From a virus: a stretch of 64,000 nt of DNA. The notes under the pieces are model-generated. The model did no database searches, had not been told where the DNA came from, and worked only from the letters and a program-made list of their open reading frames with translations. Numbering within the stretch: the first letter of the stretch is position 1; every line of letters starts with the position of its first letter. The translations under genes were made by a program, and so were the position numbers. This document shows, piece after piece, positions 1 to 64,000 of this stretch. The DNA is taken from the IMG/VR virus record IMGVR_UViG_3300020185_000022; one strand, written 5' to 3'.

Positions 1-390
1 TACCTCAAACTGACCATCTAAATATATGTACCCTGTGGTTCTATCAGTAATAAATACTACATGATGCCACTCATTATCTGAAACAACCGTCGAGCCAGTA
101 ACAGCTACTGAGCCTCCATCATCTAAACCAAGTTCGACGTTAGACGAGTTAACAGAAACTTGCCACCCTATTCCACCAGCATCTCTTTTCCCAAGAATAA
201 CTTGATTCCCAGTACCTGTGGTTTTAAACCATCCAGCTACAGAAAAGTCCCCAGTAGTAACGTTAAGAACATTACCCATAGTAATATAGTCATCAATGCC
301 GTCAAACAGCATTGCATTACCTTCTTCAGTGGGGGGGAGTATTTCTAAAGGCATTGAGTACTTACGCATGTCGAATCCTAGTCCTAACAT
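1..390 (-). CDS. Fibre/receptor-binding-type protein, N-terminal part with LamG (concanavalin A-like) domain; 3' end runs off the window
   Basis: Not in the ORF track because there is no stop in the window. My reverse-strand translation from the ATG at 390 reads MLGLGFDMRKYSMPLEILPPTEEGNAMLFDGIDDYITMGNVLNVTTGDFSVAGWFKTTGTGNQVILGKRDAGGIGWQV... and stays open to position 1. The pattern 'FDGxDDYI ... DFSxxxWxK' is a typical LamG signature. Confidence 0.6.
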   Translation of the reverse strand, partial: MLGLGFDMRKYSMPLEILPPTEEGNAMLFDGIDDYITMGNVLNVTTGDFSVAGWFKTTGTGNQVILGKRDAGGIGWQVSVNSSNVELGLDDGGSVAVTGSTVVSDNEWHHVVFITDRTTGYIYLDGQFEV

Positions 391-397
391 AATATTT

Positions 398-964
398 TTA
401 TTTACCTAAAAATCGTTTCCACCAAGGCTTAGATAATTGTTCCCTAAGCATTTTAAGCTCTTCTACAAGACTTTGTACGTCTAATGATACATTCGTATCA
501 CCTAGCTTAATTTCGTTAACTGCAGGCTCTTGTTTGAGCTCTACGTTTACTTCTACAGGGTCTGGCTTTTCTACAGTTACTTTTACCTCAACTGGGTCAG
601 CTTTCTCTATAGTGACATTAGCAGGCTCTACCTTTACTGATACTGGCTTAGCTTTTTCAATGATTATCTCAGGTGAGAATTCTACTTTGCAGTTGCAGTT
701 ACAGCTTTTAGTATCATCAGGTTCAGAAGCACCAATAATTGAAGCTACTGGAGCATCACCTGCTTGGTGTAAACCATCTGGAACTAAGTCCACAATTTCT
801 TTACCATCTGCAAACTCATCAATCATAGGAGCATATGCAATATACATTTCCCCTTGGTGCATTAATGGCTTACTCTGGAATGTCTCTTGGTCAGTACGTC
901 CGTATAGAATCATATCTATAGCGTCAATGTCTGCCTTAAAGTCGTCAGTTTTAATTAGTTTCAT
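398..964 (-). CDS. Hypothetical virion-module protein with short PVEVKV-type tandem repeats
   Basis: 188-aa ORF containing the repeats KPVSVKVEPANVTIEKADPVEVKVTVEKPDPVEVNVEL. It is tightly packed with its neighbours. The antisense ORF 534..974 is judged a shadow. Confidence 0.6.
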   Translation of the reverse strand: MKLIKTDDFKADIDAIDMILYGRTDQETFQSKPLMHQGEMYIAYAPMIDEFADGKEIVDLVPDGLHQAGDAPVASIIGASEPDDTKSCNCNCKVEFSPEIIIEKAKPVSVKVEPANVTIEKADPVEVKVTVEKPDPVEVNVELKQEPAVNEIKLGDTNVSLDVQSLVEELKMLREQLSKPWWKRFLGK

Positions 965-974
965 AATAATTTAG

Positions 975-1529
975 TTAAGAATAAATGCTCTTAGATATTA
1001 TAATTTTTTCAGTTAATATTTTTCTTTTTACTTCTTGCATACACTTTTCATTGCTCCAAGGGTCAGACTCTCCTGAAAAATGAAAACATTTTGTATACGT
1101 TAAATCTTCTGCATCTACCTTCATTTCAGACATGAAATTCTGTAAAGCAGCTTGAGTTGTAGCGTTCAAATCACCGCACCTTGTTATGTGTCTATCTGCC
1201 CAATCTATTGACCCATCGTATGCTGCCGCTTCTTCATACTCCCCACTCTTACCCGTTCCAGAAACTAAAACTATCAACTTCAATGAATTATCTCCGTACT
1301 TGTTGAACTTGATTGTAGCAGGGTTTCCTAAATAGGTTTTCTCATAACTAATTCCCTCTGAGTTCGTCAAGCCCTCATTTAAAATCCAAGTGTAGTCTGT
1401 TCCAGCATCGCCTGTAGCTGTTGCTGTTATCTCGGTTTCATCGTCGCCCGAAAAAGCGGAAAGGGTATAGCCTACTGAAAGACCTCCTCCACCACCACCC
1501 ATTGCGCCTGATATACCTAATCCTAACAT
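975..1529 (-). CDS. Hypothetical virion-module protein with a Gly-rich N-terminus
   Basis: 184-aa ORF. Its N-terminus MLGLGISGAMGGGGGG shares the first 5 aa and 14 of 16 nt with the start of the LamG gene at 390. Confidence 0.55.
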   Translation of the reverse strand: MLGLGISGAMGGGGGGLSVGYTLSAFSGDDETEITATATGDAGTDYTWILNEGLTNSEGISYEKTYLGNPATIKFNKYGDNSLKLIVLVSGTGKSGEYEEAAAYDGSIDWADRHITRCGDLNATTQAALQNFMSEMKVDAEDLTYTKCFHFSGESDPWSNEKCMQEVKRKILTEKIIISKSIYS

Positions 1530-1539
1530 AGCAAGTTAA

Positions 1540-1821
1540 CTATCGTTGATATACAATCACTGCTCCACCTGCTAAAGTTACTGCAGAAATATTAGGAATA
1601 TACCAAATATGTCCTGCTGTTAGTGTTTGGCCAATTAAGGTATTTCCACTAGCTCCTGAAGTAAATACTGTAAAAGTAGCATCTGAGATAGCGTAGATAG
1701 CATAACCAGTCATAGCTGTATTAGCTGTAGTATCGGTAATTACTTTTGGCTTAGTATCTAAAAGAGAAGTGTCTAGTAGACGTTTAGCAATTTCGTATTG
1801 GTCATTTAAATTTTTGCTCAT
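1540..1821 (-). CDS. Hypothetical protein
   Basis: 93-aa ORF in the same-strand operon; no motif recognised. Confidence 0.5.
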   Translation of the reverse strand: MSKNLNDQYEIAKRLLDTSLLDTKPKVITDTTANTAMTGYAIYAISDATFTVFTSGASGNTLIGQTLTAGHIWYIPNISAVTLAGGAVIVYQR

Positions 1822-1836
1822 CTTAAAGAAATTATA

Positions 1837-1859
1837 GGGAGAGGAATTTCTCCCCTCCC
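1837..1859 (-). terminator. Hairpin downstream of the tail-fibre-like gene
   Basis: On the minus strand, GGGAGGGG-agaaatt-CCTCTCCC is followed by TATAATTTCTTT. Confidence 0.4.
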
Positions 1860-1891
1860 ATTAATTATTGTTTAATTATTAGTATTTAGGT

Positions 1892-3205
1892 TTATGGTGT
1901 CAAAGTCGTAGATTCTCCGTCAGCAGCAGTTATTACTGTGTACCAAAAATCAAAGTGCATTACTGTAGTAGAAAAACCCGCAGTAGGTGCAACATCTGCT
2001 CCTAGTCCCCATCCATCAGTAGCTGTTAAGTCTACTTCTCCGTCAGTAGTTACGTCACTGTCTAAAAGAGGCGCTCCTAATCTTGCAGCAAAACAAGTGA
2101 CTGTACTATTTCCTTTATTATGGAAATTAGCAGCTGTCCATTGAAACACTTTAAAGTCATCAGATCCTGGAGTAGTTCTAGCAGCTATGAATAAATCTCC
2201 AGTAACTTGTAGAGCAGATCCAGACCCACCTGAAGTAACTAGCATTGCAGTAGCTCTGATAGGAACTATGTAAAATCCTTCTGAGGTATCGTCAAATATT
2301 TGCATTCCAGATGCAGAAGTAGTTAGTGCAGTTATTTGTGCTAAAGTCAACGTAACTCTTTTACGTCGTATAACATACCCCAAAGCTTCAGGAGTTATTA
2401 CAGTAGTAGTTACAGTATAATCTGTACCAGATACATCAGGTACAGCTGCAGTTACTGCGATATCTACTTCATCTGCTACTGCTACATCATCTGTAACTGT
2501 TACAAGTCCTGTACCTGTGATTTCTTTAAACTCTAAATCAACTCCATTTTTCTGTTTAAAAATTACAGCATCTCCAGTACCAGTTAAGTTACTTGCAGTA
2601 TTTGCTTCTCCACTTCCTGTTGGAGGAACAGTCCAAGCACCGTCAGAATCTAAGTATTTACCAGCGGCTGCATCACCTGAAGCAGGAGCAGGTACAAGAC
2701 CCTTAGTTCCACCAGCACCAGAATCACCTACAAAGTCATTCAGCATAGCCGTAGCTTCAGTTACTGTAAGTTCATCCACTATAGCTCCAGCACCTGAGTT
2801 GTTTCCTAAGAAGACGTTGTTAGCTACAACATTTTGCATTTTAGAGTAGGTAACAGCATCAGCTGCGATAGTAGCAGCTATAGTAGAGGCACCTGTAGCA
2901 GGTCCTGCTGTTACGTCACCTGTAAGTTCTACTAGTCCAAGGGGCTCTGCCCAAGTACCATCTTTTCTTAAGAACTCATCAGAGTGAGTAGCATTACCTA
3001 CAGGCACAAGTCCTACAGTAGTTACATCAGAAGCAAATTGATTTAAAGCACCAGTATTGCCACTTTGCAGCCAATCTGTAAGAGCTGTAAGAGTTAAGTA
3101 TTTAGAGTCTGGCCCTGACATATCTACTATGTGAAGTCTGTCTGCAGCTGCTGCAGATGCTCCAGCTAAGGCAGTTGCTAGGGCGGATAATTTTTTTTCA
3201 GCCAT
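1892..3205 (-). CDS. Tail-fibre-like protein
   Basis: 437 aa, rich in Ala/Gly/Thr. It carries two copies of the fibre-type motif (FLRKDGTWAEP and KYLDSDGAWTVPP) and sits at the distal end of the morphogenesis operon. Confidence 0.6.
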   Translation of the reverse strand: MAEKKLSALATALAGASAAAADRLHIVDMSGPDSKYLTLTALTDWLQSGNTGALNQFASDVTTVGLVPVGNATHSDEFLRKDGTWAEPLGLVELTGDVTAGPATGASTIAATIAADAVTYSKMQNVVANNVFLGNNSGAGAIVDELTVTEATAMLNDFVGDSGAGGTKGLVPAPASGDAAAGKYLDSDGAWTVPPTGSGEANTASNLTGTGDAVIFKQKNGVDLEFKEITGTGLVTVTDDVAVADEVDIAVTAAVPDVSGTDYTVTTTVITPEALGYVIRRKRVTLTLAQITALTTSASGMQIFDDTSEGFYIVPIRATAMLVTSGGSGSALQVTGDLFIAARTTPGSDDFKVFQWTAANFHNKGNSTVTCFAARLGAPLLDSDVTTDGEVDLTATDGWGLGADVAPTAGFSTTVMHFDFWYTVITAADGESTTLTP

Positions 3206-3609
3206 TATTCAAATATGTAAGTGTCGCCATCCTCAAAAATGAATGTTACTCCATCTTCGTAGATTTTAGTATCTCCTGTAGTTGCAGCAGCAGCTACTGT
3301 AGTGACGACTGAGGTTGTTAATTTAATATAGTAATTGAATTTGTCTACCATGTTTTTAGCTTCTGTAGCGTCTATCAGAGAGCAGGAATTGCAATCATAT
3401 TGGCAGTAAACATCTGCTACTATGCTAGCAAGAAGGAATTTTCTCTGTTCTTTGCGTGCACATTCTACTTCTCCTATAGAATAAAGACCCTGAATCTGCT
3501 TAGCCTTGGCTATTAAGTTAGCCTTCATTTGATTGTAGGTGCTAACAGTATAGGTCCCAGAAGGAGTATACGTGATATCGCATGTGGTCGATGTTGAGCA
3601 GCAGGCCAT
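3205..3609 (-). CDS. Cys-rich hypothetical virion-module protein
   Basis: 134 aa. Start and stop are coupled with neighbours (ATG/TAA overlaps). Cys clusters: MACCSTSTTC, VYCQYDCNSC. Confidence 0.55.
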   Translation of the reverse strand: MACCSTSTTCDITYTPSGTYTVSTYNQMKANLIAKAKQIQGLYSIGEVECARKEQRKFLLASIVADVYCQYDCNSCSLIDATEAKNMVDKFNYYIKLTTSVVTTVAAAATTGDTKIYEDGVTFIFEDGDTYIFE

Positions 3610-4226
3610 TAGTTACATTTACAGTTTGATGTTGCAGAGCAATATTTATCTAGTAGTTTCTGTATCTGAGCAAATGAATTATCATCATTAATCTCAGCAG
3701 CGTTCTTAAGTCTCTCTAAGTAAAATCTCATAGAGAGTAGAGTTTCTTCGTTTTTACGAATGCATTTAGCACAACTAGTCAGATCCATATTGATCATTCT
3801 GTTGTCCATGCAGATTTCGTATTCGCAGTAGATTAGCTTATATAGTGTTGCACTAGTTGACTCTAATCCTTCTGAGGTATCTGTTATTACTAAGGAAAAG
3901 GACCAAGAACCTGCATCTAATACAGTAGTGGAACTTAGACCTAGGTCAGTAAGTGTTATAGTTTTTGTGGCATCTGATGTTCCTGGTGTAGATGCTATAA
4001 TCTCAGTAGCCACTGAAACAGTTGTAGTTGTTGCATCAGGAAAGGTAATAGTAAGAACAGCAGTATCAACATTTTCTGCTTCCATGTGAGTAGCAGGATC
4101 ACTTCCATCATTGTTTCCCCAACCTGTGGTGTTGGTGGACGCATCATAGAGTCCTGTAGTATCTGTCCAGACTAGTGTATTACAATCACAGCCTGCAGTA
4201 ATTGTAAAAGTAGGAGTTGTGGCCAT
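3609..4226 (-). CDS. Cys-rich hypothetical virion-module protein
   Basis: 205 aa with a Thr/Ser-rich N-terminal half and a helical Cys-rich C-terminal half (CEYEIC, SCAKC, CSATSNCKCN). The layout resembles 3205..3609. Confidence 0.55.
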   Translation of the reverse strand: MATTPTFTITAGCDCNTLVWTDTTGLYDASTNTTGWGNNDGSDPATHMEAENVDTAVLTITFPDATTTTVSVATEIIASTPGTSDATKTITLTDLGLSSTTVLDAGSWSFSLVITDTSEGLESTSATLYKLIYCEYEICMDNRMINMDLTSCAKCIRKNEETLLSMRFYLERLKNAAEINDDNSFAQIQKLLDKYCSATSNCKCN

Positions 4227-4256
4227 TTCTGAGTAGTTATGGGTTTATACAAAGAA

Positions 4257-4276
4257 AGCTGGAATCCCCTCCAGCT
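4257..4276 (-). terminator. Hairpin downstream of 4346..5794
   Basis: AGCTGGA/TCCAGCT 7-bp stem. The minus-strand tail is TTCTTTG. Confidence 0.35.
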
Positions 4277-4345
4277 AATCTTTTAAGACGATGGCAGAAG
4301 AACTTAGAAGTAATTCGCCAGAGGGGGATTCAGCTTATTTATTTA

Positions 4346-5794
4346 CTATACGTAAAGTTGGTTGTTTGCATCAGAGTCGCCAGCAGTTGTGACAGCTCCG
4401 TGAGCAGCGATAGTATCGAGCTCAGCAAGCATTACCTTACTTTGTGTATTAACGTCTCCAGCTGTACCGTTGGTTCCGTCAGAGATTTCCATATAAACGA
4501 TGTTCAATCCTTTGCCTGTTCCGTTGTTTGTAACGAAATCATCCAATTGAGTTGATACAGGTACTACCAATTTGGCGTAACCTCTCCATTTATACTCATG
4601 TGCTAGTGCATCATCAGCCAAGTTTTGACCAGAAGATAAAGGCGCAATAGCTGCTTTAGGCTCAGTCTGAGCTGCCAAAGTAACGCTTGAAGGAGGAACT
4701 CCAATCAAGTTTGCATTCTGTCCGTCGAATCCTGCAGCGAAGTACTCGTTAAAAGCAACTTCTGCATAGTTTCCAACTCCTGGATTAGCTTTTTGACTAG
4801 TAGTAACTGTTGCAGTACCAAAAGCATCGCTAAGAGTTACTACAAATCGGTTTACTTTCCAATCTCGCATAGTACCAGTGCTGAATGTTTGTGGACGGCT
4901 GGTCATTTTAATTCCCCAGTCTCCTGTCATTGCAACTCCTTCTCCACCTAGAGTAAGTGAGTGAACTGCTTCATCATTCCAAGTAGCAGTATCACCTTGC
5001 CAAGGGTAGTCAAGAGTTACTTGAGTACCTGAATCAACAGAGGCAATCATATAAACTGGATCAGTTACTGCATCGGTTGCACCTGCAGTGCCTCCAACAG
5101 AAAAACGTACCCAGTCACCAGCAGCTAGATCTTGGCTATCTGCCATAGTTACTGTTTTAGAACCATGAGTTAAAACCCAGTCACCTGTGGCATTAGTGTC
5201 AGCCATGTCTACTCCAGTTGCAGCTGTGTCGTTGACACGCTCAAACTTGATGTAGTTGTCAGCAGTGCTTCCGAAATTCTTCAATGCGTTAGCATAAAGA
5301 GAATTCATAAACAAAGCTTGAGTAGCATGAGAAGTAGTAGAAGTACTAGTAGTTTGGATATACTTACGAGTAGGTTGTGATCTATTCAACTCGTCGTTGT
5401 TTTGAATCACAATCGTAGCAGAGAAAGTTTCTCCTTTAGTAGTAGTAGTTTCCATAGAACCAGTGGTTCCATTAGATCCTAGATAAGAAATTTGTGGGTC
5501 AGGAAGAGTAAAAGGAGTTACACTAGAAACTGTAAGTCCTGGAATACTTCCATCAGCATTCAAAGTCATAGGAAGAGATTTGCGAACAGGCTTATCTGTA
5601 CCCATACCTTGAACAAAATATACTGTTTCACCACCAGAAGCTGCTGACAAATCAATAGCGGTAAGAGACGCATCAGCGAGTGCGATGGTTCCTAACGCTA
5701 GACTTGAAACATCAGATCCGACAGCTGCGGCAGTAGCTAACTCTCTACCAACGGTAACGCTGATGAGGTTGTCTGTGCGTGGAATTGCGGCCAT
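4346..5794 (-). CDS. Virion structural protein of unknown role, probably abundant
   Basis: 482-aa ORF in the morphogenesis operon, followed by a hairpin at 4257-4276. No sequence motif recognised. Confidence 0.55.
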   Translation of the reverse strand: MAAIPRTDNLISVTVGRELATAAAVGSDVSSLALGTIALADASLTAIDLSAASGGETVYFVQGMGTDKPVRKSLPMTLNADGSIPGLTVSSVTPFTLPDPQISYLGSNGTTGSMETTTTKGETFSATIVIQNNDELNRSQPTRKYIQTTSTSTTSHATQALFMNSLYANALKNFGSTADNYIKFERVNDTAATGVDMADTNATGDWVLTHGSKTVTMADSQDLAAGDWVRFSVGGTAGATDAVTDPVYMIASVDSGTQVTLDYPWQGDTATWNDEAVHSLTLGGEGVAMTGDWGIKMTSRPQTFSTGTMRDWKVNRFVVTLSDAFGTATVTTSQKANPGVGNYAEVAFNEYFAAGFDGQNANLIGVPPSSVTLAAQTEPKAAIAPLSSGQNLADDALAHEYKWRGYAKLVVPVSTQLDDFVTNNGTGKGLNIVYMEISDGTNGTAGDVNTQSKVMLAELDTIAAHGAVTTAGDSDANNQLYV

Positions 5795-5827
5795 AATATT
5801 TAAAATTTAGAGTTTAGTTATATTTAA

Positions 5828-6592
5828 TTATTCTAAAGTTTTGATACCGAGAATACTCTCAATATCTGGACGATCCGTAGAGTCCTTAGCAATATGCTTC
5901 GCGATCTCTACTATCGCCTCATGAGTTGCATCATCCAATACACAGTTTCTTTGATTACCTGCAGTATCGAAGTCAACCACGACAGCTGGAGGAAACCTCA
6001 GGTATCTTATATTGTAGCTAACTACATTAAAGTTACCATCAGTTACCAGCTCGTGTCTTTTAGCTGTTGCAGCAATTGGGACTGTGGCATCAGCTTGAGA
6101 GCTGTCTGTCGTTCTAGAGAATTGCATTCTCCAGATTAGTCCTTCATTGTTTGCAACAAAAGGTTTCTTATAAGAATTCCTTTTTAGTCTTGTGTACTCA
6201 TTATGAGATACTACATCGACTGGTACATAAACGTTCGATCCAGTATTGATACAGTCTGCGACGTTTGTCTCAACCTCTTCAAGAATCGTATACATGAAGT
6301 CAGTAGGTAAGTCATAAAAAACACCATATTGCAAAACACCAGTTTGAGATGCACTAACAGTTAATGCGCTACTATTCCTAATCAACTCAGATAGTCCTTG
6401 AGATCTGATCTCTGTCTCTTCAAAACCTTCTTGCTTGGGATTGTTCATCCTGTCAAGGGTATACTTAATAAACCACATTTGTGCAGTATTAAGCATGAGA
6501 GACAACTCAGCATCTGTCCAGCCTGGAGAAGACAGTGAGTCTATTCTATCTGAATAGAGCTCTAGATTAGTTGCCATTTCGTTAGCAGTCAT
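5828..6592 (-). CDS. Virion-module protein (unknown role)
   Basis: 254-aa ORF downstream of the capsid genes. Confidence 0.55.
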   Translation of the reverse strand: MTANEMATNLELYSDRIDSLSSPGWTDAELSLMLNTAQMWFIKYTLDRMNNPKQEGFEETEIRSQGLSELIRNSSALTVSASQTGVLQYGVFYDLPTDFMYTILEEVETNVADCINTGSNVYVPVDVVSHNEYTRLKRNSYKKPFVANNEGLIWRMQFSRTTDSSQADATVPIAATAKRHELVTDGNFNVVSYNIRYLRFPPAVVVDFDTAGNQRNCVLDDATHEAIVEIAKHIAKDSTDRPDIESILGIKTLE

Positions 6593-6601
6593 CTGTTATA
6601 C

Positions 6602-7549
6602 TTATTGTTTTGCGTTATTAATTCTACTTTCTAGAAGTAGTAGTTCGTCTTGATTCTTAGTGTCATTCAAGAAGGAAACTAGGTCAGAGATATTTCCAAC
6701 ATTTCTGCCAGAGATAGCGTACTGATCAAATCCTTTCTTCTCAATTGCTCCAATCCTAACTCCATCAGTAATCTTAGTTTTGATGTCGAATGAAGGATCT
6801 TCTGCAATCTTGATGAACTCATTAAGATCTACATCCATAATCTTTGTGACTTCGTTCTCAAGCCATTCAGGGGATGCTGTTTCGTTATATCCTTTACCTG
6901 CCACTTTAAGGAAGTTTTTCATCTTCTCTTGTGACTGGGTATATTTATCTAGGAGTTTAAATCCTTTGCGTCTAAGCTTAGAATTTTCAAGGTTACTAAG
7001 TTCTTGTTGATGTGTATCTACCAACATAAACTCATAACTACCTCGTTCATTCCTTCCTTCGTAACTAGAAGCAATCAAGTGTGAGTTTGCTTTACAGATT
7101 TTATACTGTATAGCATCAGAAACTTTAGAGAGATCAAAATCACGACCTTCTCGAGTAACTACTACTCTACTGATACTTTCTCCTGAATCTAGCATCCAAA
7201 AGTTATTTTGCTTAGAAAGATGATTTAAATCTCTTCCTAATTCTTTTTCAAAGAACTCTCGCTCTGTTAAGGGTTCAGTTGGATACTGTGGCGTCAAGAA
7301 CTTTTCTCTGTTGTCAAGTACTTGTGCCAAGTCTCCATTAGACTTAACTGGACATGTGTAAGTTCGTTTTACCTTATTAAACATATAAGGTTCTTTCTTA
7401 ATGTCCTTGTCAAGAATTGTAGCCCATTGGCCATCGCCTTGGACTGGTAAGAGCTTAACTCTCTTTCTTGGAAGGAAGTCCTTCTGTGCAAATTCAGGTT
7501 TCGTAAATTGTACAGGAGCTTCGTTCATTGATTCTTTATTTTCTGCCAT
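6602..7549 (-). CDS. Virion-module protein (unknown role)
   Basis: 315-aa ORF immediately downstream of the capsid gene and its terminator. Confidence 0.55.
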   Translation of the reverse strand: MAENKESMNEAPVQFTKPEFAQKDFLPRKRVKLLPVQGDGQWATILDKDIKKEPYMFNKVKRTYTCPVKSNGDLAQVLDNREKFLTPQYPTEPLTEREFFEKELGRDLNHLSKQNNFWMLDSGESISRVVVTREGRDFDLSKVSDAIQYKICKANSHLIASSYEGRNERGSYEFMLVDTHQQELSNLENSKLRRKGFKLLDKYTQSQEKMKNFLKVAGKGYNETASPEWLENEVTKIMDVDLNEFIKIAEDPSFDIKTKITDGVRIGAIEKKGFDQYAISGRNVGNISDLVSFLNDTKNQDELLLLESRINNAKQ

Positions 7550-7588
7550 TGTTTTTGTTTATGTATGTAAGTAATAAATAAAGAGATT

Positions 7589-7618
7589 GTACTGCCAGGA
7601 GGTTAGTCCCAGCAGTAC
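7589..7618 (-). terminator. Hairpin after the capsid gene (terminator-like)
   Basis: On the minus strand, GTACTGCTGGGA-ctaacc-TCCTGGCAGTAC forms 12 bp, and its two wobble pairs work only on the minus strand. The following tail AATCTCTTTATTTATT is T-rich but imperfect. Confidence 0.55.
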
Positions 7619-7632
7619 GCTCATCTTAATTT

Positions 7633-9147
7633 TTATCGAGTGAAGTTATAACGTAGATCAACGATCTTTGTAGGATCTTTGACCATCATTCCACCCCATT
7701 TGGCTTTCACTACTGTGTAGCCGTCAAGAGCTGAACTGATGTTACGACTCGCACCTTCACCTGAAGGAGAGTAAGGAGATCGAAGTCCTTCGATGTATCC
7801 CCACGCTTCTTTAGCGCCTTTAGGTTGTACTCGGTAGATACCAGCGTCCCCACCATAGTCAAACGCAATCATACGATGTGACTCAACAACTCCTTTTCCA
7901 TCAGGGTGACGGAGTGGGAATCGAATATCATCATCAAAGAAAGGAATGATCTCTACGTTAAGTACAACACCGTTGTAAGAAACGTATTGGTTGAACTGAG
8001 CACCAAATCCTAGAGTGTTACCTGTTCCAAGGTTTCCTGAGCTAGTTTTGTTGATCAATGGAGCGTTAGCTGAAACAGTAGTCCAAGCAAGAGCTTTTTC
8101 CTGAATCTGCTTGTGGATTTCCACAGCACCAAATTCACCAGTACCAATTGTAATATGACGTTTGCCACGTTCCAATTTACCAACACCCATATCGAGCAAC
8201 ATATCAACATGCCAGTCAACGTCATACTTGTTGTAGTAGTGAACGTTACCTGGAGCGATTTGCTCAAAGAGTCCTGCACCAGAAGCAATCTCGAAACGAG
8301 TCTTTTCGTCACGATTCAAGATGCGATCTTCTGAATCCCAGTTTTTCTTACCATAAAGGCACATACGTGCAAATTGGTTGTCAAACTGATAGTTGGCTAC
8401 GAAGTCATGGTAGTTAGTCCATACCTTCTCAACTGATCCATCAGGCATTTTAAATGCGAACTCGAGTGGTTCGTTTTTACCTTTTCCAATCATAGAACCT
8501 GCTACGTCGTACTGCATTCTCATTAGAGAAGTACGGTTTCTCATCCTGAATGGACTAGAGAAGTTAGGTCGGGTTCCTTGGTAAGAAAGGGTTCCTGGTT
8601 GAATGTTGTAGTCTTTAGAGAATCGACGTCCAACTTCTAATTCTTCAGCAGGCATAGAAAGAGCACTGTTATCAGTAATGAGTTCAACTCGATAGCGATA
8701 GCCTTGTCCAACTGTGTCCTTACCTTTAATCAAAAGGTGGTAGTCTTCCATTTCTCCACGAAGAACGTCTCCATTGTCGAAATAGTCTTCTCCGAAAATT
8801 ACGTAGAATTGTGCTCCATTAGCACCTTGACCTGTTAGTGTGGAAGCCACAGCTGAAACAGAACCTGCGATGTCAGTAGCATCAACGAGAGGAAGATTCT
8901 TCTCGTGTTGCCCTTGTAGCATCCATTCGTAGTATCCTTCTTCTTGATCAACTTCCATTACTGGAAATTTCTCTACGAAAGCTTTCATACTTCCTGGAAG
9001 GGTTAAATTGTAGATATCTGTGATAACTGGGTCAATCAACTGTGGACGCTGCATGTACAAAGACTGCAGGTGGTTGCTAGTGATGAGCCCATTATAATCT
9101 ACGGATTGGTACTTCTGCAAGGAAGAAATCAATGCGTCATTTGTCAT
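7633..9147 (-). CDS. Major capsid protein candidate
   Basis: 504 aa, directly after the scaffold-like gene in the order terminase-portal-scaffold-capsid. A strong minus-strand hairpin follows at 7589-7618. Assignment rests on position and size, not on a motif. Confidence 0.65.
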   Translation of the reverse strand: MTNDALISSLQKYQSVDYNGLITSNHLQSLYMQRPQLIDPVITDIYNLTLPGSMKAFVEKFPVMEVDQEEGYYEWMLQGQHEKNLPLVDATDIAGSVSAVASTLTGQGANGAQFYVIFGEDYFDNGDVLRGEMEDYHLLIKGKDTVGQGYRYRVELITDNSALSMPAEELEVGRRFSKDYNIQPGTLSYQGTRPNFSSPFRMRNRTSLMRMQYDVAGSMIGKGKNEPLEFAFKMPDGSVEKVWTNYHDFVANYQFDNQFARMCLYGKKNWDSEDRILNRDEKTRFEIASGAGLFEQIAPGNVHYYNKYDVDWHVDMLLDMGVGKLERGKRHITIGTGEFGAVEIHKQIQEKALAWTTVSANAPLINKTSSGNLGTGNTLGFGAQFNQYVSYNGVVLNVEIIPFFDDDIRFPLRHPDGKGVVESHRMIAFDYGGDAGIYRVQPKGAKEAWGYIEGLRSPYSPSGEGASRNISSALDGYTVVKAKWGGMMVKDPTKIVDLRYNFTR

Positions 9148-9192
9148 TGTTTAGAGTATTAAGGGTTCAATAGTTAAAATTAATAATCCTGA

Positions 9193-10410
9193 TTAGCCTT
9201 TTCCTTTTTCGAGCTTCTCAAGAAACGAGCTTGTACCAGCTGGAAGCTTATGCGTTCCACCTCCTACGACTCGTTGTTGTTGTAGAGCAGTATCTAGGTC
9301 GTTGGTTGCCTCAGTTTTAATCAAGGCTTTTAGCCTGTCTAGGTTTGGTTGAGGAGTACCGTCGTCTGCTATATTGAATAAACCGTAATGATTGTACAAG
9401 TGAAGCAGCTTATTAAATTCAGCTGGATTCTTCATTTGATTAGCCATGACAGCGTTCAAAGCTCTACCGTTGTTATCATAACCTACAGCTTCAGTTAAAG
9501 ATTTTTTCAAAGCGTCTTTATCCATTTTAGACAAGGGCACATCTTTAATGATGCTCTCTTGAGATTCTATGGAAGAAATAAGCTTATCCATGCTCTTCTT
9601 TCTGTTTTCAGCTGCAAGTCTATCTTGCTCATCAGCAGCTTGCTTTAAAGCATTCTTTTGGTCTGTTAGTGCTTGCTTAATTTTAGGCACTGCTTCTTTA
9701 CCACGTTCTGATAACTTATCCAGTGATAAAGCATCTCCGACTGTTCTATCTATTTCTGTTTTGTCTAGACCCTTAAGGCTTAGATAATCTCGATACGCAT
9801 CTTCTAGATCTGTATCTGATAGACTAGCTTCGTCCATAGCATCATATCTTGCGATCATGTTTGCTAATGGCTTAGCTTGGTCGTGGGAAATTCCTGCATC
9901 TGTTAGACCTAAGTATTCTTTCTGTTCATTTGGGAGCGAACTCTTCCATGACTCATGAATACCTCTAGAATTTGTTTCAATTGTTTTAGACACTAGCTCA
10001 AGTATTTGAGCAGAGCCTTCGACACTTGTAGGGTCAAATTCATCAGTTGCGGAAATGATTCCATCTTTTACTAGTTGGCTTGCTAAAGCTGCATAAACAT
10101 CACTGTTAATGCTACTAGTAGTTTTTTTAGTCTTGTCGCCTGTGTCCAGAGTACCTGCTCGCTTAGCTTCTTCAGCTGCTGCAATATCTTCTGGGGTAAG
10201 CAAATTCAAAGAACTTTGTCCTGTAGCGGCTGAATTAGCAGGTACATCTATTGGAGGTGTGCCTGTATCATCTGTCGCTGTTTCTGAAGGAGTAGTAACA
10301 GGTTCGTTTGTTGGTTCTGGTTTCCCGATGTTTCTTACTTCATCTGGACTTAAGAACTGAACATTTGAAAACTGTTCTGCTTTAATTCCTTCTTCTGTAT
10401 TTTCTGCCAT
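9193..10410 (-). CDS. Scaffolding protein candidate
   Basis: 405 aa, acidic, low in aromatics, with long predicted helical/coiled-coil stretches, located immediately upstream of the capsid gene. Confidence 0.55.
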   Translation of the reverse strand: MAENTEEGIKAEQFSNVQFLSPDEVRNIGKPEPTNEPVTTPSETATDDTGTPPIDVPANSAATGQSSLNLLTPEDIAAAEEAKRAGTLDTGDKTKKTTSSINSDVYAALASQLVKDGIISATDEFDPTSVEGSAQILELVSKTIETNSRGIHESWKSSLPNEQKEYLGLTDAGISHDQAKPLANMIARYDAMDEASLSDTDLEDAYRDYLSLKGLDKTEIDRTVGDALSLDKLSERGKEAVPKIKQALTDQKNALKQAADEQDRLAAENRKKSMDKLISSIESQESIIKDVPLSKMDKDALKKSLTEAVGYDNNGRALNAVMANQMKNPAEFNKLLHLYNHYGLFNIADDGTPQPNLDRLKALIKTEATNDLDTALQQQRVVGGGTHKLPAGTSSFLEKLEKGKG

Positions 10411-10436
10411 TGTTTTGATTGTTTTACAAAAGTGTT

Positions 10437-10472
10437 AATAAAAAAGGGATGTTCTGTCATTCAATGACAGAA
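10437..10472 (-). terminator. Hairpin plus T-run after the fibre-like gene
   Basis: On the minus strand, TTCTGTCAT-tga-ATGACAGAA is followed by CATCCCTTTTTTATT. Confidence 0.55.
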
Positions 10473-10492
10473 ACGAAATTTACTTTATAGCT

Positions 10493-11824
10493 TTACGCCT
10501 CTAGTATTCCTAGGTTTTTAAGTGCTTTAACTACGTCGTTTATAGTATAAGCCAATGTTCCAGTATTTCCAGTGAAGGTATCTGAAGCATTTACATTAGT
10601 TCCTCCTACGGCTGCGTGGCCTGTAGTTTCACCTGTACCGTTAGGTTGTGCTATTGGGGTAGCACCAAATAAACCTATAGTATCTGAAGCAGCTAGTCCT
10701 ACTTTAATAGTAGGAGACATTGTAATTGCGCCTCTAGTACCTGAACTGACTGTTCCTGTATAGAAATTAATATCTCCAGAATTTCCTGAAGTAGCCCCGC
10801 CATCACCACTATAAAATTCTAAACTTCCACTATTACCAGTAGCTCCAGGAGGGTTAGAACGTAAAGAGAAACTTCCACTATCGCCTGACCCAAAACCATC
10901 GCCACTAAATAGATTAAAATTACCACCATTAAAATTACCAGCAGTAACTTTACCAGCATGTAAGTTTAAATTTTTTCCAGCAGTGCCTGAAGTGGAAGCT
11001 ATACGTATAGTTCTGTGATCAGCATTACTATACTCTACAATTCCAGCTTGTCTATTCTCATCTAAAATTCCTCCTAAAGTAAGAAGATAACTATCATCAG
11101 TACCAAAGTTAAAATTAGAATCTCCATCAGCATCAAAAGTCAAGATACCTCCATTTAAATCTAAACCTGTATCAAGAGTCATATTAGTAGAAGTTATTGT
11201 TACTACGTCTGAGCCTCCTACCTCTATATCTATCTGGTCATCAGTAGGAGCAGAGATAGTAGTATCTCCGTCTCCATCTAAAACTATAGCATCTGCGTTA
11301 CCTTGTGCGTCTAATGTTTTAATATAAAGTATGTCATACACATCGTCTGCTTCAAAGTCAGTTTGCCACTGATCTACATTATAGCAATAAAAAGTAACCA
11401 CATCTTCTGGTTTAATACTTACAGATCCTGTAGTTGCTGTTTTATCGTCAATTTGATCTCCTGAAAAAGGATAGATTAATTTATCTGAAGCTGATAGGTT
11501 TACTATTTTGACTTCATTACCTACTTTTGCATTGGGTAACTGTACACCAGTAGTGCCTGCTCCTGTAGATATAATGTTTAATTTCTTGGTAAGTTTATAC
11601 GCATCTGTAGCACTAGAACCTACTGCAGTAATTCCTGACTCGACAGATAAAAGACTAAAGTAGTCTTTAAGTGTTTGTCCAGTTGCTTTTCTTATGTTGA
11701 ACTCTCCAGATCTTTCTCTGGGTTCGTTTAAAACAAACATAGACTCGTCATCTATCTTAGTGTAATCTTTGACTTCTGGAGTTACTGGAAGTCTTTCGTC
11801 TTTTAGTTGTTTATTCTTACTCAT
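10493..11824 (-). CDS. Gly-rich fibre-like or beta-helix-like virion protein
   Basis: 443 aa with degenerate repeats (GNSGSLEFYSGDGGATSGNSGDINFYTGT). C-terminus ...YTINDVVKALKNLGILEA. It lies between portal and scaffold and is followed by a hairpin plus T-run at 10437-10472. Confidence 0.5.
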   Translation of the reverse strand: MSKNKQLKDERLPVTPEVKDYTKIDDESMFVLNEPRERSGEFNIRKATGQTLKDYFSLLSVESGITAVGSSATDAYKLTKKLNIISTGAGTTGVQLPNAKVGNEVKIVNLSASDKLIYPFSGDQIDDKTATTGSVSIKPEDVVTFYCYNVDQWQTDFEADDVYDILYIKTLDAQGNADAIVLDGDGDTTISAPTDDQIDIEVGGSDVVTITSTNMTLDTGLDLNGGILTFDADGDSNFNFGTDDSYLLTLGGILDENRQAGIVEYSNADHRTIRIASTSGTAGKNLNLHAGKVTAGNFNGGNFNLFSGDGFGSGDSGSFSLRSNPPGATGNSGSLEFYSGDGGATSGNSGDINFYTGTVSSGTRGAITMSPTIKVGLAASDTIGLFGATPIAQPNGTGETTGHAAVGGTNVNASDTFTGNTGTLAYTINDVVKALKNLGILEA

Positions 11825-11835
11825 TATATTATTTT

Positions 11836-14247
11836 TTATTTTTTAGTACTTGGCTTTTTTGCAGCAGAAATACGCGCCTTCTGTAAGTCAGCATTAATTT
11901 TCTTAGTATTTTCCTTCGATTCGTGACGTTTGTCTTTCTCATCTTGTGCAGTCTGATGTTTAAGTTGTTTATCTAACATTCTTTCTTCAACTTCATCGTT
12001 GATGTCATTACTGTTAGAATCATTCTGAACTTTGATTTTCTCTGTCAGAATCTTATTATCAGCCTTGAGTTGTTCGATGAGCATATCCCCCTGAAGTTTA
12101 AGCCCCTCCATCTCTTTATTCTGGTTATGTGAGTAGTCAGCCATAGCTCTAGCTTGCTGCATCTTAGTTTCTTCAAGTTGTTGCTGAGCTTGTTGTTGTT
12201 GTTTCTGCTCTCTAGCAATACGCTTTGAAGCCTCTTCAAGTCTTGCAGATACGTCTTGAACTGAATCAGATCGTAAGATAGATACTACGTCTGAATAGCT
12301 TGCTGCTCCAGCTTGTAGTGCAGCCTGTGATAGTTGTTTTAGTGAATTAAGTACTTCGAAATCTCTAGAAGAATTAGAGATATAGATATCATAGTCAGAC
12401 ATTTGGAACTCAGACATAGACTTGATTACTTCCATCCCCATATCGTCAAAGACGAATTGTCCATATTCTGGTGTCTCTTTATATACAAACTTGCATACTT
12501 CTAAGAGCTTAGTAAGAACTCTTTTCTTAAAGTAAGAGTGTAATCCGTACCATTTCTCAGTAATGTGAGAAGACTGAGAAATCGCTCGTTCTACTCCTCC
12601 TACAGTTTCTGATGCCTGAATCTGGGACTCTCGTTGAGGAGAGACTCCAGATAGTTTACCCATGGTATCTTCTATGCTAAGTAACATTTCATTCCACATC
12701 CTAATGGAATTTGTATTATCGAAAGGAATGTTGGTAGCAGTTAATGTATTAAAGACCCCAGCTGACTTTCCTTGAGATGGTCCTTTCAAAATCTCTGCTG
12801 TAGGGTTGAGTGGCATCATTCTTTTTACAGTAACATGTTGGAACCATTTTTCTGGTGTCCAACCTGCAGGTACCATAGATGTGTTATAGGCCATGATATT
12901 ACCATAGTGGGTAGCCATGTCCATTTCGCGTTTCCACCATACGATGTTATAAGCATAGTCTAATGGCTTAAGAATGTCCATCAAAGATTGAATCTCACCA
13001 GAGTTGGTATTAAAAAACGTACCTACATAGTTTGGAGTACCTGTAGACAAGTTAACCATGGAGCGTCCTGAATAGCCAATTGGTCCGACGTCTACATAGA
13101 TGTCATCTGCTATTCGTACGCCTTGCCACCATTCATTAGGCCAAATCCATTTAACGATTTCTTCTCCAGCATCAGTGTCTGGAAGATATTGTTCAGGTAC
13201 AAACTCAAATTGCTCATTTCCTCCTTCATCGTAGTATTTAAGCTTACCTATTTTTCTTTTGCTTTTCCAACAAGTCCTAGCTACTTTTACATTACCATCA
13301 GCATCAAAAGAAGATCCAAATGATCGTACTCCTTCAGGGTTAAGTAAGAACATACCTGAAGCAGACTGATAACCATAACGGTCTTCTACTGTAAATGTAG
13401 GCATGGTCAAAGAATACTTGTCCTTTGTTTTATCCATCCCATCTCTGTTTTCAAGCTTGTCTACTTCAGCTTCAGTAAGCTGGTCGTACCAGATATCTGA
13501 TACTTGTCCTATACTCATCCAAGAGAACTCTACTTGGATATCTGAGTCTTCTACTCTATTAGATTCTCCTTGTCCTAAGGTGTAGAAGTTTAATGGGTTG
13601 ACCTTTCTTACGCTAGGCCTTCCACCTTCTACTCCTACGTAGACGATTTCTTCACCTGCAATAAGTGCGTCTTCAAAACATTCTGAGAATACTTCTTTGA
13701 GCTCTAGTCTTTGATACTCTCTTTTGAGTACCTTATTTGCTACTTTCTCAGACATGTCTTGGTACTCATACTTAGTGTAGTGTTGTAGCTTAGCTAGCTT
13801 CTCTGCTACTTGGTCTTCGTTTTGATAATTAGCTTTGATGATATCACTAACTGTGCTTTCTAACGTATCCATGAGATCTGACTCTTTTCTCGAGATGCCT
13901 TCTTGATCACCTGCAGAGATAACAGCTTTGAACTCATCAGGGCGCTTACGCTCTTCACCAATAAGTAAGTTGATTTTGTTGTTCCCCATGCCTATATGTC
14001 TAAAAGTAGACGGGAAGGTTTCTAGGCCTAGTTTATTGGGGTCGAGTACCTCTTCTACATCTTTAGGATCAATCTTGTTGATTCGTAGATTGTAGTTTAC
14101 TATTTTGTTTCTGAAAGATTTACGTACTTGTTCGTGGTCTGTATTAGTCAGTTCAGCTGCAGTATCAATGCAATCTTTCCACCACTTTTCAGTTTTCTTT
14201 CTATCAGATAATTTTTGTTTAGGGAACTTTGTAAGTTGATACTCCAT
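11836..14247 (-). CDS. Portal protein candidate
   Basis: 803 aa, immediately downstream of the large terminase. It has a C-terminal Gln-rich coiled-coil tail (EQKQQQQAQQQLEE). Assignment rests on position and size. Confidence 0.7.
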   Translation of the reverse strand: MEYQLTKFPKQKLSDRKKTEKWWKDCIDTAAELTNTDHEQVRKSFRNKIVNYNLRINKIDPKDVEEVLDPNKLGLETFPSTFRHIGMGNNKINLLIGEERKRPDEFKAVISAGDQEGISRKESDLMDTLESTVSDIIKANYQNEDQVAEKLAKLQHYTKYEYQDMSEKVANKVLKREYQRLELKEVFSECFEDALIAGEEIVYVGVEGGRPSVRKVNPLNFYTLGQGESNRVEDSDIQVEFSWMSIGQVSDIWYDQLTEAEVDKLENRDGMDKTKDKYSLTMPTFTVEDRYGYQSASGMFLLNPEGVRSFGSSFDADGNVKVARTCWKSKRKIGKLKYYDEGGNEQFEFVPEQYLPDTDAGEEIVKWIWPNEWWQGVRIADDIYVDVGPIGYSGRSMVNLSTGTPNYVGTFFNTNSGEIQSLMDILKPLDYAYNIVWWKREMDMATHYGNIMAYNTSMVPAGWTPEKWFQHVTVKRMMPLNPTAEILKGPSQGKSAGVFNTLTATNIPFDNTNSIRMWNEMLLSIEDTMGKLSGVSPQRESQIQASETVGGVERAISQSSHITEKWYGLHSYFKKRVLTKLLEVCKFVYKETPEYGQFVFDDMGMEVIKSMSEFQMSDYDIYISNSSRDFEVLNSLKQLSQAALQAGAASYSDVVSILRSDSVQDVSARLEEASKRIAREQKQQQQAQQQLEETKMQQARAMADYSHNQNKEMEGLKLQGDMLIEQLKADNKILTEKIKVQNDSNSNDINDEVEERMLDKQLKHQTAQDEKDKRHESKENTKKINADLQKARISAAKKPSTKK

Positions 14248-14251
14248 CTTG

Positions 14252-14259
14252 CAAAAGTA
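14252..14259 (-). promoter_or_regulatory. TAnnTTTG box just upstream of the portal gene
   Basis: The reverse complement reads TACTTTTG, ending 4 nt before the ATG at 14247. Confidence 0.35.
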
Positions 14260-14268
14260 GATATTTGT

Positions 14269-16458
14269 CTAGTTAAATCTTCTGGGCATATTTACTTTAA
14301 ACATTTCCTCTATAGCTTTATCATTAGCATTTCTACCTAGGACAGTATCAAAGTATTCGTTATCTGTAAAGTCTTTAGCACGTTCTCTATATTCTGTAAT
14401 ACCTGACGGCATAGTCTGATCATGCCAGAATATCATAGCTAACGCAGATACTCTATCGAAGTTACCTTCTTTGTGCCACATGATGAGCTCTTTAAGTATA
14501 GCTGGGCTTCTTATTTCTTTAAGGGCTATTTTGTCTGGGTTTTTTTCAGATAATTCTTCTAGTAGCCAACTTTTTATAAATGCCCTACCTTCTGAGTTTA
14601 CTTTACCAGTAGCTGTAACTCCCTTAGAAGTATTAGTTCCTTCCCTATATGTCGCTTGATTACGTAGTTGTGTAGGCGTATCAGCTAGGAGATATAGGCA
14701 TTGTTTCTGCTCAAAGTGTGTGAACATACCTACGAGGTTCTGCTCATACATAATAGTTGCGTGATAGTATATAGCTAGTCGTCTTGCAATTTCGTATACC
14801 TGTTTTGAGTAATCTTTTCTACCAGTATATTCAGCAACAATACGACGGGTGAGCCTATCAAATACAATGCAGCTAAATAAAGAATCAGTGGTAGAAATGT
14901 CTTTGTCGACAGTGTCCACTCCAATGATATAACGATGGTAAGGTATAAGTCCATTTTCGTCTTTTACAGGTTTTTCAAATAGCTCAATTGCTCCTGCTGT
15001 ATCAGCATTTTTCTTTAGAGGAAAGTCTCGTATAGGCTTAGCGCTGTCTAAGTCTTCCCAAGTTATCGCTCCATCTTTATATACTAGTTCACCTTTCCAT
15101 GAGGAGTCAAGCCAACGTTGTCTGTTACCTACTACTTCAGAAAGTCTGTCTTTTAGACTAACTACTGGGAAGTATGCTCCTTCAAGTACTAAGAAAGCCT
15201 CACTAGGTACAAGAGGTCTGTTAATGATCTCTGATTGATACGCAGTCTTAGATGGATTCTTTCTAGCTTTTTCTCTATCCATTTCTACAGATAGAGCAGC
15301 CTTGGTTTCGTTTGTTACTTTGTTGGGCCCTTCCTTGAATCCATTAAGAGTACTAGTAATAGGCACGAAGTATCCTATTTTTCCTGTGTTCTCAAATACG
15401 TCATCAAAACTAATACAGCCAAACTCTTCAGGGTTTCTAAAGATATTTTCAGCGTGTAGAGCTGAACTACCTCCAATTAGTCCTCCAGTACCTAAGCACC
15501 AGATGACCATGTTCTTAGTTTGTTTAGATGCCTGAGACCCTGTAAGAGCGCCCCAAGCTTCTTCGATATTACTAAAGAAACCAATCTCATCGAGTGCTAC
15601 AAGGTTAGGACGTCCAGCGTTACCTGCTAGAGGATTGTCCTTAAAAGTTCTGTGATATAGCTTAGAACCTGAGGCACTTTCTACGTTACGGTTAGCACCC
15701 CATCCACCTGTAATTCCAGGGAAGAATGGTGCAGGATAATACTCACCTTGGTAAGTAGTCCCTCCAGGAAGTAGATCAAGCCCCACCTTTACTTTATCAA
15801 TAAGCGGTTTAGAGTACTTAGTATCAATTGCTCCTAGGATAGTATCGGAACTTAGAGGTGCCTTCAGTCTAAGCTGTTCCAAATAAAGGTCATAATCAAT
15901 GGCCCCAGAGAATATAAAGTTATGTAATATAAGACCTGCAGTCGCATATGATTTTCCTCCACCACGACTCTGCATAGAAATAAAGTTCTGAGCATTATTA
16001 GCGTAGAGAGGTTTGCCTAAACTCTTGCCATGGTTTCTCCTTAGATATTCTCTAGCATCTATGTAGTTTTTACTATCGCGTTCCTTTTCGTCTATAAGAC
16101 CAAGTAGTCTAGCATTAGTATACTCTGGTCCATATTTTCTGTCACAAGTATTTTTAGTGTCTAGTTCAAACCCTGAGAAGCCCCGACATTCCTCATACAA
16201 GAGGAACAACTCCCAATCTATATCTCTCAGCCAAGGCATTCCAAATACTTGCCCTTTAGTTCTTTTGTCTTCTATTTCAATGTGGTGAAAGTTTACGTAG
16301 TAATACAGAGGCCCTGGCATCCACTTACCTGCTACCCAATAACCTTCTATGCACTTGCGTGCTTCTGTAGACCACCAAGTAATCCTGTCATATTCCTGTG
16401 ATATAGGATTGAATGTTGGTATGTCTTTTATTAGAAAGCTACTGTTTTCTACTAACAT
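14269..16458 (-). CDS. terL: Terminase large subunit
   Basis: 729 aa with a Walker A-like SRGGGKSY, a Walker B LVALDEIGF and a C-terminal RNaseH-like nuclease Asp motif IIGVDTVDKD. Confidence 0.88.
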   Translation of the reverse strand: MLVENSSFLIKDIPTFNPISQEYDRITWWSTEARKCIEGYWVAGKWMPGPLYYYVNFHHIEIEDKRTKGQVFGMPWLRDIDWELFLLYEECRGFSGFELDTKNTCDRKYGPEYTNARLLGLIDEKERDSKNYIDAREYLRRNHGKSLGKPLYANNAQNFISMQSRGGGKSYATAGLILHNFIFSGAIDYDLYLEQLRLKAPLSSDTILGAIDTKYSKPLIDKVKVGLDLLPGGTTYQGEYYPAPFFPGITGGWGANRNVESASGSKLYHRTFKDNPLAGNAGRPNLVALDEIGFFSNIEEAWGALTGSQASKQTKNMVIWCLGTGGLIGGSSALHAENIFRNPEEFGCISFDDVFENTGKIGYFVPITSTLNGFKEGPNKVTNETKAALSVEMDREKARKNPSKTAYQSEIINRPLVPSEAFLVLEGAYFPVVSLKDRLSEVVGNRQRWLDSSWKGELVYKDGAITWEDLDSAKPIRDFPLKKNADTAGAIELFEKPVKDENGLIPYHRYIIGVDTVDKDISTTDSLFSCIVFDRLTRRIVAEYTGRKDYSKQVYEIARRLAIYYHATIMYEQNLVGMFTHFEQKQCLYLLADTPTQLRNQATYREGTNTSKGVTATGKVNSEGRAFIKSWLLEELSEKNPDKIALKEIRSPAILKELIMWHKEGNFDRVSALAMIFWHDQTMPSGITEYRERAKDFTDNEYFDTVLGRNANDKAIEEMFKVNMPRRFN

Positions 16459-16977
16459 TTAGGCCATTGTTTGTTTCTCCATCATGGAGAGATTTCTAGT
16501 GCCCTTCTTAGTAGCTCCCTTTTCTTCCTCTAGCATCTTTTGTACCTTCTCTAGTTCGATGTACATTTTGCCAGTAGATAGGTTCATTTTGTCTAGTTCT
16601 GCAGCATTATTAAGGCTGTACTTCTGTGTAGACAAAAACTTATCCCTAGAGCGCATAGACTCATTCCATTTTAGAAGAGATCTCTCAGCTTGTGTCATAC
16701 ACGTCTCTTCATAGAATGCTCTTACTTCAGAGTATTTGTCTAGGTCAAATGTTTCGTCTTTGAGCCAGTCACGCTTTACTACTTCTTCCTTGTCTGGAAG
16801 GTTGTAGAGTTTAGAATTCCTATCGCATAGTAAGTGAATAGCCCACATAAGCATAGAGGAGTTGTCCTTCTTCTTAGACTTGTCTTTGTTATGCAGGTCT
16901 TTGCAGGGCCCAAAGTGTTTCAGTTGAGGAAACTCTTCCCAGAAGGAACGCTCTATGTTGAAGCTATTAGTTATCAT
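16459..16977 (-). CDS. Small terminase subunit candidate
   Basis: 172 aa; its stop abuts the terL start. Assigned on position only. Confidence 0.35.
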   Translation of the reverse strand: MITNSFNIERSFWEEFPQLKHFGPCKDLHNKDKSKKKDNSSMLMWAIHLLCDRNSKLYNLPDKEEVVKRDWLKDETFDLDKYSEVRAFYEETCMTQAERSLLKWNESMRSRDKFLSTQKYSLNNAAELDKMNLSTGKMYIELEKVQKMLEEEKGATKKGTRNLSMMEKQTMA

Positions 16978-17215
16978 CTGGATGTGGTACGTTTACTCTA
17001 ATTTTTATTCCCTGAAGACTATTATATCTTACAAACTCTCCACCATGAGCGCTCTTAGGATCGGGGGTTCTAACAGTCGTAACTTCTCCTACTACTAGCT
17101 CCATAAGCATCTCATGCATTTCTACAGCGCTCTTTTCGTCAGTAGTAAGTACTGCTTCTGTAACTCCTAGGTCTGCTAATATAAAAGCCATCTCTTCGTA
17201 TTTATTCTTTGCCAT
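16967..17215 (-). CDS. Hypothetical protein
   Basis: 82-aa ORF overlapping both neighbours by a few codons (operon packing). Confidence 0.5.
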   Translation of the reverse strand: MAKNKYEEMAFILADLGVTEAVLTTDEKSAVEMHEMLMELVVGEVTTVRTPDPKSAHGGEFVRYNSLQGIKIRVNVPHPDDN

Positions 17216-17432
17216 AGTCAGTATAATCTGATTTTACATAATCAACAGTTAGCTTTCCTATAAATCCTGAACCGTCAGTGAAAGTAACTGCATAAGTATC
17301 AGGTTCTGAATTGCTCATAGTATGCACCTCATTGACTGTCTTTCCCTCTAAGGTTCTTTTTAGTAGTTCAAGTTTTTTTCCTGTTCTTACTAAGAAATAT
17401 TTATCATTATCTACTGCTTTGTCTTTACTCAT
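17202..17432 (-). CDS. Hypothetical protein
   Basis: 76-aa ORF with operon packing. Confidence 0.5.
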   Translation of the reverse strand: MSKDKAVDNDKYFLVRTGKKLELLKRTLEGKTVNEVHTMSNSEPDTYAVTFTDGSGFIGKLTVDYVKSDYTDYGKE

Positions 17433-17931
17433 GACTGTCTTTTACTTTTAAGATTATCATTCTATCTGCTTTCTTTTTTCCACCGTAATAATGATTGAGC
17501 TTGTACTTTACTAAGTCTTGCTGTGGACCATATCCTGCAACTCTTAGTGTTTCTGTTACGCTGTCATAATTACTGGGATACAGAGTCACATCAGTAAACT
17601 TCTCGTTGAAGTTCATCTCAGCTGTCATAGGAGTTACAGAGTTCCATAGTCTGTCGAACCACTTAATTTTACGCTCTCCTTCGTTGTAGTAATATACTCC
17701 ATATTTCATAAGTCCTGAAGATTCTAAGGCATAACAGATTCTGACTGAGTTGTCGTGATGTTTGCCAAAAGAGATGCCACTTATCTTGGAAGAAAAGCTG
17801 AGGTGGCTCCATGACCTACGAGGAGGTGATAGGAATTCCCAAGAGGTAGTGAACTTTTTTACTGGTTGTGCTATTAAGTTTAGCTTAGGAAGCCAGGACC
17901 TGTGTGTATTCTTAAATGTCAGCTGGATCAT
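17425..17931 (-). CDS. Hypothetical protein
   Basis: 168-aa ORF; no motif recognised. Confidence 0.5.
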   Translation of the reverse strand: MIQLTFKNTHRSWLPKLNLIAQPVKKFTTSWEFLSPPRRSWSHLSFSSKISGISFGKHHDNSVRICYALESSGLMKYGVYYYNEGERKIKWFDRLWNSVTPMTAEMNFNEKFTDVTLYPSNYDSVTETLRVAGYGPQQDLVKYKLNHYYGGKKKADRMIILKVKDSHE

Positions 17932-18202
17932 CGTATCTTACTTTTTTAGTTTCAATATGTGTTCTTGCTTGTGCTAAGGCAGCTAAACTAACTGCAGTCA
18001 CTGCTAAGAATCCTAATAGCCCCACTATTGCCCCACTTTCTGTGCTAGTCCAAAGTGCGCCTATAGATATACTGGTCATGATGATGGACCAGATCCATGT
18101 GCCTCTATAAAAGTAGAGGTATAGATAATCTCTAGTTACCTGACTTAGGCCCTTTCTGTTGTACAGCCACAACCTCACTGCTTTTAGAATTTTTGTCTTC
18201 AT
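17912..18202 (-). CDS. Small membrane protein with two predicted TM helices (holin-like topology)
   Basis: Hydrophobic stretches TWIWSIIMTSISIGALW and GAIVGLLGFLAVTAVSLAALAQA, followed by a charged tail. The 5' 71 nt overlap 18132..18452, so the true start may be internal (for example the Met at 18079). Confidence 0.45.
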   Translation of the reverse strand: MKTKILKAVRLWLYNRKGLSQVTRDYLYLYFYRGTWIWSIIMTSISIGALWTSTESGAIVGLLGFLAVTAVSLAALAQARTHIETKKVRYDDPADI

Positions 18203-18452
18203 ATGATTTCTTTTTTAGTTTGTTTATAGTCCTGATAGTTCCAAGTCTAGGGACGAACTTCCCCCAGTAGGGGAGCATGAAGACTTTAAAATCTTCTTCG
18301 TTGTAAGTGCCATCTTCATTTGGTTGGATGATTTCTTTCGTCTTTTCGTGGATGAACTTAAACTGCCCTTTCCAAATTTCGTACGCTTCTTCTTTCTTAA
18401 TCCCATGCTTACGTGCTACTTCTGCAATAATTTCTCTTTGCTTACGATTCAT
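18132..18452 (-). CDS. Hypothetical protein
   Basis: 106-aa ORF, Lys/Glu-rich. Confidence 0.5.
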   Translation of the reverse strand: MNRKQREIIAEVARKHGIKKEEAYEIWKGQFKFIHEKTKEIIQPNEDGTYNEEDFKVFMLPYWGKFVPRLGTIRTINKLKKKSYEDKNSKSSEVVAVQQKGPKSGN

Positions 18453-18846
18453 CTATCTTTAAGCTAAATGTTAGTTCGAACTTATCCTTTCCAGGGACGA
18501 TAATCAAGCTCTTATGAATTTCTTTATATCCTTTATCAGAAAGTATGATAGGAGTTTTCAAGATAGGATGTTCCTTCTTGGACATACGAGAAAGAGCAGT
18601 ATCAAACTGGTTTTGATTGATGCCTAGCTCTTCTCGCATTACCTTTCGGGTGTCCGTTGAAAACACATACTGCCATCTGATGTGTTCCTTTGTTCCTGCG
18701 GCTTCGTTATAGTGGTACAGTACTTCTCCTAGCACTTTCATCTCTGTATCTGTGAGTTGCAGTATAGGATTAATAAACTGGAGATATCTGTAGAACAAAC
18801 TTCTCAGCTTAGTAGGAATTAATACTATTTGACTATTCTCTGCCAT
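18442..18846 (-). CDS. Hypothetical protein
   Basis: The track ORF is 18442..18912. I prefer the ATG at 18846 (MAENSQIV...), which lies just after the stop of the upstream gene at 18849. Confidence 0.5.
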   Translation of the reverse strand: MAENSQIVLIPTKLRSLFYRYLQFINPILQLTDTEMKVLGEVLYHYNEAAGTKEHIRWQYVFSTDTRKVMREELGINQNQFDTALSRMSKKEHPILKTPIILSDKGYKEIHKSLIIVPGKDKFELTFSLKIDES

Positions 18847-18848
18847 TA

Positions 18849-19052
18849 CTAGTTCATTAAGTCGCCAAGATAACTTGGTTTGTCTTCTTGCAATACCTCT
18901 GCAGGTACCCACACTGAATCTCCATTCTGAAATGCTACATAGTACTCGTAGCTAGCAGTAGGAGGTATTCCTTTTATTGTTGTGGCTACAATCAGTCCAT
19001 AACCTAAGTCTTTTGACATTGAGTGCCATACGTGGTCTCCGTTTTCGTACAT
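18849..19052 (-). CDS. Hypothetical protein
   Basis: 67-aa ORF; its start overlaps the upstream stop. Confidence 0.45.
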   Translation of the reverse strand: MYENGDHVWHSMSKDLGYGLIVATTIKGIPPTASYEYYVAFQNGDSVWVPAEVLQEDKPSYLGDLMN

Positions 19053-19423
19053 TATTCTACAATTATAAAGCCTGTAAGCTTTGGGTCTGACAAGTCCACA
19101 GGTATGAGTAATTTGGATGAATTCTCGAACTTCTCACCATACCAGCTAGGGCTAAGCTCATACTTGCCCCTGCTGATTTTGGATATTAGTTCTTTTTCCC
19201 TTAATTCTCTAAGAGCTTTCTTTAGAGTAATATCTGAGTATGATTCTATTGAGGTACCTTGCTTACCTCTGATAACAGTGCCAGAGTGAAACTCTTGCTT
19301 TCTGTTTTCTCGCAGATACTCTATGAAGTCAATACTAGACTTCTTTAAACCAAGAAACCTATATAGAGAGAGGTAAGTCTCGTCTATATAGGTCTTGTTG
19401 AGTTTCTGTAAGATTTCTGCCAT
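19052..19423 (-). CDS. Hypothetical protein (possible winged-helix DNA-binding fold)
   Basis: 123 aa with segment ...ITLKKALRELREKELISKISRGKYELSP. The fold guess is weak. It is preceded by a TATATTTG box. Confidence 0.45.
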   Translation of the reverse strand: MAEILQKLNKTYIDETYLSLYRFLGLKKSSIDFIEYLRENRKQEFHSGTVIRGKQGTSIESYSDITLKKALRELREKELISKISRGKYELSPSWYGEKFENSSKLLIPVDLSDPKLTGFIIVE

Positions 19424-19454
19424 GTCGTGAATATCTTTACGCTTAGTATACGCG

Positions 19455-19462
19455 CAAATATA
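19455..19462 (-). promoter_or_regulatory. Internal TAnnTTTG box
   Basis: The reverse complement reads TATATTTG in the 39-nt gap upstream of 19052..19423. A TTG lies 17 nt upstream of it. Confidence 0.4.
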
Positions 19463-19939
19463 CTACGACTTAACGACTTCAATCTTTGGTGTAGCAGCTT
19501 TAAGCGGTTTACCCATAGCTTTACGTAGCTCATCATCGGTAGCCTCGAAGCCTGCAGTCTTTCCTACTGGAAGTTTTACTTCTTTGTCGTCGAATTTGAC
19601 AGTAGTAGTGGTTTCAGTTTGCTCAACTACTTCAACGTTATCCCAAACATGATTGACCTTTACGATTTTATCAGCTTCATTATCTAGGTAGTAGTCTCCT
19701 ACTAGAAAGACAAATCGCTTTTGAAACTCTTTACGCCCATGGTCAATCTCCATATGAGTCTCAGGTGTCTTGTCATCTAGTAGCTTAACTAGCACAGTAC
19801 CAAGGCGTTGCAAGTCTGCATGGACTCTCTGTGCCTGCATACCAGAACCTCTGTCGATTTCTTCTGTGTATTTTTCTAGCTTAGCGATTCTTTCTTTGAG
19901 GTCTTGCTTAGTGTAATTTTTTGAATTTTTGTCTGCCAT
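19463..19939 (-). CDS. Hypothetical protein
   Basis: 158-aa ORF. Confidence 0.5.
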   Translation of the reverse strand: MADKNSKNYTKQDLKERIAKLEKYTEEIDRGSGMQAQRVHADLQRLGTVLVKLLDDKTPETHMEIDHGRKEFQKRFVFLVGDYYLDNEADKIVKVNHVWDNVEVVEQTETTTTVKFDDKEVKLPVGKTAGFEATDDELRKAMGKPLKAATPKIEVVKS

Positions 19940-19953
19940 TTTGTTATTGATTA

Positions 19954-20319
19954 TTATTGATTAAAAAATGTCGTACCTGTTTCTAAGTTAGTGGTTGCCC
20001 ATACTTTGCCTTCTGTGTTTGTGTATGTGACAATATTGTTATTACTATACGCTGCTATGCCCATGTTTTTAGTTGAAAGTATGTCTAGTACTTCTTTTAC
20101 TTCGTCTGCTAAAGATTCTGTTGAGTTAGCTTTTTTGAAAACCTTTTTGCTGTTTAGTAGATGCTGGTCAATATTTGTCTTTGTTAACTCCATAGGAGTC
20201 ATGTCCACTTTTACGTTAAAGCTAGCTAATCTAGTAGGGTCTGTTAATGTAAATCCTTGGTACTTAGATAGGTCTATCATATACCCTTCATAGCTTCCAT
20301 TGTACTCTATGTCTTTCAT
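19954..20319 (-). CDS. Hypothetical protein
   Basis: 121-aa ORF. Confidence 0.5.
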   Translation of the reverse strand: MKDIEYNGSYEGYMIDLSKYQGFTLTDPTRLASFNVKVDMTPMELTKTNIDQHLLNSKKVFKKANSTESLADEVKEVLDILSTKNMGIAAYSNNNIVTYTNTEGKVWATTNLETGTTFFNQ

Positions 20320-20555
20320 TATCTAGAAAATATAATGGACTTATCACCGAAGCTTACCTCAGCCATGTCGTTGTTCGTCTCATCAGGAGTAAGAACATTG
20401 TCAGGGTTTAGAGTTTTTAGGTAGGGGTAGAGTCTAGAGAATGCTACTCTTGGGTCCTCAGATTGAAGAACTACGTAGTTGATTTCTAATTCTTCCATTA
20501 AGTCCAGTAAGCCAAGTACTGCTTCTTTTGTGTTATTTGCTGTCATTGTTGCCAT
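20319..20555 (-). CDS. Hypothetical protein
   Basis: The track ORF is 20319..20621. I prefer the start at 20555 (MATMTANNTKE...) because the upstream 58-aa ORF ends at 20570. Confidence 0.45.
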   Translation of the reverse strand: MATMTANNTKEAVLGLLDLMEELEINYVVLQSEDPRVAFSRLYPYLKTLNPDNVLTPDETNNDMAEVSFGDKSIIFSR

Positions 20556-20569
20556 GGGACAAAGATATA

Positions 20570-20746
20570 CTAAAAATCTATATTGAGTACATTGCCTGAA
20601 TAGTCGTACATGATATAGCATGGCCGTATGTAGATACCGTCTTCTTCTTTTACTTCTACTGTTAGATAGTGGAAGAAACCTTCTTCGTCTTTGTCGACAA
20701 CGGGGAAGATCATAAAGAGTGGATTATGTGTTTTAAGAAAAGCCAT
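20570..20746 (-). CDS. Small hypothetical protein (58 aa)
   Basis: Below the track cutoff. My translation: MAFLKTHNPLFMIFPVVDKDEEGFFHYLTVEVKEEDGIYIRPCYIMYDYSGNVLNIDF. Confidence 0.4.
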   Translation of the reverse strand: MAFLKTHNPLFMIFPVVDKDEEGFFHYLTVEVKEEDGIYIRPCYIMYDYSGNVLNIDF

Positions 20747-20824
20747 GATATTTTTAAGTATTTAACCTATAGTTAAATAATAGTATTAACTATATTTCTT
20801 TGTGTTACTTTCTTTGTTCAGTGC

Positions 20825-21001
20825 TTAGCCGCTACAAGTCTCACATCCTTCAGGTGCATCAAGGTTGCACGCTACTATTCCTTTCTCTTCTTGTACAGCA
20901 TTAGCTGCTGCCATAAGCGCTTCTAGTCCTGATAGTTCTTCGTTGGTTTTGTCAGTCGAAGTGTTGATAGCTGCTTCGTCAGCCTCTTGTGTGATATTCA
21001 T
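20825..21001 (-). CDS. Small acidic hypothetical protein (58 aa), first gene of the minus-strand block
   Basis: My translation: MNITQEADEAAINTSTDKTNEELSGLEALMAAANAVQEEKGIVACNLDAPEGCETCSG. A TATATTTG box lies 22 nt upstream. Confidence 0.4.
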   Translation of the reverse strand: MNITQEADEAAINTSTDKTNEELSGLEALMAAANAVQEEKGIVACNLDAPEGCETCSG

Positions 21002-21023
21002 AGTTATAGTTTTGAGTGAACCT

Positions 21024-21031
21024 CAAATATA
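21024..21031 (-). promoter_or_regulatory. TAnnTTTG box for the minus-strand block (divergent partner of 21101-21108)
   Basis: The reverse complement reads TATATTTG, 22 nt upstream of the ATG at 21001. Confidence 0.45.
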
Positions 21032-21100
21032 CGAAGAAGCTATGAGTTAGTATGTTAATTACTGATGATGTTGCACACACCTTATAACTTTTCTTTTGTT

Positions 21101-21108
21101 TATCTTTG
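21101..21108 (+). promoter_or_regulatory. Bacteroidota-type -7 box (TAnnTTTG) for the plus-strand early block
   Basis: TATCTTTG ends 4 nt before the ATG at 21113, so the mRNA may be leaderless. No clear -33 TTTG was seen. Confidence 0.45.
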
Positions 21109-21112
21109 CTAA

Positions 21113-21541
21113 ATGAAAAAGAAGTGGTTGAACTATAACGACCTAATAGCCCAAGACTATTTCGAGAAGTATGGGCCTGACCTCTGGGCTGAGAAGTACT
21201 TAGAGTACATGTCACAGATTAGTAAGAGAAAAGAATTAGGAACTACTAGACTCAAGAATGGTTGGATTACTAATGAGCCAGTAGATGACTCAGACTTTGA
21301 GATGTCACTTCTCATGGGCAGAGAGTATATTCCTAAGGACTACAAGGGAGGAACTCAAAATCATCTTGGCGAATTGTACAAGGAGGAGCCTAAGAGAGGC
21401 CTAGGAGACATTGTAGAAGCCTTTCTTAGGATGACTGGTATCAAGTGGTTCTATCATAAATTCATCAAGTCAGAGGAAGACTGTGGCTGTGAGAAGAGAA
21501 AAAAGAAATTAAATAATTATGGCAAAGGAAACAACAGTTGA
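21113..21541 (+). CDS. Hypothetical early protein
   Basis: 142 aa. Its C-terminal pattern GLGDIVEAFLRMTGIKW...CGCEKRKKKLN is one I recall from small phage proteins of unknown function. Confidence 0.55.
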   Translation: MKKKWLNYNDLIAQDYFEKYGPDLWAEKYLEYMSQISKRKELGTTRLKNGWITNEPVDDSDFEMSLLMGREYIPKDYKGGTQNHLGELYKEEPKRGLGDIVEAFLRMTGIKWFYHKFIKSEEDCGCEKRKKKLNNYGKGNNS

Positions 21542-21776
21542 AGAGGTAGATGGTAAGACGATTCTTACTGCTGGACCAACAGAGCAAGAATTTATTAGAA
21601 CTCTTAGTGTTTGGGAAGAGACAGATGGTACTAGATATCACTATATGCCCAATGTGCTTAGGAGAATTAGCTCTGATAAGTATGAATTAGTAAGGTGGCA
21701 AGACCTACCTGGAGGAGTACCACAGTTTGTATTAGGACTACCTATGCCTGAAGGAATAGAATCAACAGATGAGTAG
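21519..21776 (+). CDS. Hypothetical protein
   Basis: 85-aa ORF with operon packing. Confidence 0.5.
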   Translation: MAKETTVEEVDGKTILTAGPTEQEFIRTLSVWEETDGTRYHYMPNVLRRISSDKYELVRWQDLPGGVPQFVLGLPMPEGIESTDE

Positions 21777-22098
21777 AGATATGGAACCTTTGACTAAAAT
21801 GATGAAGGTAGAGGTAACTCAGAAGTTGTTTAATTCTATTATGAACAGACGAATATTGTTTAACTCTAATAAGTTTTTCTCTGCAATGGAGCAAGAAGTA
21901 AGAGTTGGAGATGTAGTGATACTAGTCAATCCAAATGGAAGCTATGGAGAAGAAGGACATGTTAGTGCTGTCATGAATACTTCACAAGGAAAAGTTTTGT
22001 ATACTGTGATTCCTTTTCATGGAAATTCTCAATATACAGTAGACAGGGATAGTATTATGTCTAAAATAGAAACATATTATAGTAATGAAATTAAATAG
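21769..22098 (+). CDS. Hypothetical protein
   Basis: 109-aa ORF. Confidence 0.5.
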   Translation: MSRDMEPLTKMMKVEVTQKLFNSIMNRRILFNSNKFFSAMEQEVRVGDVVILVNPNGSYGEEGHVSAVMNTSQGKVLYTVIPFHGNSQYTVDRDSIMSKIETYYSNEIK

Positions 22099-22501
22099 AG
22101 AGAATATCAATAGTCTGCTCATGAACTTTAATGTTTATGCTTTTATAGTTCCTAACGATGTTGTTACTTTTTTCAAGGATTCTGAGCACAGGACCCATTT
22201 AAAATTTTCTATAGGACTAGTCAAAAAAGTCTTAGTAGACTACGATGTTCCTCATTTCAAATATCATATTGAAGATTTTGAGAAGGAAGCAGATGGTAAT
22301 TATCATATCAGAGAAGTATCTCAAGAGTTAATAGAGGGAAAGAGTTACGATAGTTTCTATACTCCTACTGGAGTTTCTTATTCTGTAAGTTCTGAAACAC
22401 ATAAGCACTTAGCTGCTTCTAGAGTACTAGCAGTCCTTACTAATGGTAATTTTTATAGGAATTGGGACTCTTCTAGTAAAGAGGCCTCTATACGCATTTA
22501 G
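22085..22501 (+). CDS. Hypothetical protein
   Basis: 138-aa ORF. Confidence 0.5.
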   Translation: MKLNRENINSLLMNFNVYAFIVPNDVVTFFKDSEHRTHLKFSIGLVKKVLVDYDVPHFKYHIEDFEKEADGNYHIREVSQELIEGKSYDSFYTPTGVSYSVSSETHKHLAASRVLAVLTNGNFYRNWDSSSKEASIRI

Positions 22502-22561
22502 ATATAAAAATATATTTTAGGGGGCTTTTATATGCAACCTCATATAAAGATCCTTAAAGTA

Positions 22562-22570
22562 CCCCCCCCC
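22562..22570. repeat. C9 homopolymer tract in an intergenic region
   Basis: gtaCCCCCCCCCtc, read directly. Confidence 0.9.
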
Positions 22571-22711
22571 TCTTCTAAAAATATTTTCTGAAAAAAATAT
22601 CCTGTGTAGGTCTAAGATGTTACTATCTCCTAGTAGCACCCCTATTGGCAAAAGGCGGATTCGGGTACCCACCGTCTTTCATTTCAATTAATCACTAAAT
22701 TCACCATTATC

Positions 22712-22996
22712 ATGAGTTCATTAGTAAAAAGGTCAGAGGCACCTGAAGTACCTCAAACAATTGAAGAATTTCTTGCAGAGCATGGAAATCCTACAAAAGA
22801 GCCACGAGAAGTAGGAAACTTACGCGTGGTTGATTGCGAGGATGGCACGCCATTAATCGCAATAAATGACAACGTCTATGACGCTGCTTGTGAGAACGAA
22901 GAACTATTCGTTGTTCGTTGGTCACCTAAGCGTGGCAAGCACTTCATCGTTGAGTTGAACAACAACTCTTTTGATGATGACCTTGCTAAGGTCTAA
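22712..22996 (+). CDS. Hypothetical protein
   Basis: 94-aa ORF followed by a clean intrinsic terminator. Confidence 0.55.
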   Translation: MSSLVKRSEAPEVPQTIEEFLAEHGNPTKEPREVGNLRVVDCEDGTPLIAINDNVYDAACENEELFVVRWSPKRGKHFIVELNNNSFDDDLAKV

Positions 22997-23002
22997 GAAC
23001 TT

Positions 23003-23030
23003 GAGCCCTACGGGGCTCATTTCTTTTTTC
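23003..23030 (+). terminator. Intrinsic terminator
   Basis: GAGCCC-tacg-GGGCTC followed by ATTTCTTTTTT. Confidence 0.75.
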
Positions 23031-23516
23031 TCTAAGATGTATAACATCTATCTTGTATAACATATAACCCTGTAAAACTTCCACACCATGGATAGAACTG
23101 AAATATCTTTGTACTTGTCATGCAAGTCAAACAAGACGAAAGTCAACAAAAGAATTACGAATGATGGCACTGTAAAGGCTGCATTCAACAGAGGACAAGA
23201 CTATGCTGAGTCTATCCTTGTAGGTAAGAGTTATCAGCATAAGAATATGAGCAGAGTCAGCCTATGTGAACAACCTAGTTGCAGCTAGGTATTCATTAGG
23301 GTAAACGCACAAATGATTCAATGTGTGAGACTACTAAGACCTACAACAAGCCTGCAAAGCTTGGGAGCTGATCACTCTAAGAAAAGTACTTCGTAGATGG
23401 GAATCCCTATGTATGCTCTGTGTTGTATGATTGGTCACATAAGAAATGCTGAAGAGCTAGAGCTGTCGCTCAAATACTAATTCCTCATAAGCCTACAATG
23501 AGGTAAGAAATAAAAA

Positions 23517-23632
23517 ATAACAAGCTGTATAGTGTGGCTAATCACTTATGCACATAGTGGTAAGATGAATACTAGTCTAATCTGAAGCTTTTCCTGTATA
23601 ACTTGCTCTAAGTGCATTGTATGGCTTGTTAT
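23517..23632 (+). ncRNA. Hairpin module B1 (AGCUG/GGCU family)
   Basis: The closing helix 23517-23536/23613-23632 is 20 bp, 6 of them G:U. The core is AAGCUGUAU opposite GUAUGGCUU. Confidence 0.45.
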
Positions 23633-23717
23633 ATACTTAGTAGAGCTGTCATGACTGATGAATCAAAAGACATGTTAGCAGTAAGTCTCTGCCGTTATGA
23701 TGGTTCTACTAAGTATA
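23632..23717 (+). ncRNA. Hairpin module B2 (AGCUG/GGUU variant): 24-bp helix
   Basis: TATACTTAGTAGAGCTGTCATGAC (23632-23655) pairs with GTTATGATGGTTCTACTAAGTATA (23694-23717). There are 20 Watson-Crick and 4 G:U pairs, uninterrupted, with a 38-nt loop. Confidence 0.55.
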
Positions 23718-23722
23718 ATACA

Positions 23723-23825
23723 GAGCTGTTGAGTAGAAGAACAAAGTAGCAGTAGTGACTGCGATCCCACCAAATTAAGCACATAATGCCTAGTTACGGT
23801 TACTCTAGGGGCTATTCAACGGCTC
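23723..23825 (+). ncRNA. Hairpin module B3 (AGCUG/GGCU family)
   Basis: GAGCTGTTGAGTAG (23723-23736) pairs with CTATTCAACGGCTC (23812-23825), 14 bp including 2 G:U. Inner hairpins are GCAGT/ACTGC and CCTAG/CTAGG. Confidence 0.5.
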
Positions 23826-23843
23826 AATGATACATTTTCAGGG

Positions 23844-23930
23844 GGAAGAAGAGGGGAGTACAACAACACAACAGTTTAGAATAACTGTAAGCGCATTTGT
23901 TGTTCGATACGAACCTCTTCTTTTATTCTG
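23844..23930 (+). terminator. Long composite hairpin ending island B (terminator-like)
   Basis: Three nested helices: 23844-23854/23914-23924 (11 bp including 2 G:U), 23862-23868/23898-23904 and 23871-23876/23883-23888. The 3' side runs into TTTTATT. Confidence 0.45.
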
Positions 23931-24050
23931 ACATTTCAGCACACTCTAAATATACCTCTATTCTCATTTTAAATAGCTTTAGCGCTTAGATCTCTTGGTT
24001 TTGATACCTACATACTAGCGAGCTATTATAACCTCTTAAATCACCTGAAA

Positions 24051-24278
24051 ATGAATACAACTGAAAAACTAGATACTGGAGACATTGAGATACTATTTAC
24101 TCATCTCTATCGCATCATTGAGAACAATAATAGTGATGTTCCTACTAAAGAACTAGTAGATTCATATCTTGCTGATGAGAAACACACAATCAAGTCATTT
24201 CTTGACCTTGTGAAAACAGATCATCCTGAATTCTTAGACTCTGACAGTTATACTATCAGAGCTCTATATAGACTATAA
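24051..24278 (+). CDS. Hypothetical protein
   Basis: 75-aa ORF preceded by a TTAAATCACC junction motif. Confidence 0.5.
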   Translation: MNTTEKLDTGDIEILFTHLYRIIENNNSDVPTKELVDSYLADEKHTIKSFLDLVKTDHPEFLDSDSYTIRALYRL

Positions 24279-24374
24279 CTTATTTACAACTAGATGCATG
24301 TTGTAAGCTCACCAACCTGTATACACAGGACAGAGCTTACCGTGCGCTTATTGTAAGTATTAAATCACATCATC

Positions 24375-24524
24375 ATGAGAGAACTTGTAATTAAAGGCTT
24401 AACTAAACTTGTTATCTACTTCCTGATGTTAATTGTTGCTAGCTTAATGACTATTGTCTTTCTATTCTTTGCTTTTTCTTCAGCAATTGTAGTTATGCAT
24501 ATGCTCATAGCTGCGTTCTCTTAA
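24375..24524 (+). CDS. Small membrane protein (49 aa)
   Basis: Below the track cutoff. My translation: MRELVIKGLTKLVIYFLMLIVASLMTIVFLFFAFSSAIVVMHMLIAAFS. It is preceded by TTAAATCAC. Confidence 0.45.
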   Translation: MRELVIKGLTKLVIYFLMLIVASLMTIVFLFFAFSSAIVVMHMLIAAFS

Positions 24525-24546
24525 ATCACCCCTTAAATCAATCACC

Positions 24547-24831
24547 ATGAAACTATTCATTTTATTTATAATCTTACTCCTAAGCACAGCTTGTGAGAAA
24601 GAACAATACATCTATCGCATTTATTACACTCAGACATGTATTGAGTGGAGTGATGGTAGTACAGAGAAATCATCTCATAGTAGATGGCCTTTAGACCATG
24701 TTGCTACTGAACTAGAAAAAGAATTCATGATTCAAATGTACCTTAACAGTGTTACAGAGAACAGTGACTTTGATAAATCATGTTACAAAGACATGTATGT
24801 AGAACTATGCACTGAATGTACACAGTATTAA
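24547..24831 (+). CDS. Probable lipoprotein
   Basis: Signal peptide plus Cys, MKLFILFIILLLSTAC, followed by EKEQ. Confidence 0.55.
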   Translation: MKLFILFIILLLSTACEKEQYIYRIYYTQTCIEWSDGSTEKSSHSRWPLDHVATELEKEFMIQMYLNSVTENSDFDKSCYKDMYVELCTECTQY

Positions 24832-24896
24832 ATCATATAAGACAAGGAGTGTAAACAGCGCTCCTATGTCTTGCTTTTCTTTAACATCACATAGTT

Positions 24897-25190
24897 ATGG
24901 CATATAAACTACCTGTAGATTACAACTCATTAGATTGGCGTAAAGGTGAAAAGCGTGCTGTTAGAGAGCAGTATGTTAAAGAACAAGACGGTAAATGTAT
25001 GTATTGTGGTACACCATTAAATAGTGGACCACCTCATGCAATTACTGACAAAAACATTAATTGGGACTTATTCCCACCAAATTTCCTAAAACATCCTGTG
25101 CATCTACAACATGACCATGAAACTGGTATGACTGAAGGTGCTGTACATGCTTACTGTAATGCAGTATTATGGCAGTATGAAGGAAGATAA
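24897..25190 (+). CDS. Endonuclease VII-type (His-Me finger) nuclease
   Basis: 97 aa with CMYCGTPL ... LQHDHETGMTEGAVHAYCNAVLW, matching the EndoVII pattern C..C ... DHDH.tG..rG..C..CN. Confidence 0.65.
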   Translation: MAYKLPVDYNSLDWRKGEKRAVREQYVKEQDGKCMYCGTPLNSGPPHAITDKNINWDLFPPNFLKHPVHLQHDHETGMTEGAVHAYCNAVLWQYEGR

Positions 25191-25201
25191 ATCACGTTGT
25201 T

Positions 25202-25456
25202 ATGAAGACAATTAACAAATCTTATCTTCGAACATTCATTGCAGTGCTTATTATTCTAGTTGTTGGACATGTTCTAACATCTTGTGATACAATGCCTACT
25301 TCTTTCACAGTAAAAGACATGGAGACTACGAAACCTACTCTCCCAGTTCCTACTTGTAAGGTGACTTTGCATAGTAATTATGGAGACTCTTATTATATTA
25401 TTTGTCCCTGTGATTCAGTGAATGTTGGGGATACATACATAGTTTTAAAACAATAA
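25202..25456 (+). CDS. Probable lipoprotein
   Basis: Signal peptide with an LTSC lipobox (…VVGHVLTSCDT). Confidence 0.55.
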   Translation: MKTINKSYLRTFIAVLIILVVGHVLTSCDTMPTSFTVKDMETTKPTLPVPTCKVTLHSNYGDSYYIICPCDSVNVGDTYIVLKQ

Positions 25457-25476
25457 TAATCATTAAATCAAATACC

Positions 25477-25845
25477 ATGAAGTATCTTAAAACGCTTTGG
25501 CCAGCATTTATAGCCTTAATTCTTATTGCTTGTGCTACAATTGCTCTTAGTAGTTGTACCAAAAATGATGATGACATCGAAAAAGTTGTAAGTAATACAA
25601 TTGCACAAACCCAAGCTACATGCTGGGAGTGTGAATTTGGAGCAACTTACATGCTTTGGGAAGTAAATTCTCAAGGTGATACTGTAGCTAGTATGTGGAG
25701 AGTTACAGTCCAAGACTCTGTGATGTATAATCCAGACATTGATAGTAATTATTACTATAGTAGTAGTACTGTTGCGATTCCAGTAGTAGTTGATTCATTG
25801 TATCATGATGACTTGTACATTAGAAATTGTACTAAAACTCCATAG
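25477..25845 (+). CDS. Probable lipoprotein, possibly surface-exported
   Basis: Signal peptide with an LSSC lipobox followed by TKNDDDIE. The acidic run after the Cys resembles the Bacteroidota lipoprotein export signal. Confidence 0.55.
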   Translation: MKYLKTLWPAFIALILIACATIALSSCTKNDDDIEKVVSNTIAQTQATCWECEFGATYMLWEVNSQGDTVASMWRVTVQDSVMYNPDIDSNYYYSSSTVAIPVVVDSLYHDDLYIRNCTKTP

Positions 25846-25847
25846 TT

Positions 25848-26099
25848 ATGATGAAAAACAACAACAACATAAGAGAGTATCTCAAAGCATTTGGGATACC
25901 TCTCTTAGTTTTAGTACTGCTATCATTAGCAGGTAACTGGCTACACTATCATATAGTTATTACTGTTTTGTATTTTGTTCTAGCTTGTGTTTATGGCGGA
26001 ACTTTAATTTTTGCAGCAAGAAAACTTAATTCTTTTTTACCTGTACTTATCATAGGTATTCTATTGCAAGCTGCTTGTTTACTTTTAGTTTTTACATAA
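25848..26099 (+). CDS. Small integral membrane protein
   Basis: 83 aa, about three hydrophobic helices. Confidence 0.5.
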   Translation: MMKNNNNIREYLKAFGIPLLVLVLLSLAGNWLHYHIVITVLYFVLACVYGGTLIFAARKLNSFLPVLIIGILLQAACLLLVFT

Positions 26100-26111
26100 T
26101 ACCAATAACTC

Positions 26112-26408
26112 ATGACAAAGAAAAAACAAAATCTATGTGTTAGCTGTAAACACTGGCACAGCGGACAAAAAGACATAAATTATCATGAAGATATCGGTAT
26201 TTGTGTAAATCCTGATATGGCATTTAATATTACAGATGGAAGAAAAGCTGGAATATTAGATCAAAAAAATCTTAAAAATAGAACACATGTCACAGGCAAT
26301 TGTGCTCATGATTTTGAACACAAAAAGAGTGCTGTCGTACCTTCTAGATATTCACTTGTTACAAATGAGTTATTTGGGTGTATACTTCATATAAAACGTA
26401 ATGAGTAG
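26112..26408 (+). CDS. Cys-containing hypothetical protein (possible Zn-binding)
   Basis: 98 aa with CVSCKHWH ... GICVNP ... GNCAHD. Confidence 0.45.
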   Translation: MTKKKQNLCVSCKHWHSGQKDINYHEDIGICVNPDMAFNITDGRKAGILDQKNLKNRTHVTGNCAHDFEHKKSAVVPSRYSLVTNELFGCILHIKRNE

Positions 26409-26751
26409 TCTAAGCAAAAAAGAATTTTATGAGATTATGAATTATAATTTATTAACTCATAAAACTCTAAATAATGTTAGAGGAGAAAGACTTCCTTATA
26501 ACATAACGCAAGAGGACACTTATTGGGAATACTACATCAAAGATTTAGAGGTAGACGATATACTCTATATTCCTTCCCATAAAGGAAAAAAAATAAAGGC
26601 TTTATGGGGAATAAGTTCATTTGAAAAGATTGGAGATATGAGGATAATTAAGTTCAATAGGCTGGAGCCAACTTCAACAAGCACGTTTAGAACTAATGAG
26701 TTCATAACCTTTCCAATGGACAGTAGAACTTACTTTAGAATACTAAGATAA
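26401..26751 (+). CDS. Hypothetical protein
   Basis: 116-aa ORF, the last gene before ORF-free island C. Confidence 0.5.
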   Translation: MSSLSKKEFYEIMNYNLLTHKTLNNVRGERLPYNITQEDTYWEYYIKDLEVDDILYIPSHKGKKIKALWGISSFEKIGDMRIIKFNRLEPTSTSTFRTNEFITFPMDSRTYFRILR

Positions 26752-26857
26752 TTAAGCTGTATGTGTTTCTAATTACTCAGCATCGACCGATATCTATCGG
26801 TTGTACTATAGTAGTTAGTGAATAGATCAAAATCAAAACTGAAACCATACGGCTTAA
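26752..26857 (+). ncRNA. Hairpin module C1 (AGCUG/GGCU family)
   Basis: TTAAGCTGTATG (26752-26763) pairs with CATACGGCTTAA (26846-26857), 12 bp with 1 U:G. Its 5' flank aligns with that of B1. An inner hairpin is ACCGATA-tct-TATCGGT. Confidence 0.5.
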
Positions 26858-27406
26858 GAAGCCCTGATAAATACACGAGACCACTTGTGTATAAATAGGC
26901 AGATACCTGTGGTCAGGTATTGGGATGAACTTGGAATTTAAATTCAGGGTCCCGCAGGATAGAAGAGCAAGTGAGCTATCTCTTTAATATACCTGTGAAG
27001 AAAAAAACATAATTAGCAATCTGTAAATATATGATGTCTATAGAAGCGCGGTGTTGGCTACACCCTCAAGGGTAACTTAAATTACTGGTATTAAGCTATA
27101 TCAATGACTAATTATTATAACTCTCATCCAATTGCTGGTCTGCACCACTCTAAAATTGGGTTCTTCAAAACCAAAGCACTATAAACTTGGAATGTTGCAA
27201 CATATCTCCTCGCGTTTGGGCAGTACAATAGTCATCAAGGATCGCAACCTTGTGAGAGTTAACTTACTTAAGAACATAAGACAGTGCAGTGAGGAATGCT
27301 GAAAAGGCGGGGAAAACTAGTAACTAGAGAACCGTAATCCTATAACCTGATAAATGTTCTTAACTTATTCAAGGTGAGTACTCAAGCCTTTATGGTGGAG
27401 TACACT

Positions 27407-27639
27407 AAACTACCTAGCTGATAACAAACAGCAATGAGTCTTGAGAATAGACTGAACCCCGATGGGCGGATTGGGAATAAACAAAATGAGGTCCATTGAA
27501 TATGTTTATCAGTGTAACCACTACCAAGAGTGGTGATGTTTGTTTGATGAGTTAGTATATTAAGATGTGGACTCCCATTGGGGGAGAAGCTAGTCTTAAT
27601 GAAATCTTCCACAACACTTGGAAGTGGGCTAGGTAGTTT
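27407..27639 (+). ncRNA. Domain C2 closed by an AGCU/GGCU helix
   Basis: AAACTACCTAGCT (27407-27419) pairs with GGCTAGGTAGTTT (27627-27639), 13 bp with 1 U:G, spanning about 230 nt. TT follows. Confidence 0.45.
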
Positions 27640-27667
27640 TTCATTAAAATCTTAAAACATTTCAATC

Positions 27668-28024
27668 ATGGACAAGAAAATATTCAATGAGGACTCATTA
27701 GGTGAGGAAATCAAAAAGCAGTGGGGAGAGTTTGGCGCTCACTACGAAGTATACCAAATGCTTCTAAAGGCATTAAAGGCAACGGAGAAAAGCGAATACA
27801 CAGAATGGGCAGGTCAACGTCAGATAATGCACGACAAGATAGAAACCCTTCAGCAAGAACTCAAAAGGGTGAATCTTAGTAAATCGCTATTGGCCTTTGA
27901 GTTAAAAACATTGCAAGGATTTCACACGGAGTTGTACAATAAGGTTGAGGCTGACGAAACAATAGAGCCTATTACTAAATACGTATCTCCAGAGGATTTA
28001 GATGAACTAACCAACAACCAATAG
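27668..28024 (+). CDS. Hypothetical protein (helical)
   Basis: 118-aa ORF. Confidence 0.5.
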   Translation: MDKKIFNEDSLGEEIKKQWGEFGAHYEVYQMLLKALKATEKSEYTEWAGQRQIMHDKIETLQQELKRVNLSKSLLAFELKTLQGFHTELYNKVEADETIEPITKYVSPEDLDELTNNQ

Positions 28025-28267
28025 AGAGATGAACTCAAAAATAGGAAGAACTTATAGCGTAGTTAAATTTAGGTGGGTCAGGTTCAGAAGGCTTTTTCCT
28101 AATGGAATCAAAATAATAGAACCAACAACAAGTAGAAAGTAATAGTTTATCACACGCTGAAGAACGGAAGGCTGCCTCTATATAGTCCTATGTTGAAAAA
28201 AACTCTCAGATGAATAAGAGGGACTATTATACCTATATCAAATATTAATCACCAAATACCTTGAATT

Positions 28268-28456
28268 ATGGAAGATTACACTTCTATGTCTGTAGAGGAC
28301 ATTAAACAGGAAATGACTAGACTTGAGAACGAAGTAGAGTTAAAGAAAGAAGCTCGTAGGAGTAGTAAAGAAGAGCGAACTAAGCTTTATGAACTTGAGG
28401 AGATACTCAGGGACAGATATATTACTCATGTAGTAAATGAAGATCTTATATCATGA
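28268..28456 (+). CDS. Hypothetical coiled-coil protein
   Basis: 62-aa ORF whose stop overlaps the next start (ATGA). Confidence 0.45.
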   Translation: MEDYTSMSVEDIKQEMTRLENEVELKKEARRSSKEERTKLYELEEILRDRYITHVVNEDLIS

Positions 28457-28740
28457 AAAAGTTTGAAGATTTGCTACAATATGAAATCAACATGGCAATT
28501 GAAAATGTTGATGTACTACGAAGAGTGTGCAATGCACTCTGGGAAAGTTATGGGGAAACAAGTGATGAAGGTTACTTAACTACTCATGAACAAAATCTTG
28601 AACGTCTAGCATTTGCACAACAACGTGTGACTAGACTTACTGATTTAGCTGCTCATTTTAAAGAAGAGTGGGATAACATCAGAATGGACAATGCCACTGT
28701 GTACATGGAAATGGGCACATTAGCTTTTAGTCTAAACTAA
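28453..28740 (+). CDS. Hypothetical protein
   Basis: 95-aa ORF. Confidence 0.5.
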   Translation: MKKFEDLLQYEINMAIENVDVLRRVCNALWESYGETSDEGYLTTHEQNLERLAFAQQRVTRLTDLAAHFKEEWDNIRMDNATVYMEMGTLAFSLN

Positions 28741-28861
28741 TACATACAAGGACTAAGTAGTAAGAGCATAGCTGTTATGGTTATAATAAGTACAGGAATT
28801 ATGTCTTGGAAATTTTAGCTGTAATGGCGCTCTTCACTACGCGTCCATAATACATACCATC

Positions 28862-29227
28862 ATGATTACTCTGATTATAACAATTTACGTAGTTATCTGT
28901 CTACACATGACTTACAGATTAACATTTGAATTTAATGAGCATGTTGATAATACTATTAATTGGCACCATCCTGTGCCATTTACTTTGTGGTTCTTAATTA
29001 TACTTTTAGGCGTTAGTCTAGTTATATTTTCTATGATGTTTAAAAGACTTTTTAAGAATATTATTATGGTATATCTTGCTTATAAACTGCAGAAAAAATT
29101 AAAGGAAGTTATGGGAGAAACTTCTCCTGAAATGACAAAGCAATTGCAAGGAAGCTTAAGAAAACTTACTTGGGATGTGTTTACTTCTTCTTACATTAGA
29201 TTTCGTCCTAAAGACAGAAAATCTTAA
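28862..29227 (+). CDS. Membrane protein
   Basis: 121 aa, two to three hydrophobic helices. Confidence 0.5.
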   Translation: MITLIITIYVVICLHMTYRLTFEFNEHVDNTINWHHPVPFTLWFLIILLGVSLVIFSMMFKRLFKNIIMVYLAYKLQKKLKEVMGETSPEMTKQLQGSLRKLTWDVFTSSYIRFRPKDRKS

Positions 29228-29243
29228 TCATTAAAAACTAGCC

Positions 29244-29648
29244 ATGACACATATATTTTACTTTTTTACTCTTTTTGCTTTAGCTTGGGAGTATAAAAAC
29301 TTTACTGATCCATATGCAGTAAAGCGTTGGGCTGATTATGCTAAAAAGCATATGAAAAAAGAGAATGTAGAGAGCAGAAAGAAAGCTGGAGAAGAAATAA
29401 TAGAAAGTAGTGTAGTTTTCTTTTTCCCTTTGAATCTTTTGTATATGTTCTGGGCATTTGTAGGATTATTCACTTCACAGTGGGCATTGTTTGCTGCATT
29501 ATACCTATTATCTCTGATAAAGAGAAAAGATAGGTCAGCTACATATCGTCGTATTAACGGCTTTATTAGCTTTTGCATCCTAGTGTTTATAATACTAAAC
29601 AAGTACCATTTTAAACTGGACTTGTGGTCCATGCTTACTAGCATGTAA
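29244..29648 (+). CDS. Membrane protein
   Basis: 134 aa, about four hydrophobic helices. The antisense ORF 29336..29680 is judged a shadow. Confidence 0.5.
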   Translation: MTHIFYFFTLFALAWEYKNFTDPYAVKRWADYAKKHMKKENVESRKKAGEEIIESSVVFFFPLNLLYMFWAFVGLFTSQWALFAALYLLSLIKRKDRSATYRRINGFISFCILVFIILNKYHFKLDLWSMLTSM

Positions 29649-29763
29649 TGCAGAAAATTTGCTGTAGTGCCTTCCCCCAAGAGAGTGAGAGAATTAAAGT
29701 TGAGTCACAATTGGCACTGCAGTTCATTTAAAGAAATAATCAAATTCTCCAACACCATTACAT

Positions 29764-30189
29764 ATGGATGAAAAAACTAAAAAAATATTCGAACGAGCTA
29801 TAGTATCTGGGAACACTGAATTAGTGTCTAAAATGTTACTTAGCGATCTTCTTAAAAATGTTACTAATGCATCTGATCCATTTAATGCACCTGGTCCACT
29901 AACAGAATATTTAGATGGCAAGAAAGAGTCTGTTTGGTCTAAACGTGTAGCCATGGATAAGTATGATCCTCTAGAAGAGAAGCTTGCAGCTTCTAGGCTT
30001 TGTAAAAACCATGAAAGGGATATTAAAAGAGCCTTGACAGACTTTAGACTGTCCAAAGGTATGATAACTCCTAAACTCTTTTCGTTTTTATTTTTGAATG
30101 AGATTGATGTTGACTTACGTATACTTCTTCATTCAGAATTTGTGAAACTTGTTGATGATATTATTAGTAAGTCTAATGAGCTTAAATAG
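29764..30189 (+). CDS. Hypothetical protein
   Basis: 141-aa ORF. The antisense ORF 29724..30056 is judged a shadow. Confidence 0.5.
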   Translation: MDEKTKKIFERAIVSGNTELVSKMLLSDLLKNVTNASDPFNAPGPLTEYLDGKKESVWSKRVAMDKYDPLEEKLAASRLCKNHERDIKRALTDFRLSKGMITPKLFSFLFLNEIDVDLRILLHSEFVKLVDDIISKSNELK

Positions 30190-30535
30190 AAGAGAAAAAA
30201 GAGCCGCTGCAAGAGCAGAGAAGTTAGGAACTTTATTAAAGGACTCTCCTAAAATAGCAACAAAAGATTACAGTAATTTACGTGGAAACTTTGCTACTAC
30301 TATAGAACACTGGATTACTAGATCAAGATTTAAGTATATCGAAAGATGTAAAAGGTCTATAAAAAAATCTAATCGTAGAAGAAAGAACAGAGTGAATAAA
30401 AGAGTCTTTGATAATCTTATCTTAAATGGACTGGTTATAAGTAGTAATATTGAGCATATTCAAGCTTTCTCTCTTTCTATTCCCCATGTACTAACTAAAG
30501 AATTTAAAGAAACACTTTATAGTTGGAAATTTTAA
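30176..30535 (+). CDS. Basic hypothetical protein
   Basis: The track ORF starts at 30149. I prefer the ATG at 30176 (MSLNRREKRAAARAEK...). The protein is strongly Arg/Lys-rich. Confidence 0.45.
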   Translation: MSLNRREKRAAARAEKLGTLLKDSPKIATKDYSNLRGNFATTIEHWITRSRFKYIERCKRSIKKSNRRRKNRVNKRVFDNLILNGLVISSNIEHIQAFSLSIPHVLTKEFKETLYSWKF

Positions 30536-30984
30536 TACTAAATCAAATTAGAAAAATTCTTGCAAACGAAAAAGAAGTTGCAAAACTTCTTGGATAATAC
30601 AATACGAGGTCACACGCAAGTGTTGAGGACTATTCTCGTGTTAAGGGGAACTGAAATCCTTTCAGCCCTAATATTGAAACTGTATAGTAATGTGCAGAAT
30701 ACTACTGGATGTATGCCATAAAGCCAGAATAATAGTATTGGAAGTTGGCAGCTTGACCATTTATTTAGCCCACGCTAGAATGTAGGACGTAAAGCCCTTG
30801 TCTAGAGAGTAGGACGACATAAATGGTGCTAAAACTTTTAAATATTCAGGTGCATAGTATCAAATAAAGTGGAGAGTGTGAGTACTCTATCGAGCCAGAA
30901 GCTCTTTCTACACATTTGATGTAATTAACCTTCAAAAGCCACAGGCAGAGATCCGAACTGCTAGATATTATGTGCCTTAGAATA

Positions 30985-31055
30985 TTAGCTGTGCGTACAT
31001 ACTTTCAAGGGCCAGACGCTTAACCTGGATTCCTGAAAGTGTATGCATTGGCTAG
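30985..31055 (+). ncRNA. Hairpin module D1 (AGCUG/GGCU family)
   Basis: TTAGCTGTGCGTAC (30985-30998) pairs with GTATGCATTGGCTAG (31041-31055), 14 bp including 4 G:U, with a 1-nt bulge. This stacks on ACTTTCA/TGAAAGT (7 bp) and then CCAG/CTGG. Confidence 0.5.
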
Positions 31056-31103
31056 ATAGTAATCTGTAGAACAGTAGGGCGTTCTACTCATTTGTCAGAG
31101 TTT

Positions 31104-31152
31104 AGAGAGGGGGTTTTGAGGTGTCATGCCCTTTCGTTTCCCCCTCTTTATC
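31104..31152 (+). terminator. Hairpin ending island D (terminator-like)
   Basis: AGAGAGGGGG (31104-31113) pairs with CCCCCTCTTT (31140-31149). The U-tail is weak. Confidence 0.4.
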
Positions 31153-31165
31153 TCGCTTAACTAAA

Positions 31166-31173
31166 TACGTTTG
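31166..31173 (+). promoter_or_regulatory. TAnnTTTG box
   Basis: TACGTTTG ends 2 nt before the ATG at 31176, just after the island-D terminator-like hairpin. Confidence 0.4.
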
Positions 31174-31175
31174 AA

Positions 31176-31511
31176 ATGAATAAATTTCATAATCATATTC
31201 ACCTCGACGGAGGAACTGTCATTACTGCTGTAGGTGAATATAATGACCAAGCTATGTGCTTGGAAGTAGGAATGGCAGTATGTTCTAATAGAGATAATTG
31301 GAACAGAAGAAAAGGCAACATGATTGCCAAAGGAAGACTCGATAAAGGTAGACTTTTCGCAAGTATTCCAATGAAAGGTGAACCATCTGTAGAGATGTGG
31401 AAATCTTACATGCTCGAAACTAAAGTCAAAATCGCTGACCAAGTTGAGCAAGAGAATGTTACCCCCAAGAATTTAAGAGTGGCTCGAATTGTCGATGTTA
31501 CTAAAGCATAA
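31176..31511 (+). CDS. Hypothetical protein
   Basis: 111 aa. The TACGTTTG box ends 2 nt before the ATG, so the mRNA is possibly leaderless. Confidence 0.5.
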   Translation: MNKFHNHIHLDGGTVITAVGEYNDQAMCLEVGMAVCSNRDNWNRRKGNMIAKGRLDKGRLFASIPMKGEPSVEMWKSYMLETKVKIADQVEQENVTPKNLRVARIVDVTKA

Positions 31512-31526
31512 TTCATGGTGAATTGA

Positions 31527-31606
31527 AGAGCTGTAAGCTTACTTCTAAGATTACTCTGGTTCCCGCTGGTTCCTTTAGGGTGCTTAGGAGTTTTGCTTAT
31601 GGCTTT
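31527..31606 (+). ncRNA. Hairpin module E1 (AGCUG/GGCU family)
   Basis: AGAGCTGTAAGC (31527-31538) pairs with GCTTATGGCTTT (31595-31606), 12 bp including 3 G:U. It stacks on ACTTCTAAG/CTTAGGAGT (9 bp, 1 U:G). Confidence 0.5.
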
Positions 31607-31629
31607 ATTGTTAACATAATAACTTGAAA

Positions 31630-31929
31630 ATGACTCTTTTACAAGAAAAATTACCGTGGAATGATAAAAATGTTATCAAATTTCACAGAGCAATGAAGAT
31701 CATGAGTGATCTTTATCCTAAGCTCCCTAGGTTTACAACAAGAAAATTTAGAGGATCAAAGTCTTCCCATAATAATCTAAGTAAGATGTTTATCTGGCGT
31801 TCATTTGAGATACGCTGCGTGAATTTCTTTTTAAGATTACCGAAAGAAAACTTACAAAGTAAGTATTTCGACAGAAAAGAGAAGAGTTTTAATCCGAATG
31901 GTATGGAGTCAGAATCCCCAACCAGTTAG
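31630..31929 (+). CDS. Doubtful ORF (basic, 99 aa)
   Basis: The track ORF 31624..31929 begins at a TTG; the first ATG is at 31630. It lies inside an otherwise ORF-free, structured island. Confidence 0.3.
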   Translation: MTLLQEKLPWNDKNVIKFHRAMKIMSDLYPKLPRFTTRKFRGSKSSHNNLSKMFIWRSFEIRCVNFFLRLPKENLQSKYFDRKEKSFNPNGMESESPTS

Positions 31930-32121
31930 TACCCTTAGTAATAAATACAACTAGCATTTGTCGTGCTAGGCCTGCCTTGCAATCAATAATCAGGTTGACA
32001 CACCTTGCAGCTATGTGGGTTCCCCACAATAGTCATAGAAGTGAGAAACACAGAAGTAGTAATAGATGGCATGCTACAAGGACTTTATTGCTTTGGGTTA
32101 ACTGGTAAATTTAATTTAATC

Positions 32122-32877
32122 ATGGACGAAAGAAAAATAAAAAGAGCTGCTTCTCTCATTAGAGATGAAATAGCACCGAAAATCAAAAAAGGATACTTAG
32201 AAGAAGGTCCTAAATATGGAGGAGGAGTACATATGATTTATGTGACTCCTGCTGACATATTTGAAAAGAAACCTCAACTAGAATCTTTACTTACTAGTGC
32301 AGGACTTACAGAAAAGGTCAGAGTTATCAATGATTCAGAACTGAAAATCTTTATATGGAATATGGATCCTCTAGTTGCAGGACATGTCCCAAAAGAGGTC
32401 ATGAGGAATATGGTAGAAGATTTGATATCAATGAATAATTGGGAAAATAGTACTAGTGCCTTAACTAGAATTGTTTCCAATATTCATAGCATGCCTGCTC
32501 CTGATCTAGGTAAAGCTCTTTGTACTATTCTAGCTAATCTTACTGGTGCAACTGCAGCTGATAGCATAGATTACATGGGATACGTATCTCATGCTTCTAT
32601 GATTAGAGCAGATATATTGGAAAAAACTGATCCAGATATTAAGACAACAGAGCAGTTTTGGGAAAAATATTCTGATGTAAAATCACATCCTGCACATTTA
32701 GACTCACTTATTATTAAGTTTGAATCTAAAGAAGATGAAAAGCCTACTATGGTTTCTTATCTAATTAACAATTTTAATGTGGATGCTGATATCCACGAGT
32801 ATTCAGAAAAAGCTGAAGGGCATGTTAGGTCAGGTGACTTAGGAAACTTTTGGAAGCTTTACAAAATGAATCTTTAG
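32122..32877 (+). CDS. Hypothetical protein
   Basis: The track ORF starts at 32005. I prefer the ATG at 32122 (MDERKIKRAASL...). Confidence 0.5.
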   Translation: MDERKIKRAASLIRDEIAPKIKKGYLEEGPKYGGGVHMIYVTPADIFEKKPQLESLLTSAGLTEKVRVINDSELKIFIWNMDPLVAGHVPKEVMRNMVEDLISMNNWENSTSALTRIVSNIHSMPAPDLGKALCTILANLTGATAADSIDYMGYVSHASMIRADILEKTDPDIKTTEQFWEKYSDVKSHPAHLDSLIIKFESKEDEKPTMVSYLINNFNVDADIHEYSEKAEGHVRSGDLGNFWKLYKMNL

Positions 32878-32879
32878 AT

Positions 32880-33494
32880 ATGAAAAAAATACTTTTTGCA
32901 ATGTTTCCTAAATTATTTGGAAAAGAACGAACAGAAATCAGAGAAGAGAAGATTTCTTCAGATGAAGAGTTGAAAGACTTTTCAGAAAAAGCTGCTATAT
33001 TTTCAAACAACTTTGAAGATTTAGTATCAGAAGCTGATAGAATCAAAATCAAAAACTTCAAGAAGGACATAGCTCCTGTAGTGTATAGTCATGATTCTAA
33101 AAGTTTACTTGATGCCCTTAATGTTGTAGAGGGCAGAGGTAAAGAACTACTTGATAATTATAGATATGTAGTCAAAGAAGCTCAAGAAATAACTAAAGAG
33201 CCTTTATCTACTTCTACTAATCTTCAAATTATGGACGACATAAGTCAGTCTAGAGCAGAACTTTTGTGGCTTGTCTACAATGTAGCTTCTAATAATTTAG
33301 ATACAAATTCTTCATTTCTAGACAGTTCTCTTGAAACTAAAAGTATGGTAGTTTCAGTTGGGCCTGATGGAAAGCCTAATGTTGAAGGAGAGGATTTTGA
33401 TAAACTTCCTCCTCCTGTACAAGAAGCAATTCTAAAAATCCTTAAGAAAAGAGGAGGCATTGAAGGACTCGATGGCTTTGATTTCGGAGGATAA
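32880..33494 (+). CDS. Hypothetical protein
   Basis: The track ORF starts at 32850. I prefer the ATG at 32880 (MKKILFAMFPK...), just after the upstream stop. Confidence 0.5.
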   Translation: MKKILFAMFPKLFGKERTEIREEKISSDEELKDFSEKAAIFSNNFEDLVSEADRIKIKNFKKDIAPVVYSHDSKSLLDALNVVEGRGKELLDNYRYVVKEAQEITKEPLSTSTNLQIMDDISQSRAELLWLVYNVASNNLDTNSSFLDSSLETKSMVVSVGPDGKPNVEGEDFDKLPPPVQEAILKILKKRGGIEGLDGFDFGG

Positions 33495-33574
33495 AAATAA
33501 TTGAGGGTAAAGGGACGCCTTCAGTTCTATGTTAATTTGTTGTCCTATTTATTTAATTTAATTGTTTTTTTGTT

Positions 33575-34156
33575 ATGAAAAATAACACAACTTTTGCTGC
33601 CATTCTTTTGGCTGCTGGACCAGTCTTTATTCGTAAAGCTTGGGTAAATACCAATTCCAAGAAAGGGGATCAAGTTTCGATCCAAATGTTTCAAGTAATC
33701 AAGTCTTCTTCGGAAGGTCCTGGATTGATTGGAGCAATTTCTCAAGGAATTGAGGGTGCTGGAACTCAAAAAGTTACTGCTATCCAAAGTGTTCGAAGAG
33801 ACATTGCAGAGAAGGCCCTAGGTCACAACTTTGACAATGGAGATTTGGATTTCTCAAATGTTGGTGGAGGAACAGATCAGGCAGTGCCTGCTTCAATTCT
33901 TTTTGGCGACACTGAAGTGAATATTCAGGTAACTGAAAACTTCACTCCAAATGCGTTTGCTAAGAATCATGAGCCTAAAATGAATCCTTCTACGGAAGAG
34001 GTAGTTGAGGCTGTGAATCCTGCAACTGGACAGGCTTCGCCTGTATACCGTCACACAGAACTTGTGGCTGGTGATGCTAATCACAAATATGTGAGCACTG
34101 CATCTTCTTCAGTTGAAGCTACTGCTTCTTCTGCAATTGAAGAGGCAACTGCCTAA
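33575..34156 (+). CDS. Hypothetical protein, probably highly expressed
   Basis: 193 aa followed by two consecutive strong terminator hairpins. Confidence 0.55.
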   Translation: MKNNTTFAAILLAAGPVFIRKAWVNTNSKKGDQVSIQMFQVIKSSSEGPGLIGAISQGIEGAGTQKVTAIQSVRRDIAEKALGHNFDNGDLDFSNVGGGTDQAVPASILFGDTEVNIQVTENFTPNAFAKNHEPKMNPSTEEVVEAVNPATGQASPVYRHTELVAGDANHKYVSTASSSVEATASSAIEEATA

Positions 34157-34177
34157 GCATTCAGAGATTGAAATTAA

Positions 34178-34208
34178 GAGAGGGAGTCTTCGGATTCCCT
34201 CTTTTTCC
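34178..34208 (+). terminator. Intrinsic terminator with a UUCG tetraloop
   Basis: GAGAGGGAGTC-ttcg-GATTCCCTCTT followed by TTTCC. Confidence 0.7.
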
Positions 34209-34225
34209 TTGAAAATAAAAATGTA

Positions 34226-34290
34226 AGACAGGCTGAAAATTAGAGAGAGGGTCTTTTGGTGATTAGCCCTCTTCTCTGCCTGTCTTTTTA
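34226..34290 (+). terminator. Second, long intrinsic terminator
   Basis: AGACAGGC/GCCTGTCT (8 bp) stacked on AGAGAGAGGG/CCCTCTTCTCT, followed by TTTTTA. Confidence 0.65.
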
Positions 34291-34298
34291 GAATTAAA

Positions 34299-34565
34299 AT
34301 GGAGAATAAATACATGGTCAAAGTAAAGTTAGATAGGAGTACAATAAATTTATTTTTTATGAATGGGTATTATCTTTCTAAGTACTCTTCTGTACTTACA
34401 GATACTGTCTTTGTACAAACATTGATATATATGCTTATAAATAATCTTAAGATTTCTGCAACACTTTTAATAGAAAATGTTAATAGACTTAATCCTCGTC
34501 AAGCAGAACATATCATTTCTGTTTTAGAAAACGAGATAAGTCTTAAGACTGCAAGTAATAACTAA
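34299..34565 (+). CDS. Hypothetical protein
   Basis: 88-aa ORF. Confidence 0.45.
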   Translation: MENKYMVKVKLDRSTINLFFMNGYYLSKYSSVLTDTVFVQTLIYMLINNLKISATLLIENVNRLNPRQAEHIISVLENEISLKTASNN

Positions 34566-34574
34566 AAAAAGAAC

Positions 34575-34826
34575 ATGGTAGATGAAAAACAATGTTACAA
34601 ATTTTTCAATCCTGAAGGCACTCTAATTGGAGTAGCTAAAACAAAAATAGGATGCATACTTTACGCAAAAGAACAAGGATTAACGGGTTATTTCGTTCCC
34701 TTTATTCCAGATCCCCTTGGTCTATATTACATAGACAAGTGGTCCCAATGGTTAGACGATAAAATACAAATCAATACAATTTCAAATGAAGTTAGAAGTA
34801 AAATTAGACACTCTGGTAGAACTTGA
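34575..34826 (+). CDS. Hypothetical protein
   Basis: 83-aa ORF. Confidence 0.45.
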   Translation: MVDEKQCYKFFNPEGTLIGVAKTKIGCILYAKEQGLTGYFVPFIPDPLGLYYIDKWSQWLDDKIQINTISNEVRSKIRHSGRT

Positions 34827-35109
34827 TAACAAGATCAAGAGTTTGACAAAGAAAAATGAGGAGCTGAAATCAAAAAAGGAAAAGTCTAGTTCTATTCCAA
34901 GAACAGTAGTAGCACTTCCCTCAAAGTATGATTTTAGAAATATGAGAGATTCTTTGGGTGAAACTTACTCTGAAGTAGCAAGAAATTCAGGAGCTTCTTA
35001 TAGTGCAGTTCGTCGTCTTGAGAATGGTGACTCTGTAGCTTATGGAAGTGTTATGAAAATTCATAACTACTTGACTAAGAAAACTCTTAGAAAAAAAGTG
35101 ACATCATAA
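34786..35109 (+). CDS. XRE-type helix-turn-helix protein with an N-terminal coiled coil
   Basis: Segment MRDSLGETYSEVARNSGASYSAVRRLENGDSVAYGSVMKIHNYL fits an HTH_XRE pattern. Confidence 0.55.
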   Translation: MKLEVKLDTLVELDNKIKSLTKKNEELKSKKEKSSSIPRTVVALPSKYDFRNMRDSLGETYSEVARNSGASYSAVRRLENGDSVAYGSVMKIHNYLTKKTLRKKVTS

Positions 35110-35118
35110 ATCATTAGT

Positions 35119-37104
35119 ATGATTTACTTAGTTTCTAATCAAACACGAATTTTTGAAGATACAAGTATCTTACAAATATCTGTAGAAAGGAGTCTAGAAA
35201 TTCTAGCTCCTTTTTCTCAGATAGAGTTTGATACTGAAACTACTGGGCTAGATGCTCATACTTGTAGGTTATTATCTATGCAGTTTGGGAATATTAATTT
35301 TCAAGTTGTTGTGGACTGTACTACTATTTCTCCCCTGAAATATAAAAAATTACTAGAGGATAAGTCAAAGACTTTCCTAATGCAGAATGCCAAGTTTGAC
35401 TTGAAATTTCTGTACAGGTATATGATAGTTCCACATAATGTTTACGATACTATGCTAGGTGAGAGTGTTATTCACTCTGGCGACAGGTCTAAACGAAAGT
35501 CTCTTGACGTTATTACTGAGAGATATCTTGGTTTTAGATTAGATAAGACTGTTCGTGGTAGCATTCACAAAGAAGGACTCTCAGAAAGAGTCATTAAGTA
35601 TGCTGCTGATGATGTTAAATATCTTGGTGAAATTAAAAAACATCAAGATAAGATTCTCAAAGAAACTGGGATGACTTTGGCATTAGACTTAGATAATATG
35701 TACGTAAAAGTACTTGCTTATATAGAATACTGCGGTATGTATATGGATAGCGAGTCTTGGAAGTTCAAGTGTAAACTGGACATGAAGCATATGGATATCT
35801 GGGCAGGTTTACTTGACAGACATCTAAATTCTCTCTTTGATAAGAATCCTAAACTTAAGAAGTTTCAAAAAGTACAGTATAGTTTAGACTTATTTGGAGA
35901 AGAAGATAGAAAAGTTACCATTAACTGGTCTAGTCCTACTCAAGTACTTGATGTGCTGGGGTGTTTTGACATCAAGCCAGTTGTTATGGACAAGAAGACT
36001 AAGAAGATGAAATATTCTGTCGAGTCTGGTGTCCTAAAAAAGTACAAGAAAGAACTCGATAAAGCTTTAGGGAAAGATTTCCTTAGATTGTACCTGAAAT
36101 ACAAAGCATCGCAGAAGACAGTTACTACCTATGGTAAAAACTTCTTCAGTCATATTAATCCTATCACTGGAAGAATACATACTAAGTTCAATCAATTGAT
36201 GAACACAGGTAGATTATCTTCAGGTGGAAAGGATAGAGCTCTTAGAGTCGATTTCATAAACTTTCAGAACATTCCTAGGGGTAAGTATACTCGAGGTCGT
36301 TTCGTAGCTCAGAGGGCTTCTAATACGCTCGTATGTGCTGATTATAGCTCACAGGAAAGTGTCGTACTGACAAATCTATCAAATGAATCTAATCTTATTG
36401 AATTCTATACGAATGGAGAAGGAGACTTACATACTTTCGTTGCAAAGCTTCTTTACCCAGCCATCAAGGACTGTACAGTTAAAGAAGTCAAGACAAAGCA
36501 CTCAGAAAAGAGACAGACTGCAAAGTCTGCAAACTTCGCCCTTGCTTATGGGGGAGATGGATACACTCTTAGTAAGAACCTTGATATACCTATTGCTGAA
36601 GGCAAGGAGATTTATAACAAGTACTTTGATGCCTTTCCTGGCCTTAAAGATTACTTTAATAAATGTTCTGACGAAGCTTTACAGAAGGGCTATGTTGTAT
36701 TATCGCCTGTAAGTGGTAGAAGAACTTATTTCCCTCAGCACGAAGAATACAAGACTCTTAAAAGCAAGAGACCTGCATTTGGTACTGAAGAAGGAAAGAA
36801 GCTTTTTAGAATGAAAGGCTCCATGACTAGAGACAGTATTAATTATCCAATACAGGGTACATCAGCTGAGATGACTAAACTAGCTCAAGTGTTGTTCTTT
36901 GATGAATTACGTAAGAGGGATTTATTATTTACTGTTCTAATACCTAATGTGGTACACGATGAAATACTAATCGAGTGTCCTAAGAAAATTGCCCAAGAGA
37001 TGTCAGATTTGTTACAAGAGTGTATGGAAAAAGCAGGACGTAAGTTCTGTAAGACTATACCTGTTGCTGCAGAACCTATGATTTCGTCAGCCTGGGAACA
37101 TTAA
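35119..37104 (+). CDS. polA: DNA polymerase, family A, with 3'-5' exonuclease domain
   Basis: Exo I EFDTETTGLD, Exo II NAKFDLKFL, Exo III YAADDV. Pol motif A CADYSSQESVVL, motif B RQTAKSANFALAYGG, motif C VVHDEILIE. No 5'-3' exonuclease domain is present. Confidence 0.92.
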   Translation: MIYLVSNQTRIFEDTSILQISVERSLEILAPFSQIEFDTETTGLDAHTCRLLSMQFGNINFQVVVDCTTISPLKYKKLLEDKSKTFLMQNAKFDLKFLYRYMIVPHNVYDTMLGESVIHSGDRSKRKSLDVITERYLGFRLDKTVRGSIHKEGLSERVIKYAADDVKYLGEIKKHQDKILKETGMTLALDLDNMYVKVLAYIEYCGMYMDSESWKFKCKLDMKHMDIWAGLLDRHLNSLFDKNPKLKKFQKVQYSLDLFGEEDRKVTINWSSPTQVLDVLGCFDIKPVVMDKKTKKMKYSVESGVLKKYKKELDKALGKDFLRLYLKYKASQKTVTTYGKNFFSHINPITGRIHTKFNQLMNTGRLSSGGKDRALRVDFINFQNIPRGKYTRGRFVAQRASNTLVCADYSSQESVVLTNLSNESNLIEFYTNGEGDLHTFVAKLLYPAIKDCTVKEVKTKHSEKRQTAKSANFALAYGGDGYTLSKNLDIPIAEGKEIYNKYFDAFPGLKDYFNKCSDEALQKGYVVLSPVSGRRTYFPQHEEYKTLKSKRPAFGTEEGKKLFRMKGSMTRDSINYPIQGTSAEMTKLAQVLFFDELRKRDLLFTVLIPNVVHDEILIECPKKIAQEMSDLLQECMEKAGRKFCKTIPVAAEPMISSAWEH

Positions 37105-37115
37105 AATCTTAATTC

Positions 37116-37736
37116 ATGAATAAAGTAAGAAAAATCACAATACAAGATATAGCGTATTACGTCTCTAATTATTTTGAGCTTAGCCAAGAAGAATTATTCG
37201 ATGCAAATAGAAGACTTCAAGACCTAGTATATGCTAGGCAGATTTCCTTCTATTTGTTTCGTAAATACCTTGGACTAAGTCTTCCTAAAATAGGCAGAAT
37301 GTTTGCACATGATAAAGCTGTAAATGAGCATTTAAGCCACTCTACTGTAATTCATGGTATAGCTTGTGTTCATAATGCTATGGAGCTAGATAGCAAAAAT
37401 ATGAGTCGTGATCCTGACTTATATGAGCCTGCAAACACTATAGAAAAGATAGTCAAAGAGCATCTCACTGGTGCTGTAGAGATTGATTTATTTAAGCTTA
37501 GGAAAATTAATCTTATGAGAGATAATATTCTTTCTAGGTTAATGGATCCAGGCACAAAGGAATTATTGATCAGTGCTGACAATCTTTGGGAAGAAAGACA
37601 TGAGATAATTCATGAGCTCAAAAGAATGAATAAACGACGTGAATTACTTGATTCTCGCAGAGAAGAGTTAGAGTGTCAACTAAAAGAAGTTTATGGGGAA
37701 TCTGATACAGAAGGAACAAATAAACTGGCTCCTTAA
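37116..37736 (+). CDS. DnaA C-terminal (domain IV) HTH protein without an AAA+ domain
   Basis: IAYYVSNYFELSQEELFDANRRLQDLVYARQISFYLFRKYLGLSLPKIGRMFA...HSTVIHGIACV matches the Bac_DnaA_C pattern (R....aRqia.YL.r.l...Sl..IG..f...HsTV.ha). About 90 aa of helix/coiled coil follow. Confidence 0.7.
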   Translation: MNKVRKITIQDIAYYVSNYFELSQEELFDANRRLQDLVYARQISFYLFRKYLGLSLPKIGRMFAHDKAVNEHLSHSTVIHGIACVHNAMELDSKNMSRDPDLYEPANTIEKIVKEHLTGAVEIDLFKLRKINLMRDNILSRLMDPGTKELLISADNLWEERHEIIHELKRMNKRRELLDSRREELECQLKEVYGESDTEGTNKLAP

Positions 37737-37941
37737 TGGTACAGTTTATTATCGTATTACCACTAAGTATAAAGGTACTTTTATAACTTTTGATTACAAT
37801 GGAATAAATAACACTGTTAAAATTCATAAAGTTGGCAGTAAAGCATACTATATTAATAAGCATATTCCTCTAGTGCAGTTTGACAATTCTTTTCAAGAAG
37901 AAGTGAGGCGTGCAATTTCTTGTAAAAATGAAAATAACTAA
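37693..37941 (+). CDS. Hypothetical protein
   Basis: 82-aa ORF overlapping the upstream gene by 44 nt. Confidence 0.4.
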   Translation: MGNLIQKEQINWLLNGTVYYRITTKYKGTFITFDYNGINNTVKIHKVGSKAYYINKHIPLVQFDNSFQEEVRRAISCKNENN

Positions 37942-38236
37942 AGAAGATTTCAGGATGTTGCTTAATAAATCCCTAAGTGTTGCGAGAGATCCTAAAACAG
38001 GATTATTACGTATAAATACTAGAGTAAAAGTTAAGTATAGTATTGTAACTGCAAAATCTGGAGATTTTCCAGGAATAGGAATTAATCTAGATATGCAAAG
38101 TTTTGCTGGTAAATACGTAACTATTTCTTCCATAATACCTCATCATCAAGTTTCTAATTATTACAAAATATTAGAAGATCATAGTGCGAATGCTTGGATA
38201 GAAACTATGTTTGAAATAAACGAATATTTTACTTAA
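37928..38236 (+). CDS. Hypothetical protein
   Basis: The track ORF starts at 37910. I prefer the ATG at 37928 (MKITKEDF...). Confidence 0.45.
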   Translation: MKITKEDFRMLLNKSLSVARDPKTGLLRINTRVKVKYSIVTAKSGDFPGIGINLDMQSFAGKYVTISSIIPHHQVSNYYKILEDHSANAWIETMFEINEYFT

Positions 38237-38452
38237 ATGACTGAGAAAAAAGAGTTTGTTGTTCGTAGATTTCAATCTGGAACTGAGATGGCTATGTTCT
38301 TAGCTGACGAAAATAATTTTACTGACTTATCTAGAGATTATCCTGGGGGCAAAAGTAGAATGGACGTAAAGAACAAATGCATTCTTATGCAGATGGAGCC
38401 AAAAGTTAAAAAAGAAGTAAATGATGAGTCTACTAGAAAAAAATCTTCATGA
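38237..38452 (+). CDS. Hypothetical protein
   Basis: 71-aa ORF whose start abuts the upstream stop. Confidence 0.45.
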   Translation: MTEKKEFVVRRFQSGTEMAMFLADENNFTDLSRDYPGGKSRMDVKNKCILMQMEPKVKKEVNDESTRKKSS

Positions 38453-38669
38453 TATTTTTGAGAGAGAGTGGAATAAGCAAAGAATATTTCGCTTATTCAA
38501 CAAAAGTATGAATAGCTTTAAAGTAGATCCTAAAAGCAAAATTTGGAATTATGAAATCCACAAAAGAATTAATAAGATTGGGCCTTATGGGTCTACTTTT
38601 TTGCATGTTGATGGCTACGGTAATACTACCTGGATGTCAGCCAAAACACCATCTACACAAAAGAAGTAA
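38421..38669 (+). CDS. Hypothetical protein
   Basis: 82-aa ORF whose 3' 119 nt overlap 38551..38835 in another frame. Confidence 0.4.
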   Translation: MMSLLEKNLHDIFEREWNKQRIFRLFNKSMNSFKVDPKSKIWNYEIHKRINKIGPYGSTFLHVDGYGNTTWMSAKTPSTQKK

Positions 38670-38835
38670 CCTAAATGAAACAACAAAAGTTTTTGAAAGA
38701 GCTGACAGTTTGTTAAGAAGGGGCTTTATGGAATACACTGTGATATACGATACTAGTACTTTTACTATTATAGTGCCTATAAGTAAAAATTCTGAAATAA
38801 CTAAAACAAAAAGTAATGCCCAAAAAATGGACTGA
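38551..38835 (+). CDS. Probable lipoprotein
   Basis: Signal peptide MKSTKELIRLGLMGLLFCMLMATVILPGC with a lipobox Cys. Confidence 0.5.
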   Translation: MKSTKELIRLGLMGLLFCMLMATVILPGCQPKHHLHKRSNLNETTKVFERADSLLRRGFMEYTVIYDTSTFTIIVPISKNSEITKTKSNAQKMD

Positions 38836-39076
38836 TAATTTTAAAGATTATACAACTACAGATGTGGATGATGTTTCTAATGCTGAAAAGCCTGATCATT
38901 ATGAAGAGTTAGGAAAAATTGACATCTACGATGTAGCTTTAGCTTGGAATTTAAATATGCTTGAAGGTAATATTCTCAAGTATGTAGTGCGAAAAAAAGG
39001 ACAAGACAGGCTGAAAGATTTGCAGAAAGCAAAACTCACTCTTGAAAGACTAATCGAAGAAGAACGTAAATTTTAA
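38816..39076 (+). CDS. DUF3310-like phage protein
   Basis: PDHYEELGKIDIYDVALAWNLNMLEGNILKYVVRKKGQDRLKDLQKAKLTLERL matches the DUF3310 pattern (HY...ie.id......f..gN..KY..R...K....dl.KA..yl). Confidence 0.7.
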   Translation: MPKKWTDNFKDYTTTDVDDVSNAEKPDHYEELGKIDIYDVALAWNLNMLEGNILKYVVRKKGQDRLKDLQKAKLTLERLIEEERKF

Positions 39077-39080
39077 TATT

Positions 39081-40589
39081 ATGAAGGAAAATATTCCAGT
39101 AACATCAGACATAACTGAAGCATGTCTAAAAAATAGCTGGAATTTACTTCCAGAATATGTTAAAGAAAAACTAGGAGGAAAACTTGAAGATTCTTCGGAA
39201 TCTAATCCTAGAAAAAAGGATCTGTCTTTTAAGTTGGCTTCTCAATTTGTAGATTTAAAACTCAAAGACAAGAATTTAGCTAGGAAGATACTCACAGAAA
39301 ATACTGTTAGTTTATTTTTTAGTGGTATGAAAAATATTACTGTTCTTAAATATGCTACAGGAGTAGGTAAAAGTCTTATGGCTATAGCTTGCTTAGAGAG
39401 ATATTTATTTTATGCAAAAAATGTTAGTTCTAGAATACTTATAGTATGCAAGGAAACTAACCATATCCAAAATTGGAAAAATCTTATGTTAGAACATGGG
39501 ATATCTACTGATAGATATGATTTTTGCTGTTATCCTAGCATAGGTAAGTATGCTGCTCATGACTTTATTATTTTAGATGAATGTCATGCAGTAACTGCTA
39601 ACTATTTAAGTAAGTTCAAAGTACATCCTGAATCTACTAAAAAGATCATAGGACTTACTGCAACTCTTCCTGCAGAGAAAGAATTATTACTTAAAAAGTT
39701 CTTTGAGAAGCAAATTAAAGGCGCTCTTCCAAGTATTTATCAGGCTATAAAACTTGACATGAAGCAAGCTATACAGATAGGAATTCTCCCAGAACCGAGA
39801 ATAAATATCCATAGAATCTTCTTAGAAGAGCTTGACGATGTAAGTATATTATTACCAGTACATTATCCTTCTTATCCAGGCTCTGGTGATGGCCCAAATA
39901 CTACTTTGACGCTAAATTTTGATGTATCTGACGAATCTGCCAAAACTATTAATTTAGTAGGTAGTGGAAATACGATAAAGCTTGCTAGCATTGCTAAACT
40001 TGGCTGTGTGGATAAGCCAGTTAAAGTAAGACTTAATATGTCTGCTAAAGCTTGGTATAAGATATTAGATGCTAAAGTAGAAAAACTAAAAGATTCCTAC
40101 GACATAACAGGGTCTAAAGGAGTAAAAAATTTATGGCTACAAGCAGCATCTGAAAGAAAAAGAACAATAACAAGCTTTAAGACAAAACAAGCTCGCCTAA
40201 TCAGAGAGCACTACAAGAATAGTAGAAGTATTACATTTTGTGGTAGTATAAAACAAGCAGAAGAAATAGCTCATGAGATGACTCCTATTACTAGCAAAAC
40301 TAGTAAAGCAATTAGGAAGCAACTTATTGAGGATTTCAATGCTATGAAGTCAAATGAGCTAATATCTGTAAAAATGCTTAGAGAAGGTATGAACCTTAAA
40401 AAGATATCTGTAGGAAACATCGTACAGTTAGATAGTAGTACATTGAGCTTTATACAAATGTTGGGAAGATCATTTCGTTCTGAACTGCCTATAGTTAACA
40501 TTTTTGTCGTCATGGGAACAAGAGACGAAGATTATCTAGAAGGGGTTATAGACGAAATCCCAAGAAAATTTATTCATTATGTCAACTAA
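39081..40589 (+). CDS. Superfamily 2 (DEXH-box) helicase
   Basis: Motif I ATGVGKS, motif II ILDECH, motif III LTATLP, motif VI QMLGRSFR. Confidence 0.8.
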   Translation: MKENIPVTSDITEACLKNSWNLLPEYVKEKLGGKLEDSSESNPRKKDLSFKLASQFVDLKLKDKNLARKILTENTVSLFFSGMKNITVLKYATGVGKSLMAIACLERYLFYAKNVSSRILIVCKETNHIQNWKNLMLEHGISTDRYDFCCYPSIGKYAAHDFIILDECHAVTANYLSKFKVHPESTKKIIGLTATLPAEKELLLKKFFEKQIKGALPSIYQAIKLDMKQAIQIGILPEPRINIHRIFLEELDDVSILLPVHYPSYPGSGDGPNTTLTLNFDVSDESAKTINLVGSGNTIKLASIAKLGCVDKPVKVRLNMSAKAWYKILDAKVEKLKDSYDITGSKGVKNLWLQAASERKRTITSFKTKQARLIREHYKNSRSITFCGSIKQAEEIAHEMTPITSKTSKAIRKQLIEDFNAMKSNELISVKMLREGMNLKKISVGNIVQLDSSTLSFIQMLGRSFRSELPIVNIFVVMGTRDEDYLEGVIDEIPRKFIHYVN

Positions 40590-40785
40590 GCAATCAAAGA
40601 AGACTAAGAAAATTAGAAAGACCGAACCTTTAAGTAGGATGGAAGAATTCTATGAAGACTCTACTTCGAGAGCTATTGACTTTTACGGTAGTCATGAGGA
40701 AAGTAATAAAGTATCCGATGGAAAGGAAATACAACAAAAAGAAAGTTTGGATTCATTTCCAAGCAGAGACCTACTCTTTGATTAG
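40579..40785 (+). CDS. Small acidic hypothetical protein
   Basis: 68-aa ORF overlapping the helicase stop. Confidence 0.4.
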   Translation: MSTKQSKKTKKIRKTEPLSRMEEFYEDSTSRAIDFYGSHEESNKVSDGKEIQQKESLDSFPSRDLLFD

Positions 40786-40960
40786 CTACAGCAAAGTCAA
40801 GACAGGTCTATTCAAAGTGAACAATTCTGAATTATCATAACATACTATTTTATACTAAGAACAACACGGCAGATGTGTAAGGGCTGAAGAGCTCTTATGC
40901 ATTACCCAGTGTTGATACGATGAAAAAATAGTATAAATACAAACTTTAAACCTGAAAATT

Positions 40961-41242
40961 ATGAGTGAAGTTACCTTTAAGCCCAATCAAGGAAGATGTT
41001 TGATTCTTCCTGATGAAGCAGAAAAGAAGACAGAAAGTGGTATTATCATACCTGACTCAGCTAATACAGATAAGCCTATTACAGGAGTTATTGTAGCTGA
41101 TGGACTATATGATGATGGATTCTTTAATGAATTTAGTATAGGAGACAGAGTGGGCTATCCACAGCATGCTGTTATTGACTATAAAATTGATGGAGTCAAA
41201 TATGCCTTAGTGCGTCACGCACTTATTGACGGCACTATGTAA
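40961..41242 (+). CDS. groES: GroES (Cpn10) co-chaperonin homologue
   Basis: 93 aa. FKPNQGRCLILPDEAEKKTESGIIIPDSANTDKPITGVIVADG aligns to the GroES N-terminal pattern (l.PlgdRvlvk..e.e.kt.gGi.lpdsakekp..g.vvavG). Confidence 0.75.
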   Translation: MSEVTFKPNQGRCLILPDEAEKKTESGIIIPDSANTDKPITGVIVADGLYDDGFFNEFSIGDRVGYPQHAVIDYKIDGVKYALVRHALIDGTM

Positions 41243-41250
41243 TTGTAGTT

Positions 41251-41406
41251 ATGGAAGAGCGCGATTTAGTAATGTACAAAGGAATAGAGGCAGTTATTGT
41301 CCATAAATATAGTAATGGAAGTTTATACACTATTAAGTATGAACAAAAGGGTAATACCTACAGCCGTACTGTGTTTGGGAACAAATTAGCCCCTATTAAA
41401 AAGTAA
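41251..41406 (+). CDS. Small hypothetical protein (51 aa)
   Basis: Below the track cutoff. My translation: MEERDLVMYKGIEAVIVHKYSNGSLYTIKYEQKGNTYSRTVFGNKLAPIKK. Confidence 0.4.
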   Translation: MEERDLVMYKGIEAVIVHKYSNGSLYTIKYEQKGNTYSRTVFGNKLAPIKK

Positions 41407-41436
41407 GAAAACTAGACATAATTCGTTGTTTTTTCG

Positions 41437-41444
41437 TATATTTG
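41437..41444 (+). promoter_or_regulatory. TAnnTTTG box
   Basis: TATATTTG lies 12 nt upstream of the ATG at 41457. Confidence 0.4.
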
Positions 41445-41456
41445 TCAACGAAGTTG

Positions 41457-42032
41457 ATGAGAATAGAAGTAGATATAAATTCTCAACTTCCACCCAAATT
41501 TTACATAGTTCTTAAGTTACTTTATCTGAGAAAGTTCAGAGAGTGTGAGAAATTTATGCGAGATAGATTTCCTATAGAAAATCCTATAGAGTATCTCTGG
41601 CATAAGTCTTACGTGTTGAACGACCCCGCAAGTAAACCTGTGGATGTCATTTTAGATAAAGCTAAAGTAGCAAAAGAACTAGGCATTGTTGAGGAAGTTG
41701 AGACTTGGATTGACGATTATCGTCAGTTATTCAAGAAGTCAGGGAGATCTGGAGTGATGGGAAGTAGAAAGGCATGCGTAGTCAAGATGAGAAGATTCTT
41801 GGAAGAGTATGATTATTCTAAGGACATCATTCTTTCAGCTACTGAAAGGTATATTAATACCCAAGCAGTTGGTGGATTTATGTTTTTGCAACAAGCAGAT
41901 AACTTTATTCATAAAGAGATCACTGAACAAGGCAAAAAAGTGCCTACTAGCAGACTAGAATCGTTCTGTGAGGAGGTTACAGAATTGCCAGACACTAATG
42001 GAACTGTAGGACATGGAAAAGAATTTGTCTAA
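41457..42032 (+). CDS. Hypothetical protein upstream of the DnaB-type helicase (possible loader; guess)
   Basis: The track ORF starts at a TTG at 41442. I prefer the ATG at 41457, downstream of the TATATTTG box at 41437-41444. Confidence 0.45.
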   Translation: MRIEVDINSQLPPKFYIVLKLLYLRKFRECEKFMRDRFPIENPIEYLWHKSYVLNDPASKPVDVILDKAKVAKELGIVEEVETWIDDYRQLFKKSGRSGVMGSRKACVVKMRRFLEEYDYSKDIILSATERYINTQAVGGFMFLQQADNFIHKEITEQGKKVPTSRLESFCEEVTELPDTNGTVGHGKEFV

Positions 42033-42960
42033 GCCATTACCAATAATACACGTAGCAGCGGCAGCTACTGATGAACTGAACTACATTAAGGGCAGGAAAG
42101 CAGGTAGAATTAAGTCGCTGAAAACTAGTCTAACGAAGTTTGATTCTGCTGGAATCAATGGGTTAGAGTGGGGTAGTATTTATACTATTGCTGGAATGTC
42201 TGGCAGTGGTAAAACTACATTTGTTAATCAGCTAGAAGAAGAGTTTTTTAAGTATAACCCAAGAGAAGATTTTCTAACCTTAAATTTCAACTTTGAAATG
42301 AAAGCTAGAAGACTTATTGGAAGAAAGTTTTCTCAAGGACTTGGAAAAACAGTTAAGCAAATCTATTCTGCTGATGAAAGCCCTCTTGATATTACAGACC
42401 ATGAAGTGTCTCAAGCAGAATCTATAGCTAAGTCTTTATCGACTCAGCCTATATTCTATGTAGATACTACAGGTAATGTGGAAGAGATGAGAGCTACGAT
42501 TATGAAAATGCATAAGTTATATCCTGAAAAGAAGATATTAGTGACTCTAGACCACACTGTATTAGTGAAGAAACTAGGGACACAAACTGCAACTGATAAG
42601 CTCTATGAGCTGTTGGCTATGTTTAACGAATGCAAGAAGATAATCACCTCATCTTATATTGTCCTTAGTCAACTTAACAGGGAGATTGAAGCAACAGACA
42701 GGCGAACAGTACCAAAGTTGCACTATCCTATCAAACAAGATTTGTTTGGTGGAGATGCGTGTTATATGTTTTCTGATGTCGTAGCTGTTATTCATAATCC
42801 TTATAGGTCTTTTGACATACTAGAATACGGAACTACTAAGTATCCTTGTAGAGACAAGATATTTATACACTATCTCAAGTGCAGAGATGGTCAGCCGTTT
42901 ATAGCTGTCATGAAGGATAACCTTAAACATAACAAAATAGAGGAGGAAACAGTAATATGA
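42013..42960 (+). CDS. DnaB-family replicative helicase (RecA-like C-terminal domain only)
   Basis: Walker A AGMSGSGKTTFVNQL, Walker B-like LVTLDHTVLV, and the DnaB-typical VLSQLNREIE. Confidence 0.75.
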   Translation: MEKNLSKPLPIIHVAAAATDELNYIKGRKAGRIKSLKTSLTKFDSAGINGLEWGSIYTIAGMSGSGKTTFVNQLEEEFFKYNPREDFLTLNFNFEMKARRLIGRKFSQGLGKTVKQIYSADESPLDITDHEVSQAESIAKSLSTQPIFYVDTTGNVEEMRATIMKMHKLYPEKKILVTLDHTVLVKKLGTQTATDKLYELLAMFNECKKIITSSYIVLSQLNREIEATDRRTVPKLHYPIKQDLFGGDACYMFSDVVAVIHNPYRSFDILEYGTTKYPCRDKIFIHYLKCRDGQPFIAVMKDNLKHNKIEEETVI

Positions 42961-43406
42961 AAGATTATTACATACACAAAGTCAAAAAGACTTTTAGAGG
43001 TATGGTTGATGTAAGAAGTAATTTGGCAACAAAAGCAGTACAGGAAAATAAATCTGTAAAAGTTATACTGCATGGAGCTATTATGACCCTTACTCCAGCC
43101 CAATTGAGATCGCCTTTAAGTATTTCAAAAAAAGAATGGGTAAGTATGTACGATAAGGATGAGAATGGTAATCCTCAATCGTATAAACTTCTCAGTTATT
43201 CATGGAAACCTGATCTTGAAAAAGGAGAAGTAATTGAAGAGAAATCTCCAGAGACTTTAGACGACGTAGTTCAGGAAATGTTAGAGGCTACTTTGTTAGG
43301 AGTGACTAGATATGCCAGTACTAAAGATATTGAGCATCTCAATCAAGCTAGCAAGCATATTCAGTCTTTGATAAACCATGAATTAGGTAATAATCGTAAA
43401 CCTTAA
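42957..43406 (+). CDS. Hypothetical protein
   Basis: 149-aa ORF with an ATGA overlap with the helicase gene. Confidence 0.5.
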   Translation: MKDYYIHKVKKTFRGMVDVRSNLATKAVQENKSVKVILHGAIMTLTPAQLRSPLSISKKEWVSMYDKDENGNPQSYKLLSYSWKPDLEKGEVIEEKSPETLDDVVQEMLEATLLGVTRYASTKDIEHLNQASKHIQSLINHELGNNRKP

Positions 43407-43423
43407 ATAGTTAATTTGTTTAT

Positions 43424-44098
43424 ATGGCTAAATTAGTCTTTGTTGTTGGAAAGAGTGGACATGGAAAGTCTACGTCTATGATGAATCTCAACCCTGAGAG
43501 CACTGTCATTATTAATAGTGATAGTAAAGATCTTCCTTTCCCTGGAGCACATAAGAAGTATACAGAAGATGAAAACATCTTCCATACATCTAATGTACCA
43601 GAGATTGTAAAGGTTCTTCAAAAGGCAAACTCTAATCCAAAAGTTAAAAGTGTAGTACTAGACACTTGGTCTAGAACTATGACTGATGCCGTTATGGATC
43701 CTAAATTCAGAGCCAATTCTGGTTATGAAAAATGGGCTACATATTCTGGTAATCAGTATGATCTTATTGGCATTGTCAATAAGAATATGAGAAAGGATAT
43801 AATTGTGTACTTTATGGCGCATCCTGAAATCATCTTCGACGAAATGGGTCGACAGGTGTACAGAGTGCAGACTCAAGGTAAGCAGTTAGATGCTTTCGTA
43901 CCTGAGAGTTTCTCCACCGTCGTTCTCTACACTGAAGTAGTAGATAATCCTGGCAAAGTGCCTGATTTTCACTTCAGAACAGTTACTAGAGGTAACGATA
44001 CTTGTAAAGCTCCTTTGGGTATGTTTGATAAAGATCTGATTCCTAATGATCTCAAGATTGTGGAAGGAGCTATTAGGAAATATACAGGTATTGAGTAA
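43424..44098 (+). CDS. P-loop ATPase, AAA_24/Sak4-like
   Basis: N-terminal LVFVVGKSGHGKST (Walker A) and VVLDTWSRTM (Walker B-like). Size and context are typical of phage recombination ATPases. Confidence 0.55.
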   Translation: MAKLVFVVGKSGHGKSTSMMNLNPESTVIINSDSKDLPFPGAHKKYTEDENIFHTSNVPEIVKVLQKANSNPKVKSVVLDTWSRTMTDAVMDPKFRANSGYEKWATYSGNQYDLIGIVNKNMRKDIIVYFMAHPEIIFDEMGRQVYRVQTQGKQLDAFVPESFSTVVLYTEVVDNPGKVPDFHFRTVTRGNDTCKAPLGMFDKDLIPNDLKIVEGAIRKYTGIE

Positions 44099-44110
44099 TT
44101 TTAATTAGAG

Positions 44111-44683
44111 ATGATGTTAGAGAGTAGTGAGATTAGAGAAGCGGTGTTTGGAATCCCTAACGCTAGAGGAGTAATTACTGGCAAGTATCCTACGATACCA
44201 GTGCTGACAATTACAGCTCAAGTGAAGAAAGGAACCTCTGCGTCTTTTATCTTTAATGACAAGGCTGTCCAGGACTTAGACCTAGTACCTGGAGTGTCTA
44301 GTGTTTCGTTTGCTTTTGAGGACGATACTATCTTAGTTGGTAACACCACAGAGGTTATCAAAGAGGATAATTCCCAAAAGAAGCTTACGAAAAACAAACC
44401 GTACAAAATTCGTAACAAATCACTCAGAAGCTACATAGCTCGAGTATTTGGCGAAAAGTACAACTTCAACGAGGACGTAGAATTTGTTTTAGAATTAGGC
44501 GAACGTAAAGTTGGAGGACAGGTTGTAAAAACTGCTGAATTAGTAGAGATGAATGAGTATAACAGTCGTCAGACTGAAAGTACTTCCCCTGAAATGGAAG
44601 AAACTTATACTCAGTACAATGACAATGAAGTTGTTGATTCTACTATGAATGCAGAAGAAACACTTGAGGAAGCTCAAGCGTAA
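44111..44683 (+). CDS. Hypothetical protein with an acidic C-terminal tail
   Basis: 190-aa ORF. Confidence 0.5.
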   Translation: MMLESSEIREAVFGIPNARGVITGKYPTIPVLTITAQVKKGTSASFIFNDKAVQDLDLVPGVSSVSFAFEDDTILVGNTTEVIKEDNSQKKLTKNKPYKIRNKSLRSYIARVFGEKYNFNEDVEFVLELGERKVGGQVVKTAELVEMNEYNSRQTESTSPEMEETYTQYNDNEVVDSTMNAEETLEEAQA

Positions 44684-44714
44684 TTGTTGATTTGTTAATT
44701 TAATTTTTGTTTAT

Positions 44715-45371
44715 ATGAGTATGACAATTGATCTAAATGATCAATCTTTAGACGCTAAGTCTGGATCTGATACACCTATTTTTAATAATGGTAAAGCAGG
44801 TCGAGTTAGTGTTACCTGCAGCGTGCAGAAAAGACAACCAAACGAAGCTGATAATCAGCCTAACTGGAAGTTTTATATGCGTGATGCAAACGGAGCTGAA
44901 ATCTCTGAAGGTTTTTACTACCAAACTGACCCTGAAAAAACTTGGGCTCTTACCAAGCAGATGAAGTCTTTGCGTCACATTGCTAAGTGTTATCTAGGTG
45001 AAGACTATGTCTTTCCTAGTTACGAAAGTGCAATTGAGATGCTGGATAACATCATGAGTCAAGTGGGTGGAGTATGTAACGGCAAAGCAATGCGCGTTTT
45101 CGTTAACTACGGAACCTCTGGAAATGAAGACAAAGGAATCAAAGCTAAACCTAGCAGATTCCTTAAGCTTAGAAATTTTACTCCTTTTATCGAGAACGCT
45201 TCTCGTGTAACTGAGGATAACTCTAAGTTGACAGACTCTGGAATCGAGATACTCGAACGTCCACAGATGGATGAAACCTCTGGGACTGCAGTTGATATGT
45301 CAGCTTCTTTTGGAAACACAGGCAGTGAAACCACTGTTAATGCTCCAACTGAGGACTGGAAAGTCGACTAA
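44715..45371 (+). CDS. Hypothetical protein (possible ssDNA-binding protein; weak guess from context)
   Basis: 218 aa between the ATPase and the primase, ending in an acidic/aromatic C-terminus ...APTEDWKVD. Confidence 0.45.
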   Translation: MSMTIDLNDQSLDAKSGSDTPIFNNGKAGRVSVTCSVQKRQPNEADNQPNWKFYMRDANGAEISEGFYYQTDPEKTWALTKQMKSLRHIAKCYLGEDYVFPSYESAIEMLDNIMSQVGGVCNGKAMRVFVNYGTSGNEDKGIKAKPSRFLKLRNFTPFIENASRVTEDNSKLTDSGIEILERPQMDETSGTAVDMSASFGNTGSETTVNAPTEDWKVD

Positions 45372-45688
45372 GAGCAGAATTGCTCGCTTGCTGTAGAGGG
45401 ATGGTTATCACTGTGCCTCGTCCCCTGAAAGGATGGAGGCATAAATAACTACCTTTACGGTAGGCAAAAAAAGTAGTTTATCTTCAACCAAGTCGTATGG
45501 GAAGGTAAATTTCAAAGATGGAGGAAAGCGGCTGTTATACCTTCATACCAACATAAGTGCTGAGTAGTTACTGGATGGAGATAGCTGTAAAGTCTCTAGA
45601 GCTCTCACCACCATCAGTCTTAATGAAGGCTGATAGTGAGAGAGTTCTAAGCCCAGTAACTACTTTGGCACTTTTTTATTTCATAACT
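45372..45688 (+). other. ORF-free structured region upstream of the primase gene (candidate origin or regulatory RNA)
   Basis: A perfect 12-bp inverted repeat AGTAGTTACTGG (45563-45574) / CCAGTAACTACT (45653-45664). A second stem is GTATG..AAGGTA / TACCTTCATAC (45495-45507/45537-45547). The motif GATGGAG occurs three times (about 45432, 45516 and 45574). Confidence 0.45.
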
Positions 45689-46738
45689 ATGGCAATAAAC
45701 TTAAACAAACTAGAGGATTATCCTTTGGCAACGAAAGAGCTTGTTTTAGAGCGTTTCGACTCTTATCAGATCTTCAGGTATTACTTAGGAGATTTCGAGC
45801 CAGGAAGGGCCTTTATATCGCCTCTGAGAAGAGAATCAAAAAAAAGTTTTAATGTCTATTTTAATTCTGACAAGAATCAACTTTATTACATAGACTTTAC
45901 TATGGACATACATGGTGATGTCTTTGACTTTGTGATGAAGAAATTTTCATACAATTCTATAGCAGATGCTATAGCTCATGTATGTTTGGATTTTGGAATA
46001 CAAGACCTGAAATATAAAAATAAAGGCTCAGTTGAAATGACTAGGTCTGACCATAAGATACTACAAGCAACACTCCCTAAAAAAATGTCTATTAAGATAC
46101 CTAAAAAGGTACTTAGTATAACCAAGAGAGAGTGGAATAAAAGTGACGCAGCTTATTGGTACCCTTTTGGAATTAGTAGGGATACTTTAGACTTTTTTAG
46201 AGTTGTCCCTATTAAACATTATTTTATAAACAATAATGTTTATGGAGCAGATATTCTGTCGTATGCATATCGTGAATACAAAGATGGTGTACTTACCATA
46301 AAAGTTTACCAACCTCATTCTGTGTATAGAAAGTGGATTAGTGGAACTCAATATGACGTATGGCAAGGATGGAGTCAACTTCCTAGAGAGGGTGATATGG
46401 TAATACTTACTAAGTCTTTAAAAGATGTTATGAGTATTAGGGAAGTTACTGGGATACCTGCAGTTAGTTTACAAGGTGAAACAGTTAACCCAAAGAGAAA
46501 TGTTATTGCTGAACTTCGTAAGAGGTTTAAGCATGTTATTGTTTTTTATGACAATGACATTAGTAAAGAGAAGAATTGGGGGCAAATAGCAGCAAAGAAA
46601 CTTTGTGATGAATTTGGGCTACCTTCTATTGTTATTCCTGCTAGACATCATTGTAAAGACTTTTCTGATCTTGTAAGATATATAGGAAGAAAGGAAGCAA
46701 AGCAAATATTAATTAATCAAATCAGTTCAGTAAAATGA
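45689..46738 (+). CDS. DNA primase (DnaG-like TOPRIM) with a Cys-less zinc-binding-domain remnant
   Basis: The track ORF starts at 45557; I prefer the ATG at 45689 (MAINLNKLED...). TOPRIM motifs: VILTKSLKDVMS ... AVSLQGE ... VIVFYDNDISKE. The N-terminal ISPLRRESKKSFNVY...YYIDFTMDIHGDVFDFVM aligns to CPFHxEKTPSFxV...YxCFGCGxxGDxIxFxM. Confidence 0.75.
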   Translation: MAINLNKLEDYPLATKELVLERFDSYQIFRYYLGDFEPGRAFISPLRRESKKSFNVYFNSDKNQLYYIDFTMDIHGDVFDFVMKKFSYNSIADAIAHVCLDFGIQDLKYKNKGSVEMTRSDHKILQATLPKKMSIKIPKKVLSITKREWNKSDAAYWYPFGISRDTLDFFRVVPIKHYFINNNVYGADILSYAYREYKDGVLTIKVYQPHSVYRKWISGTQYDVWQGWSQLPREGDMVILTKSLKDVMSIREVTGIPAVSLQGETVNPKRNVIAELRKRFKHVIVFYDNDISKEKNWGQIAAKKLCDEFGLPSIVIPARHHCKDFSDLVRYIGRKEAKQILINQISSVK

Positions 46739-47877
46739 GTAAAAATTCGACGAGGGAAATTACAACCTCAATGATTGGAAAAGAAGACTTGTTTAAGTCT
46801 TTAGCAGTTGCTAACGCAATAGGTGCGCCTATTTTGTTAGTTGGAGATCCAGGTGTTGGCAAGACTAAAGCAGTCTTGGAATATGCTGCTAGCATGTATA
46901 AAAAAGAAGATGGAACTCCTGACCATGAGAAAATTATGGAAAAGACTTTCATTTTAGAGACTGACGAGGGGACTCGTAGTGCTGAAGTGAAAGGACGAGT
47001 AAACATCAAAAAGCTTATCCAAGATGAGACCTTTGAAATGCTGTCTCCTATTGTTGACTCTGAGTTTGTAGTCATCAATGAGGTAGATAAAGCATCTGCT
47101 GCTGTAAGAAACAGCTTGCTTGGTGTTATGAATGAGAAAATTCTCTTCAATGGCCAAGAAAAGGTTGACTGTAAGTGGAAAGTTTTTGTTGCAACTTGCA
47201 ATGAGATTCCAAAAGACGAAGAAGGAAATCCATTTTGGGATAGATTTCTTATCAAGATTCGTGTGAACAGAGTTCTACGCGAGCAGCTTGAGAAATACTA
47301 TGCTGATGGAGAGAGAAAGTACGAGAAAGTCGTAATGTTTTCTTATCCTGAAACACAGATGGATCTAGACAAAGTTCGTCTCAATGACGAGTCTGTCAAG
47401 AAATTTCTTCATGAATTCTATACGAATCTCTCAGATAGAACTTTGACTTTCGTACCTACGCTTGCAAGAGCAATTTCTGCTGTGTATGGCATGACTTCAA
47501 ACCAAGCACTTGTAAAGACTGCTACATGGTTAATTGGAGAAAAAGAAGCAGGAAACTTTGGTAAACGTATTGTTAATCCTGTTGTCAATCAGATTATCTC
47601 TGATATTGACATGATGCGAGGGATGACAAACAGCGTTATCATGAATGAAAGCATTCGTAATATCAACGAAGCTGTGGCTAAAGGTAAAGCTGATGGTCAC
47701 ATAACTTCATCTGATATGGATGAAATCATTCACTCTGTAAATAGTCCTATTCATGGCAAACATCCTAAGGCAGCTGAATTCAAGTTTATGTCTGTTGGAG
47801 CTGATTTTAGTGGAGCAGAAAACGCTGTATTAGAAGAAGCAGAAGAAAGCATTGGTGAATCAGATTGGTTTAACTAA
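46735..47877 (+). CDS. AAA+ ATPase, MoxR/RavA-like
   Basis: Walker A LLVGDPGVGKT, Walker B FVVINEVDKA, sensor-1 VATCN, plus DRFLIKI. There is an ATGA overlap with the primase stop. Confidence 0.75.
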   Translation: MSKNSTREITTSMIGKEDLFKSLAVANAIGAPILLVGDPGVGKTKAVLEYAASMYKKEDGTPDHEKIMEKTFILETDEGTRSAEVKGRVNIKKLIQDETFEMLSPIVDSEFVVINEVDKASAAVRNSLLGVMNEKILFNGQEKVDCKWKVFVATCNEIPKDEEGNPFWDRFLIKIRVNRVLREQLEKYYADGERKYEKVVMFSYPETQMDLDKVRLNDESVKKFLHEFYTNLSDRTLTFVPTLARAISAVYGMTSNQALVKTATWLIGEKEAGNFGKRIVNPVVNQIISDIDMMRGMTNSVIMNESIRNINEAVAKGKADGHITSSDMDEIIHSVNSPIHGKHPKAAEFKFMSVGADFSGAENAVLEEAEESIGESDWFN

Positions 47878-49313
47878 TGTCTCAATTAACAGAATACAAA
47901 ACTTCTTGGGTAACTGAGAACGATGGTTTTCACGATTGGGACTTGATTTCACCTCATATTGACAGAAGAGACTCTGCTGTCCTTTGTAGGTATGTCAAAG
48001 ATTTTTCTTTTAATAGAATTAGAGAAGAAGAAAAAAGGCAAGTTACAGAGGAAGAGAGTGCTATGATAGAGAATTTCGCAGATAACTTTATTAGAGATAT
48101 CTACAGTCTTTATGTCAACCCATCATCTAAGACTAAGTTCAAAGAAGACATCACTGGGAACGAAATGAAACAAGAGTTACTTCAGGACATCTATAACTAT
48201 TATGTTAAGATTCCTTCTGAAGGCAACACTATGTATTCAGGAGTTCTTACTGGTTATATCACTTCTGAGATTCTTAAGCTTATGAAACAACATGCTGACA
48301 AGCAAGATAATCCTGGACAATGCATGCAGGACATGGCGTCTTTTATGCAAGGTGGAGGACAAGGTGATGGTTCAGCAGGTGAGCAAGCTTTGAAAGAAGC
48401 TTTGAAAGATAAAGTAAAACTTCAAGATGTAGCATCCAAAGCTTCTCAAAAAGCTACGGAGCAAATTCAAGACTTGGAAGGTTCTGGTATGTCTGACGCT
48501 ATGGCAAATAGTGATGACAGTCAACAGAAGAAAAGTCGAGGAGTTGGTACAGTAATGCAAGAATTAGCAGATCTTATGCAAATGAGAGATGCTATTTCTG
48601 CACTGTCTGTAGCTAGAGGTCAGATTGCTGACTCTTTAGAGAAAATCTTGAAGTATAGTTATTCTTATTTTTCGAGGAGTTCCAAAGTGGAAGAATACGA
48701 TCTATTGGATGCAGAGGAATTAGACCAACTTGATGGTCTAGAGAATCTTCTTCCAATCTTAAAGAAGGTCAGCATTGCTAACATCACTTCTTTAGAATAC
48801 AAACCTTTAGGAAAGGTAGATTTTTATATTGACTGTTCTGGCAGTATGAGTAGAAATACTAATACTGATAGGGGCAGAAGATTAGGAGATTTTATCATTG
48901 CTAAAGGTCTAGCAATTAATCTAATGCGCTTGAATCTTTCAAGAGAAATTAGATTCTTTGCAAGTCACTTATTCCCAGACATAATTACTGACGCTGTCAG
49001 TTTGATGAAATGGAATCATTCTGGAGGTACCAGTATCGACACTGTAATAGAAGAAATAAACAATACAGGAATGAACAGCATTGTCTTAACTGACGCATGT
49101 TGTCCTATTAATGTTTACTCTTCTAAATGTTTCTTTATATGTATCAATATGGCTCTTGGAGCTAGTGGATACTATAGAAGCGCAGGAGATGCTGCAGCTA
49201 TAGAAGCAAAATTCTATGACAACGGACAAGTATTTGGTTATCAACCATCTACTGGCGAAGTCAAATTAGCACTTAATAGAGCACACTGCGAAGAGATAGT
49301 GAAACGTCGTTAA
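47877..49313 (+). CDS. von Willebrand factor A (vWA) domain protein, partner of the MoxR-like ATPase
   Basis: MIDAS motif DFYIDCSGSMS, later GGTSID and LTDA. There is a TAATG overlap with the ATPase gene. Confidence 0.7.
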   Translation: MSQLTEYKTSWVTENDGFHDWDLISPHIDRRDSAVLCRYVKDFSFNRIREEEKRQVTEEESAMIENFADNFIRDIYSLYVNPSSKTKFKEDITGNEMKQELLQDIYNYYVKIPSEGNTMYSGVLTGYITSEILKLMKQHADKQDNPGQCMQDMASFMQGGGQGDGSAGEQALKEALKDKVKLQDVASKASQKATEQIQDLEGSGMSDAMANSDDSQQKKSRGVGTVMQELADLMQMRDAISALSVARGQIADSLEKILKYSYSYFSRSSKVEEYDLLDAEELDQLDGLENLLPILKKVSIANITSLEYKPLGKVDFYIDCSGSMSRNTNTDRGRRLGDFIIAKGLAINLMRLNLSREIRFFASHLFPDIITDAVSLMKWNHSGGTSIDTVIEEINNTGMNSIVLTDACCPINVYSSKCFFICINMALGASGYYRSAGDAAAIEAKFYDNGQVFGYQPSTGEVKLALNRAHCEEIVKRR

Positions 49314-49328
49314 GTGTTATATTTGTGT

Positions 49329-49847
49329 ATGGAAAAAGAACTACTGTCCGTTACAATGGACAAGTTTCCCACACACGTACCTTTAAACAAGAAACGAAGT
49401 AAATGGATGAAGATTGGTTTTAACCGTATATACTCAGGCATGAATTTCCACTTAAGAAATTTAGTGGTGTCCCACATGCACGAGTACATCAGCAGTTGTA
49501 TACCTGCTGGGGTTAAACCTCTTCGTCCAGGTCTTCGTTGTAAGTTAATTGTCAAAGTTCCTAAAAATTTTGGCAACATCAGAAGAGTGAAAGGAAAGTT
49601 ATCGTGGAAGAAACCACCTAAAGATCATCGTCCTAATTGGGACCTTGAGAATCTAGCTAACATATGGATTAAGTGCATTAATGATACGTTAGTTGGCAGG
49701 GAGGTTATACCTGACGATACTGTGGGAGTGATAAGTGGCATTAGCTATGAATTTGTTGAATGTGAGGAGTTCGAAGATAGAGAACTCGTCTATAAAATTT
49801 ATGAGCATGTCAATGATGAAAAGAGTTCTCGACAAAATGATGTTTGA
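49329..49847 (+). CDS. RusA-like Holliday junction resolvase candidate
   Basis: The track ORF starts at a GTG at 49314; the first ATG is at 49329. NWDLENLANIWIKCINDTLVGREVIPDDTVGVI resembles the RusA core (rDlDNl.Ka..DaL.......DD..V). Confidence 0.5.
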   Translation: MEKELLSVTMDKFPTHVPLNKKRSKWMKIGFNRIYSGMNFHLRNLVVSHMHEYISSCIPAGVKPLRPGLRCKLIVKVPKNFGNIRRVKGKLSWKKPPKDHRPNWDLENLANIWIKCINDTLVGREVIPDDTVGVISGISYEFVECEEFEDRELVYKIYEHVNDEKSSRQNDV

Positions 49848-49906
49848 GAACATGACAGAAGACCAAGCTATGAGAGCTGTGGGCTTCGAAGTAAATAAAA
49901 CTAGGA

Positions 49907-51088
49907 ATGAGAAAAGTGCTGACAAAAGAAAGCGAGATCAGAAAAGTGGTGGAGAAGAGACTTCTTCAAGCAAAAGAGTATCGCAAAAACGTAGGAGTAA
50001 ACCAAAGTCGCCTCAAGAAGTTGAGGATTCATCCTAGATATTATAAGAATTATTCGAATACTATAGAGATACCATCTATTATCCCTGAACATTATGTGTT
50101 TGGAAGTCTATTAGACTTTTGGGTAGTAGATTGTTTTGAAGTAGATGACGAACAACTCTTAAAGGCTCTTATGGAGTATGAATATGTTGAGTATAATGAG
50201 CTGCTCAACGGTCCCATACCAAAAGAGAATACTGTGCCTAGAAAATTACTAGATGAACTGTTTGCAGAAAACTATGTTAATGGAGACTTAAAAGACTCCA
50301 GTCAATATACAGACGCAGACTGGATCAATTATCTAGCTAGGAAAAAGGCATACGGTAATCTTAAAGACCTAACCAAGTTACAAAAGATTAAACCTTATCT
50401 TGGTTATTTCGATTTTATAACTGCAAATAGCGATAGTAGGATCATAACTCCAAAAGAAGTTTCACGAGCTCTTGAAATGCGAAGGTTGATATTTACAACT
50501 GGACCTTTTAAGATTATGATAGATGATCTAGATGTTAATATTTTTCCAAAAACAATACTGGAACATACTACTCCAGGAGGAACAAAATGCAAGGCAGAAT
50601 TAGACTTTTTATTAACAAGTGTTAGTAAAGGTTCTTGCAAAGTGTTGGACTTTAAAACTACTTACGAATACGAAAGTAATTTTAAGACACAGTTCTGGAA
50701 AAATGAGTACGCATTTCAATCTGCTTTTTACTCTTGGATACTTGTATCTATATTAGACGTAAAGGGAAAAAGCATTACGACAAGAGAAGTTAAGGAAGAA
50801 GAGTATCTTGTGATAGGTACTTATTCTAACATTGACTCTCCTGAATTTTTGGTCGCTAGCAAAAAACATGGAACTAATGGGTACAAATGTGCTCCTACAT
50901 TATTTTCTGTGTCTGATAAAGTTAATCGTGAGCTTATAGGTTATGATCCTATGCGTGAAAGATTGGCTAGTCGTGGTTATAAATCTGTAATTGAGTCTAT
51001 CGAGGACTTGGAATATCATAACGCCTTAGGGAGTTTTGATGAACCAGCTGAGGTACTTAGGTCAGGTAAAATAACTATTCATAACTAG
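49907..51088 (+). CDS. PD-(D/E)xK nuclease, RecB/Cas4-like
   Basis: Motifs AELDFLL, KVLDFKT (DxK) and QSAFY (QxxxY) appear in order. Confidence 0.6.
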   Translation: MRKVLTKESEIRKVVEKRLLQAKEYRKNVGVNQSRLKKLRIHPRYYKNYSNTIEIPSIIPEHYVFGSLLDFWVVDCFEVDDEQLLKALMEYEYVEYNELLNGPIPKENTVPRKLLDELFAENYVNGDLKDSSQYTDADWINYLARKKAYGNLKDLTKLQKIKPYLGYFDFITANSDSRIITPKEVSRALEMRRLIFTTGPFKIMIDDLDVNIFPKTILEHTTPGGTKCKAELDFLLTSVSKGSCKVLDFKTTYEYESNFKTQFWKNEYAFQSAFYSWILVSILDVKGKSITTREVKEEEYLVIGTYSNIDSPEFLVASKKHGTNGYKCAPTLFSVSDKVNRELIGYDPMRERLASRGYKSVIESIEDLEYHNALGSFDEPAEVLRSGKITIHN

Positions 51089-51089
51089 T

Positions 51090-51776
51090 ATGAACCAAAT
51101 ACATAAAGTAGCAATTAGTAAAAGAAAGTTTAATATGACATCAGACTTTGTTATGCCTCTATTGGGAATACCTGTAGATGTATTTAAGTGCAAAGTCAAA
51201 GACTCTTTTCAAAGAGTAGTCTTATCGAACCGATTTTACCAAGCATATATCTACGATGATATAGTTGATTCGTTTAGAGAAAAATGCGTCTTTGTGGTGT
51301 ATCACCAAATGCAAGACGTAGAGTTTTCAGCTTTCGAGAATACTTTGAAATCGTACCCTAACTTTTTAGCTAATTATGATATTGGAGATAGCGCATTTGG
51401 TTGTGCTGTATTCAAGATACCTCAAGAACATGAAGCTGATTATGAGGCTTACCTTAAAGGTAAGTGGAGTAATTATAGCGAGAGTGCTCGAGCTAAGTGT
51501 ATAGAGAACAGATTTACTGATTCCAAAACTTCCCAAATCATTGGACAAATATTTAGTCGCAGTGAAGTCTTAAGAGAAGGCTGGGAAAATAAGATGGACA
51601 TCAAACTTCCAGAAAATGCTGAAGTTTGGTCTAGTCCTAATCTTACTCCCTCTGAAGAGAAAGATACTGAAGGAAAATTTAAATCTGAAATTCTAGACAA
51701 TAGAGTAAGGGATTTACTAACTCCAATTGGAGTAAAACCATTAGCAGAAGATGAAACGAATAAAGACAGATCTTAA
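51090..51776 (+). CDS. Hypothetical protein
   Basis: 228-aa ORF. Confidence 0.5.
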   Translation: MNQIHKVAISKRKFNMTSDFVMPLLGIPVDVFKCKVKDSFQRVVLSNRFYQAYIYDDIVDSFREKCVFVVYHQMQDVEFSAFENTLKSYPNFLANYDIGDSAFGCAVFKIPQEHEADYEAYLKGKWSNYSESARAKCIENRFTDSKTSQIIGQIFSRSEVLREGWENKMDIKLPENAEVWSSPNLTPSEEKDTEGKFKSEILDNRVRDLLTPIGVKPLAEDETNKDRS

Positions 51777-52533
51777 CTTTTGGCGTAAACAATTAGGTAA
51801 AGGGTGGGCTGATGAAGTCTACCCTTTATTGATTAAAGACGCTAATTATTTAGGTAGCGGTATGACATATGCTGATTACTTGATATCAAATATAGAAGCA
51901 GATAATAGCAATAACATTACTATGTCTGAACCTTCTATGGGTGTTATCTTTAAGGCTTTTCGTCTAACTCCTTATGGTAGTTTAAAAGTACTTGTCTTTG
52001 GACAAGATCCAGACCACAATGGTTTGGCGAATGGACTTGCATTTGGTAATATAGAAAACGATCCTAAAGATCCAGACTATATACCAACTGCAGTTAGTTC
52101 GAATCTTAGAAAAATAGAAGAAGTGGTTGTGGATATGTATAATGATGGAGACGATGATGCATTTATTCCTTTCGACTATACTTTGGAGTCGTGGGCTAAG
52201 CAAGGGGTTTTACTTCTTAATGCTGCTTTAACTATAGTAGGAAGTCAACCTAACAGTAGAGCAGATTTATGGAAACCTTTTACTGATGCAATTGTAAAGA
52301 CTATTCATGATTACGATACTGGTGTAGTTATTATGTTATGGGGAAAAAGAGCTAATGCTTATGCAGATAAGTTTGGCATTATAACTCCTCATCATGTACT
52401 TACTTCAGAGCATCCTGCCCAAGCCCACAGGCAGAATAGAAAGTGGCTATGTAGTAATTTTCAAGAAGGTAATAACCTTTTATTATCAATGAATAGAGAG
52501 ACCGTGCAATGGGCAATGGTATCTCTAAAATAA
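51751..52533 (+). CDS. ung: Uracil-DNA glycosylase, family 1 (UNG-like), atypical GQDPDH motif
   Basis: VLVFGQDPDHNGLANGLAFGN (motif A), GVLLLNAALT (Asn motif) and SEHPAQA (His motif, compare HPSPLS). Confidence 0.75.
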   Translation: MKRIKTDLNFWRKQLGKGWADEVYPLLIKDANYLGSGMTYADYLISNIEADNSNNITMSEPSMGVIFKAFRLTPYGSLKVLVFGQDPDHNGLANGLAFGNIENDPKDPDYIPTAVSSNLRKIEEVVVDMYNDGDDDAFIPFDYTLESWAKQGVLLLNAALTIVGSQPNSRADLWKPFTDAIVKTIHDYDTGVVIMLWGKRANAYADKFGIITPHHVLTSEHPAQAHRQNRKWLCSNFQEGNNLLLSMNRETVQWAMVSLK

Positions 52534-52543
52534 TACACTAAAT

Positions 52544-53326
52544 ATGAGCAATACAGTAAGTAAAGCATCAATAACAGACGATGCGACAGCCCTAGAAGCA
52601 GGAGTAGTACATGAACAAGGAGAAAAGGAAGTAGATTTTAGAATTTCAGAAGCTGATATAAATGAGCTATCATTAGATCAAATTAGTGAAAGACTTACTA
52701 CTATTCCTATGGTAGAAAAAGTAGGAGTTCCTGTCTTTAACTTTCATAAAATTCCTGAAGTTTTGTTGGCTAATAGGATTCCGTTTATCAAGACATACAA
52801 TAGAGAAATGTTTAATGTAATTCTTCCTTATGTGGAGACATATGCTAAGCGCCTATACTCTGATAATATAGTAAATAAAGGCATTGTGAAAGTGTTTTCA
52901 GGTATTGGGTTAGATTACCCTAAAGAACACTCACAAGAAGTCTTTGATCAGACTAAAGATTTTCTTGGGCTGTATAAAATCGCAAATGCTGAAGGACTCG
53001 ACAAAGGTCAAGAAGACTATCTAAATAAATTCATCTCTGCTCTAAACAAAGAACAAGAAGAAGGAAGTCCTTTAGGCCAGCTAATCCAAAACCTTTTACC
53101 TACTAGTACAGGAATTGATGACTGGTCTGCTATGAAAGATTCTGCGAATGAATTAATGGATATGGTCATTTCTACTATGCAATTTGTTGTGCCAAAAATT
53201 AAAGAGGAAGGAAGTAATCTTACCATGAATTACGATGATCCTGCTCTTACTGTAGGCATGTTTATCTCTAATAGTAAACGTAAGTTTGCTTACTATGTAG
53301 TTGATCATGAAGCAAAGGGCCAATAA
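52544..53326 (+). CDS. Hypothetical protein
   Basis: 260-aa ORF followed by a terminator. Confidence 0.5.
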   Translation: MSNTVSKASITDDATALEAGVVHEQGEKEVDFRISEADINELSLDQISERLTTIPMVEKVGVPVFNFHKIPEVLLANRIPFIKTYNREMFNVILPYVETYAKRLYSDNIVNKGIVKVFSGIGLDYPKEHSQEVFDQTKDFLGLYKIANAEGLDKGQEDYLNKFISALNKEQEEGSPLGQLIQNLLPTSTGIDDWSAMKDSANELMDMVISTMQFVVPKIKEEGSNLTMNYDDPALTVGMFISNSKRKFAYYVVDHEAKGQ

Positions 53327-53356
53327 GTGGTGGAACCATCACAAGATTGAAATAAA

Positions 53357-53396
53357 AAGAATAGTTCTCGATATGGGAGCTATTCTTCTTTTTTAT
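53357..53396 (+). terminator. Intrinsic terminator
   Basis: 13-bp stem AAGAATAGTTCTC/GGGAGCTATTCTT (2 U:G) followed by CTTTTTTAT. Confidence 0.7.
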
Positions 53397-53433
53397 ATAC
53401 TGAGTTTATTAATACACTTTATTTTCTTTTACG

Positions 53434-53658
53434 ATGGCTGATGTAAAATTATACAAGAATTCTGAGGGAATAGATTGCTATAAACTCAAACATCCTGATT
53501 TCGGTATTGTCTATTTCCAACAAAGATTTATGACAAGGAGACAGCAGGAGATGCTAATACAGCTTGCTAAAGTACAGAAAGCTGTAAATGAAGAGCCTGA
53601 CGATCAACAGTTAGGTAAAATAATCAGAAACTTAATTAACAATAATGAACAAAAATAA
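53434..53658 (+). CDS. Hypothetical protein
   Basis: 74-aa ORF. Confidence 0.45.
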   Translation: MADVKLYKNSEGIDCYKLKHPDFGIVYFQQRFMTRRQQEMLIQLAKVQKAVNEEPDDQQLGKIIRNLINNNEQK

Positions 53659-55066
53659 CTTAATTGAGAAAGAAAACCAGATAAAGCTCCTTTTTGGAAA
53701 TTCTTATGAAATTGGAGGGCTCGCTATTTCTATTTCTAAAAATGTCAAAGGACCTGGGGGCATTTCTAGTAATGTTTCAAGCGCAGCTAGATTTGTAAGA
53801 TCTTTTTTGAAAGATTTTACTGGAGATGATATCTCTCATTCTAGTATTGAGGATAGACTGGATAAGCATCCTTCTTTGACTCAGAGCATACGACATTTTT
53901 CTAGCGCAGGAAGAACTTTTGTTTCTATGTCTTCTTATATAGATTCTTGTAGACTATGTCTAGATAGACGTCCTTACAGCACAACAGAGAAATGGGTTAA
54001 TTCTCTTATGAATGAGCTAGCAATGATTGTTAATCTTGACAGTACTGCAATAACTTGGAACGGTGGTTCATTAAAAGAAACTGCTAGAGAGTCTTTAGTG
54101 AATACGCTAATAGATAAAACGTCTGGAGCTACAGAAGGGAAAGAAACTATTTCAGAAGTAGTTGATTTTCCTAAATTGGAGAAACTTAGAGAAACGTATC
54201 ACAAAGCTCACAAGAGCGATACGAAAGAACTAAGTGGATTATTCATTCCTAGTGAGTCAAAAGATTTTCATATTGACCCAGACACGTCAAATATACTAAG
54301 TTACTTAGTATGTGAAGCGCTTGAAGAAGGTAAGCCTAGCAATGTTATGCTTACAGGACCTCAAGGTTGTGGTAAAACTGAGCTTGCTATGCAGTTTGCA
54401 GCAAGGATGGGTCTACCCCTTTTGAAAATGAATTGCTCAATGGTACGAGAGCCTAGAGATTGGTTTGGTTATAAAACAGTGGAAGATGGTGAAATCAAAT
54501 GGGTGAAAGCTCAATTTGCAGAAGCCGTCAGCAAAGGAGACGTTGTCATCCTTCTTGACGAAATTAACAGAACGTCACCCCCTGTACTGAACTCTCTCTT
54601 CCCCCTGTTAGATGATACTGGATTTTCATTTATTGAAGAAACTAAAGACACTCTTGAAAGAGCGCCTAGAACTTTCTTCTTTGCTACTGCCAACATTGGT
54701 AAGCAGTTTAGTGGAACATTTGGTAATCTTGATGATGCATTGAATGACAGATTCTCTGTTAGACTTGAAGTCGACTTTCTCTCTGAAACAGAAGAAGTTA
54801 AGGTCGTTGGAAAACGAACTGGACTAGCTAGTGCTGACAGTAAGAAGCTAGTACGTGTCGCTAAGAAAGTTCGAGAAGCTGCCGCTAAAGGCACCATTAA
54901 GAATTTCATCAGTACAAGGACCGTAATCAAAACAGCTGCCTTATATAAGTCTATGGGGACTAGTTGCTTTGAATACACTCTGTTACCTCTTTTCGATAAG
55001 AAAGGTGGAGCTGAGTCTGACAGGACTCAAGTTAAGCAGATCATCCAAAGTCAATTTCCATCCTGA
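53645..55066 (+). CDS. AAA+ ATPase, AAA_5 class (CobS/NorQ/CbbQ-like)
   Basis: Walker A VMLTGPQGCGKTE, Walker B VVILLDEINRTSPPVLNSLFPLLDD, then FFATANIG and ALNDRFSV. Confidence 0.75.
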   Translation: MNKNNLIEKENQIKLLFGNSYEIGGLAISISKNVKGPGGISSNVSSAARFVRSFLKDFTGDDISHSSIEDRLDKHPSLTQSIRHFSSAGRTFVSMSSYIDSCRLCLDRRPYSTTEKWVNSLMNELAMIVNLDSTAITWNGGSLKETARESLVNTLIDKTSGATEGKETISEVVDFPKLEKLRETYHKAHKSDTKELSGLFIPSESKDFHIDPDTSNILSYLVCEALEEGKPSNVMLTGPQGCGKTELAMQFAARMGLPLLKMNCSMVREPRDWFGYKTVEDGEIKWVKAQFAEAVSKGDVVILLDEINRTSPPVLNSLFPLLDDTGFSFIEETKDTLERAPRTFFFATANIGKQFSGTFGNLDDALNDRFSVRLEVDFLSETEEVKVVGKRTGLASADSKKLVRVAKKVREAAAKGTIKNFISTRTVIKTAALYKSMGTSCFEYTLLPLFDKKGGAESDRTQVKQIIQSQFPS

Positions 55067-57444
55067 TGAGAAAGAATTGGTGGGATAAGTACGCTATAGA
55101 AGAAGATGAAGAATTTAATGATGACGTTATAGGAAAGGACAAGGAAGCTAAGAAAAGTGATGTTGAATCCAACAGCCATCTTAGTCACTTGGACGATGAC
55201 GATGACGATCATTATAAGTCTTCATATAGAAGCTCTAGTCGATATAGATCCTCGTATTCGAGATCTTCTGGATATGGTAGGGGGCTAGTCTCCTACAAAT
55301 CTAAGAAAAAGACTAATAAATGGTCTGGTAGTAGTTTTTGGTATGGAGAGGGCGGTTCGTCCTCTTCGTACTATTCTTATAGCAGTGTCAAAGATAAAGG
55401 AGATTCTAAAGATGTTCTTAAAAATGTTGACAATACTATAGCTACTATGAAGAGCATCGTTAAAGACATGTCTAGGATGCTAAGTACTTATGACGGTAGT
55501 CTGCAACTCAAGATTGTAGATCACAAGATTAATGACTTTGTGCCTTATCATGTTACATCTGACGATGGCTCTTACGTACCTGTAGATCCTGAAAGAATGC
55601 ATAAAAATTCTTCAGGATTTTCAGATTTATCATATGTACAAGAATTAGATTTTTACATTGGGCAAGTTTTATTGTCTGGTGGAATAAAGAAATTCTTGGA
55701 ACAAGAGGATTCTAGTATTCTAGAATTTATGGTAAAGACACAAGAAACTCCAGCACAAGGACGTTCAGTTCGTGATGTAGGAATTTTAAACCTTATGTCA
55801 GCTAAGGCTGCTAACTTTACTAAGCAGTATTTGAAAGAGGAGTATCCTGGATTCTTAAACTACTTAGAGTACAGACAGTCTTTGATTTTTTCAGAAGAAT
55901 TAGTTCAGATGTTATCTACTGAGCTTTATAATTCTGGTCAGACAGGTTCAGACTTTAATAAAGAACAACAAGCATTTTTGTTTACTACTTTATTAGCTGC
56001 AGAGATACACTCTATGAGGTCTGGTCTAGATTTAGAGATAGGTTCTGCGACTATGCTGAATTCTAGACTTGGCGAAAGTAACCTATCTTACTCAGATCTT
56101 ATGAACGAAGCTCGAGATATTCTAAGCGAAGGTGGTCCAAAAATGACTCAGAATCTTTCTGACTTTATGGACATTCATTGGCCTGAGAGTAAAGACCAGA
56201 TGAATCAACAAGCTCAAGCTAAATGTAATGCAGATGTATCTAACGATTCTGATGGTCAGTCTAACCTTCCTATTAAAGGAGATGAAACCTTATCTGAAAA
56301 GATAGTTGGAGAAGGAGAAGGGCAAGAAAGTGAACTTGGAGACAAGGTTCCTGAAGCTACTACTTCTATAATGTCTGATTTGATGAAGGGAGTTCCTATT
56401 GAAGAAGTTATGAGTAAAAAGTATCACTTAACTGTTTCTGGGAATATTAAACCTTATTTCTTTGAGTCTTGTGAAGCATTAGAACGTGGATTACCCATGA
56501 CTGGAGTTAAGGTTGATACAAGCCATTATTGTCTTAGATATGGCAAAAGACTTAATAGTATTCATGATGGAACTTTACATTATTCTGAGATAGTTAGTAC
56601 AGAAAAGAGCTTAATTTCTCAATTAGAAGATGAGCTAGATTTTTCTAGGGATAAAAACAGATTTGTTGATGTCCATGGAATGAGATCTGGTGACTTGGAC
56701 GAAGGGAGTTTTCATAAGTTAATTTCTGGAACTAACGAAGATACCATCTTTTCTCAGAGGGAACTTTTTGAAGTTCCTAATGTGGAGTTTTCTATTATTG
56801 TAGACCAGTCTGGTAGTATGTGTGGAGAAGGAGAAGAATTAGCTCGTAAAGTCGCAGTGTGTATGGCTGAGGCTGTGTTAGCTAATTCAGGTGTTGAACT
56901 TAATGTGTTTGGCTTTACTGCTGATCATATTAGTGAAATACGTAAGCCTGAATTTAGTGATTGGGATAACATGGACGATTACAAGACTTCTTCTGAGACT
57001 TGGAAAATTTTCTCTAGCACTACTGATCCTGAAGTTAAGAAAAATCTTCTTGGAAACATTTGTGCTCTTGGAGGTAATTATGATTCTTATTCTATTAAAG
57101 GTGTGGGCGAATACTTAAAGTATTTACATCCTACTGAAGCTAGGAGAAGAATAGTACTAGTTATTTCTGATGGTTATCCATGTGAGTCTCAGTTAGAAGG
57201 TAGAAGTTCCTTACATCAAGTAGGAGACAAGGTTAATTACTTGAGAGATGATTTAGGTTTTGACGTCTATGGTATTTGCATATTTGGTGGATGGGGAGAC
57301 GATGCTGGTGAAACGATGTATGGCAAAGGAAACTTTGTGACATTAGATTATAAGCAGTCTAGTTCTCAAAAATTAGGTATGGTACTGTCTAAAATAGTCA
57401 GTAAGATTATAGAAGACGAATCTAAGTACGCTGATTTGAATTAG
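55066..57444 (+). CDS. vWA domain protein (CobT/NorD-like partner) with an N-terminal acidic plus Ser/Tyr/Arg low-complexity region
   Basis: MIDAS motif SIIVDQSGSMCGEG, later VISDGYP. There is a TGATG overlap with the ATPase gene. Residues 43-106 read DDDDDDHYKSSYRSSSRYRSSYSRSSGYGRG...GGSSSSYYSYSS. Confidence 0.7.
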   Translation: MRKNWWDKYAIEEDEEFNDDVIGKDKEAKKSDVESNSHLSHLDDDDDDHYKSSYRSSSRYRSSYSRSSGYGRGLVSYKSKKKTNKWSGSSFWYGEGGSSSSYYSYSSVKDKGDSKDVLKNVDNTIATMKSIVKDMSRMLSTYDGSLQLKIVDHKINDFVPYHVTSDDGSYVPVDPERMHKNSSGFSDLSYVQELDFYIGQVLLSGGIKKFLEQEDSSILEFMVKTQETPAQGRSVRDVGILNLMSAKAANFTKQYLKEEYPGFLNYLEYRQSLIFSEELVQMLSTELYNSGQTGSDFNKEQQAFLFTTLLAAEIHSMRSGLDLEIGSATMLNSRLGESNLSYSDLMNEARDILSEGGPKMTQNLSDFMDIHWPESKDQMNQQAQAKCNADVSNDSDGQSNLPIKGDETLSEKIVGEGEGQESELGDKVPEATTSIMSDLMKGVPIEEVMSKKYHLTVSGNIKPYFFESCEALERGLPMTGVKVDTSHYCLRYGKRLNSIHDGTLHYSEIVSTEKSLISQLEDELDFSRDKNRFVDVHGMRSGDLDEGSFHKLISGTNEDTIFSQRELFEVPNVEFSIIVDQSGSMCGEGEELARKVAVCMAEAVLANSGVELNVFGFTADHISEIRKPEFSDWDNMDDYKTSSETWKIFSSTTDPEVKKNLLGNICALGGNYDSYSIKGVGEYLKYLHPTEARRRIVLVISDGYPCESQLEGRSSLHQVGDKVNYLRDDLGFDVYGICIFGGWGDDAGETMYGKGNFVTLDYKQSSSQKLGMVLSKIVSKIIEDESKYADLN

Positions 57445-57450
57445 TAATGT

Positions 57451-57479
57451 GGGAGGGAGGAAACTCTCTCCCTTTTTTA
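57451..57479 (+). terminator. Intrinsic terminator with a GAAA tetraloop
   Basis: GGGAGGGAG-gaaa-CTCTCTCCC followed by TTTTTTAT. Confidence 0.75.
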
Positions 57480-57487
57480 TTTTCACT

Positions 57488-58171
57488 ATGAAAGAATTAA
57501 AAGAAAAAGAAGAAGGATATAGTGTATCTGATACACTAGGATTATTTAACTCTGCATTTAGATTTATGGTAAATGTAGGCTCAACTCCAGAAGGATTAGA
57601 AGTAATAATGGGCAGTAACCTTGCTCATAAAGCTGCTAGGCAGTTGTATTATACTATTCCTGAATATGAAGTATCTGTTATGGATGCTTCGAGTCTAAAA
57701 AAACATAATAAGATTTTTAAAAAAGATATCACTTCTGATGTCATTTTGAAAAAAGGCAGCTTTTCTCTAATAACTTACAAAGGGGGCCTTAGTACGGATG
57801 ATATGGGAGGAGAAGATTTTTTAAAAGATAAATTTGGAGTAACTGACCAATCAATAGTTAAAGTTTCTTTAGATGCTGAGTACCATAATGGAGGCTTATT
57901 TGGAAAATACTCTAACTGTTTCTGGGAATTTAATGCTGCTATTGATTTAGTTAATTTGTCTGATGATCTAAAAGTCTGTGAGGAAAAATCTCTTACTCGT
58001 TTATCAGGCCAATTTGATGCAGAAGCTTATAGAGAATTACATTACTCTATGAATATTGGACTGCATGAAGACTACAAAGCAGATTTAATCTGTGGTAGAG
58101 ATAGACTCATACGATTCTACAAAGAATCTGAAAGGAGAAAAGTAGATAGTATGTTGAATATGAAGAATTAG
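57488..58171 (+). CDS. Hypothetical protein
   Basis: The track ORF starts at 57449 inside the terminator hairpin. I prefer the ATG at 57488 (MKELKEKEEG...). Confidence 0.5.
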   Translation: MKELKEKEEGYSVSDTLGLFNSAFRFMVNVGSTPEGLEVIMGSNLAHKAARQLYYTIPEYEVSVMDASSLKKHNKIFKKDITSDVILKKGSFSLITYKGGLSTDDMGGEDFLKDKFGVTDQSIVKVSLDAEYHNGGLFGKYSNCFWEFNAAIDLVNLSDDLKVCEEKSLTRLSGQFDAEAYRELHYSMNIGLHEDYKADLICGRDRLIRFYKESERRKVDSMLNMKN

Positions 58172-61100
58172 TCTTCTTCCATCCAATAAGGGATTTGTCT
58201 TATACCAGGTCCAAAGGAGAGAACTTCTTCTAATGGTGTGGCATCTTCCATTAGTTGTTCATCCATAGTAATAACTCCAGCTGCTTGTTTGGATGTTTCT
58301 GCTAATGTACTCCATATATTTTCAAAAAGGCCTACAGCAGGTATAGGTGACCTTACTAGGTCAGTAAATGAAGCAGGGTTATGATAGAAAGATATTTCAT
58401 CGTATGCCCTATTTAGATGCGTAAGCAGCTTGGCTTTGACGTATTTCTCTTCTGGAGAATCATCATCGTCAGGCTGCACCATCGTAAGAACTCCTATAAC
58501 AAAGGTTAAAGATATCCTTAGCTCTGAGATAGTGGCTTTGATGTTTTCGATATGCAGTTCTACGAATTCGTCTTCAGACATCTCACTTGCTAATGAAGGA
58601 TTCTTTTCAATAGCTTGCATATAAAGTTCTTTACCTCTTGCTTCAGCATTAGAGCCTAGTCCTGTGACTAGGTAAGCTAAGTTTCTAGGAATAGTTTTGA
58701 AAGTCAGTTGTTTCCACATAGAGCTGTAACGTCCTTTCTCCCAAGTTTTTAAATCTTGATTATATGTAAGACCTCCAAAACGTTCTTGAGCTGTCCTTGG
58801 AATCCAAGATCTAAAATGTCCTAAGATTTTACCAAATAAGAATAGCTTATATCTAGAAGTTTCTTGTCTGGAACTGAGTCCTAAAATTCGTTCTGCTAGA
58901 GCATGAGTCATAGCTCTCATCTCCATATAGGCCGTAGACTTTCTAGGCATTAGGTCTTCTATGGTCTTTCCCTCATTAAGCATGTCTATAATAGACTTGC
59001 CCTCGCCTTTTAGTTTTACTACTTGGCCGTTATCATTAATAGTATGAGATTGCATTAAAGACAGCTGAATAGTCGACTGTATTGCTTCATCTCCTTTGTG
59101 CTGACCTAAGAACCAATGATTGTTTTTTAAGTTACGTACTCCTCCTGTAGCTGATAAGTTTTTAATCCTATCTTCTAGGAACTGCTCTCCTACTATATCA
59201 AGGTGCTTAAGCGCCTCTCCTGCTACTTTCGAATTTGAAGTCAGCATACGAACAGAGTTAAATAAATGCTTTTTATTGAAGAATCTACCTCTGGAACCTT
59301 GTATGAATAGATTCATTCCTCCCCCCATAAAGTTAGCAATAATCGACACAGTGTTGAACGACAACGTATAGATACTAAACATTCTCATTCCTTGCGAGAC
59401 AGCCCTGTCTACAGAGAATTCTTTATCTATTTCATCATATACGTAGTCCCCTGTTTTAGGGTCCACAACATATTTCCCATCTTTATCTTTACGACGAATT
59501 TTAGCTTTCTTAGAGAAAGTAAATTCTTTTCCTTTACGAGTTATTCCGTACAGTTCTGCATTCACAAAATCATCAAATACCTCAAGGGTGTCTGCTGATG
59601 TAAGCTTCTTTAAGAAGGTATTACTTAAGCTCTTCATGACTGGGGCACCGTCAGACTTAGTCTGTATCTGCTTACTGTCAGCTAGAGTTCTACGTAACAT
59701 TTTGACTGAGTTGTCAATGTTATTCATGTTCTCGTAGTTGTATGCCATACGTCCGTACATAGCCAGTACTTTACCTAAGTCATATGATTTACGTTCTGCT
59801 GTTTCTACTTGTCTAGTAGTATAGTCAGGTGAAGTAGATAAATCATAAGAATAAAACAACGGCACAGTATGCTTAGGGTTTCCATCCACGTCTAAATGAT
59901 TCTCTCCTGCTCTTGAATTATAAGTGATTTTGTCCATTACACTGTAGGACATGTTTGATCTGTTAATATCAGAGAAACTAGTACCTTCAAAGATGCTCTC
60001 TACTAAATTCTTTTCTATATTAGGAATAGAGTACTCACGCATATTGACTGGTAGGTCTTTGGTAAGCTCTTTCATTTTTCCAGTAAAGAACTTATAGAAC
60101 TCTAGTGCTGGAGCATTCTCAGATAAATTGAGAGTATTGTATCCTTCTGAGCTCCATTCTTCCTTAGGACTTAAGAATCTGTTTTTCTTATTAAGTAGAG
60201 CTCTAGGATTAGATTTTCCTGCCAATACAGGCTTATGAGTTGCCTCGAATTCTGCTATTTTCTTATTCTGAATAGCAGTGTTGGCTTTAGTATCTGAGCT
60301 ATACGTGTAGTTCTTGATGATTTTCTTGACTTCTTCGAACCTAGCTGTATAACTTGCTTCATCAAATACTGTATTATCAGCTACCCATGTATAGTTTTTA
60401 CTAGCCAGAGCAGCATCTCTTTTAGTAAAGTATTCAGGATTCCAACGTCTGAGTAATCTACCTGTACGTCGTCCAGACTCTTTGTCAAGCAAGATATCAA
60501 ACATATCTATGCCTGATAATCCTCGAGCTTTGGCCCATTCCTTAAGAGGCTTCATCTTGTCCTCTATTTCCACCATTAAATTTTCTGTACGAAACTTAGT
60601 GTCCTCTTTGGACTTTCTAATAAGCTTGTACAATATCTGCATCATTTTGTTCTGCATCTGAGAGAGCTGTCCAAAGTTCTTTTGCCAGAATCCCATCTCT
60701 TTATATTCGAAGAGTTCAGCTTCGCTACTGCTCTCGACTTGGTTTTCTGAAGCAAGAGTAACTGCCACTTTCTTTCTGAGTCCTTCTAGTTTATTAGAAA
60801 GGTTAAGTGCTTCTTTTTGCACTACGTCAATGTCTTTAAGATCTTTCTCAGATAACAATTTAGCACTCTCATCAAATGCAAGATTCTGAAGTGATTGGTA
60901 GAACTTAACTAAATCTTGTGATTCTTGAATTTCTTCAACTGTTGAGTTGATATTATCTAAACTGAAATCTGAATCTAATAAATCTTTTACTCTCTTTAAG
61001 TCTGCTTTAGCTTGGTCAAGCAAATCAGCTAGAGATTTTTTGTTTCTAATAGTTCTAATAGATTTGGCAATCTGTTTGATTCTTTCATTTCTACTAGAGA

Positions 61101-62682
61101 CATCATCAGAGTCTTTGTTCTTAGAGATACTATCTTGAATAGTCTGGAGCTCTTCTAGTAAATCATCAAGTACTTCGTTGCCTGTAGTTTCGCTACTGAT
61201 AGGTACTGGGTCCAAGTATTCTTTGTCTGCTGCAGCAACTACTTCTCCTGACTCTTTTCTAGAGTAAGACCCCATAGCTACTCCCTTAAGTCTCCAATCT
61301 TTAATCTGGTCGTTCTCATCTTTAATGATGTCCATATTAAGCTGAATAGGAATAACTCTGACTTTTCCAAAGTTAGCTTCTCCTAATTGTTTGGTAATCA
61401 GTTGCTTGTATCCTTCTAGCTGAGCTTCGTAGTTTTTCTGCTTGAAATAAGGCAAAGTACCTGCGTCTTTAGTAGACTGAGATATGTCTTGTGCTTTCCA
61501 GTCAAAGATCTCTATTTGTCCATTTGGAAGTACAGCCACTAAATCGACACTTCCTGCTTCTTTAGTCACAGGGTCAAATACACGTAGTTCAGGAATAAAC
61601 TTAGTATTAGGAGGAAACTGTCGTATGAAATCTTTAGCGTATCTCTTTAGTCTATTATGAGTTGGTAGTCCTATTTGTTTAATATCAGCATCATAACTAA
61701 CACTGTTATCTCCATTGAACTCTACTTTAATAATATTCTCTAGAGCTTGGTGAACATTAGTACCATGCTTAGATACTTTTTCTCCCTTTAATTTCTGAGT
61801 ATCAGTAAGTCTGCCTGCATCCACCTTACTGCCTCTATCAGACACTGTCTTGACAGACTTTACTTCGTTTCCGTCAGAATCTATGTAGTAGTAATCATGA
61901 ACTTCATGCGAATCATCTTCCTCTAGTCTTGTGTTGTTATGAGTCCTTAAAAGGCTATCTTCCACCCATTTTTGATCAGCGAAGTACTTATATCCTTTAT
62001 AATCACCCTCACGAGCTATTTTAAGCGTCTCTAGAAGACTTTCATCAGTGATGTGGTCTTCCAGGTCATATGCTAATTTTGAAGCGTTTATTTGGCCTAA
62101 TTTTGAGAAGCCCTCTTTTTTAACTGAGTTCCATGCATTAGCAATAAGTCTCTGTCTTGACTCGTCAGGATAGCGCAGACCTTCCAGAGCTTGTTGTTTA
62201 AATAACTCAGCTGCATAGAAGTATTTACGTTGAGGTGAAGGCATTTCAGGCTGAAATTCTTCGTATCCATTTAGCTTCTCTATGTTTTTAATTAAAGAAC
62301 TAAGAACTGGATTACCTTTAGCAGCCATGGTGACTAGTCTTATAGCATTGCTAGGCAGTTTCTTAGATGGGTCTTTGGTGTAATCTAAGAGAGAGAATAA
62401 GTCTTTTACTTTGTTTTCGCCTTCTACTAATTCAGAGAATTCGCCATCAATCTTTCTCTTTTCTAGTTCTATAGATACAGTACGTCCTACATCAAATGCA
62501 GGAGCTTTGTCTACCTCTGTGCTGTCCGCACTAGGACCTTCTTCTTCAGGTTCAGTATAGATAGGAATCTCTTGTGCATTTCTATAAAAGATTTGCATAG
62601 CGAGGTCTTCGCCATATTTATCTTCTAGGGCTTTATAAGCACTATAGTGTGGATCTGAAGGTGATGGACAGGCTAATGGCAT
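58168..62682 (-). CDS. Giant (1,504 aa) protein with an embedded RecB-like PD-(D/E)xK nuclease domain and a C-terminal hydrophobic region; possibly virion-internal/ejection protein (guess)
   Basis: Residues about 262-430 read HDYYYIDSDGNEVKSVKTVSD ... HGTNVHQALE ... GSVDLVAVLPNGQIEIFDWKA ... YEAQLEGY. A coiled-coil middle follows, with a hydrophobic segment FSIYTLSFNTVSIIANFMGGGMNLFIQG. Confidence 0.6.
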   Translation of the reverse strand: MPLACPSPSDPHYSAYKALEDKYGEDLAMQIFYRNAQEIPIYTEPEEEGPSADSTEVDKAPAFDVGRTVSIELEKRKIDGEFSELVEGENKVKDLFSLLDYTKDPSKKLPSNAIRLVTMAAKGNPVLSSLIKNIEKLNGYEEFQPEMPSPQRKYFYAAELFKQQALEGLRYPDESRQRLIANAWNSVKKEGFSKLGQINASKLAYDLEDHITDESLLETLKIAREGDYKGYKYFADQKWVEDSLLRTHNNTRLEEDDSHEVHDYYYIDSDGNEVKSVKTVSDRGSKVDAGRLTDTQKLKGEKVSKHGTNVHQALENIIKVEFNGDNSVSYDADIKQIGLPTHNRLKRYAKDFIRQFPPNTKFIPELRVFDPVTKEAGSVDLVAVLPNGQIEIFDWKAQDISQSTKDAGTLPYFKQKNYEAQLEGYKQLITKQLGEANFGKVRVIPIQLNMDIIKDENDQIKDWRLKGVAMGSYSRKESGEVVAAADKEYLDPVPISSETTGNEVLDDLLEELQTIQDSISKNKDSDDVSSRNERIKQIAKSIRTIRNKKSLADLLDQAKADLKRVKDLLDSDFSLDNINSTVEEIQESQDLVKFYQSLQNLAFDESAKLLSEKDLKDIDVVQKEALNLSNKLEGLRKKVAVTLASENQVESSSEAELFEYKEMGFWQKNFGQLSQMQNKMMQILYKLIRKSKEDTKFRTENLMVEIEDKMKPLKEWAKARGLSGIDMFDILLDKESGRRTGRLLRRWNPEYFTKRDAALASKNYTWVADNTVFDEASYTARFEEVKKIIKNYTYSSDTKANTAIQNKKIAEFEATHKPVLAGKSNPRALLNKKNRFLSPKEEWSSEGYNTLNLSENAPALEFYKFFTGKMKELTKDLPVNMREYSIPNIEKNLVESIFEGTSFSDINRSNMSYSVMDKITYNSRAGENHLDVDGNPKHTVPLFYSYDLSTSPDYTTRQVETAERKSYDLGKVLAMYGRMAYNYENMNNIDNSVKMLRRTLADSKQIQTKSDGAPVMKSLSNTFLKKLTSADTLEVFDDFVNAELYGITRKGKEFTFSKKAKIRRKDKDGKYVVDPKTGDYVYDEIDKEFSVDRAVSQGMRMFSIYTLSFNTVSIIANFMGGGMNLFIQGSRGRFFNKKHLFNSVRMLTSNSKVAGEALKHLDIVGEQFLEDRIKNLSATGGVRNLKNNHWFLGQHKGDEAIQSTIQLSLMQSHTINDNGQVVKLKGEGKSIIDMLNEGKTIEDLMPRKSTAYMEMRAMTHALAERILGLSSRQETSRYKLFLFGKILGHFRSWIPRTAQERFGGLTYNQDLKTWEKGRYSSMWKQLTFKTIPRNLAYLVTGLGSNAEARGKELYMQAIEKNPSLASEMSEDEFVELHIENIKATISELRISLTFVIGVLTMVQPDDDDSPEEKYVKAKLLTHLNRAYDEISFYHNPASFTDLVRSPIPAVGLFENIWSTLAETSKQAAGVITMDEQLMEDATPLEEVLSFGPGIRQIPYWMEED

Positions 62683-62683
62683 A

Positions 62684-64000
62684 TTATAATACTTTACACA
62701 TATCTAAAGCTTCTTCCATAGTAGTATACGTGCTTTTAGATAGAGGTGTGAATGAATCTTTTTCTACATTGTTTTCTGAGAAGGCACTAGCTTTTAGCCT
62801 AGGATAATACTCTTTACTTCTGAGTCCATCTCCTAATCTGCTCACTTCTGCATATACTACTGTGCCATCTGTCTTGATTTTGGTCTTTGCAAATATCCTA
62901 AATTTTCCTGTAGGAATCTTAGCTCTATGCATAGCCAATCTTAATTCTTGCTTTTCTGTTCTATTTTTAGCTGCTTTGAGTCTAGGATCTTCTTGCCAGT
63001 ACTTGACGTAAGGGAAACTTCTATGCTGTGAATTAGCTCTACCTGGTCTGATAATTACTTGACCTCCTATAATAGGACTAGAGTATCCTCCCATTTCGCT
63101 TTTTACATCTTTTAGTCTAGGAGCTACGTCGTCATCTTGGAAGTTGTTACGATAAAACTGATCCATATAGTCAGTGACTAGTTCTCCATCTACCTTTCCT
63201 CCTGGTAGAGTGGCTTTGCCTATACCTTCCATTGCTATGTCTGCGTAGAACTCGAAAGGAATATTGTCTAAGTAGCTTAGGTGAGAGGAGTTAAGACCTG
63301 ACTGCAGCATACCAAAGTATACAAGTTCTTTAGCAATAGGTACTCCCATGTATAACAACTCTCTAAAGTCTTCTGTTATAGTATCAGAATCATAGTTGTT
63401 CATTAAGTTATTGAATAACTGGATGTTATCAGTCATTGCTCTAGGCTCGTCGACTATAAATCTCAGATTCTGTAAGAAACTATTAGTTCTAAAGAAGTCC
63501 TTATGCTTGTTAGCTTCTACAAACTTAGCTACTTTCTTGGTGAAGCTCTTTTCTCCTTTACCAAACAGTTTAGTCACATAAGAACTCAGTCTAGAACCTT
63601 CTTCTGTATAAGCGTTAGAATACAGGTAAACTATAAAGTCATTAGTAAATTTGTTGAGCGTATTGCCGATAGTAGTTTTTCCTTTCTTACTTGCAATAAG
63701 TGGAGCAGCTACTAATTCAAGTGCTTCTTGGAATTGAGGAGATTCAGTAATGTAATAGTCTTTGTATAATTCTCTAGTAAGCTCAGCTCCTTCATAAAAG
63801 GACTTCAAAAGAGTATCACTGAATAACTTAGAGTATCCTTCTAGATGGAAATCTTCTTTATCGTTAATTTCCTCTCCTTCGAATTCAAAGGCCTTTCTCA
63901 TAAGCATCTTGGCAACCTTGCTTTCAGGTAAACTCTTAGGTACTGCAGTATCCTGAGTAGTGGACTGAATAACATCAGATAGTTGACTACCAAGTTTCTC
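62684..64000 (-). CDS. C-terminal part of a large protein (5' end beyond the window)
   Basis: The track ORF starts at the Met at 63907, but the frame stays open to 64000 (…EKLGSQLSDVIQSTTQDTAVPKSLPESKVAKMLMRK…). Its stop is 1 nt from the next start. Confidence 0.55.
   Translation of the reverse strand, partial: EKLGSQLSDVIQSTTQDTAVPKSLPESKVAKMLMRKAFEFEGEEINDKEDFHLEGYSKLFSDTLLKSFYEGAELTRELYKDYYITESPQFQEALELVAAPLIASKKGKTTIGNTLNKFTNDFIVYLYSNAYTEEGSRLSSYVTKLFGKGEKSFTKKVAKFVEANKHKDFFRTNSFLQNLRFIVDEPRAMTDNIQLFNNLMNNYDSDTITEDFRELLYMGVPIAKELVYFGMLQSGLNSSHLSYLDNIPFEFYADIAMEGIGKATLPGGKVDGELVTDYMDQFYRNNFQDDDVAPRLKDVKSEMGGYSSPIIGGQVIIRPGRANSQHRSFPYVKYWQEDPRLKAAKNRTEKQELRLAMHRAKIPTGKFRIFAKTKIKTDGTVVYAEVSRLGDGLRSKEYYPRLKASAFSENNVEKDSFTPLSKSTYTTMEEALDMCKVL

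What the first reader, a model, noticed from the sequence alone, without database searches (positions are those of the whole stretch)
22997..32121. About 4 kb of ORF-free DNA split into islands inside the early gene block
Phage genomes are usually more than 90% coding. Within this 9-kb stretch, however, 22997-24050 contains only a doubtful 66-aa ORF. 26752-27667 and 30536-31175 lack any convincing ORF. 31512-32121 contains one doubtful 99-101-aa ORF. TAA, TAG and TGA all occur in every frame. In island D, for example, TAA hits all three frames within 110 nt. TAG or TGA reassignment therefore cannot rescue coding capacity. Islands B and D end in large terminator-like hairpins, and the gene after island D is preceded by a TAnnTTTG box, which suggests non-coding transcription units. 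Several hairpins have GNRA-type loops, such as GCAA at 30580-30583.
Basis: partly seen in the sequence, partly recalled or inferred. Interest (0 to 1): 0.75.

Follow-up and report, generated by a model that had tools for sequence, protein, structure and literature searches.

The report
Non-coding RNA islands in crAss-like phage
Four gene-free stretches in the early genes of a marine crAss-like phage really are non-coding, and one of them carries a previously unlisted, strongly conserved folded RNA element found in the early regions of well over a hundred related uncultured phages; what that RNA does is still unknown.

Summary
The window is a ~92 kb marine crAss-like phage. The four ORF-free islands exist at the stated coordinates. 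They total 3.2 kb, not 4 kb. Coding density is 62% in 22997-32121 against 96% elsewhere in the window. No single stop-codon reassignment opens them. Their short ORFs have near-zero codon-usage signal and no homologues.

Island B holds one copy (27118-27262, + strand) of a structured RNA element I call R1. It has a closing helix, a mini-hairpin, a variable arm and a conserved hairpin whose loop can pair with the mini-hairpin loop, giving a cloverleaf-like layout. A covariance model finds 106 copies in 94 sources. Pairing is 99.4%, with compensatory changes in 9 of 13 pairs. R1 is absent from Rfam 15, GenBank phages and the searched literature. It usually sits in ORF-free gaps (median 638 nt).

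Islands A, C and D and the rest of B have no detectable relatives, and their folding energies match those of coding controls. Their RNA role is therefore inferred. The inference rests mainly on Cellulophaga phage phi14:2, whose early intergenic regions are abundantly transcribed; I find that one of them contains a tmRNA gene. The non-coding status is solid. R1 is new but its function is unknown.

The parts
22997..24050 (+). Island A: 1054 nt with no convincing ORF. It holds only a 66-aa ORF (23088-23288) that has weak codon signal and no homologues.
   Evidence: 0.097 bits per codon; only self in 5.8 billion proteins.
23002..23029 (+). Intrinsic-terminator-like hairpin (TGAGCCC-TACG-GGGCTCA plus a T run) directly after the stop of gene 22712-22996. 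It marks the 5' edge of island A.
23627..23722 (+). Long imperfect hairpin with 29-nt arms, 79% complementary. It is the strongest local structure in island A (150-nt window z = -4.1).
   Evidence: a chance-level miRNA-like Rfam hit that only reflects the hairpin shape.
23902..23924 (+). Terminator-like hairpin plus a T-rich tail near the 3' end of island A. It lies about 125 nt before the next gene (ATG at 24051).
26752..27667 (+). Island B: 916 nt with no same-strand ORF of 60 aa or more. The short ORFs present have negative codon-usage scores.
26784..26803 (+). Very stable hairpin (CGACCGAU-AUCU-AUCGGUUG) just after the stop of gene 26401-26751. The 150-nt window has z = -8.8.
27118..27262 (+). 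R1 element, a conserved structured RNA. P1 pairs 27118-27126 with 27253-27261. The mini-hairpin pairs C27128-G27138 and C27129-G27137, with loop AAUUGCU. The variable arm P2 spans 27139-27235. P3 pairs 27236-27240 with 27248-27252, with loop AUCGCAA. The proposed loop-loop pairing is 27132-27135 (UUGC) with 27244-27247 (GCAA).
   Evidence: 58.2 bits, E 3e-11; plus strand 58.2 bits, minus strand 9.9 bits.
27517..27544 (+). Terminator-like hairpin (ACCACU-ACCAAG-AGUGGU plus a U-rich tail) about 255 nt downstream of R1 and about 120 nt before the next gene (ATG at 27668). It could mark the 3' end of an R1-containing transcript.
   Evidence: Analogous arrangements of R1, small hairpin and terminator occur in related loci.
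30536..31175 (+). Island C: 640 nt with no same-strand ORF of 60 aa or more.
30572..30591 (+). 8-bp hairpin with a GCAA (GNRA) tetraloop at 30580-30583. A second GCAA-loop hairpin is centred on 30616-30619.
31103..31150 (+). Large G+C-rich terminator-like hairpin (UAGAGAGGGGG ... CCCCCUCUUUA) ending island C. It is followed by TACGTTTG (31166-31173) and the ATG at 31176.
31512..32121 (+). Island D: 610 nt whose only sizeable ORF (31630-31929, 99 aa) has weak codon signal and no true homologue. Whether it codes stays open.
   Evidence: 0.086 bits per codon; the only non-self hit is a repetitive 894-aa protein; BLASTP E = 0.8.

Best explanation
The four islands are non-coding segments of the rightward (plus-strand) early gene block of an uncultured marine crAss-like phage. 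I infer that they are transcribed with, or between, the early genes and give structured non-coding RNAs, as documented for phi14:2.

Island B carries R1, a member of a widespread phage-specific RNA family. An 8-9 bp closing helix (ACUCUCA/UGAGAGU) encloses three parts: a 2-3 bp mini-hairpin (CC-AA(UU)GCA-GG), a hypervariable arm of 0 to about 150 nt, and an invariant-looking hairpin (CAAGG-(G/A)UUGCAA-CCUUG) that abuts the 3' strand of the closing helix. The mini-hairpin loop can pair with the last hairpin's loop. The result is a four-helix, cloverleaf-like junction with a D-loop/T-loop-style contact.

My best guess at a mechanism is inferred, not shown. R1 would be a cis-acting module that defines or protects the ends of stable early RNAs. 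It could be a tRNA-like substrate or mimic for a host tRNA-processing enzyme such as RNase P or RNase Z, or it could cleave itself.

Shown: the islands are non-coding; R1 is a strand-specific, covarying structure; R1 occurs in crAss-like early regions inside long ORF-free gaps. Inferred: transcription, stability and the processing role. For islands A, C and D, that they make functional RNA at all is also inferred.
For: Non-coding status.

Orientation: R1 scores 58.2 bits on the plus strand and 9.9 on the minus strand. G-U pairs (20 cells) outnumber non-pairs (8) in the alignment. Family members are co-oriented with flanking genes. The islands keep the purine skew of the plus-strand block.

R1 is real. 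Smith-Waterman score of island B against L006 is 74, against 34.8 +/- 3.5 for shuffles. There are 106 covariance-model hits in 94 sources. Pairing is 99.4%, 9 of 13 pairs show compensatory change, and 0 of 500 shuffles reach this. The mini-hairpin and the loop-loop pairing each have a few compensatory cases. The short 5' block never co-occurs with the 5-nt loop (Fisher p = 8e-8). RNAalifold on a 7-sequence subfamily recovers all four helices on its own, with 9 compensatory pairs overall, several of them in P2.

Specificity. A control 15-mer gives 98 IMG/VR hits, of which 4 are R1-associated. The R1 15-mer gives more than 119 hits, of which about 100 are R1.

Context. The loci carrying R1 share late genes next to the early block (window ORFs 11836-14247, 14269-16458 and neighbours, function not assigned) with the window. 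R1 sits in ORF-free gaps of median 638 nt, and 43 of 66 are 500 nt or longer. In several loci R1 is followed by a small hairpin and a terminator, and some contigs have arrays of up to 4 copies that punctuate small units.

Precedent: phi14:2 early intergenic regions are transcribed at high level from the earliest time point and persist. One of them contains a tmRNA gene.

Population data: none of 14 variable sites among five near-identical genomes fall in the islands.
Against: Only 145 of 3220 island nucleotides have comparative support. Whole-island folding z-scores do not differ from those of coding controls. No expression data exist for this phage, and its host is unknown. phi14:2 lacks R1, and its intergenic regions show no similarity to these islands.

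The tRNA-like reading is loose. P1 is 8-9 bp rather than 7. There is no CCA and no T-loop consensus. ARAGORN and the Rfam tRNA model do not detect it. Some family members carry two extra hairpins between P3 and P1.

Retrieval by an exact 15-mer inflates the apparent sequence invariance of P1 and P3. The absence of SNPs in the islands is not significant (expected 2.2, P about 0.09).
Confidence: 0.55

Rival explanations
1. Apart from R1, the islands are decayed genes or neutral spacer DNA with no RNA function. They would be remnants of rapidly turning-over early genes.
For: No homologue of islands A, C, D or the flanks of B was found in any relative. Folding energy is no different from coding DNA. 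Early genes in this clade turn over so fast that none of the window's early proteins has a detectable homologue. A degenerate R1 remnant in L014 shows that such elements do decay.
Against: Phage genomes are under strong size constraint, and the rest of this window is 96% coding. No frame-shifted protein similarity was found by tblastn. A terminator-like hairpin lies near the 3' end of islands A, B and C. Long ORF-free gaps recur in the clade and carry conserved modules. The analogous regions in phi14:2 are highly expressed. No SNPs fall in the islands (weak evidence).
Confidence: 0.2
2. The islands encode several very small proteins (under about 60 aa), or the 66-aa and 99-aa ORFs are real orphan genes. 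In that case the region is ordinary, densely coding early DNA with mini-genes.
For: Metagenome gene callers did call 23088-23288 (66 aa) and 31630-31929 (99 aa). Their codon scores are slightly positive (+0.097 and +0.086). Real neighbouring genes are orphans too, so a lack of homologues does not exclude coding.
Against: Those two ORFs score well below the flanking small plus-strand genes that have clear coding signal (+0.16 to +0.45 bits per codon), and together they cover only about 500 of 3220 nt. Islands B and C have no plus-strand ORF with a positive score. No peptide conservation was found. R1 shows an RNA-type conservation pattern, with indels that are not multiples of three and compensatory pairs.
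Confidence: 0.12
3. R1 is a small mobile or recombinogenic DNA element (MITE-like, or a module-boundary sequence) rather than a functional RNA. Its conserved ends would be terminal inverted repeats.
For: The ends are conserved and the interior is hypervariable. The element is patchy among relatives, occurs in several copies per contig, leaves remnants, and the same R1 variant is found in different flanking contexts. Some members have a perfect 12-nt inverted repeat, ACTCTCATCCAA / TTGGATGAGAGT.
Against: The interiors differ completely between copies but still form covarying helices. G-U pairs and strand-specific scores point to a single-stranded plus-sense molecule. The orientation always matches the flanking genes. 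No transposase or nuclease is consistently nearby; the most common neighbour family is in 20 of 104 loci. No target-site duplications were seen in the flanks (looked at by eye only).
Confidence: 0.1
4. The islands are coding but disguised, through an alternative genetic code, self-splicing introns that interrupt genes, or a replication origin.
For: crAss-like phages are known for TAG/TGA recoding and introns (Yutin et al. 2021, PMC7886860, abstract seen). The phage encodes a protein with a DnaA C-terminal domain.
Against: No single reassignment opens the islands. The window has no suppressor tRNA. The long genes are intact in the standard code. No group I or II intron or any other Rfam family matches, even at E up to 1. 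Island A starts right after a strong terminator, so the upstream gene is complete. There is no clustering of DnaA boxes and there are no iterons or tandem repeats.
Confidence: 0.03

Closest known systems
Early long non-coding RNAs of Cellulophaga phage phi14:2 (Drobysheva et al., bioRxiv 10.1101/2020.03.07.982082; published in Nature 2021)
   Same: It is a marine crAss-like phage. Long ORF-free regions (705 nt, 1.7 kb and 292 nt) lie among small early genes upstream of the DNA polymerase and have the same orientation as the early genes. They are reported as transcribed rightward from the earliest time point at higher levels than most genes, with function undetermined.
   Different: There is no sequence similarity to the islands here. 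phi14:2 lacks R1. Its region contains a tmRNA gene, which the window lacks. phi14:2 has a PolB polymerase and this phage has PolA.
tRNA and tRNA-like structures (tmRNA tRNA-like domain, bacterial Y-RNA-like YrlA, viral tRNA-like 3' ends, mascRNA)
   Same: The layout has four helices. A closing stem directly abuts a 5-bp hairpin with a 7-nt loop, as the acceptor stem abuts the T arm. A small hairpin follows the 5' strand, like a D arm, and its loop can pair with the last hairpin's loop, like the D-loop/T-loop elbow. A variable arm takes the place of the anticodon arm. The comparison with these families rests on my own knowledge of their architecture.
   Different: The closing stem is 8-9 bp. 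There is no CCA or discriminator pattern, the loop is (G/A)UUGCAA rather than UUCRANY, and there is no anticodon arm of fixed size. ARAGORN and Rfam tRNA/tmRNA models do not detect it. Some members insert two hairpins between P3 and P1.
Small self-cleaving ribozymes of phage-like metagenomic regions (hatchet, pistol, twister, twister-sister; Weinberg et al. 2015, cited from memory)
   Same: The conserved core is about 46-50 nt with an optional variable stem. It has a pseudoknot or loop-loop contact and highly conserved junction and loop nucleotides. It occurs in non-coding stretches of uncultured phage contigs. One R1 locus has a bona fide hatchet ribozyme 680 nt upstream (L098 46-208, 81 bits).
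   Different: No Rfam ribozyme model matches R1. The co-occurrence with hatchet was seen once in 20 loci scanned. No cleavage site can be inferred. Self-cleavage is untested.
Cis-acting phage antiterminator RNAs (put RNAs of HK022)
   Same: It is a structured RNA of about 70-150 nt in an early operon, co-oriented with the genes and lying upstream of terminator-like hairpins that must be read through for downstream genes to be expressed.
   Different: There is no sequence or structural similarity. The RNA polymerase that transcribes early crAss-like genes is a virion-packaged enzyme. The idea is purely positional.
Large phage-associated structured RNAs (GOLLD, ROOL)
   Same: These are non-coding RNAs of several hundred nucleotides encoded by phages or prophages, often near tRNAs, with unknown function.
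   Different: The islands have no Rfam match. Only a 145-nt part shows conservation.

Membership tests
Recoded (alternative genetic code) coding region | Long open frames appear when TAG or TGA (or TAA) is read as sense | tested here: not met
   the longest stretch under any single reassignment is 169 aa (island A, minus strand). Plus-strand stretches are at most 134 aa. All three stops occur in every frame.
Recoded (alternative genetic code) coding region | A suppressor tRNA is encoded by the phage | tested here: not met
   ARAGORN finds no tRNA in the 64-kb window. About 28 kb of the roughly 92-kb genome lies outside the window and was not examined.
tRNA | Detected by tRNA-specific models (ARAGORN, Rfam RF00005) | tested here: not met
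   there is no tRNA hit on 27050-27320, even at E up to 10.
tRNA | Cloverleaf of four helices with the T-arm 3' strand abutting the acceptor 3' strand | tested here: met
   (RNAalifold consensus): P1, mini-hairpin, P2 and P3, with no spacer between P3 and the P1 3' strand in the canonical members. Six variants with inserted hairpins are an exception.
tRNA | 7-bp acceptor stem, T-loop UUCRANY, 5-bp/7-nt anticodon arm | tested here: not met
   P1 is 8-9 bp, the loop is (G/A)UUGCAA, and P2 ranges from 0 to about 150 nt.
tmRNA | ARAGORN or Rfam RF00023 detection with a tag-peptide reading frame | tested here: not met
   for the window. It is met for phi14:2, which shows that the tools can find it in this phage group.
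Known self-cleaving ribozyme classes (hammerhead, twister, twister-sister, pistol, hatchet, HDV-like, hairpin) | Match to the Rfam covariance model of the class | tested here: not met
   no match at gathering score or at E up to 1-10.
Known self-cleaving ribozyme classes (hammerhead, twister, twister-sister, pistol, hatchet, HDV-like, hairpin) | Site-specific self-cleavage in vitro | not testable with these tools
   This needs transcription of 27100-27280 and incubation with Mg2+.
Group I / group II intron | Match to Rfam intron models, and flanking ORFs that join into one gene | tested here: not met
   no intron model matches. Island A follows a terminator after a complete gene. The flanking ORFs have their own starts and stops. 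Exon joining was not tested with homologues because none exist.
crAss-like early long non-coding RNA regions (phi14:2 type) | Long ORF-free stretches inside the early gene block, co-oriented with it | tested here: met
   for the window and for phi14:2. They recur in relatives L006, L014, L025 and L064 and around R1.
crAss-like early long non-coding RNA regions (phi14:2 type) | Abundant early transcription that persists late in infection | not testable with these tools
   No expression data exist for this uncultured phage.
crAss-like early long non-coding RNA regions (phi14:2 type) | Sequence or structure homology with the phi14:2 regions | tested here: not met
   no R1 in L206, and the best Smith-Waterman z of 3.7 is within noise for 570 comparisons.
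R1 family (defined here) | P1 ACUCUCA/UGAGAGU, junction UCCAA(UU)GCAGG, P3 CAAGG-(G/A)UUGCAA-CCUUG, on the gene-sense strand | tested here: met
   58.2 bits, E 8e-12, plus strand only. The window copy deviates at two positions (GCUGG in place of GCAGG; loop AUCGCAA).
Replication origin | Clustered initiator boxes, iterons, and an AT-rich unwinding element | tested here: not met
   3 DnaA-box-like sites against 7.4 expected, and no tandem repeats in the islands. The islands are slightly richer in G+C (0.36-0.39) than the flanks.

The most novel reading that the evidence does not exclude
R1 is a new class of catalytic or enzyme-recruiting RNA. It would be either a new self-cleaving ribozyme or a minimal cloverleaf mimic that recruits host tRNA-processing or tRNA-binding machinery. 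Environmental crAss-like phages would use it to cut and stabilise early non-coding RNAs, and the surrounding orphan islands (A, C, D) would be lineage-specific cargo RNAs of the same system, for example decoys against host defence or takeover RNAs.
Probability: 0.15. Interest if true: 0.85.

Novelty: new variant of a known kind. Interest (0 to 1): 0.6.

Why it matters
crAss-like phages are among the most abundant viruses known. The only transcriptome of a marine member showed that early long non-coding RNAs out-express most genes, with no function assigned.

This window shows that the same architecture occurs in an unrelated, globally sampled marine lineage. It also yields a concrete handle: a compact RNA fold supported by covariation, present in over a hundred phage contigs and absent from Rfam, from cultured phage genomes and from the searched literature.

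A conserved element of about 50 nt core size can be tested directly for cleavage, RNase P or RNase Z processing and protein binding. It can also serve as a marker to find non-coding islands in other phages. The side observation that part of the phi14:2 'long non-coding RNA' is a tmRNA gene suggests that these islands hold bona fide stable RNAs rather than junk.

Tried and rejected
1. Known RNA families. Rfam 15 at gathering threshold on the whole window, and at E up to 1-10 on 20000-33000 and 27050-27320, gave nothing meaningful. ARAGORN gave nothing.

2. Close relatives for covariation. GenBank phages in near and distant mode gave no match. Exact-protein look-up found only genomes at least 99.95% identical. 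Homologue searches with the 111-aa and 66-aa proteins found only themselves. The closest PolA relatives are 46% identical. The search for related loci with two flanking proteins found nothing. A metagenome scan with a window-specific R1 pattern returned 0 hits, and that collection evidently lacks this phage. A scan for the window-type P3 loop returned only chance hits plus 4 copies of an unrelated downstream module.

3. nhmmer with whole islands against 80 relatives' loci gave no hit at E up to 10. This run also missed R1, which pairwise Smith-Waterman then found.

4. Smith-Waterman of all island parts against 57 ORF-free gaps of the 15 closest loci, including phi14:2, gave nothing beyond noise.

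5. Similarity between the islands: none.

6. Thermodynamic evidence. Sliding-window and whole-island z-scores do not differ from coding controls.

7. TAnnTTTG as a promoter signal: not enriched. No conserved motif lies upstream of R1.

8. A protein partner for R1: no neighbour family occurs in more than 20 of 104 loci.

9. Association with known ribozymes: one hatchet in 20 loci scanned.

10. Origin of replication, tandem repeats, recoding and introns were all rejected.

11. The apparent homologue of the 99-aa ORF is a spurious match to a repetitive protein.

Full report
WHAT THE WINDOW IS. The 504-aa protein at 7633-9147 (minus strand) matches the Crassvirus major capsid family (E 7e-95). The window also encodes a family-A DNA polymerase (35119-37104), helicases, a DnaB-like protein, a primase-like protein, a uracil-DNA glycosylase and MoxR/vWA-type proteins. 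Genes run leftward in 1-20600 (the block that holds the capsid gene), rightward in 21113-58171 (small early genes, then replication genes), and leftward again from 58168. Exact-protein look-up finds the same genome as 92.1-92.6 kb contigs in ENA, JGI and Logan assemblies. These contigs are 99.95-100% identical to the window over 20 kb. The nearest other phages have a DNA polymerase only about 46% identical. GenBank phages show no nucleotide similarity. This is therefore an uncultured marine crAss-like phage that stands alone at roughly genus level or above.

THE OBSERVATION. ORF listing confirms gaps at 22997-24050, 26752-27667 and 30536-31175. The stretch 31512-32121 holds only a 99/101-aa ORF. 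All three stop codons occur in all six frames of each island. Reading any one of them through leaves at most 169 aa open (island A, minus strand) or 134 aa (plus strand). A codon-usage log-odds trained on 33 long genes gives +0.16 to +0.45 bits per codon for the flanking small plus-strand genes with clear coding signal. It gives -0.20 to +0.13 for every ORF inside the islands, including the 66-aa (+0.097) and 101-aa (+0.086) ORFs. Six-frame peptides from the islands find nothing by tblastn in 2.5 Mb of related phage DNA. The 66-aa ORF has no homologue among 5.8 billion proteins. The only non-self hit of the 99-aa ORF among 1.8 billion representatives is a repetitive 894-aa protein that BLASTP scores at E = 0.8. 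Same-strand ORFs of 60 aa or more cover 62% of 22997-32121 and 96% of the rest of the window.

Some details need correcting. The islands total 3220 nt rather than about 4 kb. The TAnnTTTG box and the big hairpin belong to the third island, and the box is not enriched in the window (55 against 70 expected). The GCAA-loop hairpin at 30572-30591 is as described. Terminator-like sites are enriched in the region (23 against 5.9), and one lies near the 3' end of islands A, B and C.

WHAT IS IN ISLAND B. Ungapped searches and nhmmer with whole islands found nothing in 80 loci anchored on polymerase homologues. ORF-free gaps of 500 nt or more do recur upstream of the polymerase in the closest clade (L006, L014, L025, L064). 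Pairwise Smith-Waterman then showed that window 27069-27366 aligns with L006 3585-3866 at score 74, against 34.8 +/- 3.5 for shuffles. The alignment consists of short near-identical blocks (ACTCTCATCCAATTGC.GGT and CAAGG.T.GCAACCTTGTGAGAG) separated by indels that are not multiples of three.

About 100 of them also have the 5' block at 50-200 nt. As a control, another 15-mer returned 98 contigs, of which 4 were related. A scan with the 5' block alone returned largely the same loci. I built a covariance model (R1) from 33 diverse members with only two helices specified. It finds 106 copies in 94 sources but only one in the window (27118-27262; 58.2 bits on the plus strand, 9.9 on the minus strand).

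STRUCTURE OF R1. On the 106-sequence alignment the two specified helices are 99.4% paired, and 9 of 13 pairs show changes on both sides (42 cells). No shuffle of 500 reaches any measure, and slid controls collapse to 31-53% paired. Copies that do not contain the exact search word show clean compensation, for example CUCUUG/CAAGAG, ACUUUUA/UAAAAGU and CAGGG/CCCUG.

Two further features have weaker support. The first is a mini-hairpin that pairs CC with GG around the loop AA(UU)GCA, with three compensatory cases. The second is pairing of that loop with the P3 loop: position 19-242 is C-G in 96 sequences, U-A in 3 and U-G in 1. The short form of the 5' block never occurs with the 5-nt P3 loop (0 of 55 against 18 of 46; p = 8e-8). 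That association could be partly phylogenetic.

RNAalifold on a 7-member subfamily, given no structure, returns all four helices with 9 compensatory pairs overall, several of them in the variable arm. The layout is a four-helix junction. The last hairpin (5 bp, 7-nt loop) abuts the 3' strand of the closing helix, and the first small hairpin touches its loop. This is a cloverleaf-like arrangement, but it fails every sequence-level definition of a tRNA. Six members carry two extra hairpins between P3 and P1. The smallest member is 46 nt and has no variable arm.

WHERE R1 OCCURS. It is not in Rfam 15 or in 50,697 GenBank phage records. Among 185,579 species-representative genomes it occurs only on six MAG contigs of 4-118 kb assigned to unrelated phyla, which look like binned phage. 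It is not in phi14:2, and its sequence blocks do not appear in the searchable literature.

Loci carrying R1 share with the window the late-block genes that adjoin the early block (window ORFs 11836-14247, 14269-16458 and neighbours; function not assigned), at up to 49-56% identity. They share none of its early proteins. R1 is thus conserved where the surrounding proteins have diverged beyond recognition. It is intergenic and co-oriented with its neighbours. It lies in ORF-free gaps of median 638 nt, and 43 of 66 are 500 nt or longer. Some contigs hold 2-4 copies. In several loci it is followed by a small hairpin and a terminator. It has no conserved upstream motif and no constant protein neighbour.

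THE OTHER ISLANDS. Islands A, C and D and the flanks of R1 in B are unrelated to each other, to the gaps of the 15 closest loci, and to the phi14:2 intergenic regions. Whole-island folding z-scores on the plus strand (-4.2, -3.4, -5.5, -4.8) lie within the range of eight coding controls (-1.6 to -5.7). Only local hairpins stand out. Among five near-identical genomes, 14 variable sites were found and none lies in an island. The expectation is 2.2, so this is not significant. There is no sign of an origin of replication. For these parts, 'functional RNA' is an inference from genome economy, terminator placement and the phi14:2 precedent.

PRECEDENT. Drobysheva et al. report that two long intergenic regions among the early genes of the marine crAss-like phage phi14:2 are transcribed rightward from the earliest time point, more strongly than most genes. 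Unlike early mRNAs, these RNAs do not decline later, and their functions are 'to be determined'. The RefSeq record shows ORF-free stretches at 1279-1983, 2905-4601 and 5626-5917, where small ORFs were removed in 2020. ARAGORN finds a tmRNA gene at 4031-4500 with tag peptide GSSVQKLAMVA*. Rfam's tmRNA model scores it 46.0 bits (threshold 47, E about 6e-17). The preprint does not mention this. So at least part of that long non-coding RNA is a classical stable RNA.

MECHANISM. Three things are shown. The islands are non-coding. R1 is a plus-sense, covarying, phage-specific fold. R1 marks ORF-free islands in crAss-like early regions. My preferred reading is that the islands are transcribed with the early block and yield stable RNAs. 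In that reading R1 is a cis module that sets or protects RNA ends, either as a tRNA-like signal for a host tRNA-processing enzyme or by self-cleavage. The supporting points are its compact conserved core, its position at unit boundaries and in arrays, the sharp onset of conservation at its 5' edge, and the terminators that follow it. Antitermination and protein binding remain open, and I put no more than about 0.3 on the processing role specifically. The rival explanations are decayed DNA, mini-proteins, a mobile DNA element, and recoding, introns or an origin. They are weighed in their own sections. The first cannot be excluded for islands A, C and D.

NOVELTY. ORF-free, highly expressed early regions are already documented in one crAss-like phage, so the phenomenon itself is not new. 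What is new is its occurrence in this lineage and in relatives. The R1 family in particular matches no described family that I could test.

Noticed in passing
L206 (Cellulophaga phage phi14:2, NC_021806) 4031-4500, + strand: A tmRNA gene (ARAGORN tag peptide GSSVQKLAMVA*; Rfam RF00023 46.0 bits against a threshold of 47, E about 6e-17). It lies inside the 1.7-kb ORF-free region between g004 and g006, which the phi14:2 transcriptome paper describes as a highly expressed long non-coding RNA of unknown function. The RefSeq record has no RNA feature there.
   Followed up: partly
L098 46-208, + strand (IMGVR_UViG_3300042907_001450): A bona fide hatchet self-cleaving ribozyme (RF02678, 81.1 bits, E 7e-17) lies 680 nt upstream of an R1 copy (886-1001). 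No other known ribozyme was seen in the 20 loci scanned.
   Followed up: partly
L217, L219, L221, L223, L232, L235 (positions listed): These R1 variants have two extra hairpins between P3 and the P1 3' strand. The 3' end, TTGGATGAGAGT, is a perfect 12-nt complement of the 5' block ACTCTCATCCAA, next to a local copy of ATCCAA. This suggests alternative pairings or a recombination product.
   Followed up: no
L098 about 823-880; also L144, L189, L195, L166, L118 just upstream of R1: A recurrent hairpin module, ACCACAAGGTTTCAGGCATAACCTCTCATCCTGTAAAGCAGGGGTTGACTTGTGGT followed by a T run, directly precedes R1 in several loci. It contains an R1-like CTCATCC...GCAGG sub-motif. Other recurrent modules follow R1, for example AAAGGACGTGATATTCGTCG followed by a terminator. 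These islands look like mosaics of shared non-coding modules.
   Followed up: partly
L102 10105-10907 and 14634-14730: Four R1 copies lie on one contig (one degenerate). Three of them are within 800 nt and bracket an 81-codon ORF and short non-coding units, an array-like 'punctuation' arrangement.
   Followed up: partly
window 21101-21115 and 31166-31178: A TAnnTTTG box ends 4 and 2 nt before the ATG of genes 21113-21541 and 31176-31511. This spacing would imply leaderless or nearly leaderless mRNAs if the boxes are Bacteroidota -7 promoter elements. The motif is not enriched overall.
   Followed up: partly
window 20785-20818 (divergent region between late and early blocks): The sequence ATTTCTTTGTGTTACTTTCTTTGTT is shared with L151 8398-8432 (87% over 39 nt) and, more weakly, with L102 6260-6295. 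In L151 it lies about 1.4 kb upstream of that locus's R1. It may be a conserved regulatory element at the start of the early block.
   Followed up: no
window 46735-47877, 53645-55066, 55066-57444: The phage encodes two MoxR/AAA_5-type ATPases (bpMoxR E 4e-25; AAA_5 plus CbbQ_C) and a 792-aa protein with a CobT-type vWA domain. This is a MoxR-vWA pair inside the replication block of a crAss-like phage.
   Followed up: no
window 24897-25190: Among the orphan early genes, this 97-aa protein matches endonuclease VII / HNH-type PHROG families (phrog_14729 E 3e-35; phrog_423 E 1e-7). It may be a free-standing nuclease between islands A and B.
   Followed up: no
L035 4354-7141 and L064 10001-12900: The DNA polymerase A match spans about 2.8-2.9 kb for about 620-660 residues in these two relatives. 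In L035 an ORF-free 522-nt stretch (4264-4785) lies at the start of the match. This suggests an intron or other insertion in the polymerase gene.
   Followed up: no
L032 17061-17428, - strand; L025 2330-2402; L060 1036-1109: ARAGORN reports another tmRNA in a polymerase-anchored relative (L032). In L025 a tRNA lies directly after the ORF-free gap, and in L060 a tRNA lies within it. Stable-RNA genes are therefore a recurrent content of these early-region gaps.
   Followed up: no

Follow-up and report, generated by a model that had tools for sequence, protein, structure and literature searches.

At least ten hairpin domains of 60-230 nt, all on the plus strand and all closed by helices that carry one common box, are present in the 64,000 nucleotides of phage DNA analysed here (the window). 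The box consists of 5'-(A/U)GCUG(U)-3' paired to 5'-(A)YGG(C/U)(U/A)-3', in which a C-G step and the U•G wobble after it are invariant, and judging from its sequence it looks like a common site at which abundant non-coding RNAs (ncRNAs) would be recognised or cut. A first-pass annotation had proposed seven of these hairpins (B1, B2, B3, C1, C2, D1 and E1), all of which fold as claimed. The family is larger than proposed, with three more members (28770-28829, 45386-45465 and 45555-45680) in two further spacers, and the reading of these sequences as a plus-strand hairpin family is supported.

Genomic context of the hairpins

The window is part of a ~92 kb marine crAss-like phage genome, whose closest relative in the databases searched has a DNA polymerase that is only 46% identical; by analogy, the host is probably a member of the Bacteroidota. 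The non-coding islands, together with several short spacers that hold hairpins, lie in a rightward (plus-strand) gene block, and the hairpin islands span 23.3-24.05, 26.75-27.67, 30.5-31.2 and 45.4-45.7 kb on the plus strand. Members B1-B3, C1-C2 and D1 are located in long ORF-free islands, E1 and the hairpins at 28770 and 45386 each occupy a spacer between same-strand ORFs, and several islands terminate in a terminator-like hairpin and U-run. Coding DNA with a reassigned stop codon was rejected as a description of the islands, as read-through of TAG, TGA or TAA gives no long ORF; with any one of these suppressed, stop-free runs do not exceed 116 of 254 codons on the minus strand (in island B) or 100 of 305 on the plus strand.

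Rfam 15 yielded no match at gathering score in the whole window and chance-level matches only at E<=5 between 22.9 and 32.2 kb, in agreement with the earlier statement that no described RNA family has this signature. For example, B2 and D1 reached 24 and 21 bits against miRNA precursor models whose gathering scores are 73 and 85. Neither ARAGORN nor the Rfam models detected a tRNA or tmRNA in the window, and both recovered the tmRNA of phage phi14:2 as a positive control. The islands had no match among 50,697 phage records (GenBank phages), and a search of IMG/VR with a pattern derived from the modules also returned no matches.

Members of the hairpin family

All coordinates below refer to the plus strand, and z-scores are based on 200 dinucleotide shuffles per hairpin. 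The closing helices span 12-24 bp, as originally described. An unbiased scan of the 64 kb ranked the helices of B2, B1 and B3 first, second and third in strength among uninterrupted plus-strand helices, and these three domains lie back to back in island B with 0-5 nt between them. B2 (23632-23717) has a 24-bp closing helix (dG -32.9; domain z -6.05) with the core GAGCUGU/AUGGUUC. B1 (23517-23632) is closed by 20 bp with the core AAGCUGU/GUAUGGCUU and folds at -30.8 on the plus strand (z -2.1) and -21.7 on the minus strand; in the fold of the whole island its 3' arm can alternatively pair with 23345-23357. B3 (23723-23825) has a 14-bp closing helix with the core GAGCUGU/AACGGCUC (z -3.3). B0 (23458-23467) is a further 5' arm, unpaired and identical to that of B2, confirming that TAGAGCTGTC occurs twice exactly, at 23458 and 23641; it could pair instead with the 3' arm of B2 (11 bp with 23698-23708). 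The island ends with a large, G+C-rich, terminator-like hairpin that lacks the core (23844-23931) and is followed by UUUUAUU.

In island C, C1 (26752-26857; z -6.37) begins directly after the stop codon that ends the ORF upstream and is closed by 12 bp with the core AAGCUGUAUG/CAUACGGCUU. C1' (27090-27114; ATTAAGCTATAT..GACTAATTA, repeat family D8), which is paralogous to the 5' flanks of B1 and C1, has no 3' partner and is found immediately upstream of a conserved pseudoknotted RNA element (27120-27259; ACUCUCAUCCAAUUGCUGG ... CAAGGAUCGCAACCUUGUGAGAGU) that is outside the hairpin family. This element has a homologue at positions 3633-3747 of the relative L006, within the syntenic island of that genome, and others in contigs of uncultured viruses, which contain 135 distinct copies. 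It is a widespread, uncatalogued RNA, and its presence identifies island C as an ncRNA locus. Downstream, C2 (27407-27639) is a multi-branched domain of 233 nt (MFE -73.4, z -4.44), with a 13-bp closing helix (..CCUAGCU/GGCUAGG..) followed by UUUUU.

The remaining members are dispersed. The 60-nt hairpin at 28770-28829, in a spacer of 121 nt, has a 13-bp helix (GCUGUUAUGGUUA/UAGCUGUAAUGGC) with five G•U pairs and folds on the plus strand (-17.7, z -2.0), whereas the minus strand is unfolded (-3.4, z +1.1). D1 (30985-31055) carries the core UAGCUGUG/CAUUGGCUA in a helix of about 13 bp that includes a one-base bulge (z -4.17; minus strand -3.05), and island D ends with a coreless, terminator-like G+C-rich hairpin and U-rich tail (31103-31158). 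E1 (31527-31606) has a 12-bp closing helix with the core GAGCUGUAAGC/GCUUAUGGCUU (MFE -32.9, z -4.27; minus strand -16.1). The 80-nt hairpin at 45386-45465, which follows an ORF ending at 45371, is closed by 14 bp (GCUUGCUGUAGAGG/CCUUUACGGUAGGC) that form the fourth-strongest plus-strand helix of the window (z -6.82; minus strand -2.12). The long hairpin at 45555-45680 (GUGCUGAG.UAGUUACUGG / CCAGUAACUA.CUUUGGCAC, with a GCUG/UGGC core and then UUUUUUAUUU) is located immediately upstream of a primase-like gene.

Two other plus-strand structures were not assigned to the family. A spacer hairpin at 29661-29723 (z -3.73) has an 11-bp helix (GCUGUAGUGCC/GGCACUGCAGU) and was left out because its pairing register differs (U-A, not U•G). 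A domain of 130 nt in island D (30848-30977; z -3.37) has a 14-bp closing helix without the core, which indicates that hairpin domains from outside the family are present in the islands as well.

Conservation and enrichment of the box

A register-anchored alignment of 12 members shows the C-G pair and the U•G pair in 12/12, bearing out the conserved wobble of the proposed AGCUG/GGCU core. The G pair of the box is G-C in 10 members and G•U in two, and the pair next after the U•G is G•U in six and G-C in five. The core is uniform in general, with the exceptions of C2, whose closing helix stops directly past the U•G, and B2, which has G•U where others have G-C. The pairs flanking the box comprise four to six pair types each; the sequence there varies freely and pairing is kept, as the first-pass annotation had noted for one flanking pair; it should be noted that such 'covariation' among paralogs of one genome is partly circular, because the helices were picked for pairing. 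The height of the box above the helix base ranges from 1 to 12 bp, and beyond the 5-6 nt of the box the arms and interiors of most members share nothing. The likeness already seen between the 5' flanks of B1 and C1 extends to B0 and C1', with A(A/G)GCU(G/A)U N9-12 CUAAU in common and ACTAAT directly after B0 as after B1, C1 and C1'.

The frequency of the core (5'-GCUG/3'-GG with U•G) is well above chance. It is present in 5 of 14 plus-strand helices of dG<=-19 in the unbiased 64 kb scan, compared with 4 of 273 helices (about 1.5%) on both strands of 1.06 Mb of unrelated phage loci and none of the seven strong helices on the minus strand of the window, an enrichment among strong helices of ~25-fold that is confined to the plus strand. 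Likewise, the reported excess of AGCTGT was recovered: the ORF-free DNA (3.3 kb) has ten copies, or 3.0 per kb, which is 12.6-fold the density of 0.24 per kb found in the plus-strand coding block, and the islands have no copy of the reverse complement.

Selection acts on the plus strand

Plus-strand folds surpass both their shuffles and the minus-strand folds, which were weaker in all six of the seven original hairpins that were folded this way (all but C2; z -1.5 to -5.1). Of the 16 strongest plus-strand helices, 10 lie in the islands, which account for about 5% of the window. The absence of mismatches other than G:U, which had been feared to result in part from the way in which the helices were extended, persists when both types of transition mismatch are allowed, with 30 G•U against one A·C (p=3e-8) and no compositional bias. 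This shows that selection on the hairpins is restricted to the plus strand, and that its target is single-stranded nucleic acid of plus-strand sense, in all likelihood RNA. Whole-island z-scores (-4.3 to -6.25) are unremarkable, given that coding segments of 700 nt from this strand reach -4 to -8.

Related phages

In the Cellulophaga crAss-like phage phi14:2, the nearest cultured relative, long intergenic regions are expressed as early, persistent ncRNAs that are commoner than most mRNAs and map to the g004-g005 and g005-g006 junctions (bioRxiv 10.1101/2020.03.07.982082). By analogy, we infer that the islands of the window are transcribed as stable, abundant ncRNAs. Both phages are of the same kind and have their long ORF-free stretches at the same position, where the rightward early/replication block opens, within its first kilobases. 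However, the phi14:2 regions have no sequence similarity to the islands of the window; one of them (2905-3590) shows no unusual degree of structure (z -0.28) and lacks the box, and the second has a tmRNA, whereas the window has none. The relative L010 has a gene-free island of 1.56 kb, in which most of the strongest helices of the locus are found (the locus has 24 strong helices on the plus strand and six on the minus strand), and the box is absent from the similarly structured islands of both L010 and phi14:2. In L008, the strongest helix (19 bp) has an identical GCUGU/ACGGC box, a single look-alike in a distant relative; this helix and its neighbours enclose entire small ORFs, back to back.

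Possible roles of the box

We tentatively regard the box as a candidate site for processing or binding of double-stranded RNA, a reading that draws on analogy with the RNase III sites of phages T7 and SP82 and that we consider quite possible, though short of probable. One helix-binding factor, most likely host RNase III or else another double-strand-specific nuclease or binding protein, would recognise the box in double-stranded RNA and, at the foot of every domain, would cut or mark the long early transcripts. Cutting would free individually folded RNA domains, and neighbouring mRNAs would keep hairpin-capped, exonuclease-resistant ends. With coaxial continuation, each member has at least ~20 bp (12-24 bp uninterrupted), which corresponds to the stem of about two turns expected of an RNase III site. 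Domains that lie back to back, single members in intercistronic spacers and the L008 helices that bracket ORFs would also be consistent with processing. RNase III stems bracket rRNAs in a back-to-back arrangement, and the closing stems found here recall those of 16S and 23S rRNA. No RNase III or dsRBD Pfam domain was matched in the phage genes from 21 to 62 kb, so that the factor would be the host's or an unrecognised protein. Several features fit less well. The variable distance from box to base (1-12 bp) is odd for a measuring nuclease, and a host factor shared across the clade is not expected to need the box, given that L010 and phi14:2 do without it. Bacterial RNase III sites are not known to have a conserved U•G, and the sequence determinants described for them are weak. 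Moreover, coding regions of the same strand also outfold their shuffles, which counts against this reading in that structure as such is not specific to the islands.

Processing hairpins cut by RNase III in early transcripts were reportedly described in 1983 by Dunn and Studier for T7 (R0.3-R1.3) and by Panganiban and Whiteley for the Bacillus phage SP82 (sites A-C). Those sets and the present one are alike in being irregular hairpins of ~20-30 bp that are mutually similar in sequence within one phage; the spacers of polycistronic early RNA in which they lie are putative in the present case, and cutting would leave stabilising hairpin ends here as well. Unlike the T7 and SP82 hairpins, the present ones have a 5-6 bp box with an invariant U•G at variable stem height, many enclose 50-200 nt of additional structure instead of simple loops, and several are stacked in long non-coding islands and not between cistrons.

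The variable position of the box would fit binding better than measured cleavage, and the box may instead be an operator for an RNA-binding protein that is not a nuclease, with the islands serving as decoy or scaffold ncRNAs in host takeover or anti-defence. A U•G beside a C-G that is kept in 12/12 while neighbouring pairs change would suit such a role; wobbles of this kind are a classic feature of protein or metal recognition, for instance G3•U70 of tRNA-Ala and the G•U/G-C motif of S15. The many box copies per putative transcript and the analogous phi14:2 RNAs, which are very abundant and still present late, point in the same direction. We nevertheless consider this role rather unlikely, as the small ORFs neighbouring the hairpins are all orphans with no candidate binder among them, and no resemblance to tRNAs, CRISPR repeats or ToxI-like repeats emerged. 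The box could also be inherited sequence and not a recognition site, if plain stabiliser or terminator hairpins were duplicated from one ancestor. The extended 5' similarity of B0, B1, C1 and C1' resembles duplication, as does the exact duplicate of the B2 arm, and U-runs follow three members (C2, E1 and 45555). However, most members have no U-run, and their arms and interiors are unrelated outside the box; divergence is thus saturated and the box, including its non-Watson-Crick pair, is intact in 12/12, which implies purifying selection on the box itself and makes simple inheritance unlikely.

Strand asymmetry by itself does not prove RNA, since G•T is tolerated in single-stranded DNA, and the hairpins might form as priming or initiation signals in plus-strand DNA, either on the lagging-strand template or in DNA denatured for a virion RNA polymerase. 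Cumulative GC skew is lowest near 20 kb, which would make the plus strand of 21-58 kb the lagging-strand template, although the skew may simply track gene orientation. Two members lie immediately upstream of the primase-like gene, and the phi14:2 virion polymerase transcribes single-stranded DNA in vitro. On the other hand, the domains are large and multi-branched, reaching 233 nt and containing internal hairpins, and their restriction to non-coding spacers and the terminators that follow them fit transcripts. In addition, an N4-type promoter for rightward transcription needs a hairpin in the template (minus) strand, where A·C mismatches would arise, and we regard a DNA-level role as quite improbable. 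Mobile inverted-repeat (MITE-like) DNA or chance palindromes would account for the inverted-repeat ends and for several copies in non-coding DNA, and REP/BIME and MITE palindromes are likewise repeated intergenic inverted repeats able to form RNA hairpins. Those units, however, are short, near-identical, genome-wide and found across strains, in contrast to the 5-6 nt box, long unrelated interiors and strand-specific pairing seen here. Target duplications are absent, the 30:1 ratio of G•U to A·C is unexpected for a double-stranded DNA element, no copies were found in other genomes (the GenBank phage records and the IMG/VR pattern search), and the enrichment statistics exclude chance palindromes. 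This explanation, whose mobile-element form had been named among the findings that could overturn the family, is effectively refuted and carries a negligible probability.

With the families in Rfam (ribozymes, riboswitches, 6S, Y RNA-like, GOLLD/ROOL/HEARO and miRNA-like RNAs) the hairpins have only a generic shape in common. One marine crAss-like phage carries a set of at least ten hairpins that share one box and match no family in Rfam.

Plus-strand folding of the hairpin domains

The seven plus-strand hairpin domains described in the first-pass annotation, B1 (23517-23632), B2 (23632-23717), B3 (23723-23825), C1 (26752-26857), C2 (27407-27639), D1 (30985-31055) and E1 (31527-31606), are present at these positions and fold as they had been drawn. 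Compared with 200 dinucleotide shuffles per hairpin, each folds better than its shuffled controls on the plus strand (z = -2.1 for B1, -6.05 for B2, -3.3 for B3, -6.37 for C1, -4.44 for C2, -4.17 for D1 and -4.27 for E1), and the reverse complement is less stable in all six hairpins folded both ways (C2 was folded on the plus strand only). For example, E1 reaches -32.9 kcal/mol on the plus strand versus -16.1 on the minus strand. The closing helices were said to share one core, here called the box, in which 5'-GCUG pairs with YGGC and includes a U•G wobble. This description is correct overall, except that the C2 helix stops at the U•G and that B2 has a G•U where the others have G-C.

The annotation had also claimed that non-Watson-Crick positions in these helices are G•U when read as plus-strand RNA, with the caution that this was partly by construction. 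The asymmetry holds without such circularity: when 13 island helices were re-extended with both G•U and A·C permitted, 30 G•U pairs were found versus one A·C (binomial p=3e-8), although island base composition predicts equal numbers of the two mismatches (GxT 0.059, AxC 0.058). Likewise, the reported enrichment of AGCTGT is borne out, with a density in the islands 12.6 times that of the plus-strand coding block and no copy there of its complement ACAGCT. Scanning the minus strand yielded no further long island helices. Selection for pairing therefore acts on the plus strand in single-stranded form.

It should be noted that general foldability does not set the islands apart. Whole-island folds gave z-scores of about -4.3, -6.1 and -6.25, but 10 of 16 coding 700-nt segments on the same strand (window 21-58 kb) scored equally well, between -4 and -8. 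Whole-island and sliding-window z-scores were hence dropped as evidence. This means either that unusual structure is a general property of the phage's mRNAs or that dinucleotide shuffling is too lenient a null here. What distinguishes the islands is their discrete long closing helices and the common box.

A box shared among the strongest helices

All uninterrupted Watson-Crick/G•U helices spanning 30-400 nt were ranked by stacking energy on both strands, blind to any motif. The top three plus-strand helices in the 64 kb window are those of B2, B1 and B3, and 10 of the 16 strongest helices lie in ORF-free stretches, which make up about 5% of the window. The GCUG core with C-G and U•G pairing occurs in five of the 14 plus-strand helices with dG<=-19, as compared with 1.3% of weak helices in the window and 4 of 273 equally strong helices in unrelated phage loci (1.06 Mb). 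It is absent from strong minus-strand helices of the window and no strong plus-strand helix has it with the arms reversed. This is a real and statistically solid RNA signal, and the proof of the family is this unbiased enrichment of the core among strong helices.

Further members lie on the plus strand at 28770-28829 (a 13-bp helix that folds on this strand only), 45386-45465 (z = -6.8 versus -2.1 for the minus strand) and 45555-45673, where a long hairpin and then a U-run stand just 5' of a primase-like gene. Another box-bearing helix (AGCUG/CGGCU, 13 bp, z = -3.45) is found on the plus strand at 10171-10234, antisense to a late structural gene; it may be due to chance or belong to an antisense transcript. 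When 12 members are aligned in an anchored register, the C-G and U•G pairs are invariant, the outer G pair is G-C in ten members and G•U in two, and the inner G pair is G•U in six and G-C in five; the pairs flanking the box take four to six different types. Paired cells amount to 81.8%, versus 59.6% in column shuffles and 33-50% in slid registers. Because all members were chosen for pairing, this alignment describes the family and is not proof of it.

The longer 5' pattern A(A/G)GCU(G/A)U N9-12 CUAAU(U/C) occurs at four plus-strand sites: 23460 in B0 (at 23458, an unpaired duplicate of the B2 5' arm), 23522 in B1, 26754 in C1, and a fourth copy at 27092. This bipartite arrangement points to duplication or to a second signal, which may be a promoter or a signal of another kind. 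ACTAAT is also common after the island C element (described below) in other phages and is found in an island of Cellulophaga phage phi14:2 (L009, about 3033). A pattern scan of IMG/VR with the extended B1/C1 5' motif gave no matches. Within island B, two alternative pairings were also observed. In the whole-island minimum free energy fold, the B1 3' arm GGCUUGUU pairs perfectly with AACAAGCC at 23345-23357, and a 14-bp helix GCUCUGUGUUGUAU/GUAUAAUACAGAGC (23415-23428 with 23713-23726) would enclose B0, B1 and B2 and overlaps the B2 and B3 arms. These predicted pairings may represent switches or coincidence.

Islands as probable non-coding RNA loci

Islands B (23.3-24.05 kb), C (26.75-27.67 kb) and D (30.5-31.2 kb) are non-coding. 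Hidden coding through stop reassignment was rejected, since no ORF spans them when any single stop codon is read through. As the first-pass annotation had supposed, the signature matches no described RNA family, with no Rfam match at gathering score or E<=5. Neither ARAGORN nor Rfam detects a tRNA or tmRNA in the islands, and megablast and blastn searches matched no part of the islands among 50,697 phage records. Analogies to group II intron domain V, the hammerhead ribozyme (CUGAUGA in B2), group I P1 and the tRNA-Ala G•U were rejected on size and architecture and for want of an Rfam match. A G+C-rich hairpin and U-run closes island B, island D and the spacer at 45.4-45.7 kb, and UUUUU directly follows C2. 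This terminator-like layout fits transcription units that would end before the next gene.

The portal, large terminase and major head protein genes, on the minus strand at 1.9-16.5 kb, are crAss-like by PHROGs and tblastn, and the closest cultured match is phage phi14:2 (35% identity in TerL). Gene strand switches at approximately 21.1 kb, where small orphan ORFs occupy the plus strand from 21 to 34 kb and are followed by replication genes at 35-58 kb. The roughly 92.1 kb genome recurs in public marine assemblies, where at least 68 sample blocks contain copies more than 99.9% identical, and five genome copies compared show no SNPs inside hairpin-family members. The nearest other DNA polymerase among 5.8 billion proteins is 46% identical, no homologue was found of a 111-aa protein flanking the islands, and none of the small early ORFs is conserved in the relatives L006-L008. 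A cross-species covariation test was rejected as infeasible, because the genome copies are near-identical and the databases searched contain no moderately diverged relative.

The sole blastn match of the 8 kb region to GenBank phages is at 25056-25194, inside a 97-aa ORF (24897-25190), with 72-78% identity to hypothetical genes of Vibrio (JA-1, VCO139), Pseudomonas, Agrobacterium and Rhizobium phages. This ORF has a faint Pfam Endonuclease_7 match, which suggests a horizontally shared small nuclease-like gene. In the same region (24037-25470, plus strand), TAAATCA occurs eight times in 1.4 kb, mostly 8-20 nt 5' of the start codon in a run of consecutive small ORFs. Across the whole window it shows no enrichment (22 observed versus 20 expected), and it may be a local translation-initiation or cassette-junction motif.

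RNA-seq of phi14:2 revealed rightward transcription of two long intergenic regions where the rightward early block begins. [quoted passage not shown] The window islands are alike in kind to these early non-coding RNA regions. One of the phi14:2 islands is not unusually structured, and the abundant 'long non-coding RNA' reported at the g005-g006 junction (4031-4500 in NC_021806) contains a tmRNA gene, with ARAGORN tag peptide GSSVQKLAMVA and an Rfam tmRNA score of 46 bits against a gathering score of 47 (E=7e-16). In the relative L010, a 1.56 kb gene-free island at the same place holds most of the strongest plus-strand helices of a locus with 24 strong helices on the plus strand versus 6 on the minus strand. 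None of L006, L007, L010 and L012 has the box, nor do the first 16 kb of phi14:2, including its islands. The relative L008, whose polymerase is 42% identical, does carry it in its strongest helix (19 bp, UGCUGUUAUAGG.../...CCUAUAACGGCA). This helix and two adjacent long-range helices of 17 and 15 bp stand back to back (5445-6235) and enclose, as whole units, a 77-aa ORF, a hairpin domain of 106 nt and a 105-aa ORF. Given that L010 and phi14:2 have islands without the box, comparison of these loci indicates that the structured non-coding RNA locus is a clade feature and that the GCUG/YGGC box is lineage-specific, with L008 as one striking exception. Also in L008, start codons are repeatedly preceded at short distance by the motif CCTATAAC, whose complement GTTATAGG makes up the 5' arm, and T-arm fragments resembling those of tRNAs lie at 4420-4445 and 4730-4750, where ARAGORN calls no tRNA.

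A conserved RNA element in island C

Of the non-coding sequence, only window 27120-27259 (plus strand) resembles any relative, matching L006 3633-3747. IMG/VR pattern scans with either end of this segment each matched more than 100 loci, among which 135 distinct full copies of 46-243 nt were found in uncultured viral loci (L014-L200); the smallest natural copy, of 46 nt, is ACUCUCAUCUAAGCAAGUAAUUCAAGGGUUGCAACCUUGUGAGAGU. The element consists of P1 (ACUCUCA/UGAGAGU), a junction UCCAA(UU)GCAGG, a variable insert that is usually a hairpin, and P3 (CAAGG/CCUUG), which abuts P1 and has a loop of (G/A)UUGCAA or UGCAA. The short loop is confined to UU-containing junctions (at least 25 of about 75, versus 0 of 52), which suggests a loop-junction pseudoknot. 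Its few substitutions are compensatory or wobble, with C-G to U-A twice in P1, C-G to U•G 16 times and to U-A twice in P3, and C-G to U-A once in the pseudoknot, counts that are limited by ascertainment since copies were found through their conserved blocks.

Neighbouring ORFs are always co-oriented with the element and AT-rich sequence lies just 5' of it; no conserved protein partner was found beside the copies. The element is absent from Rfam and from GenBank phages, is rare in prokaryotic genome bins, and often has crAss-type TerL or portal genes only a few kb away. In the window it lies between C1 and C2 and is not itself a family hairpin. Island C is thus a genuine RNA locus, as this element shows, and the element could represent a new ribozyme, riboswitch or protein-binding class. 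Other structured RNAs were seen near some copies: a hatchet ribozyme (81.6 bits) at L065 8591-8727, approximately 870 nt 5' of the copy on that uncultured viral contig, and tRNAs near others, the L113 element beginning 4 nt past a tRNA 3' end. Occurring on more than 130 distinct uncultured viral contigs but neither in Rfam nor in cultured phages, the element merits its own study.

Potential functions of the box

These data establish a helix box that is under purifying selection on the plus strand, as a single strand, in the rightward block only. MITEs and chance are effectively excluded. The reading we favour, tentatively and as somewhat short of probable, is that the box would be a putative double-strand RNA recognition or processing site, because neighbouring domains adjoin, some intercistronic spacers are filled by a single member, the stems span about two helical turns, and precedents exist. 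T7 and SP82 early RNAs carry mutually similar RNase III hairpins between cistrons, to which the window hairpins are alike in kind, and rRNA operons have bracketing stems. Against processing, the height of the box in the stem varies, relatives lack it, and no phage RNase III or dsRBD was found among the genes at 21-62 kb; RNase III is not known to need a U•G. The invariant wobble and variable height are better accommodated by a non-nucleolytic protein operator or decoy array, an explanation that we consider unlikely and that has no candidate protein.

Inheritance of the box from duplicated stabiliser hairpins is rather improbable, being hard to square with divergence that is saturated everywhere but in the box, including its non-canonical pair. 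Hairpins formed in single-stranded DNA on the lagging-strand template poorly fit the multi-branched, terminator-followed and spacer-confined anatomy and are very unlikely. Besides the favoured recognition or processing site, a broader possibility, which we regard as doubtful, is that the islands form a new phage regulatory RNA locus. Abundant early transcripts, probably made by the virion RNA polymerase, would carry many independently folded domains, each displaying the U•G box as a docking site for a single protein; they would act together with the island C element and would not be tRNA-like, CRISPR-like or simple RNase III substrates. The conserved element could then be a new ribozyme or ligand- or protein-binding class typical of environmental crAss-like phages.

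In the searches made here, neither a catalogued RNA family nor another genome matched the hairpin element. Few known viruses are as abundant as crAss-like phages, and the sole transcriptome of a marine member contains highly abundant early non-coding RNAs. With an invariant helix box and its conserved wobble in at least ten domains, this window offers a mutable handle on such early crAss-like RNAs. A processing function would mean that a crAss-like phage organises its early RNA by the T7/SP82 strategy, and a binding function would suggest a new RNA-protein system in phages.

What the first reader, a model, noticed from the sequence alone, without database searches (positions are those of the whole stretch)
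26752..27667. Island C: a 916-nt candidate large structured RNA starting at the stop codon of the upstream gene
Helix C1 begins 1 nt after the TAA of 26401..26751. Further long-range helices, 27268-27277/27354-27363 (10 bp perfect) and 27407-27419/27627-27639 (13 bp), enclose many local hairpins. Examples are ACCGATA/TATCGGT, ATACCTG/CAGGTAT and CTCCC/GGGAG. The size and nested architecture resemble the large 'ornate' bacterial and phage RNAs (the GOLLD/ROOL class). I cannot match the sequence to either from memory.
Basis: partly seen in the sequence, partly recalled or inferred. Interest (0 to 1): 0.7.

Follow-up and report, generated by a model that had tools for sequence, protein, structure and literature searches.

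The report
New conserved phage RNA inside gap
The 916-base gene-free stretch of this marine crAss-like phage is real, but it is not shown to be one giant RNA; its only conserved piece is a ~140-base pseudoknotted RNA that recurs in over 100 related environmental phage contigs and matches no catalogued RNA family.

Summary
The gap 26752-27667 is non-coding. All six frames carry TAA, TAG and TGA stops, public gene calls on identical contigs are empty there, and its two ORFs match no protein family. However, a perfect 10-bp helix appears in 36% of shuffles, a 12-bp one in 3%, and mean local folding z (-1.17) equals that of the flanking genes (-1.11). Rfam 15 gives no hit to GOLLD, ROOL, introns or anything else. 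Only near-identical genomes exist, so a single 916-nt fold cannot be tested.

Positions 27119-27260 belong to an undescribed RNA family. It has an 8-bp P1, a conserved J1/2 (UCCAA[UU]GCAGG), a hypervariable P2 arm, and a 5-bp P3 with 7-nt loop RUUGCAA stacked on P1. A J1/2-loop pseudoknot is likely. I recovered 111 distinct copies from more than 130 phage contigs. Compensatory changes occur in 6 of 8 P1 pairs and 2 of 5 P3 pairs, and 12 of 13 copies chosen for a mutated 5' strand carry the matching 3' change. Wobble changes occur only on the gene-sense strand. Copies sit in ORF-free gaps (median ~690 nt) between co-directional genes.

Function is unknown. My best guess is a discrete small-RNA module within an early non-coding transcript.

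The parts
26752..27667 (+). ORF-free island between two co-directional small early genes (26401-26751 and 27668-28024)
   Evidence: ORF list; all three stop codons in all six frames; no gene called on public copies L124/L125; the two small ORFs hit no Pfam or PHROGs family
26752..26859 (+). 5' domain: a ~106-nt extended hairpin starting at the base after the TAA stop (helix C1, 26752-26763/26848-26859; apical hairpin ACCGAUA/UAUCGGU). It is thermodynamically exceptional but has no comparative support.
   Evidence: MFE fold; the window 26750-26899 has z=-7.5; no similarity to any fetched locus
27119..27260 (+). Conserved core: one copy of a new pseudoknotted three-way-junction RNA family
   Evidence: Covariance model R1 gives 56.3 bits, E=5e-12, and this is the only significant hit in the 64-kb window. 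It is the only island segment with similarity to related phages. The same two motifs occur in L001, inside that phage's own 655-nt gap.
27119..27126 (+). P1 5' strand (A-ACUCUCA), pairing with 27253-27260
   Evidence: Family-wide, 6 of 8 P1 pairs show double compensatory changes. In the targeted test, 12 of 13 true elements with a mutated 5' strand carry the matching 3' change.
27127..27138 (+). J1/2, UCCAAUUGCUGG (family consensus UCCAA[UU]GCAGG). Positions 27132-27137 are the proposed pseudoknot strand pairing with loop positions 27242-27247.
   Evidence: Near-invariant across 111 copies. Pseudoknot support: C-G to U-A in 3 copies, a U-A swap in L164, and G-U to A-U in 2 copies. Six copies carry mismatches, including the window itself (U-C).
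27139..27235 (+). P2, the variable arm. Its length varies so that whole elements span 46-238 nt, and 64 sequence classes are seen among 111 copies.
   Evidence: Alignment A2; constrained folds; class analysis
27236..27252 (+). P3 hairpin CAAGG-AUCGCAA-CCUUG: a 5-bp stem and 7-nt loop, directly abutting the P1 3' strand
   Evidence: Stem and loop lengths are the same in every copy recovered, though the scanners required them. Compensatory CAGGG/CCCUG and UAAGG/CCUUA variants occur.
27253..27260 (+). P1 3' strand (UGAGAGU-U)
   Evidence: As for the P1 5' strand. The outer -1/+1 pair is U-A in 86 copies and A-U in 10, the window among the latter.
27268..27363 (+). It is real but at chance level.
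   Evidence: Inverted-repeat scan; 35.5% of shuffles contain a perfect inverted repeat of 10 bp or more
27407..27639 (+). 3' domain closed by a helix of 12 bp plus one G-U (27407-27419/27627-27639). It is mildly unusual and untestable by covariation.
   Evidence: Inverted-repeat scan; 3% of shuffles reach 12 bp; present in the MFE and centroid folds
27517..27544 (+). Weak terminator-like hairpin (ACCACU..AGUGGU) with a T-rich tail, 258 nt after the core and about 125 nt before the next start codon
   Evidence: Consensus scan. In the family, sense-strand terminator-like sites between core and next gene occur in 25 of 79 contexts, against 12 of 79 on the antisense strand.

Best explanation
Shown: the island is a non-coding spacer between rightward early genes of a marine crAss-like phage. 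Its single conserved component (27119-27260) folds on the gene-sense strand into a three-way junction. P1 has 8 bp. P3 has 5 bp and a 7-nt loop and stacks directly on P1. P2 is a variable arm. The conserved J1/2 strand probably pairs with the P3 loop to form a pseudoknot.

This core belongs to a previously uncatalogued RNA family. The family is common in environmental crAss-like phage contigs, where it lies in ORF-free gaps a few hundred nucleotides long.

Inferred: the island is transcribed rightward together with, or between, the early genes. This would parallel the abundant long non-coding RNAs reported for the crAss-like phage phi14:2. The core would then be a discrete small-RNA module. 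Its invariant P1/J1-2/P3 scaffold would be the handle recognised by a conserved host or phage factor, and the P2 arm would carry copy-specific function.

My preferred concrete mechanism has about 0.25 probability on its own. The P1+P3 coaxial stack, the U at -1 and the A-C-N-A tail mimic a tRNA acceptor/T-arm minihelix. tRNA-end-processing enzymes (RNase P, and RNase Z or exonucleases) would therefore cut a stable small RNA out of the long early transcript.

The remaining ~770 nt are lineage-specific flanking RNA. They include a very stable 5' hairpin at 26752-26859. There is no evidence that they and the core form one obligatory large fold.
For: Phage identity: the window encodes TerL, portal and MCP PHROGs, a PolA and a 1504-aa protein matching crAss virion RNAP subunits. 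The phage occurs as ~92-kb contigs in North Sea and other samples.

Non-coding status.

The core is conserved. L001 has a PolA only 46% identical, yet shares ACTCTCATCCAATTGC and CAAGGnTnGCAACCTTGTGAGAGT inside its own 655-nt gap. Every copy not cut by a contig end has the 5' motif 50-207 nt upstream. Model R1 found 113 and 35 hits in the two searches of the motif-bearing loci.

Structure: divergent copies carry compensatory changes. In the targeted scan for 5' ACTCTTR, 13 of 16 hits were true elements; 12 had the exact complementary 3' strand and 1 had G-U pairs. Formal counts give 9 pairs with double changes against 2.5 in shuffles, 0 of 500 shuffles reaching the observed value, and 99% of cells paired against 32-43% when partners are slid.

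Strand: 16 one-sided transitions create G-U on the + strand and none create A-C.

Context: 104 of 106 copies are intergenic. The median gap is 686 nt, and in 96 of 100 cases both neighbours are on the element's strand. Multiple copies within one contig are always on the same strand.

Discrete module: the same P2 class occurs in unrelated flanks, for example 9 members with 8 different upstream and 8 different downstream contexts. Conservation stops sharply at -1 and +4.

Precedent: phi14:2 has two long intergenic regions transcribed rightward, early and persistently, more strongly than most genes, with unknown function (bioRxiv 10.1101/2020.03.07.982082).

tRNA-like geometry: the recovered copies have a 7-bp P1 plus an outer -1/+1 pair, a 5-bp P3, a 7-nt loop and no spacer between P3 and P1, though the scanners required these lengths. 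U at -1 and the 3' tail A, C, N, A are conserved.
Against: There is no expression data for this phage, so transcription and RNA ends are inferred.

The core region itself has an unremarkable MFE z of about +0.4.

The pseudoknot is only moderately supported. About four compensatory or neutral events stand against six copies with a mismatch, including the window (U-C).

The tRNA analogy is geometric only. ARAGORN and the Rfam tRNA model do not recognise the element. The loop RUUGCAA is not a T-loop consensus. The -1/+1 positions covary as a base pair, which real pre-tRNAs usually avoid. The elements are not clustered with tRNA genes.

Class-wise conservation of P2 is not required of a mere processing signal.

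Part of the alignment was ascertained with an exact 3' motif and with scanners that required pairing, so the 'percent paired' figure is inflated. The double-change counts and one search are the less biased tests.

No conserved neighbouring protein points to a partner.
Confidence: 0.55

Rival explanations
1. One reading: the entire 916 nt folds into one large multi-domain 'ornate' RNA comparable to GOLLD or ROOL. The conserved core would be its catalytic or functional centre, and the flanking helices would be peripheral domains that evolve quickly.
For: The core family always sits in ORF-free gaps of median ~690 nt, up to 2 kb. The whole-island MFE z is -3.47. A 12-bp perfect helix closes a 230-nt 3' domain (p about 0.03). 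The 5' domain has z=-7.5. Terminator-like sites bracket the gap in about a third of family members, as expected for a separate several-hundred-nt RNA gene.
Against: Nothing outside 27112-27262 is conserved, even with L001 or the marine relatives. The 10-bp helix is at chance, and mean local z equals that of the coding flanks. Natural copies as short as 46-50 nt exist (L014/L029), so the core is self-contained. The same core and P2 recur in unrelated flanks. There is no Rfam hit to any large RNA.
Confidence: 0.12
2. The core is a cis-acting regulatory leader. It would act on the transcribing polymerase, as the put RNAs of phage HK022 do, or on nearby terminators, allowing read-through into the downstream early genes.
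For: The element is in the same orientation as its flanking genes in 96 of 100 cases. Sense terminator-like hairpins are enriched about twofold, both between the upstream stop and the core (33 of 79 against 16 of 79) and between the core and the next gene (25 of 79 against 12 of 79). The extreme sequence conservation fits binding to a conserved host machine. There are several copies per genome.
Against: Most copies have no recognisable terminator downstream (54 of 79). No conserved promoter motif lies upstream. Conservation of P2 within classes is unexplained. There is no similarity to put or other known antiterminator RNAs in Rfam.
Confidence: 0.12
3. The core is a new small self-cleaving ribozyme that processes long early transcripts.
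For: It has a compact pseudoknotted junction with about 25 near-invariant nucleotides in junction and loop, a dispensable variable stem, a minimal natural size of about 50 nt and multiple copies per phage genome. This is the profile of twister, pistol and hatchet (the comparison with those ribozymes rests on my own knowledge).
Against: No match to any ribozyme model. No candidate cleavage site can be named. There is no association with known ribozymes or with typical ribozyme-neighbour genes.
Confidence: 0.08
4. The conserved sequence works at the DNA level. Candidates are a near-palindromic protein-binding site (CAAGGnTTGCAACCTTG), an origin, or an extruded hairpin promoter for the virion RNA polymerase, as in phage N4.
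For: P3 is an imperfect 17-bp palindrome. The crAss virion RNAP prefers single-stranded templates, and its early promoters are unknown. The element lies in the early region.
Against: P1 covaries across 46-238 nt of variable sequence. One-sided changes are exclusively wobble-compatible on the sense strand, 16 to 0. That argues for sense RNA and against a duplex site or a template-strand hairpin.
Confidence: 0.05
5. The core is a metabolite-sensing riboswitch controlling the downstream gene.
For: It has a three-way junction with a pseudoknot and a highly conserved core. Eleven of 88 copies end 28-39 nt before a start codon.
Against: The median distance to the next start is 268 nt. There is no consistent expression platform. 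Downstream genes are heterogeneous small hypothetical proteins.
Confidence: 0.04

Closest known systems
Long non-coding early RNAs of crAss-like Cellulophaga phage phi14:2 (g004-g005 and g005-g006 intergenic regions; Drobysheva et al., bioRxiv 10.1101/2020.03.07.982082)
   Same: Both are crAss-like phages, phi14:2 of a marine Bacteroidota host. Both have ORF-free regions from several hundred nt to 1.7 kb among rightward early genes. In phi14:2 these are transcribed in the gene direction, early and persistently, at very high level, and their function is unknown.
   Different: There is no sequence or model match: R1 finds nothing significant in phi14:2 positions 1-12000. Expression of the window's island has not been measured.
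GOLLD / ROOL large ornate RNAs (Rfam)
   Same: They are phage-associated, several hundred nt long, non-coding and multi-hairpin, and their function is unknown.
   Different: No covariance-model hit even at E<=10. Here only a ~140-nt core is conserved, and natural copies can be as short as 46-50 nt. This is therefore a small-motif family in a long gap, not a conserved large fold.
tRNA acceptor/T-arm minihelix (RNase P model substrates; tRNA-like elements such as mascRNA or the T4 stable RNAs). This comparison rests on my own knowledge.
   Same: A 7-bp helix is stacked without a spacer on a 5-bp helix capped by a 7-nt loop. A U follows the 5' strand and a U precedes it. The 3' tail is A-C-N-A. 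A variable arm sits where the anticodon arm would be. The upstream junction strand contacts the 7-nt loop.
   Different: Not detected by ARAGORN or the Rfam tRNA model. The loop is RUUGCAA, not T-psi-C-R-A. The loop contact is an antiparallel Watson-Crick pseudoknot. There is no D arm. The -1/+1 nucleotides pair, making an 8-bp stem. P2 can exceed 150 nt.
Small pseudoknotted self-cleaving ribozymes (twister, pistol, hatchet)
   Same: Similar size range, a pseudoknot, invariant junction and loop nucleotides, an optional variable stem, and multi-copy occurrence in phage or metagenomic DNA.
   Different: No model match, a different topology and consensus, and no evidence of cleavage.
HK022 put antiterminator RNAs
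   Same: A phage-encoded, cis-oriented structured RNA in early transcription units with more than one copy per genome. Terminators are enriched nearby.
   Different: put RNAs are two simple stem-loops with no pseudoknot or variable arm. There is no sequence relation, and most copies here lack a downstream terminator.

Membership tests
GOLLD (Rfam) | Match to the curated covariance model at or above its gathering score | tested here: not met
   No hit at gathering in the whole window, nor at E<=10 in 26300-28400
ROOL (Rfam) | Match to the curated covariance model at or above its gathering score | tested here: not met
   No hit
Group I / group II introns | Match to the intron core models (the P3-P9 core, or domain V); an interrupted host gene with exon continuity | tested here: not met
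   No Rfam hit. The flanking ORFs are complete, separate genes with their own stop and start codons.
tRNA / tmRNA | Cloverleaf detected by ARAGORN or by the Rfam tRNA model | tested here: not met
   ARAGORN finds 0 genes in the window. No element in 60 loci is called as a tRNA. No RF00005 hit at E<=10.
tRNA-like minihelix (RNase P substrate mimic) | A coaxial stack of about 12 bp made of a 7-bp and a 5-bp helix, a 7-nt loop and no spacer on the 3' strand | tested here: met
   P1 is 7 bp plus an outer -1/+1 pair, P3 is 5 bp, L3 is 7 nt and the P3-P1 junction is 0 nt in every copy recovered; the scanners required these lengths
tRNA-like minihelix (RNase P substrate mimic) | Cleavage by RNase P at the 5' end of the acceptor-like stem | not testable with these tools
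   Needs an in-vitro RNase P assay or 5'-end mapping
tRNA-like minihelix (RNase P substrate mimic) | T-loop consensus (U54...A58 reverse-Hoogsteen motif) | tested here: not met
   The loop is G/A-U-U-G-C-A-A in 105 of 111 copies, which is not TTCRANY
Known self-cleaving ribozymes (hammerhead, twister, twister-sister, pistol, hatchet, HDV-like) | Match to the Rfam models | tested here: not met
   No hits at E<=10 in the window region or at E<=1 on five loci holding canonical copies
New family defined here (model R1) | P1 helix closing the element, supported by covariation | tested here: met
   The window copy has ACUCUCA/UGAGAGU plus A-U at -1/+1. Family-wide, 6 of 8 pairs have double changes, and the targeted test gave 12 of 13.
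New family defined here (model R1) | J1/2 consensus UCCAA(UU)GCAGG and P3 CAAGG-RUUGCAA-CCUUG abutting P1 | tested here: met
   The window has UCCAAUUGCUGG and CAAGG-AUCGCAA-CCUUG, each with one substitution. R1 gives 56.3 bits, E=5e-12.
New family defined here (model R1) | J1/2-L3 pseudoknot | tested here: inconclusive
   Compensatory C-G to U-A in L031, L040 and L014b, and a U-A swap in L164. Mismatches occur in the window, L132, L163, L046, L133 and L160.
New family defined here (model R1) | Location in an ORF-free gap between co-directional genes of a crAss-like phage | tested here: met
   The window gap is 916 nt with both neighbours on +. Family-wide, 96 of 100 are co-directional and the median gap is 686 nt. 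TerL, portal or PolA homologues of the window phage occur in some motif loci.

The most novel reading that the evidence does not exclude
The 27119-27260 core defines a new and widespread class of functional RNA in environmental crAss-like phages. An invariant pseudoknotted scaffold carries a hypervariable but individually conserved arm, with 64 arm classes among 111 copies. Such a scaffold-plus-specificity-arm family, comparable in logic to tRNAs, guide RNAs or Y RNAs, would be produced from the long non-coding early islands and would have a biochemical role not yet described for phages. Possible roles are a tRNA-mimicking decoy or processing substrate, a new ribozyme, or a polymerase-modifying RNA. 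It could also explain why crAss-like phages keep large, highly transcribed non-coding regions.
Probability: 0.35. Interest if true: 0.8.

Novelty: new variant of a known kind. Interest (0 to 1): 0.6.

Why it matters
crAss-like phages are among the most abundant viruses in gut and marine Bacteroidota communities. Their early regions contain long non-coding stretches. In the one case studied (phi14:2) these are transcribed more strongly than most genes, and nobody knows why.

This analysis gives the first comparative foothold in such a region. It defines a sharply bounded, covariation-supported RNA module that is shared by more than 100 otherwise divergent phage contigs and is absent from Rfam. 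The module is small enough (50-140 nt) for direct biochemistry. It therefore turns 'mysterious phage lncRNA' into testable questions: is it cut out, by what enzyme, what binds the invariant scaffold, and what do the variable arms specify?

Size and many hairpins alone do not make a GOLLD/ROOL-like RNA.

Tried and rejected
- **Stop-codon recoding (TAG or TGA reassigned, as in some crAss-like phages) hiding a gene.** Rejected, because every frame has all three stops and no suppressor tRNA was found.
- **Known RNA families.** None was found in the window or in canonical copies.
- **GenBank phage genomes.** There was no match for the island or for a consensus element.
- **Closer relatives for covariation of the whole island.** None were found.
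  - The flanking proteins have no relatives in IMG/VR.
  - The downstream protein has only identical copies and two partial homologues in unrelated contexts.
  - PolA relatives in viral and metagenome collections are all 46% identical or less.
- **A second copy of the motif in the window, or a copy in phi14:2.** None was found.
- **Shared sequence between this island and the window's other gaps, or between those gaps and related phages.** None was found.
- **A conserved neighbouring protein as partner.** None exists; the largest neighbour cluster covers 21 of 111 contexts at varying positions.
- **A conserved promoter upstream of the motif.** None was seen.
- **tRNA gene clustering.** Absent.
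- **Two apparent 'divergent P1' members (L062-, L128-).** These were reverse-strand artefacts of the near-palindromic P3.
- **Literature search by exact motif sequence.** No paper was found. The supplement of the phage structured-RNA catalogue (PMC10690425) is not held, so it could not be checked.
Full report
**What the window is.** The 64-kb window carries a leftward structural module: MCP at 7633-9147, portal at 11836-14247 and TerL at 14269-16458, all identified by PHROGs. It also carries a rightward block of small early genes followed by replication genes, namely PolA at 35119-37104, a DnaB-like protein and a helicase. A 1504-aa protein distantly matches the crAss virion RNA-polymerase subunit. 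The same phage occurs as ~92-kb contigs in a North Sea JGI metagenome and in ENA assemblies. It is therefore a marine crAss-like phage with no close relative in GenBank phage records.

**Checking the observation.**
- Positions 26752-27667 lie between two + strand genes, 26401-26751 and 27668-28024.
- All six frames contain TAA, TAG and TGA, so the stop-codon recoding known in some crAss-like phages cannot hide a gene.
- Public gene calls on identical copies leave the gap empty.
- A perfect inverted repeat of 10 bp or more turns up in 35.5% of dinucleotide shuffles of the island, and one of 12 bp or more in 3%.
- The whole-island MFE z-score is -3.47 on + and -2.87 on -.
- In 150-nt windows the island mean (-1.17) is the same as the surrounding coding sequence (-1.11, sd 1.44). 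Only the first ~250 nt stand out, with z -7.5 at 26750-26899, and several coding windows are as extreme.
- So the description is accurate, but most of it is not beyond chance.

**Known families.**
- Rfam 15 gives nothing at gathering thresholds in the whole window.
- At E<=10 in 26300-28400 it gives only junk of 19 bits or less. There is no GOLLD, ROOL, intron, tRNA, ribozyme or riboswitch hit.
- ARAGORN finds no tRNA or tmRNA.

**Finding relatives.**
- The flanking proteins have no relatives in IMG/VR.
- The downstream protein has only identical copies plus two partial homologues in unrelated contexts.
- Other copies of the island are identical or differ by 5 SNPs, none of them inside it.
- PolA relatives in viral and metagenome collections are 46% identical or less.
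- A large fold therefore cannot be tested by covariation.
- One PolA relative (L001) has its own 655-nt ORF-free gap. That gap shares two short collinear blocks with the island: ACTCTCATCCAATTGC and CAAGGnTnGCAACCTTGTGAGAGT.
- Nothing else in the island matches any fetched locus.

**A new RNA family.**
- Six MAG contigs also matched. They come from bins assigned to unrelated phyla, so I take them to be mis-binned phage contigs.
- Every copy not truncated by a contig end has the 5' block ACUCUCAUCCAA(UU)GCAGG 50-207 nt upstream.
- Some motif loci encode TerL, portal or PolA homologues of the window phage, with TerL up to 56% identical. The carriers are therefore related crAss-like phages.
- A covariance model built from 54 non-redundant copies (A2, R1) scores the window copy 27116-27263 at 56.3 bits, E=5e-12. 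This is the only significant hit in the window.
- The model found 113 and 35 hits in the two searches of the motif loci, including divergent second copies.
- No Rfam family matches canonical copies.
- No GenBank phage carries the motif.
- No paper contains its sequence.

**Structure.** The fold has four parts.
- P1 is (U)ACUCUCA/UGAGAGU(A).
- J1/2 is UCCAA(UU)GCAGG.
- P2 is a variable arm.
- P3 is CAAGG-RUUGCAA-CCUUG. Its 3' strand runs straight into the P1 3' strand, so P3 stacks on P1.

Divergent copies carry compensatory changes:
- P1 appears as ACUCUUG/CAAGAGU, ACUCUUA/UAAGAGU, GUUCUUG/CAAGAAC and ACUCCUA/UGGGAGU.
- P3 appears as CAGGG/CCCUG and UAAGG/CCUUA.

As a prospective test I scanned for the mutated 5' strand ACTCTTR TCCAAGCAGG.
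- Of 16 hits, 3 were chance matches in coding DNA and 13 were true elements.
- Of those 13, 12 carried exactly the complementary 3' strand and 1 carried G-U pairs.

On a P2-deleted alignment (A3):
- 9 of 19 pairs show double changes, against 2.5 in shuffles, with 0 of 500 shuffles reaching the observed value.
- 6 of 8 P1 pairs and 2 of 5 P3 pairs are involved.
- The percentage paired is inflated because my scanner required pairing.

In the set ascertained only through a fixed 3' strand, all 16 one-sided transitions create G-U on the + strand and none creates A-C. The folding strand is therefore the gene-sense strand, that is, RNA.

A pseudoknot between J1/2 (UUGCAG) and the P3 loop (UUGCAA) has mixed support.
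- For: C-G to U-A in three copies, an A-U to U-A swap in L164, and G-U to A-U in two copies.
- Against: six copies, including the window, have a mismatch.
- I call it probable, not proven.

**Context.**
- 104 of 106 copies are intergenic.
- They sit in ORF-free gaps of median 686 nt (range 187-2005).
- In 96 of 100 cases both neighbours are on the element's strand.
- Multiple copies in one contig share a strand.
- Conservation ends abruptly at -1 (U) and +4, the tail being A, C, N, A. No promoter motif is seen upstream.
- Sense-strand terminator-like hairpins are about twofold enriched on both sides of the element within the gaps (example L099).
- P2 falls into 64 classes among 111 copies. The same class occurs in unrelated flanks, for example 9 members with 8 different upstream and 8 different downstream contexts. 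The element therefore behaves as a discrete, strongly constrained module rather than part of a longer conserved RNA.
- Natural copies as short as 46-50 nt lack P2 altogether.
- No neighbouring protein family is consistently associated.
- tRNA genes are not adjacent.

**Interpretation.** The island is a real non-coding region, and the window's arrangement is typical of the family: a ~140-nt core embedded in several hundred nt of lineage-specific non-coding sequence between co-directional early genes. The published precedent is phi14:2, another crAss-like phage of a marine Bacteroidota host. Its long early intergenic regions are transcribed rightward at very high, persistent levels with unknown function. 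R1 finds no copy in that region.

I conclude that the core is a small structured RNA module on the sense transcript. Its invariant scaffold is probably a recognition handle for a conserved factor, and its P2 arm is probably copy-specific.

The geometry is that of a tRNA acceptor/T-arm minihelix: 7 (+1) bp stacked on 5 bp, a 7-nt loop, no spacer, U at -1 and an A-C-N-A tail. It suggests, as my preferred but weakly supported mechanism (about 0.25), excision by tRNA-processing enzymes. Several points count against it: tRNA detectors fail, the loop is not a T-loop, and -1/+1 pair. Alternatives are a put-like antiterminator, a new self-cleaving ribozyme, a riboswitch and a DNA-level site. The last is disfavoured by the strand-specific wobble pattern.

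**Verdict.** The real finding is narrower and better supported than the original: a new, widespread, covariation-supported RNA motif family in environmental crAss-like phages, with one copy at 27119-27260.

Noticed in passing
window 23289-24050, 30536-31175, 28025-28267: There are further long ORF-free gaps (762, 640 and 243 nt) among the same rightward early genes. None has an Rfam hit, a copy of the new motif, or similarity to any fetched locus.
   Followed up: partly
window 26752-26859: A ~106-nt extended hairpin begins at the base after the upstream stop codon. It gives the lowest folding z in the 7-kb scan (-7.5). It has no U-tract, so it is not a classical terminator, and no homologue was found.
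   Followed up: partly
window 25550-25699, 26400-26549, 29500-29649: Coding windows reach MFE z of -5.0 to -5.7, as extreme as most of the island. In this phage, thermodynamic z-scores alone do not separate non-coding RNA from genes.
   Followed up: no
L023, L033, L037, L079, L094, L098, L099, L103, L106 (motif copies): Nearly identical copies of one P2 class sit in eight different upstream and eight different downstream sequence contexts. The element is either mobile or recombining as a unit, or far more constrained than its flanks.
   Followed up: partly
L067 400-436(-), L091 7771-7807(+); upstream of full copies in L012, L045, L080, L094, L112, L118: Degenerate mini-versions occur: P1 plus J1/2 only, or CCUCUCAUCCUGUAAAGCAGGGGUUGACUUGUGG. 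They often lie a few tens of nt upstream of a full copy. They may be decayed copies or a second, smaller motif.
   Followed up: no
upstream flanks of several motif copies (e.g. L100, L047, L008, L030): A recurrent sequence, ACAACUGAGUGCAGAGGGAUU, lies directly 5' of the element in a subset of loci. It also appears translated as '..ITTECRG..' in spurious ORF starts. It may be another RNA module.
   Followed up: no
class-A P2 arms, e.g. L049 3689-3784, L035 13189-13287, L100 3271-3367(-): The apical loop of this P2 class is 7 nt (UUAUGAU, CUAUAGU, GUAUGGU) with U at position 2 and a purine at position 6, as in anticodon loops. This may be coincidence.
   Followed up: no
window 24947-25177 versus 29353-29666: Three collinear direct repeats of 72-76% identity link ORF 24897-25190 to ORF 29244-29648. 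These are probably paralogous small early genes.
   Followed up: no
L006 3196-3281(-), L094 5321-5406(+): ARAGORN calls odd 'tRNA-???' genes with 2-base anticodons. One lies about 150 nt from a motif copy. Ordinary tRNA-Arg(TCT) genes lie 2-4 kb from the motif in about a dozen loci.
   Followed up: no
L128-L133 (GTDB MAG contigs): The six bacterial or archaeal 'genome' contigs carrying the motif are assigned to unrelated phyla (Chitinophagaceae, Acidimicrobiales, Phycisphaerales, Saccharibacteria, Promethearchaeia). One is 117.9 kb. They look like phage contigs mis-binned into MAGs.
   Followed up: no
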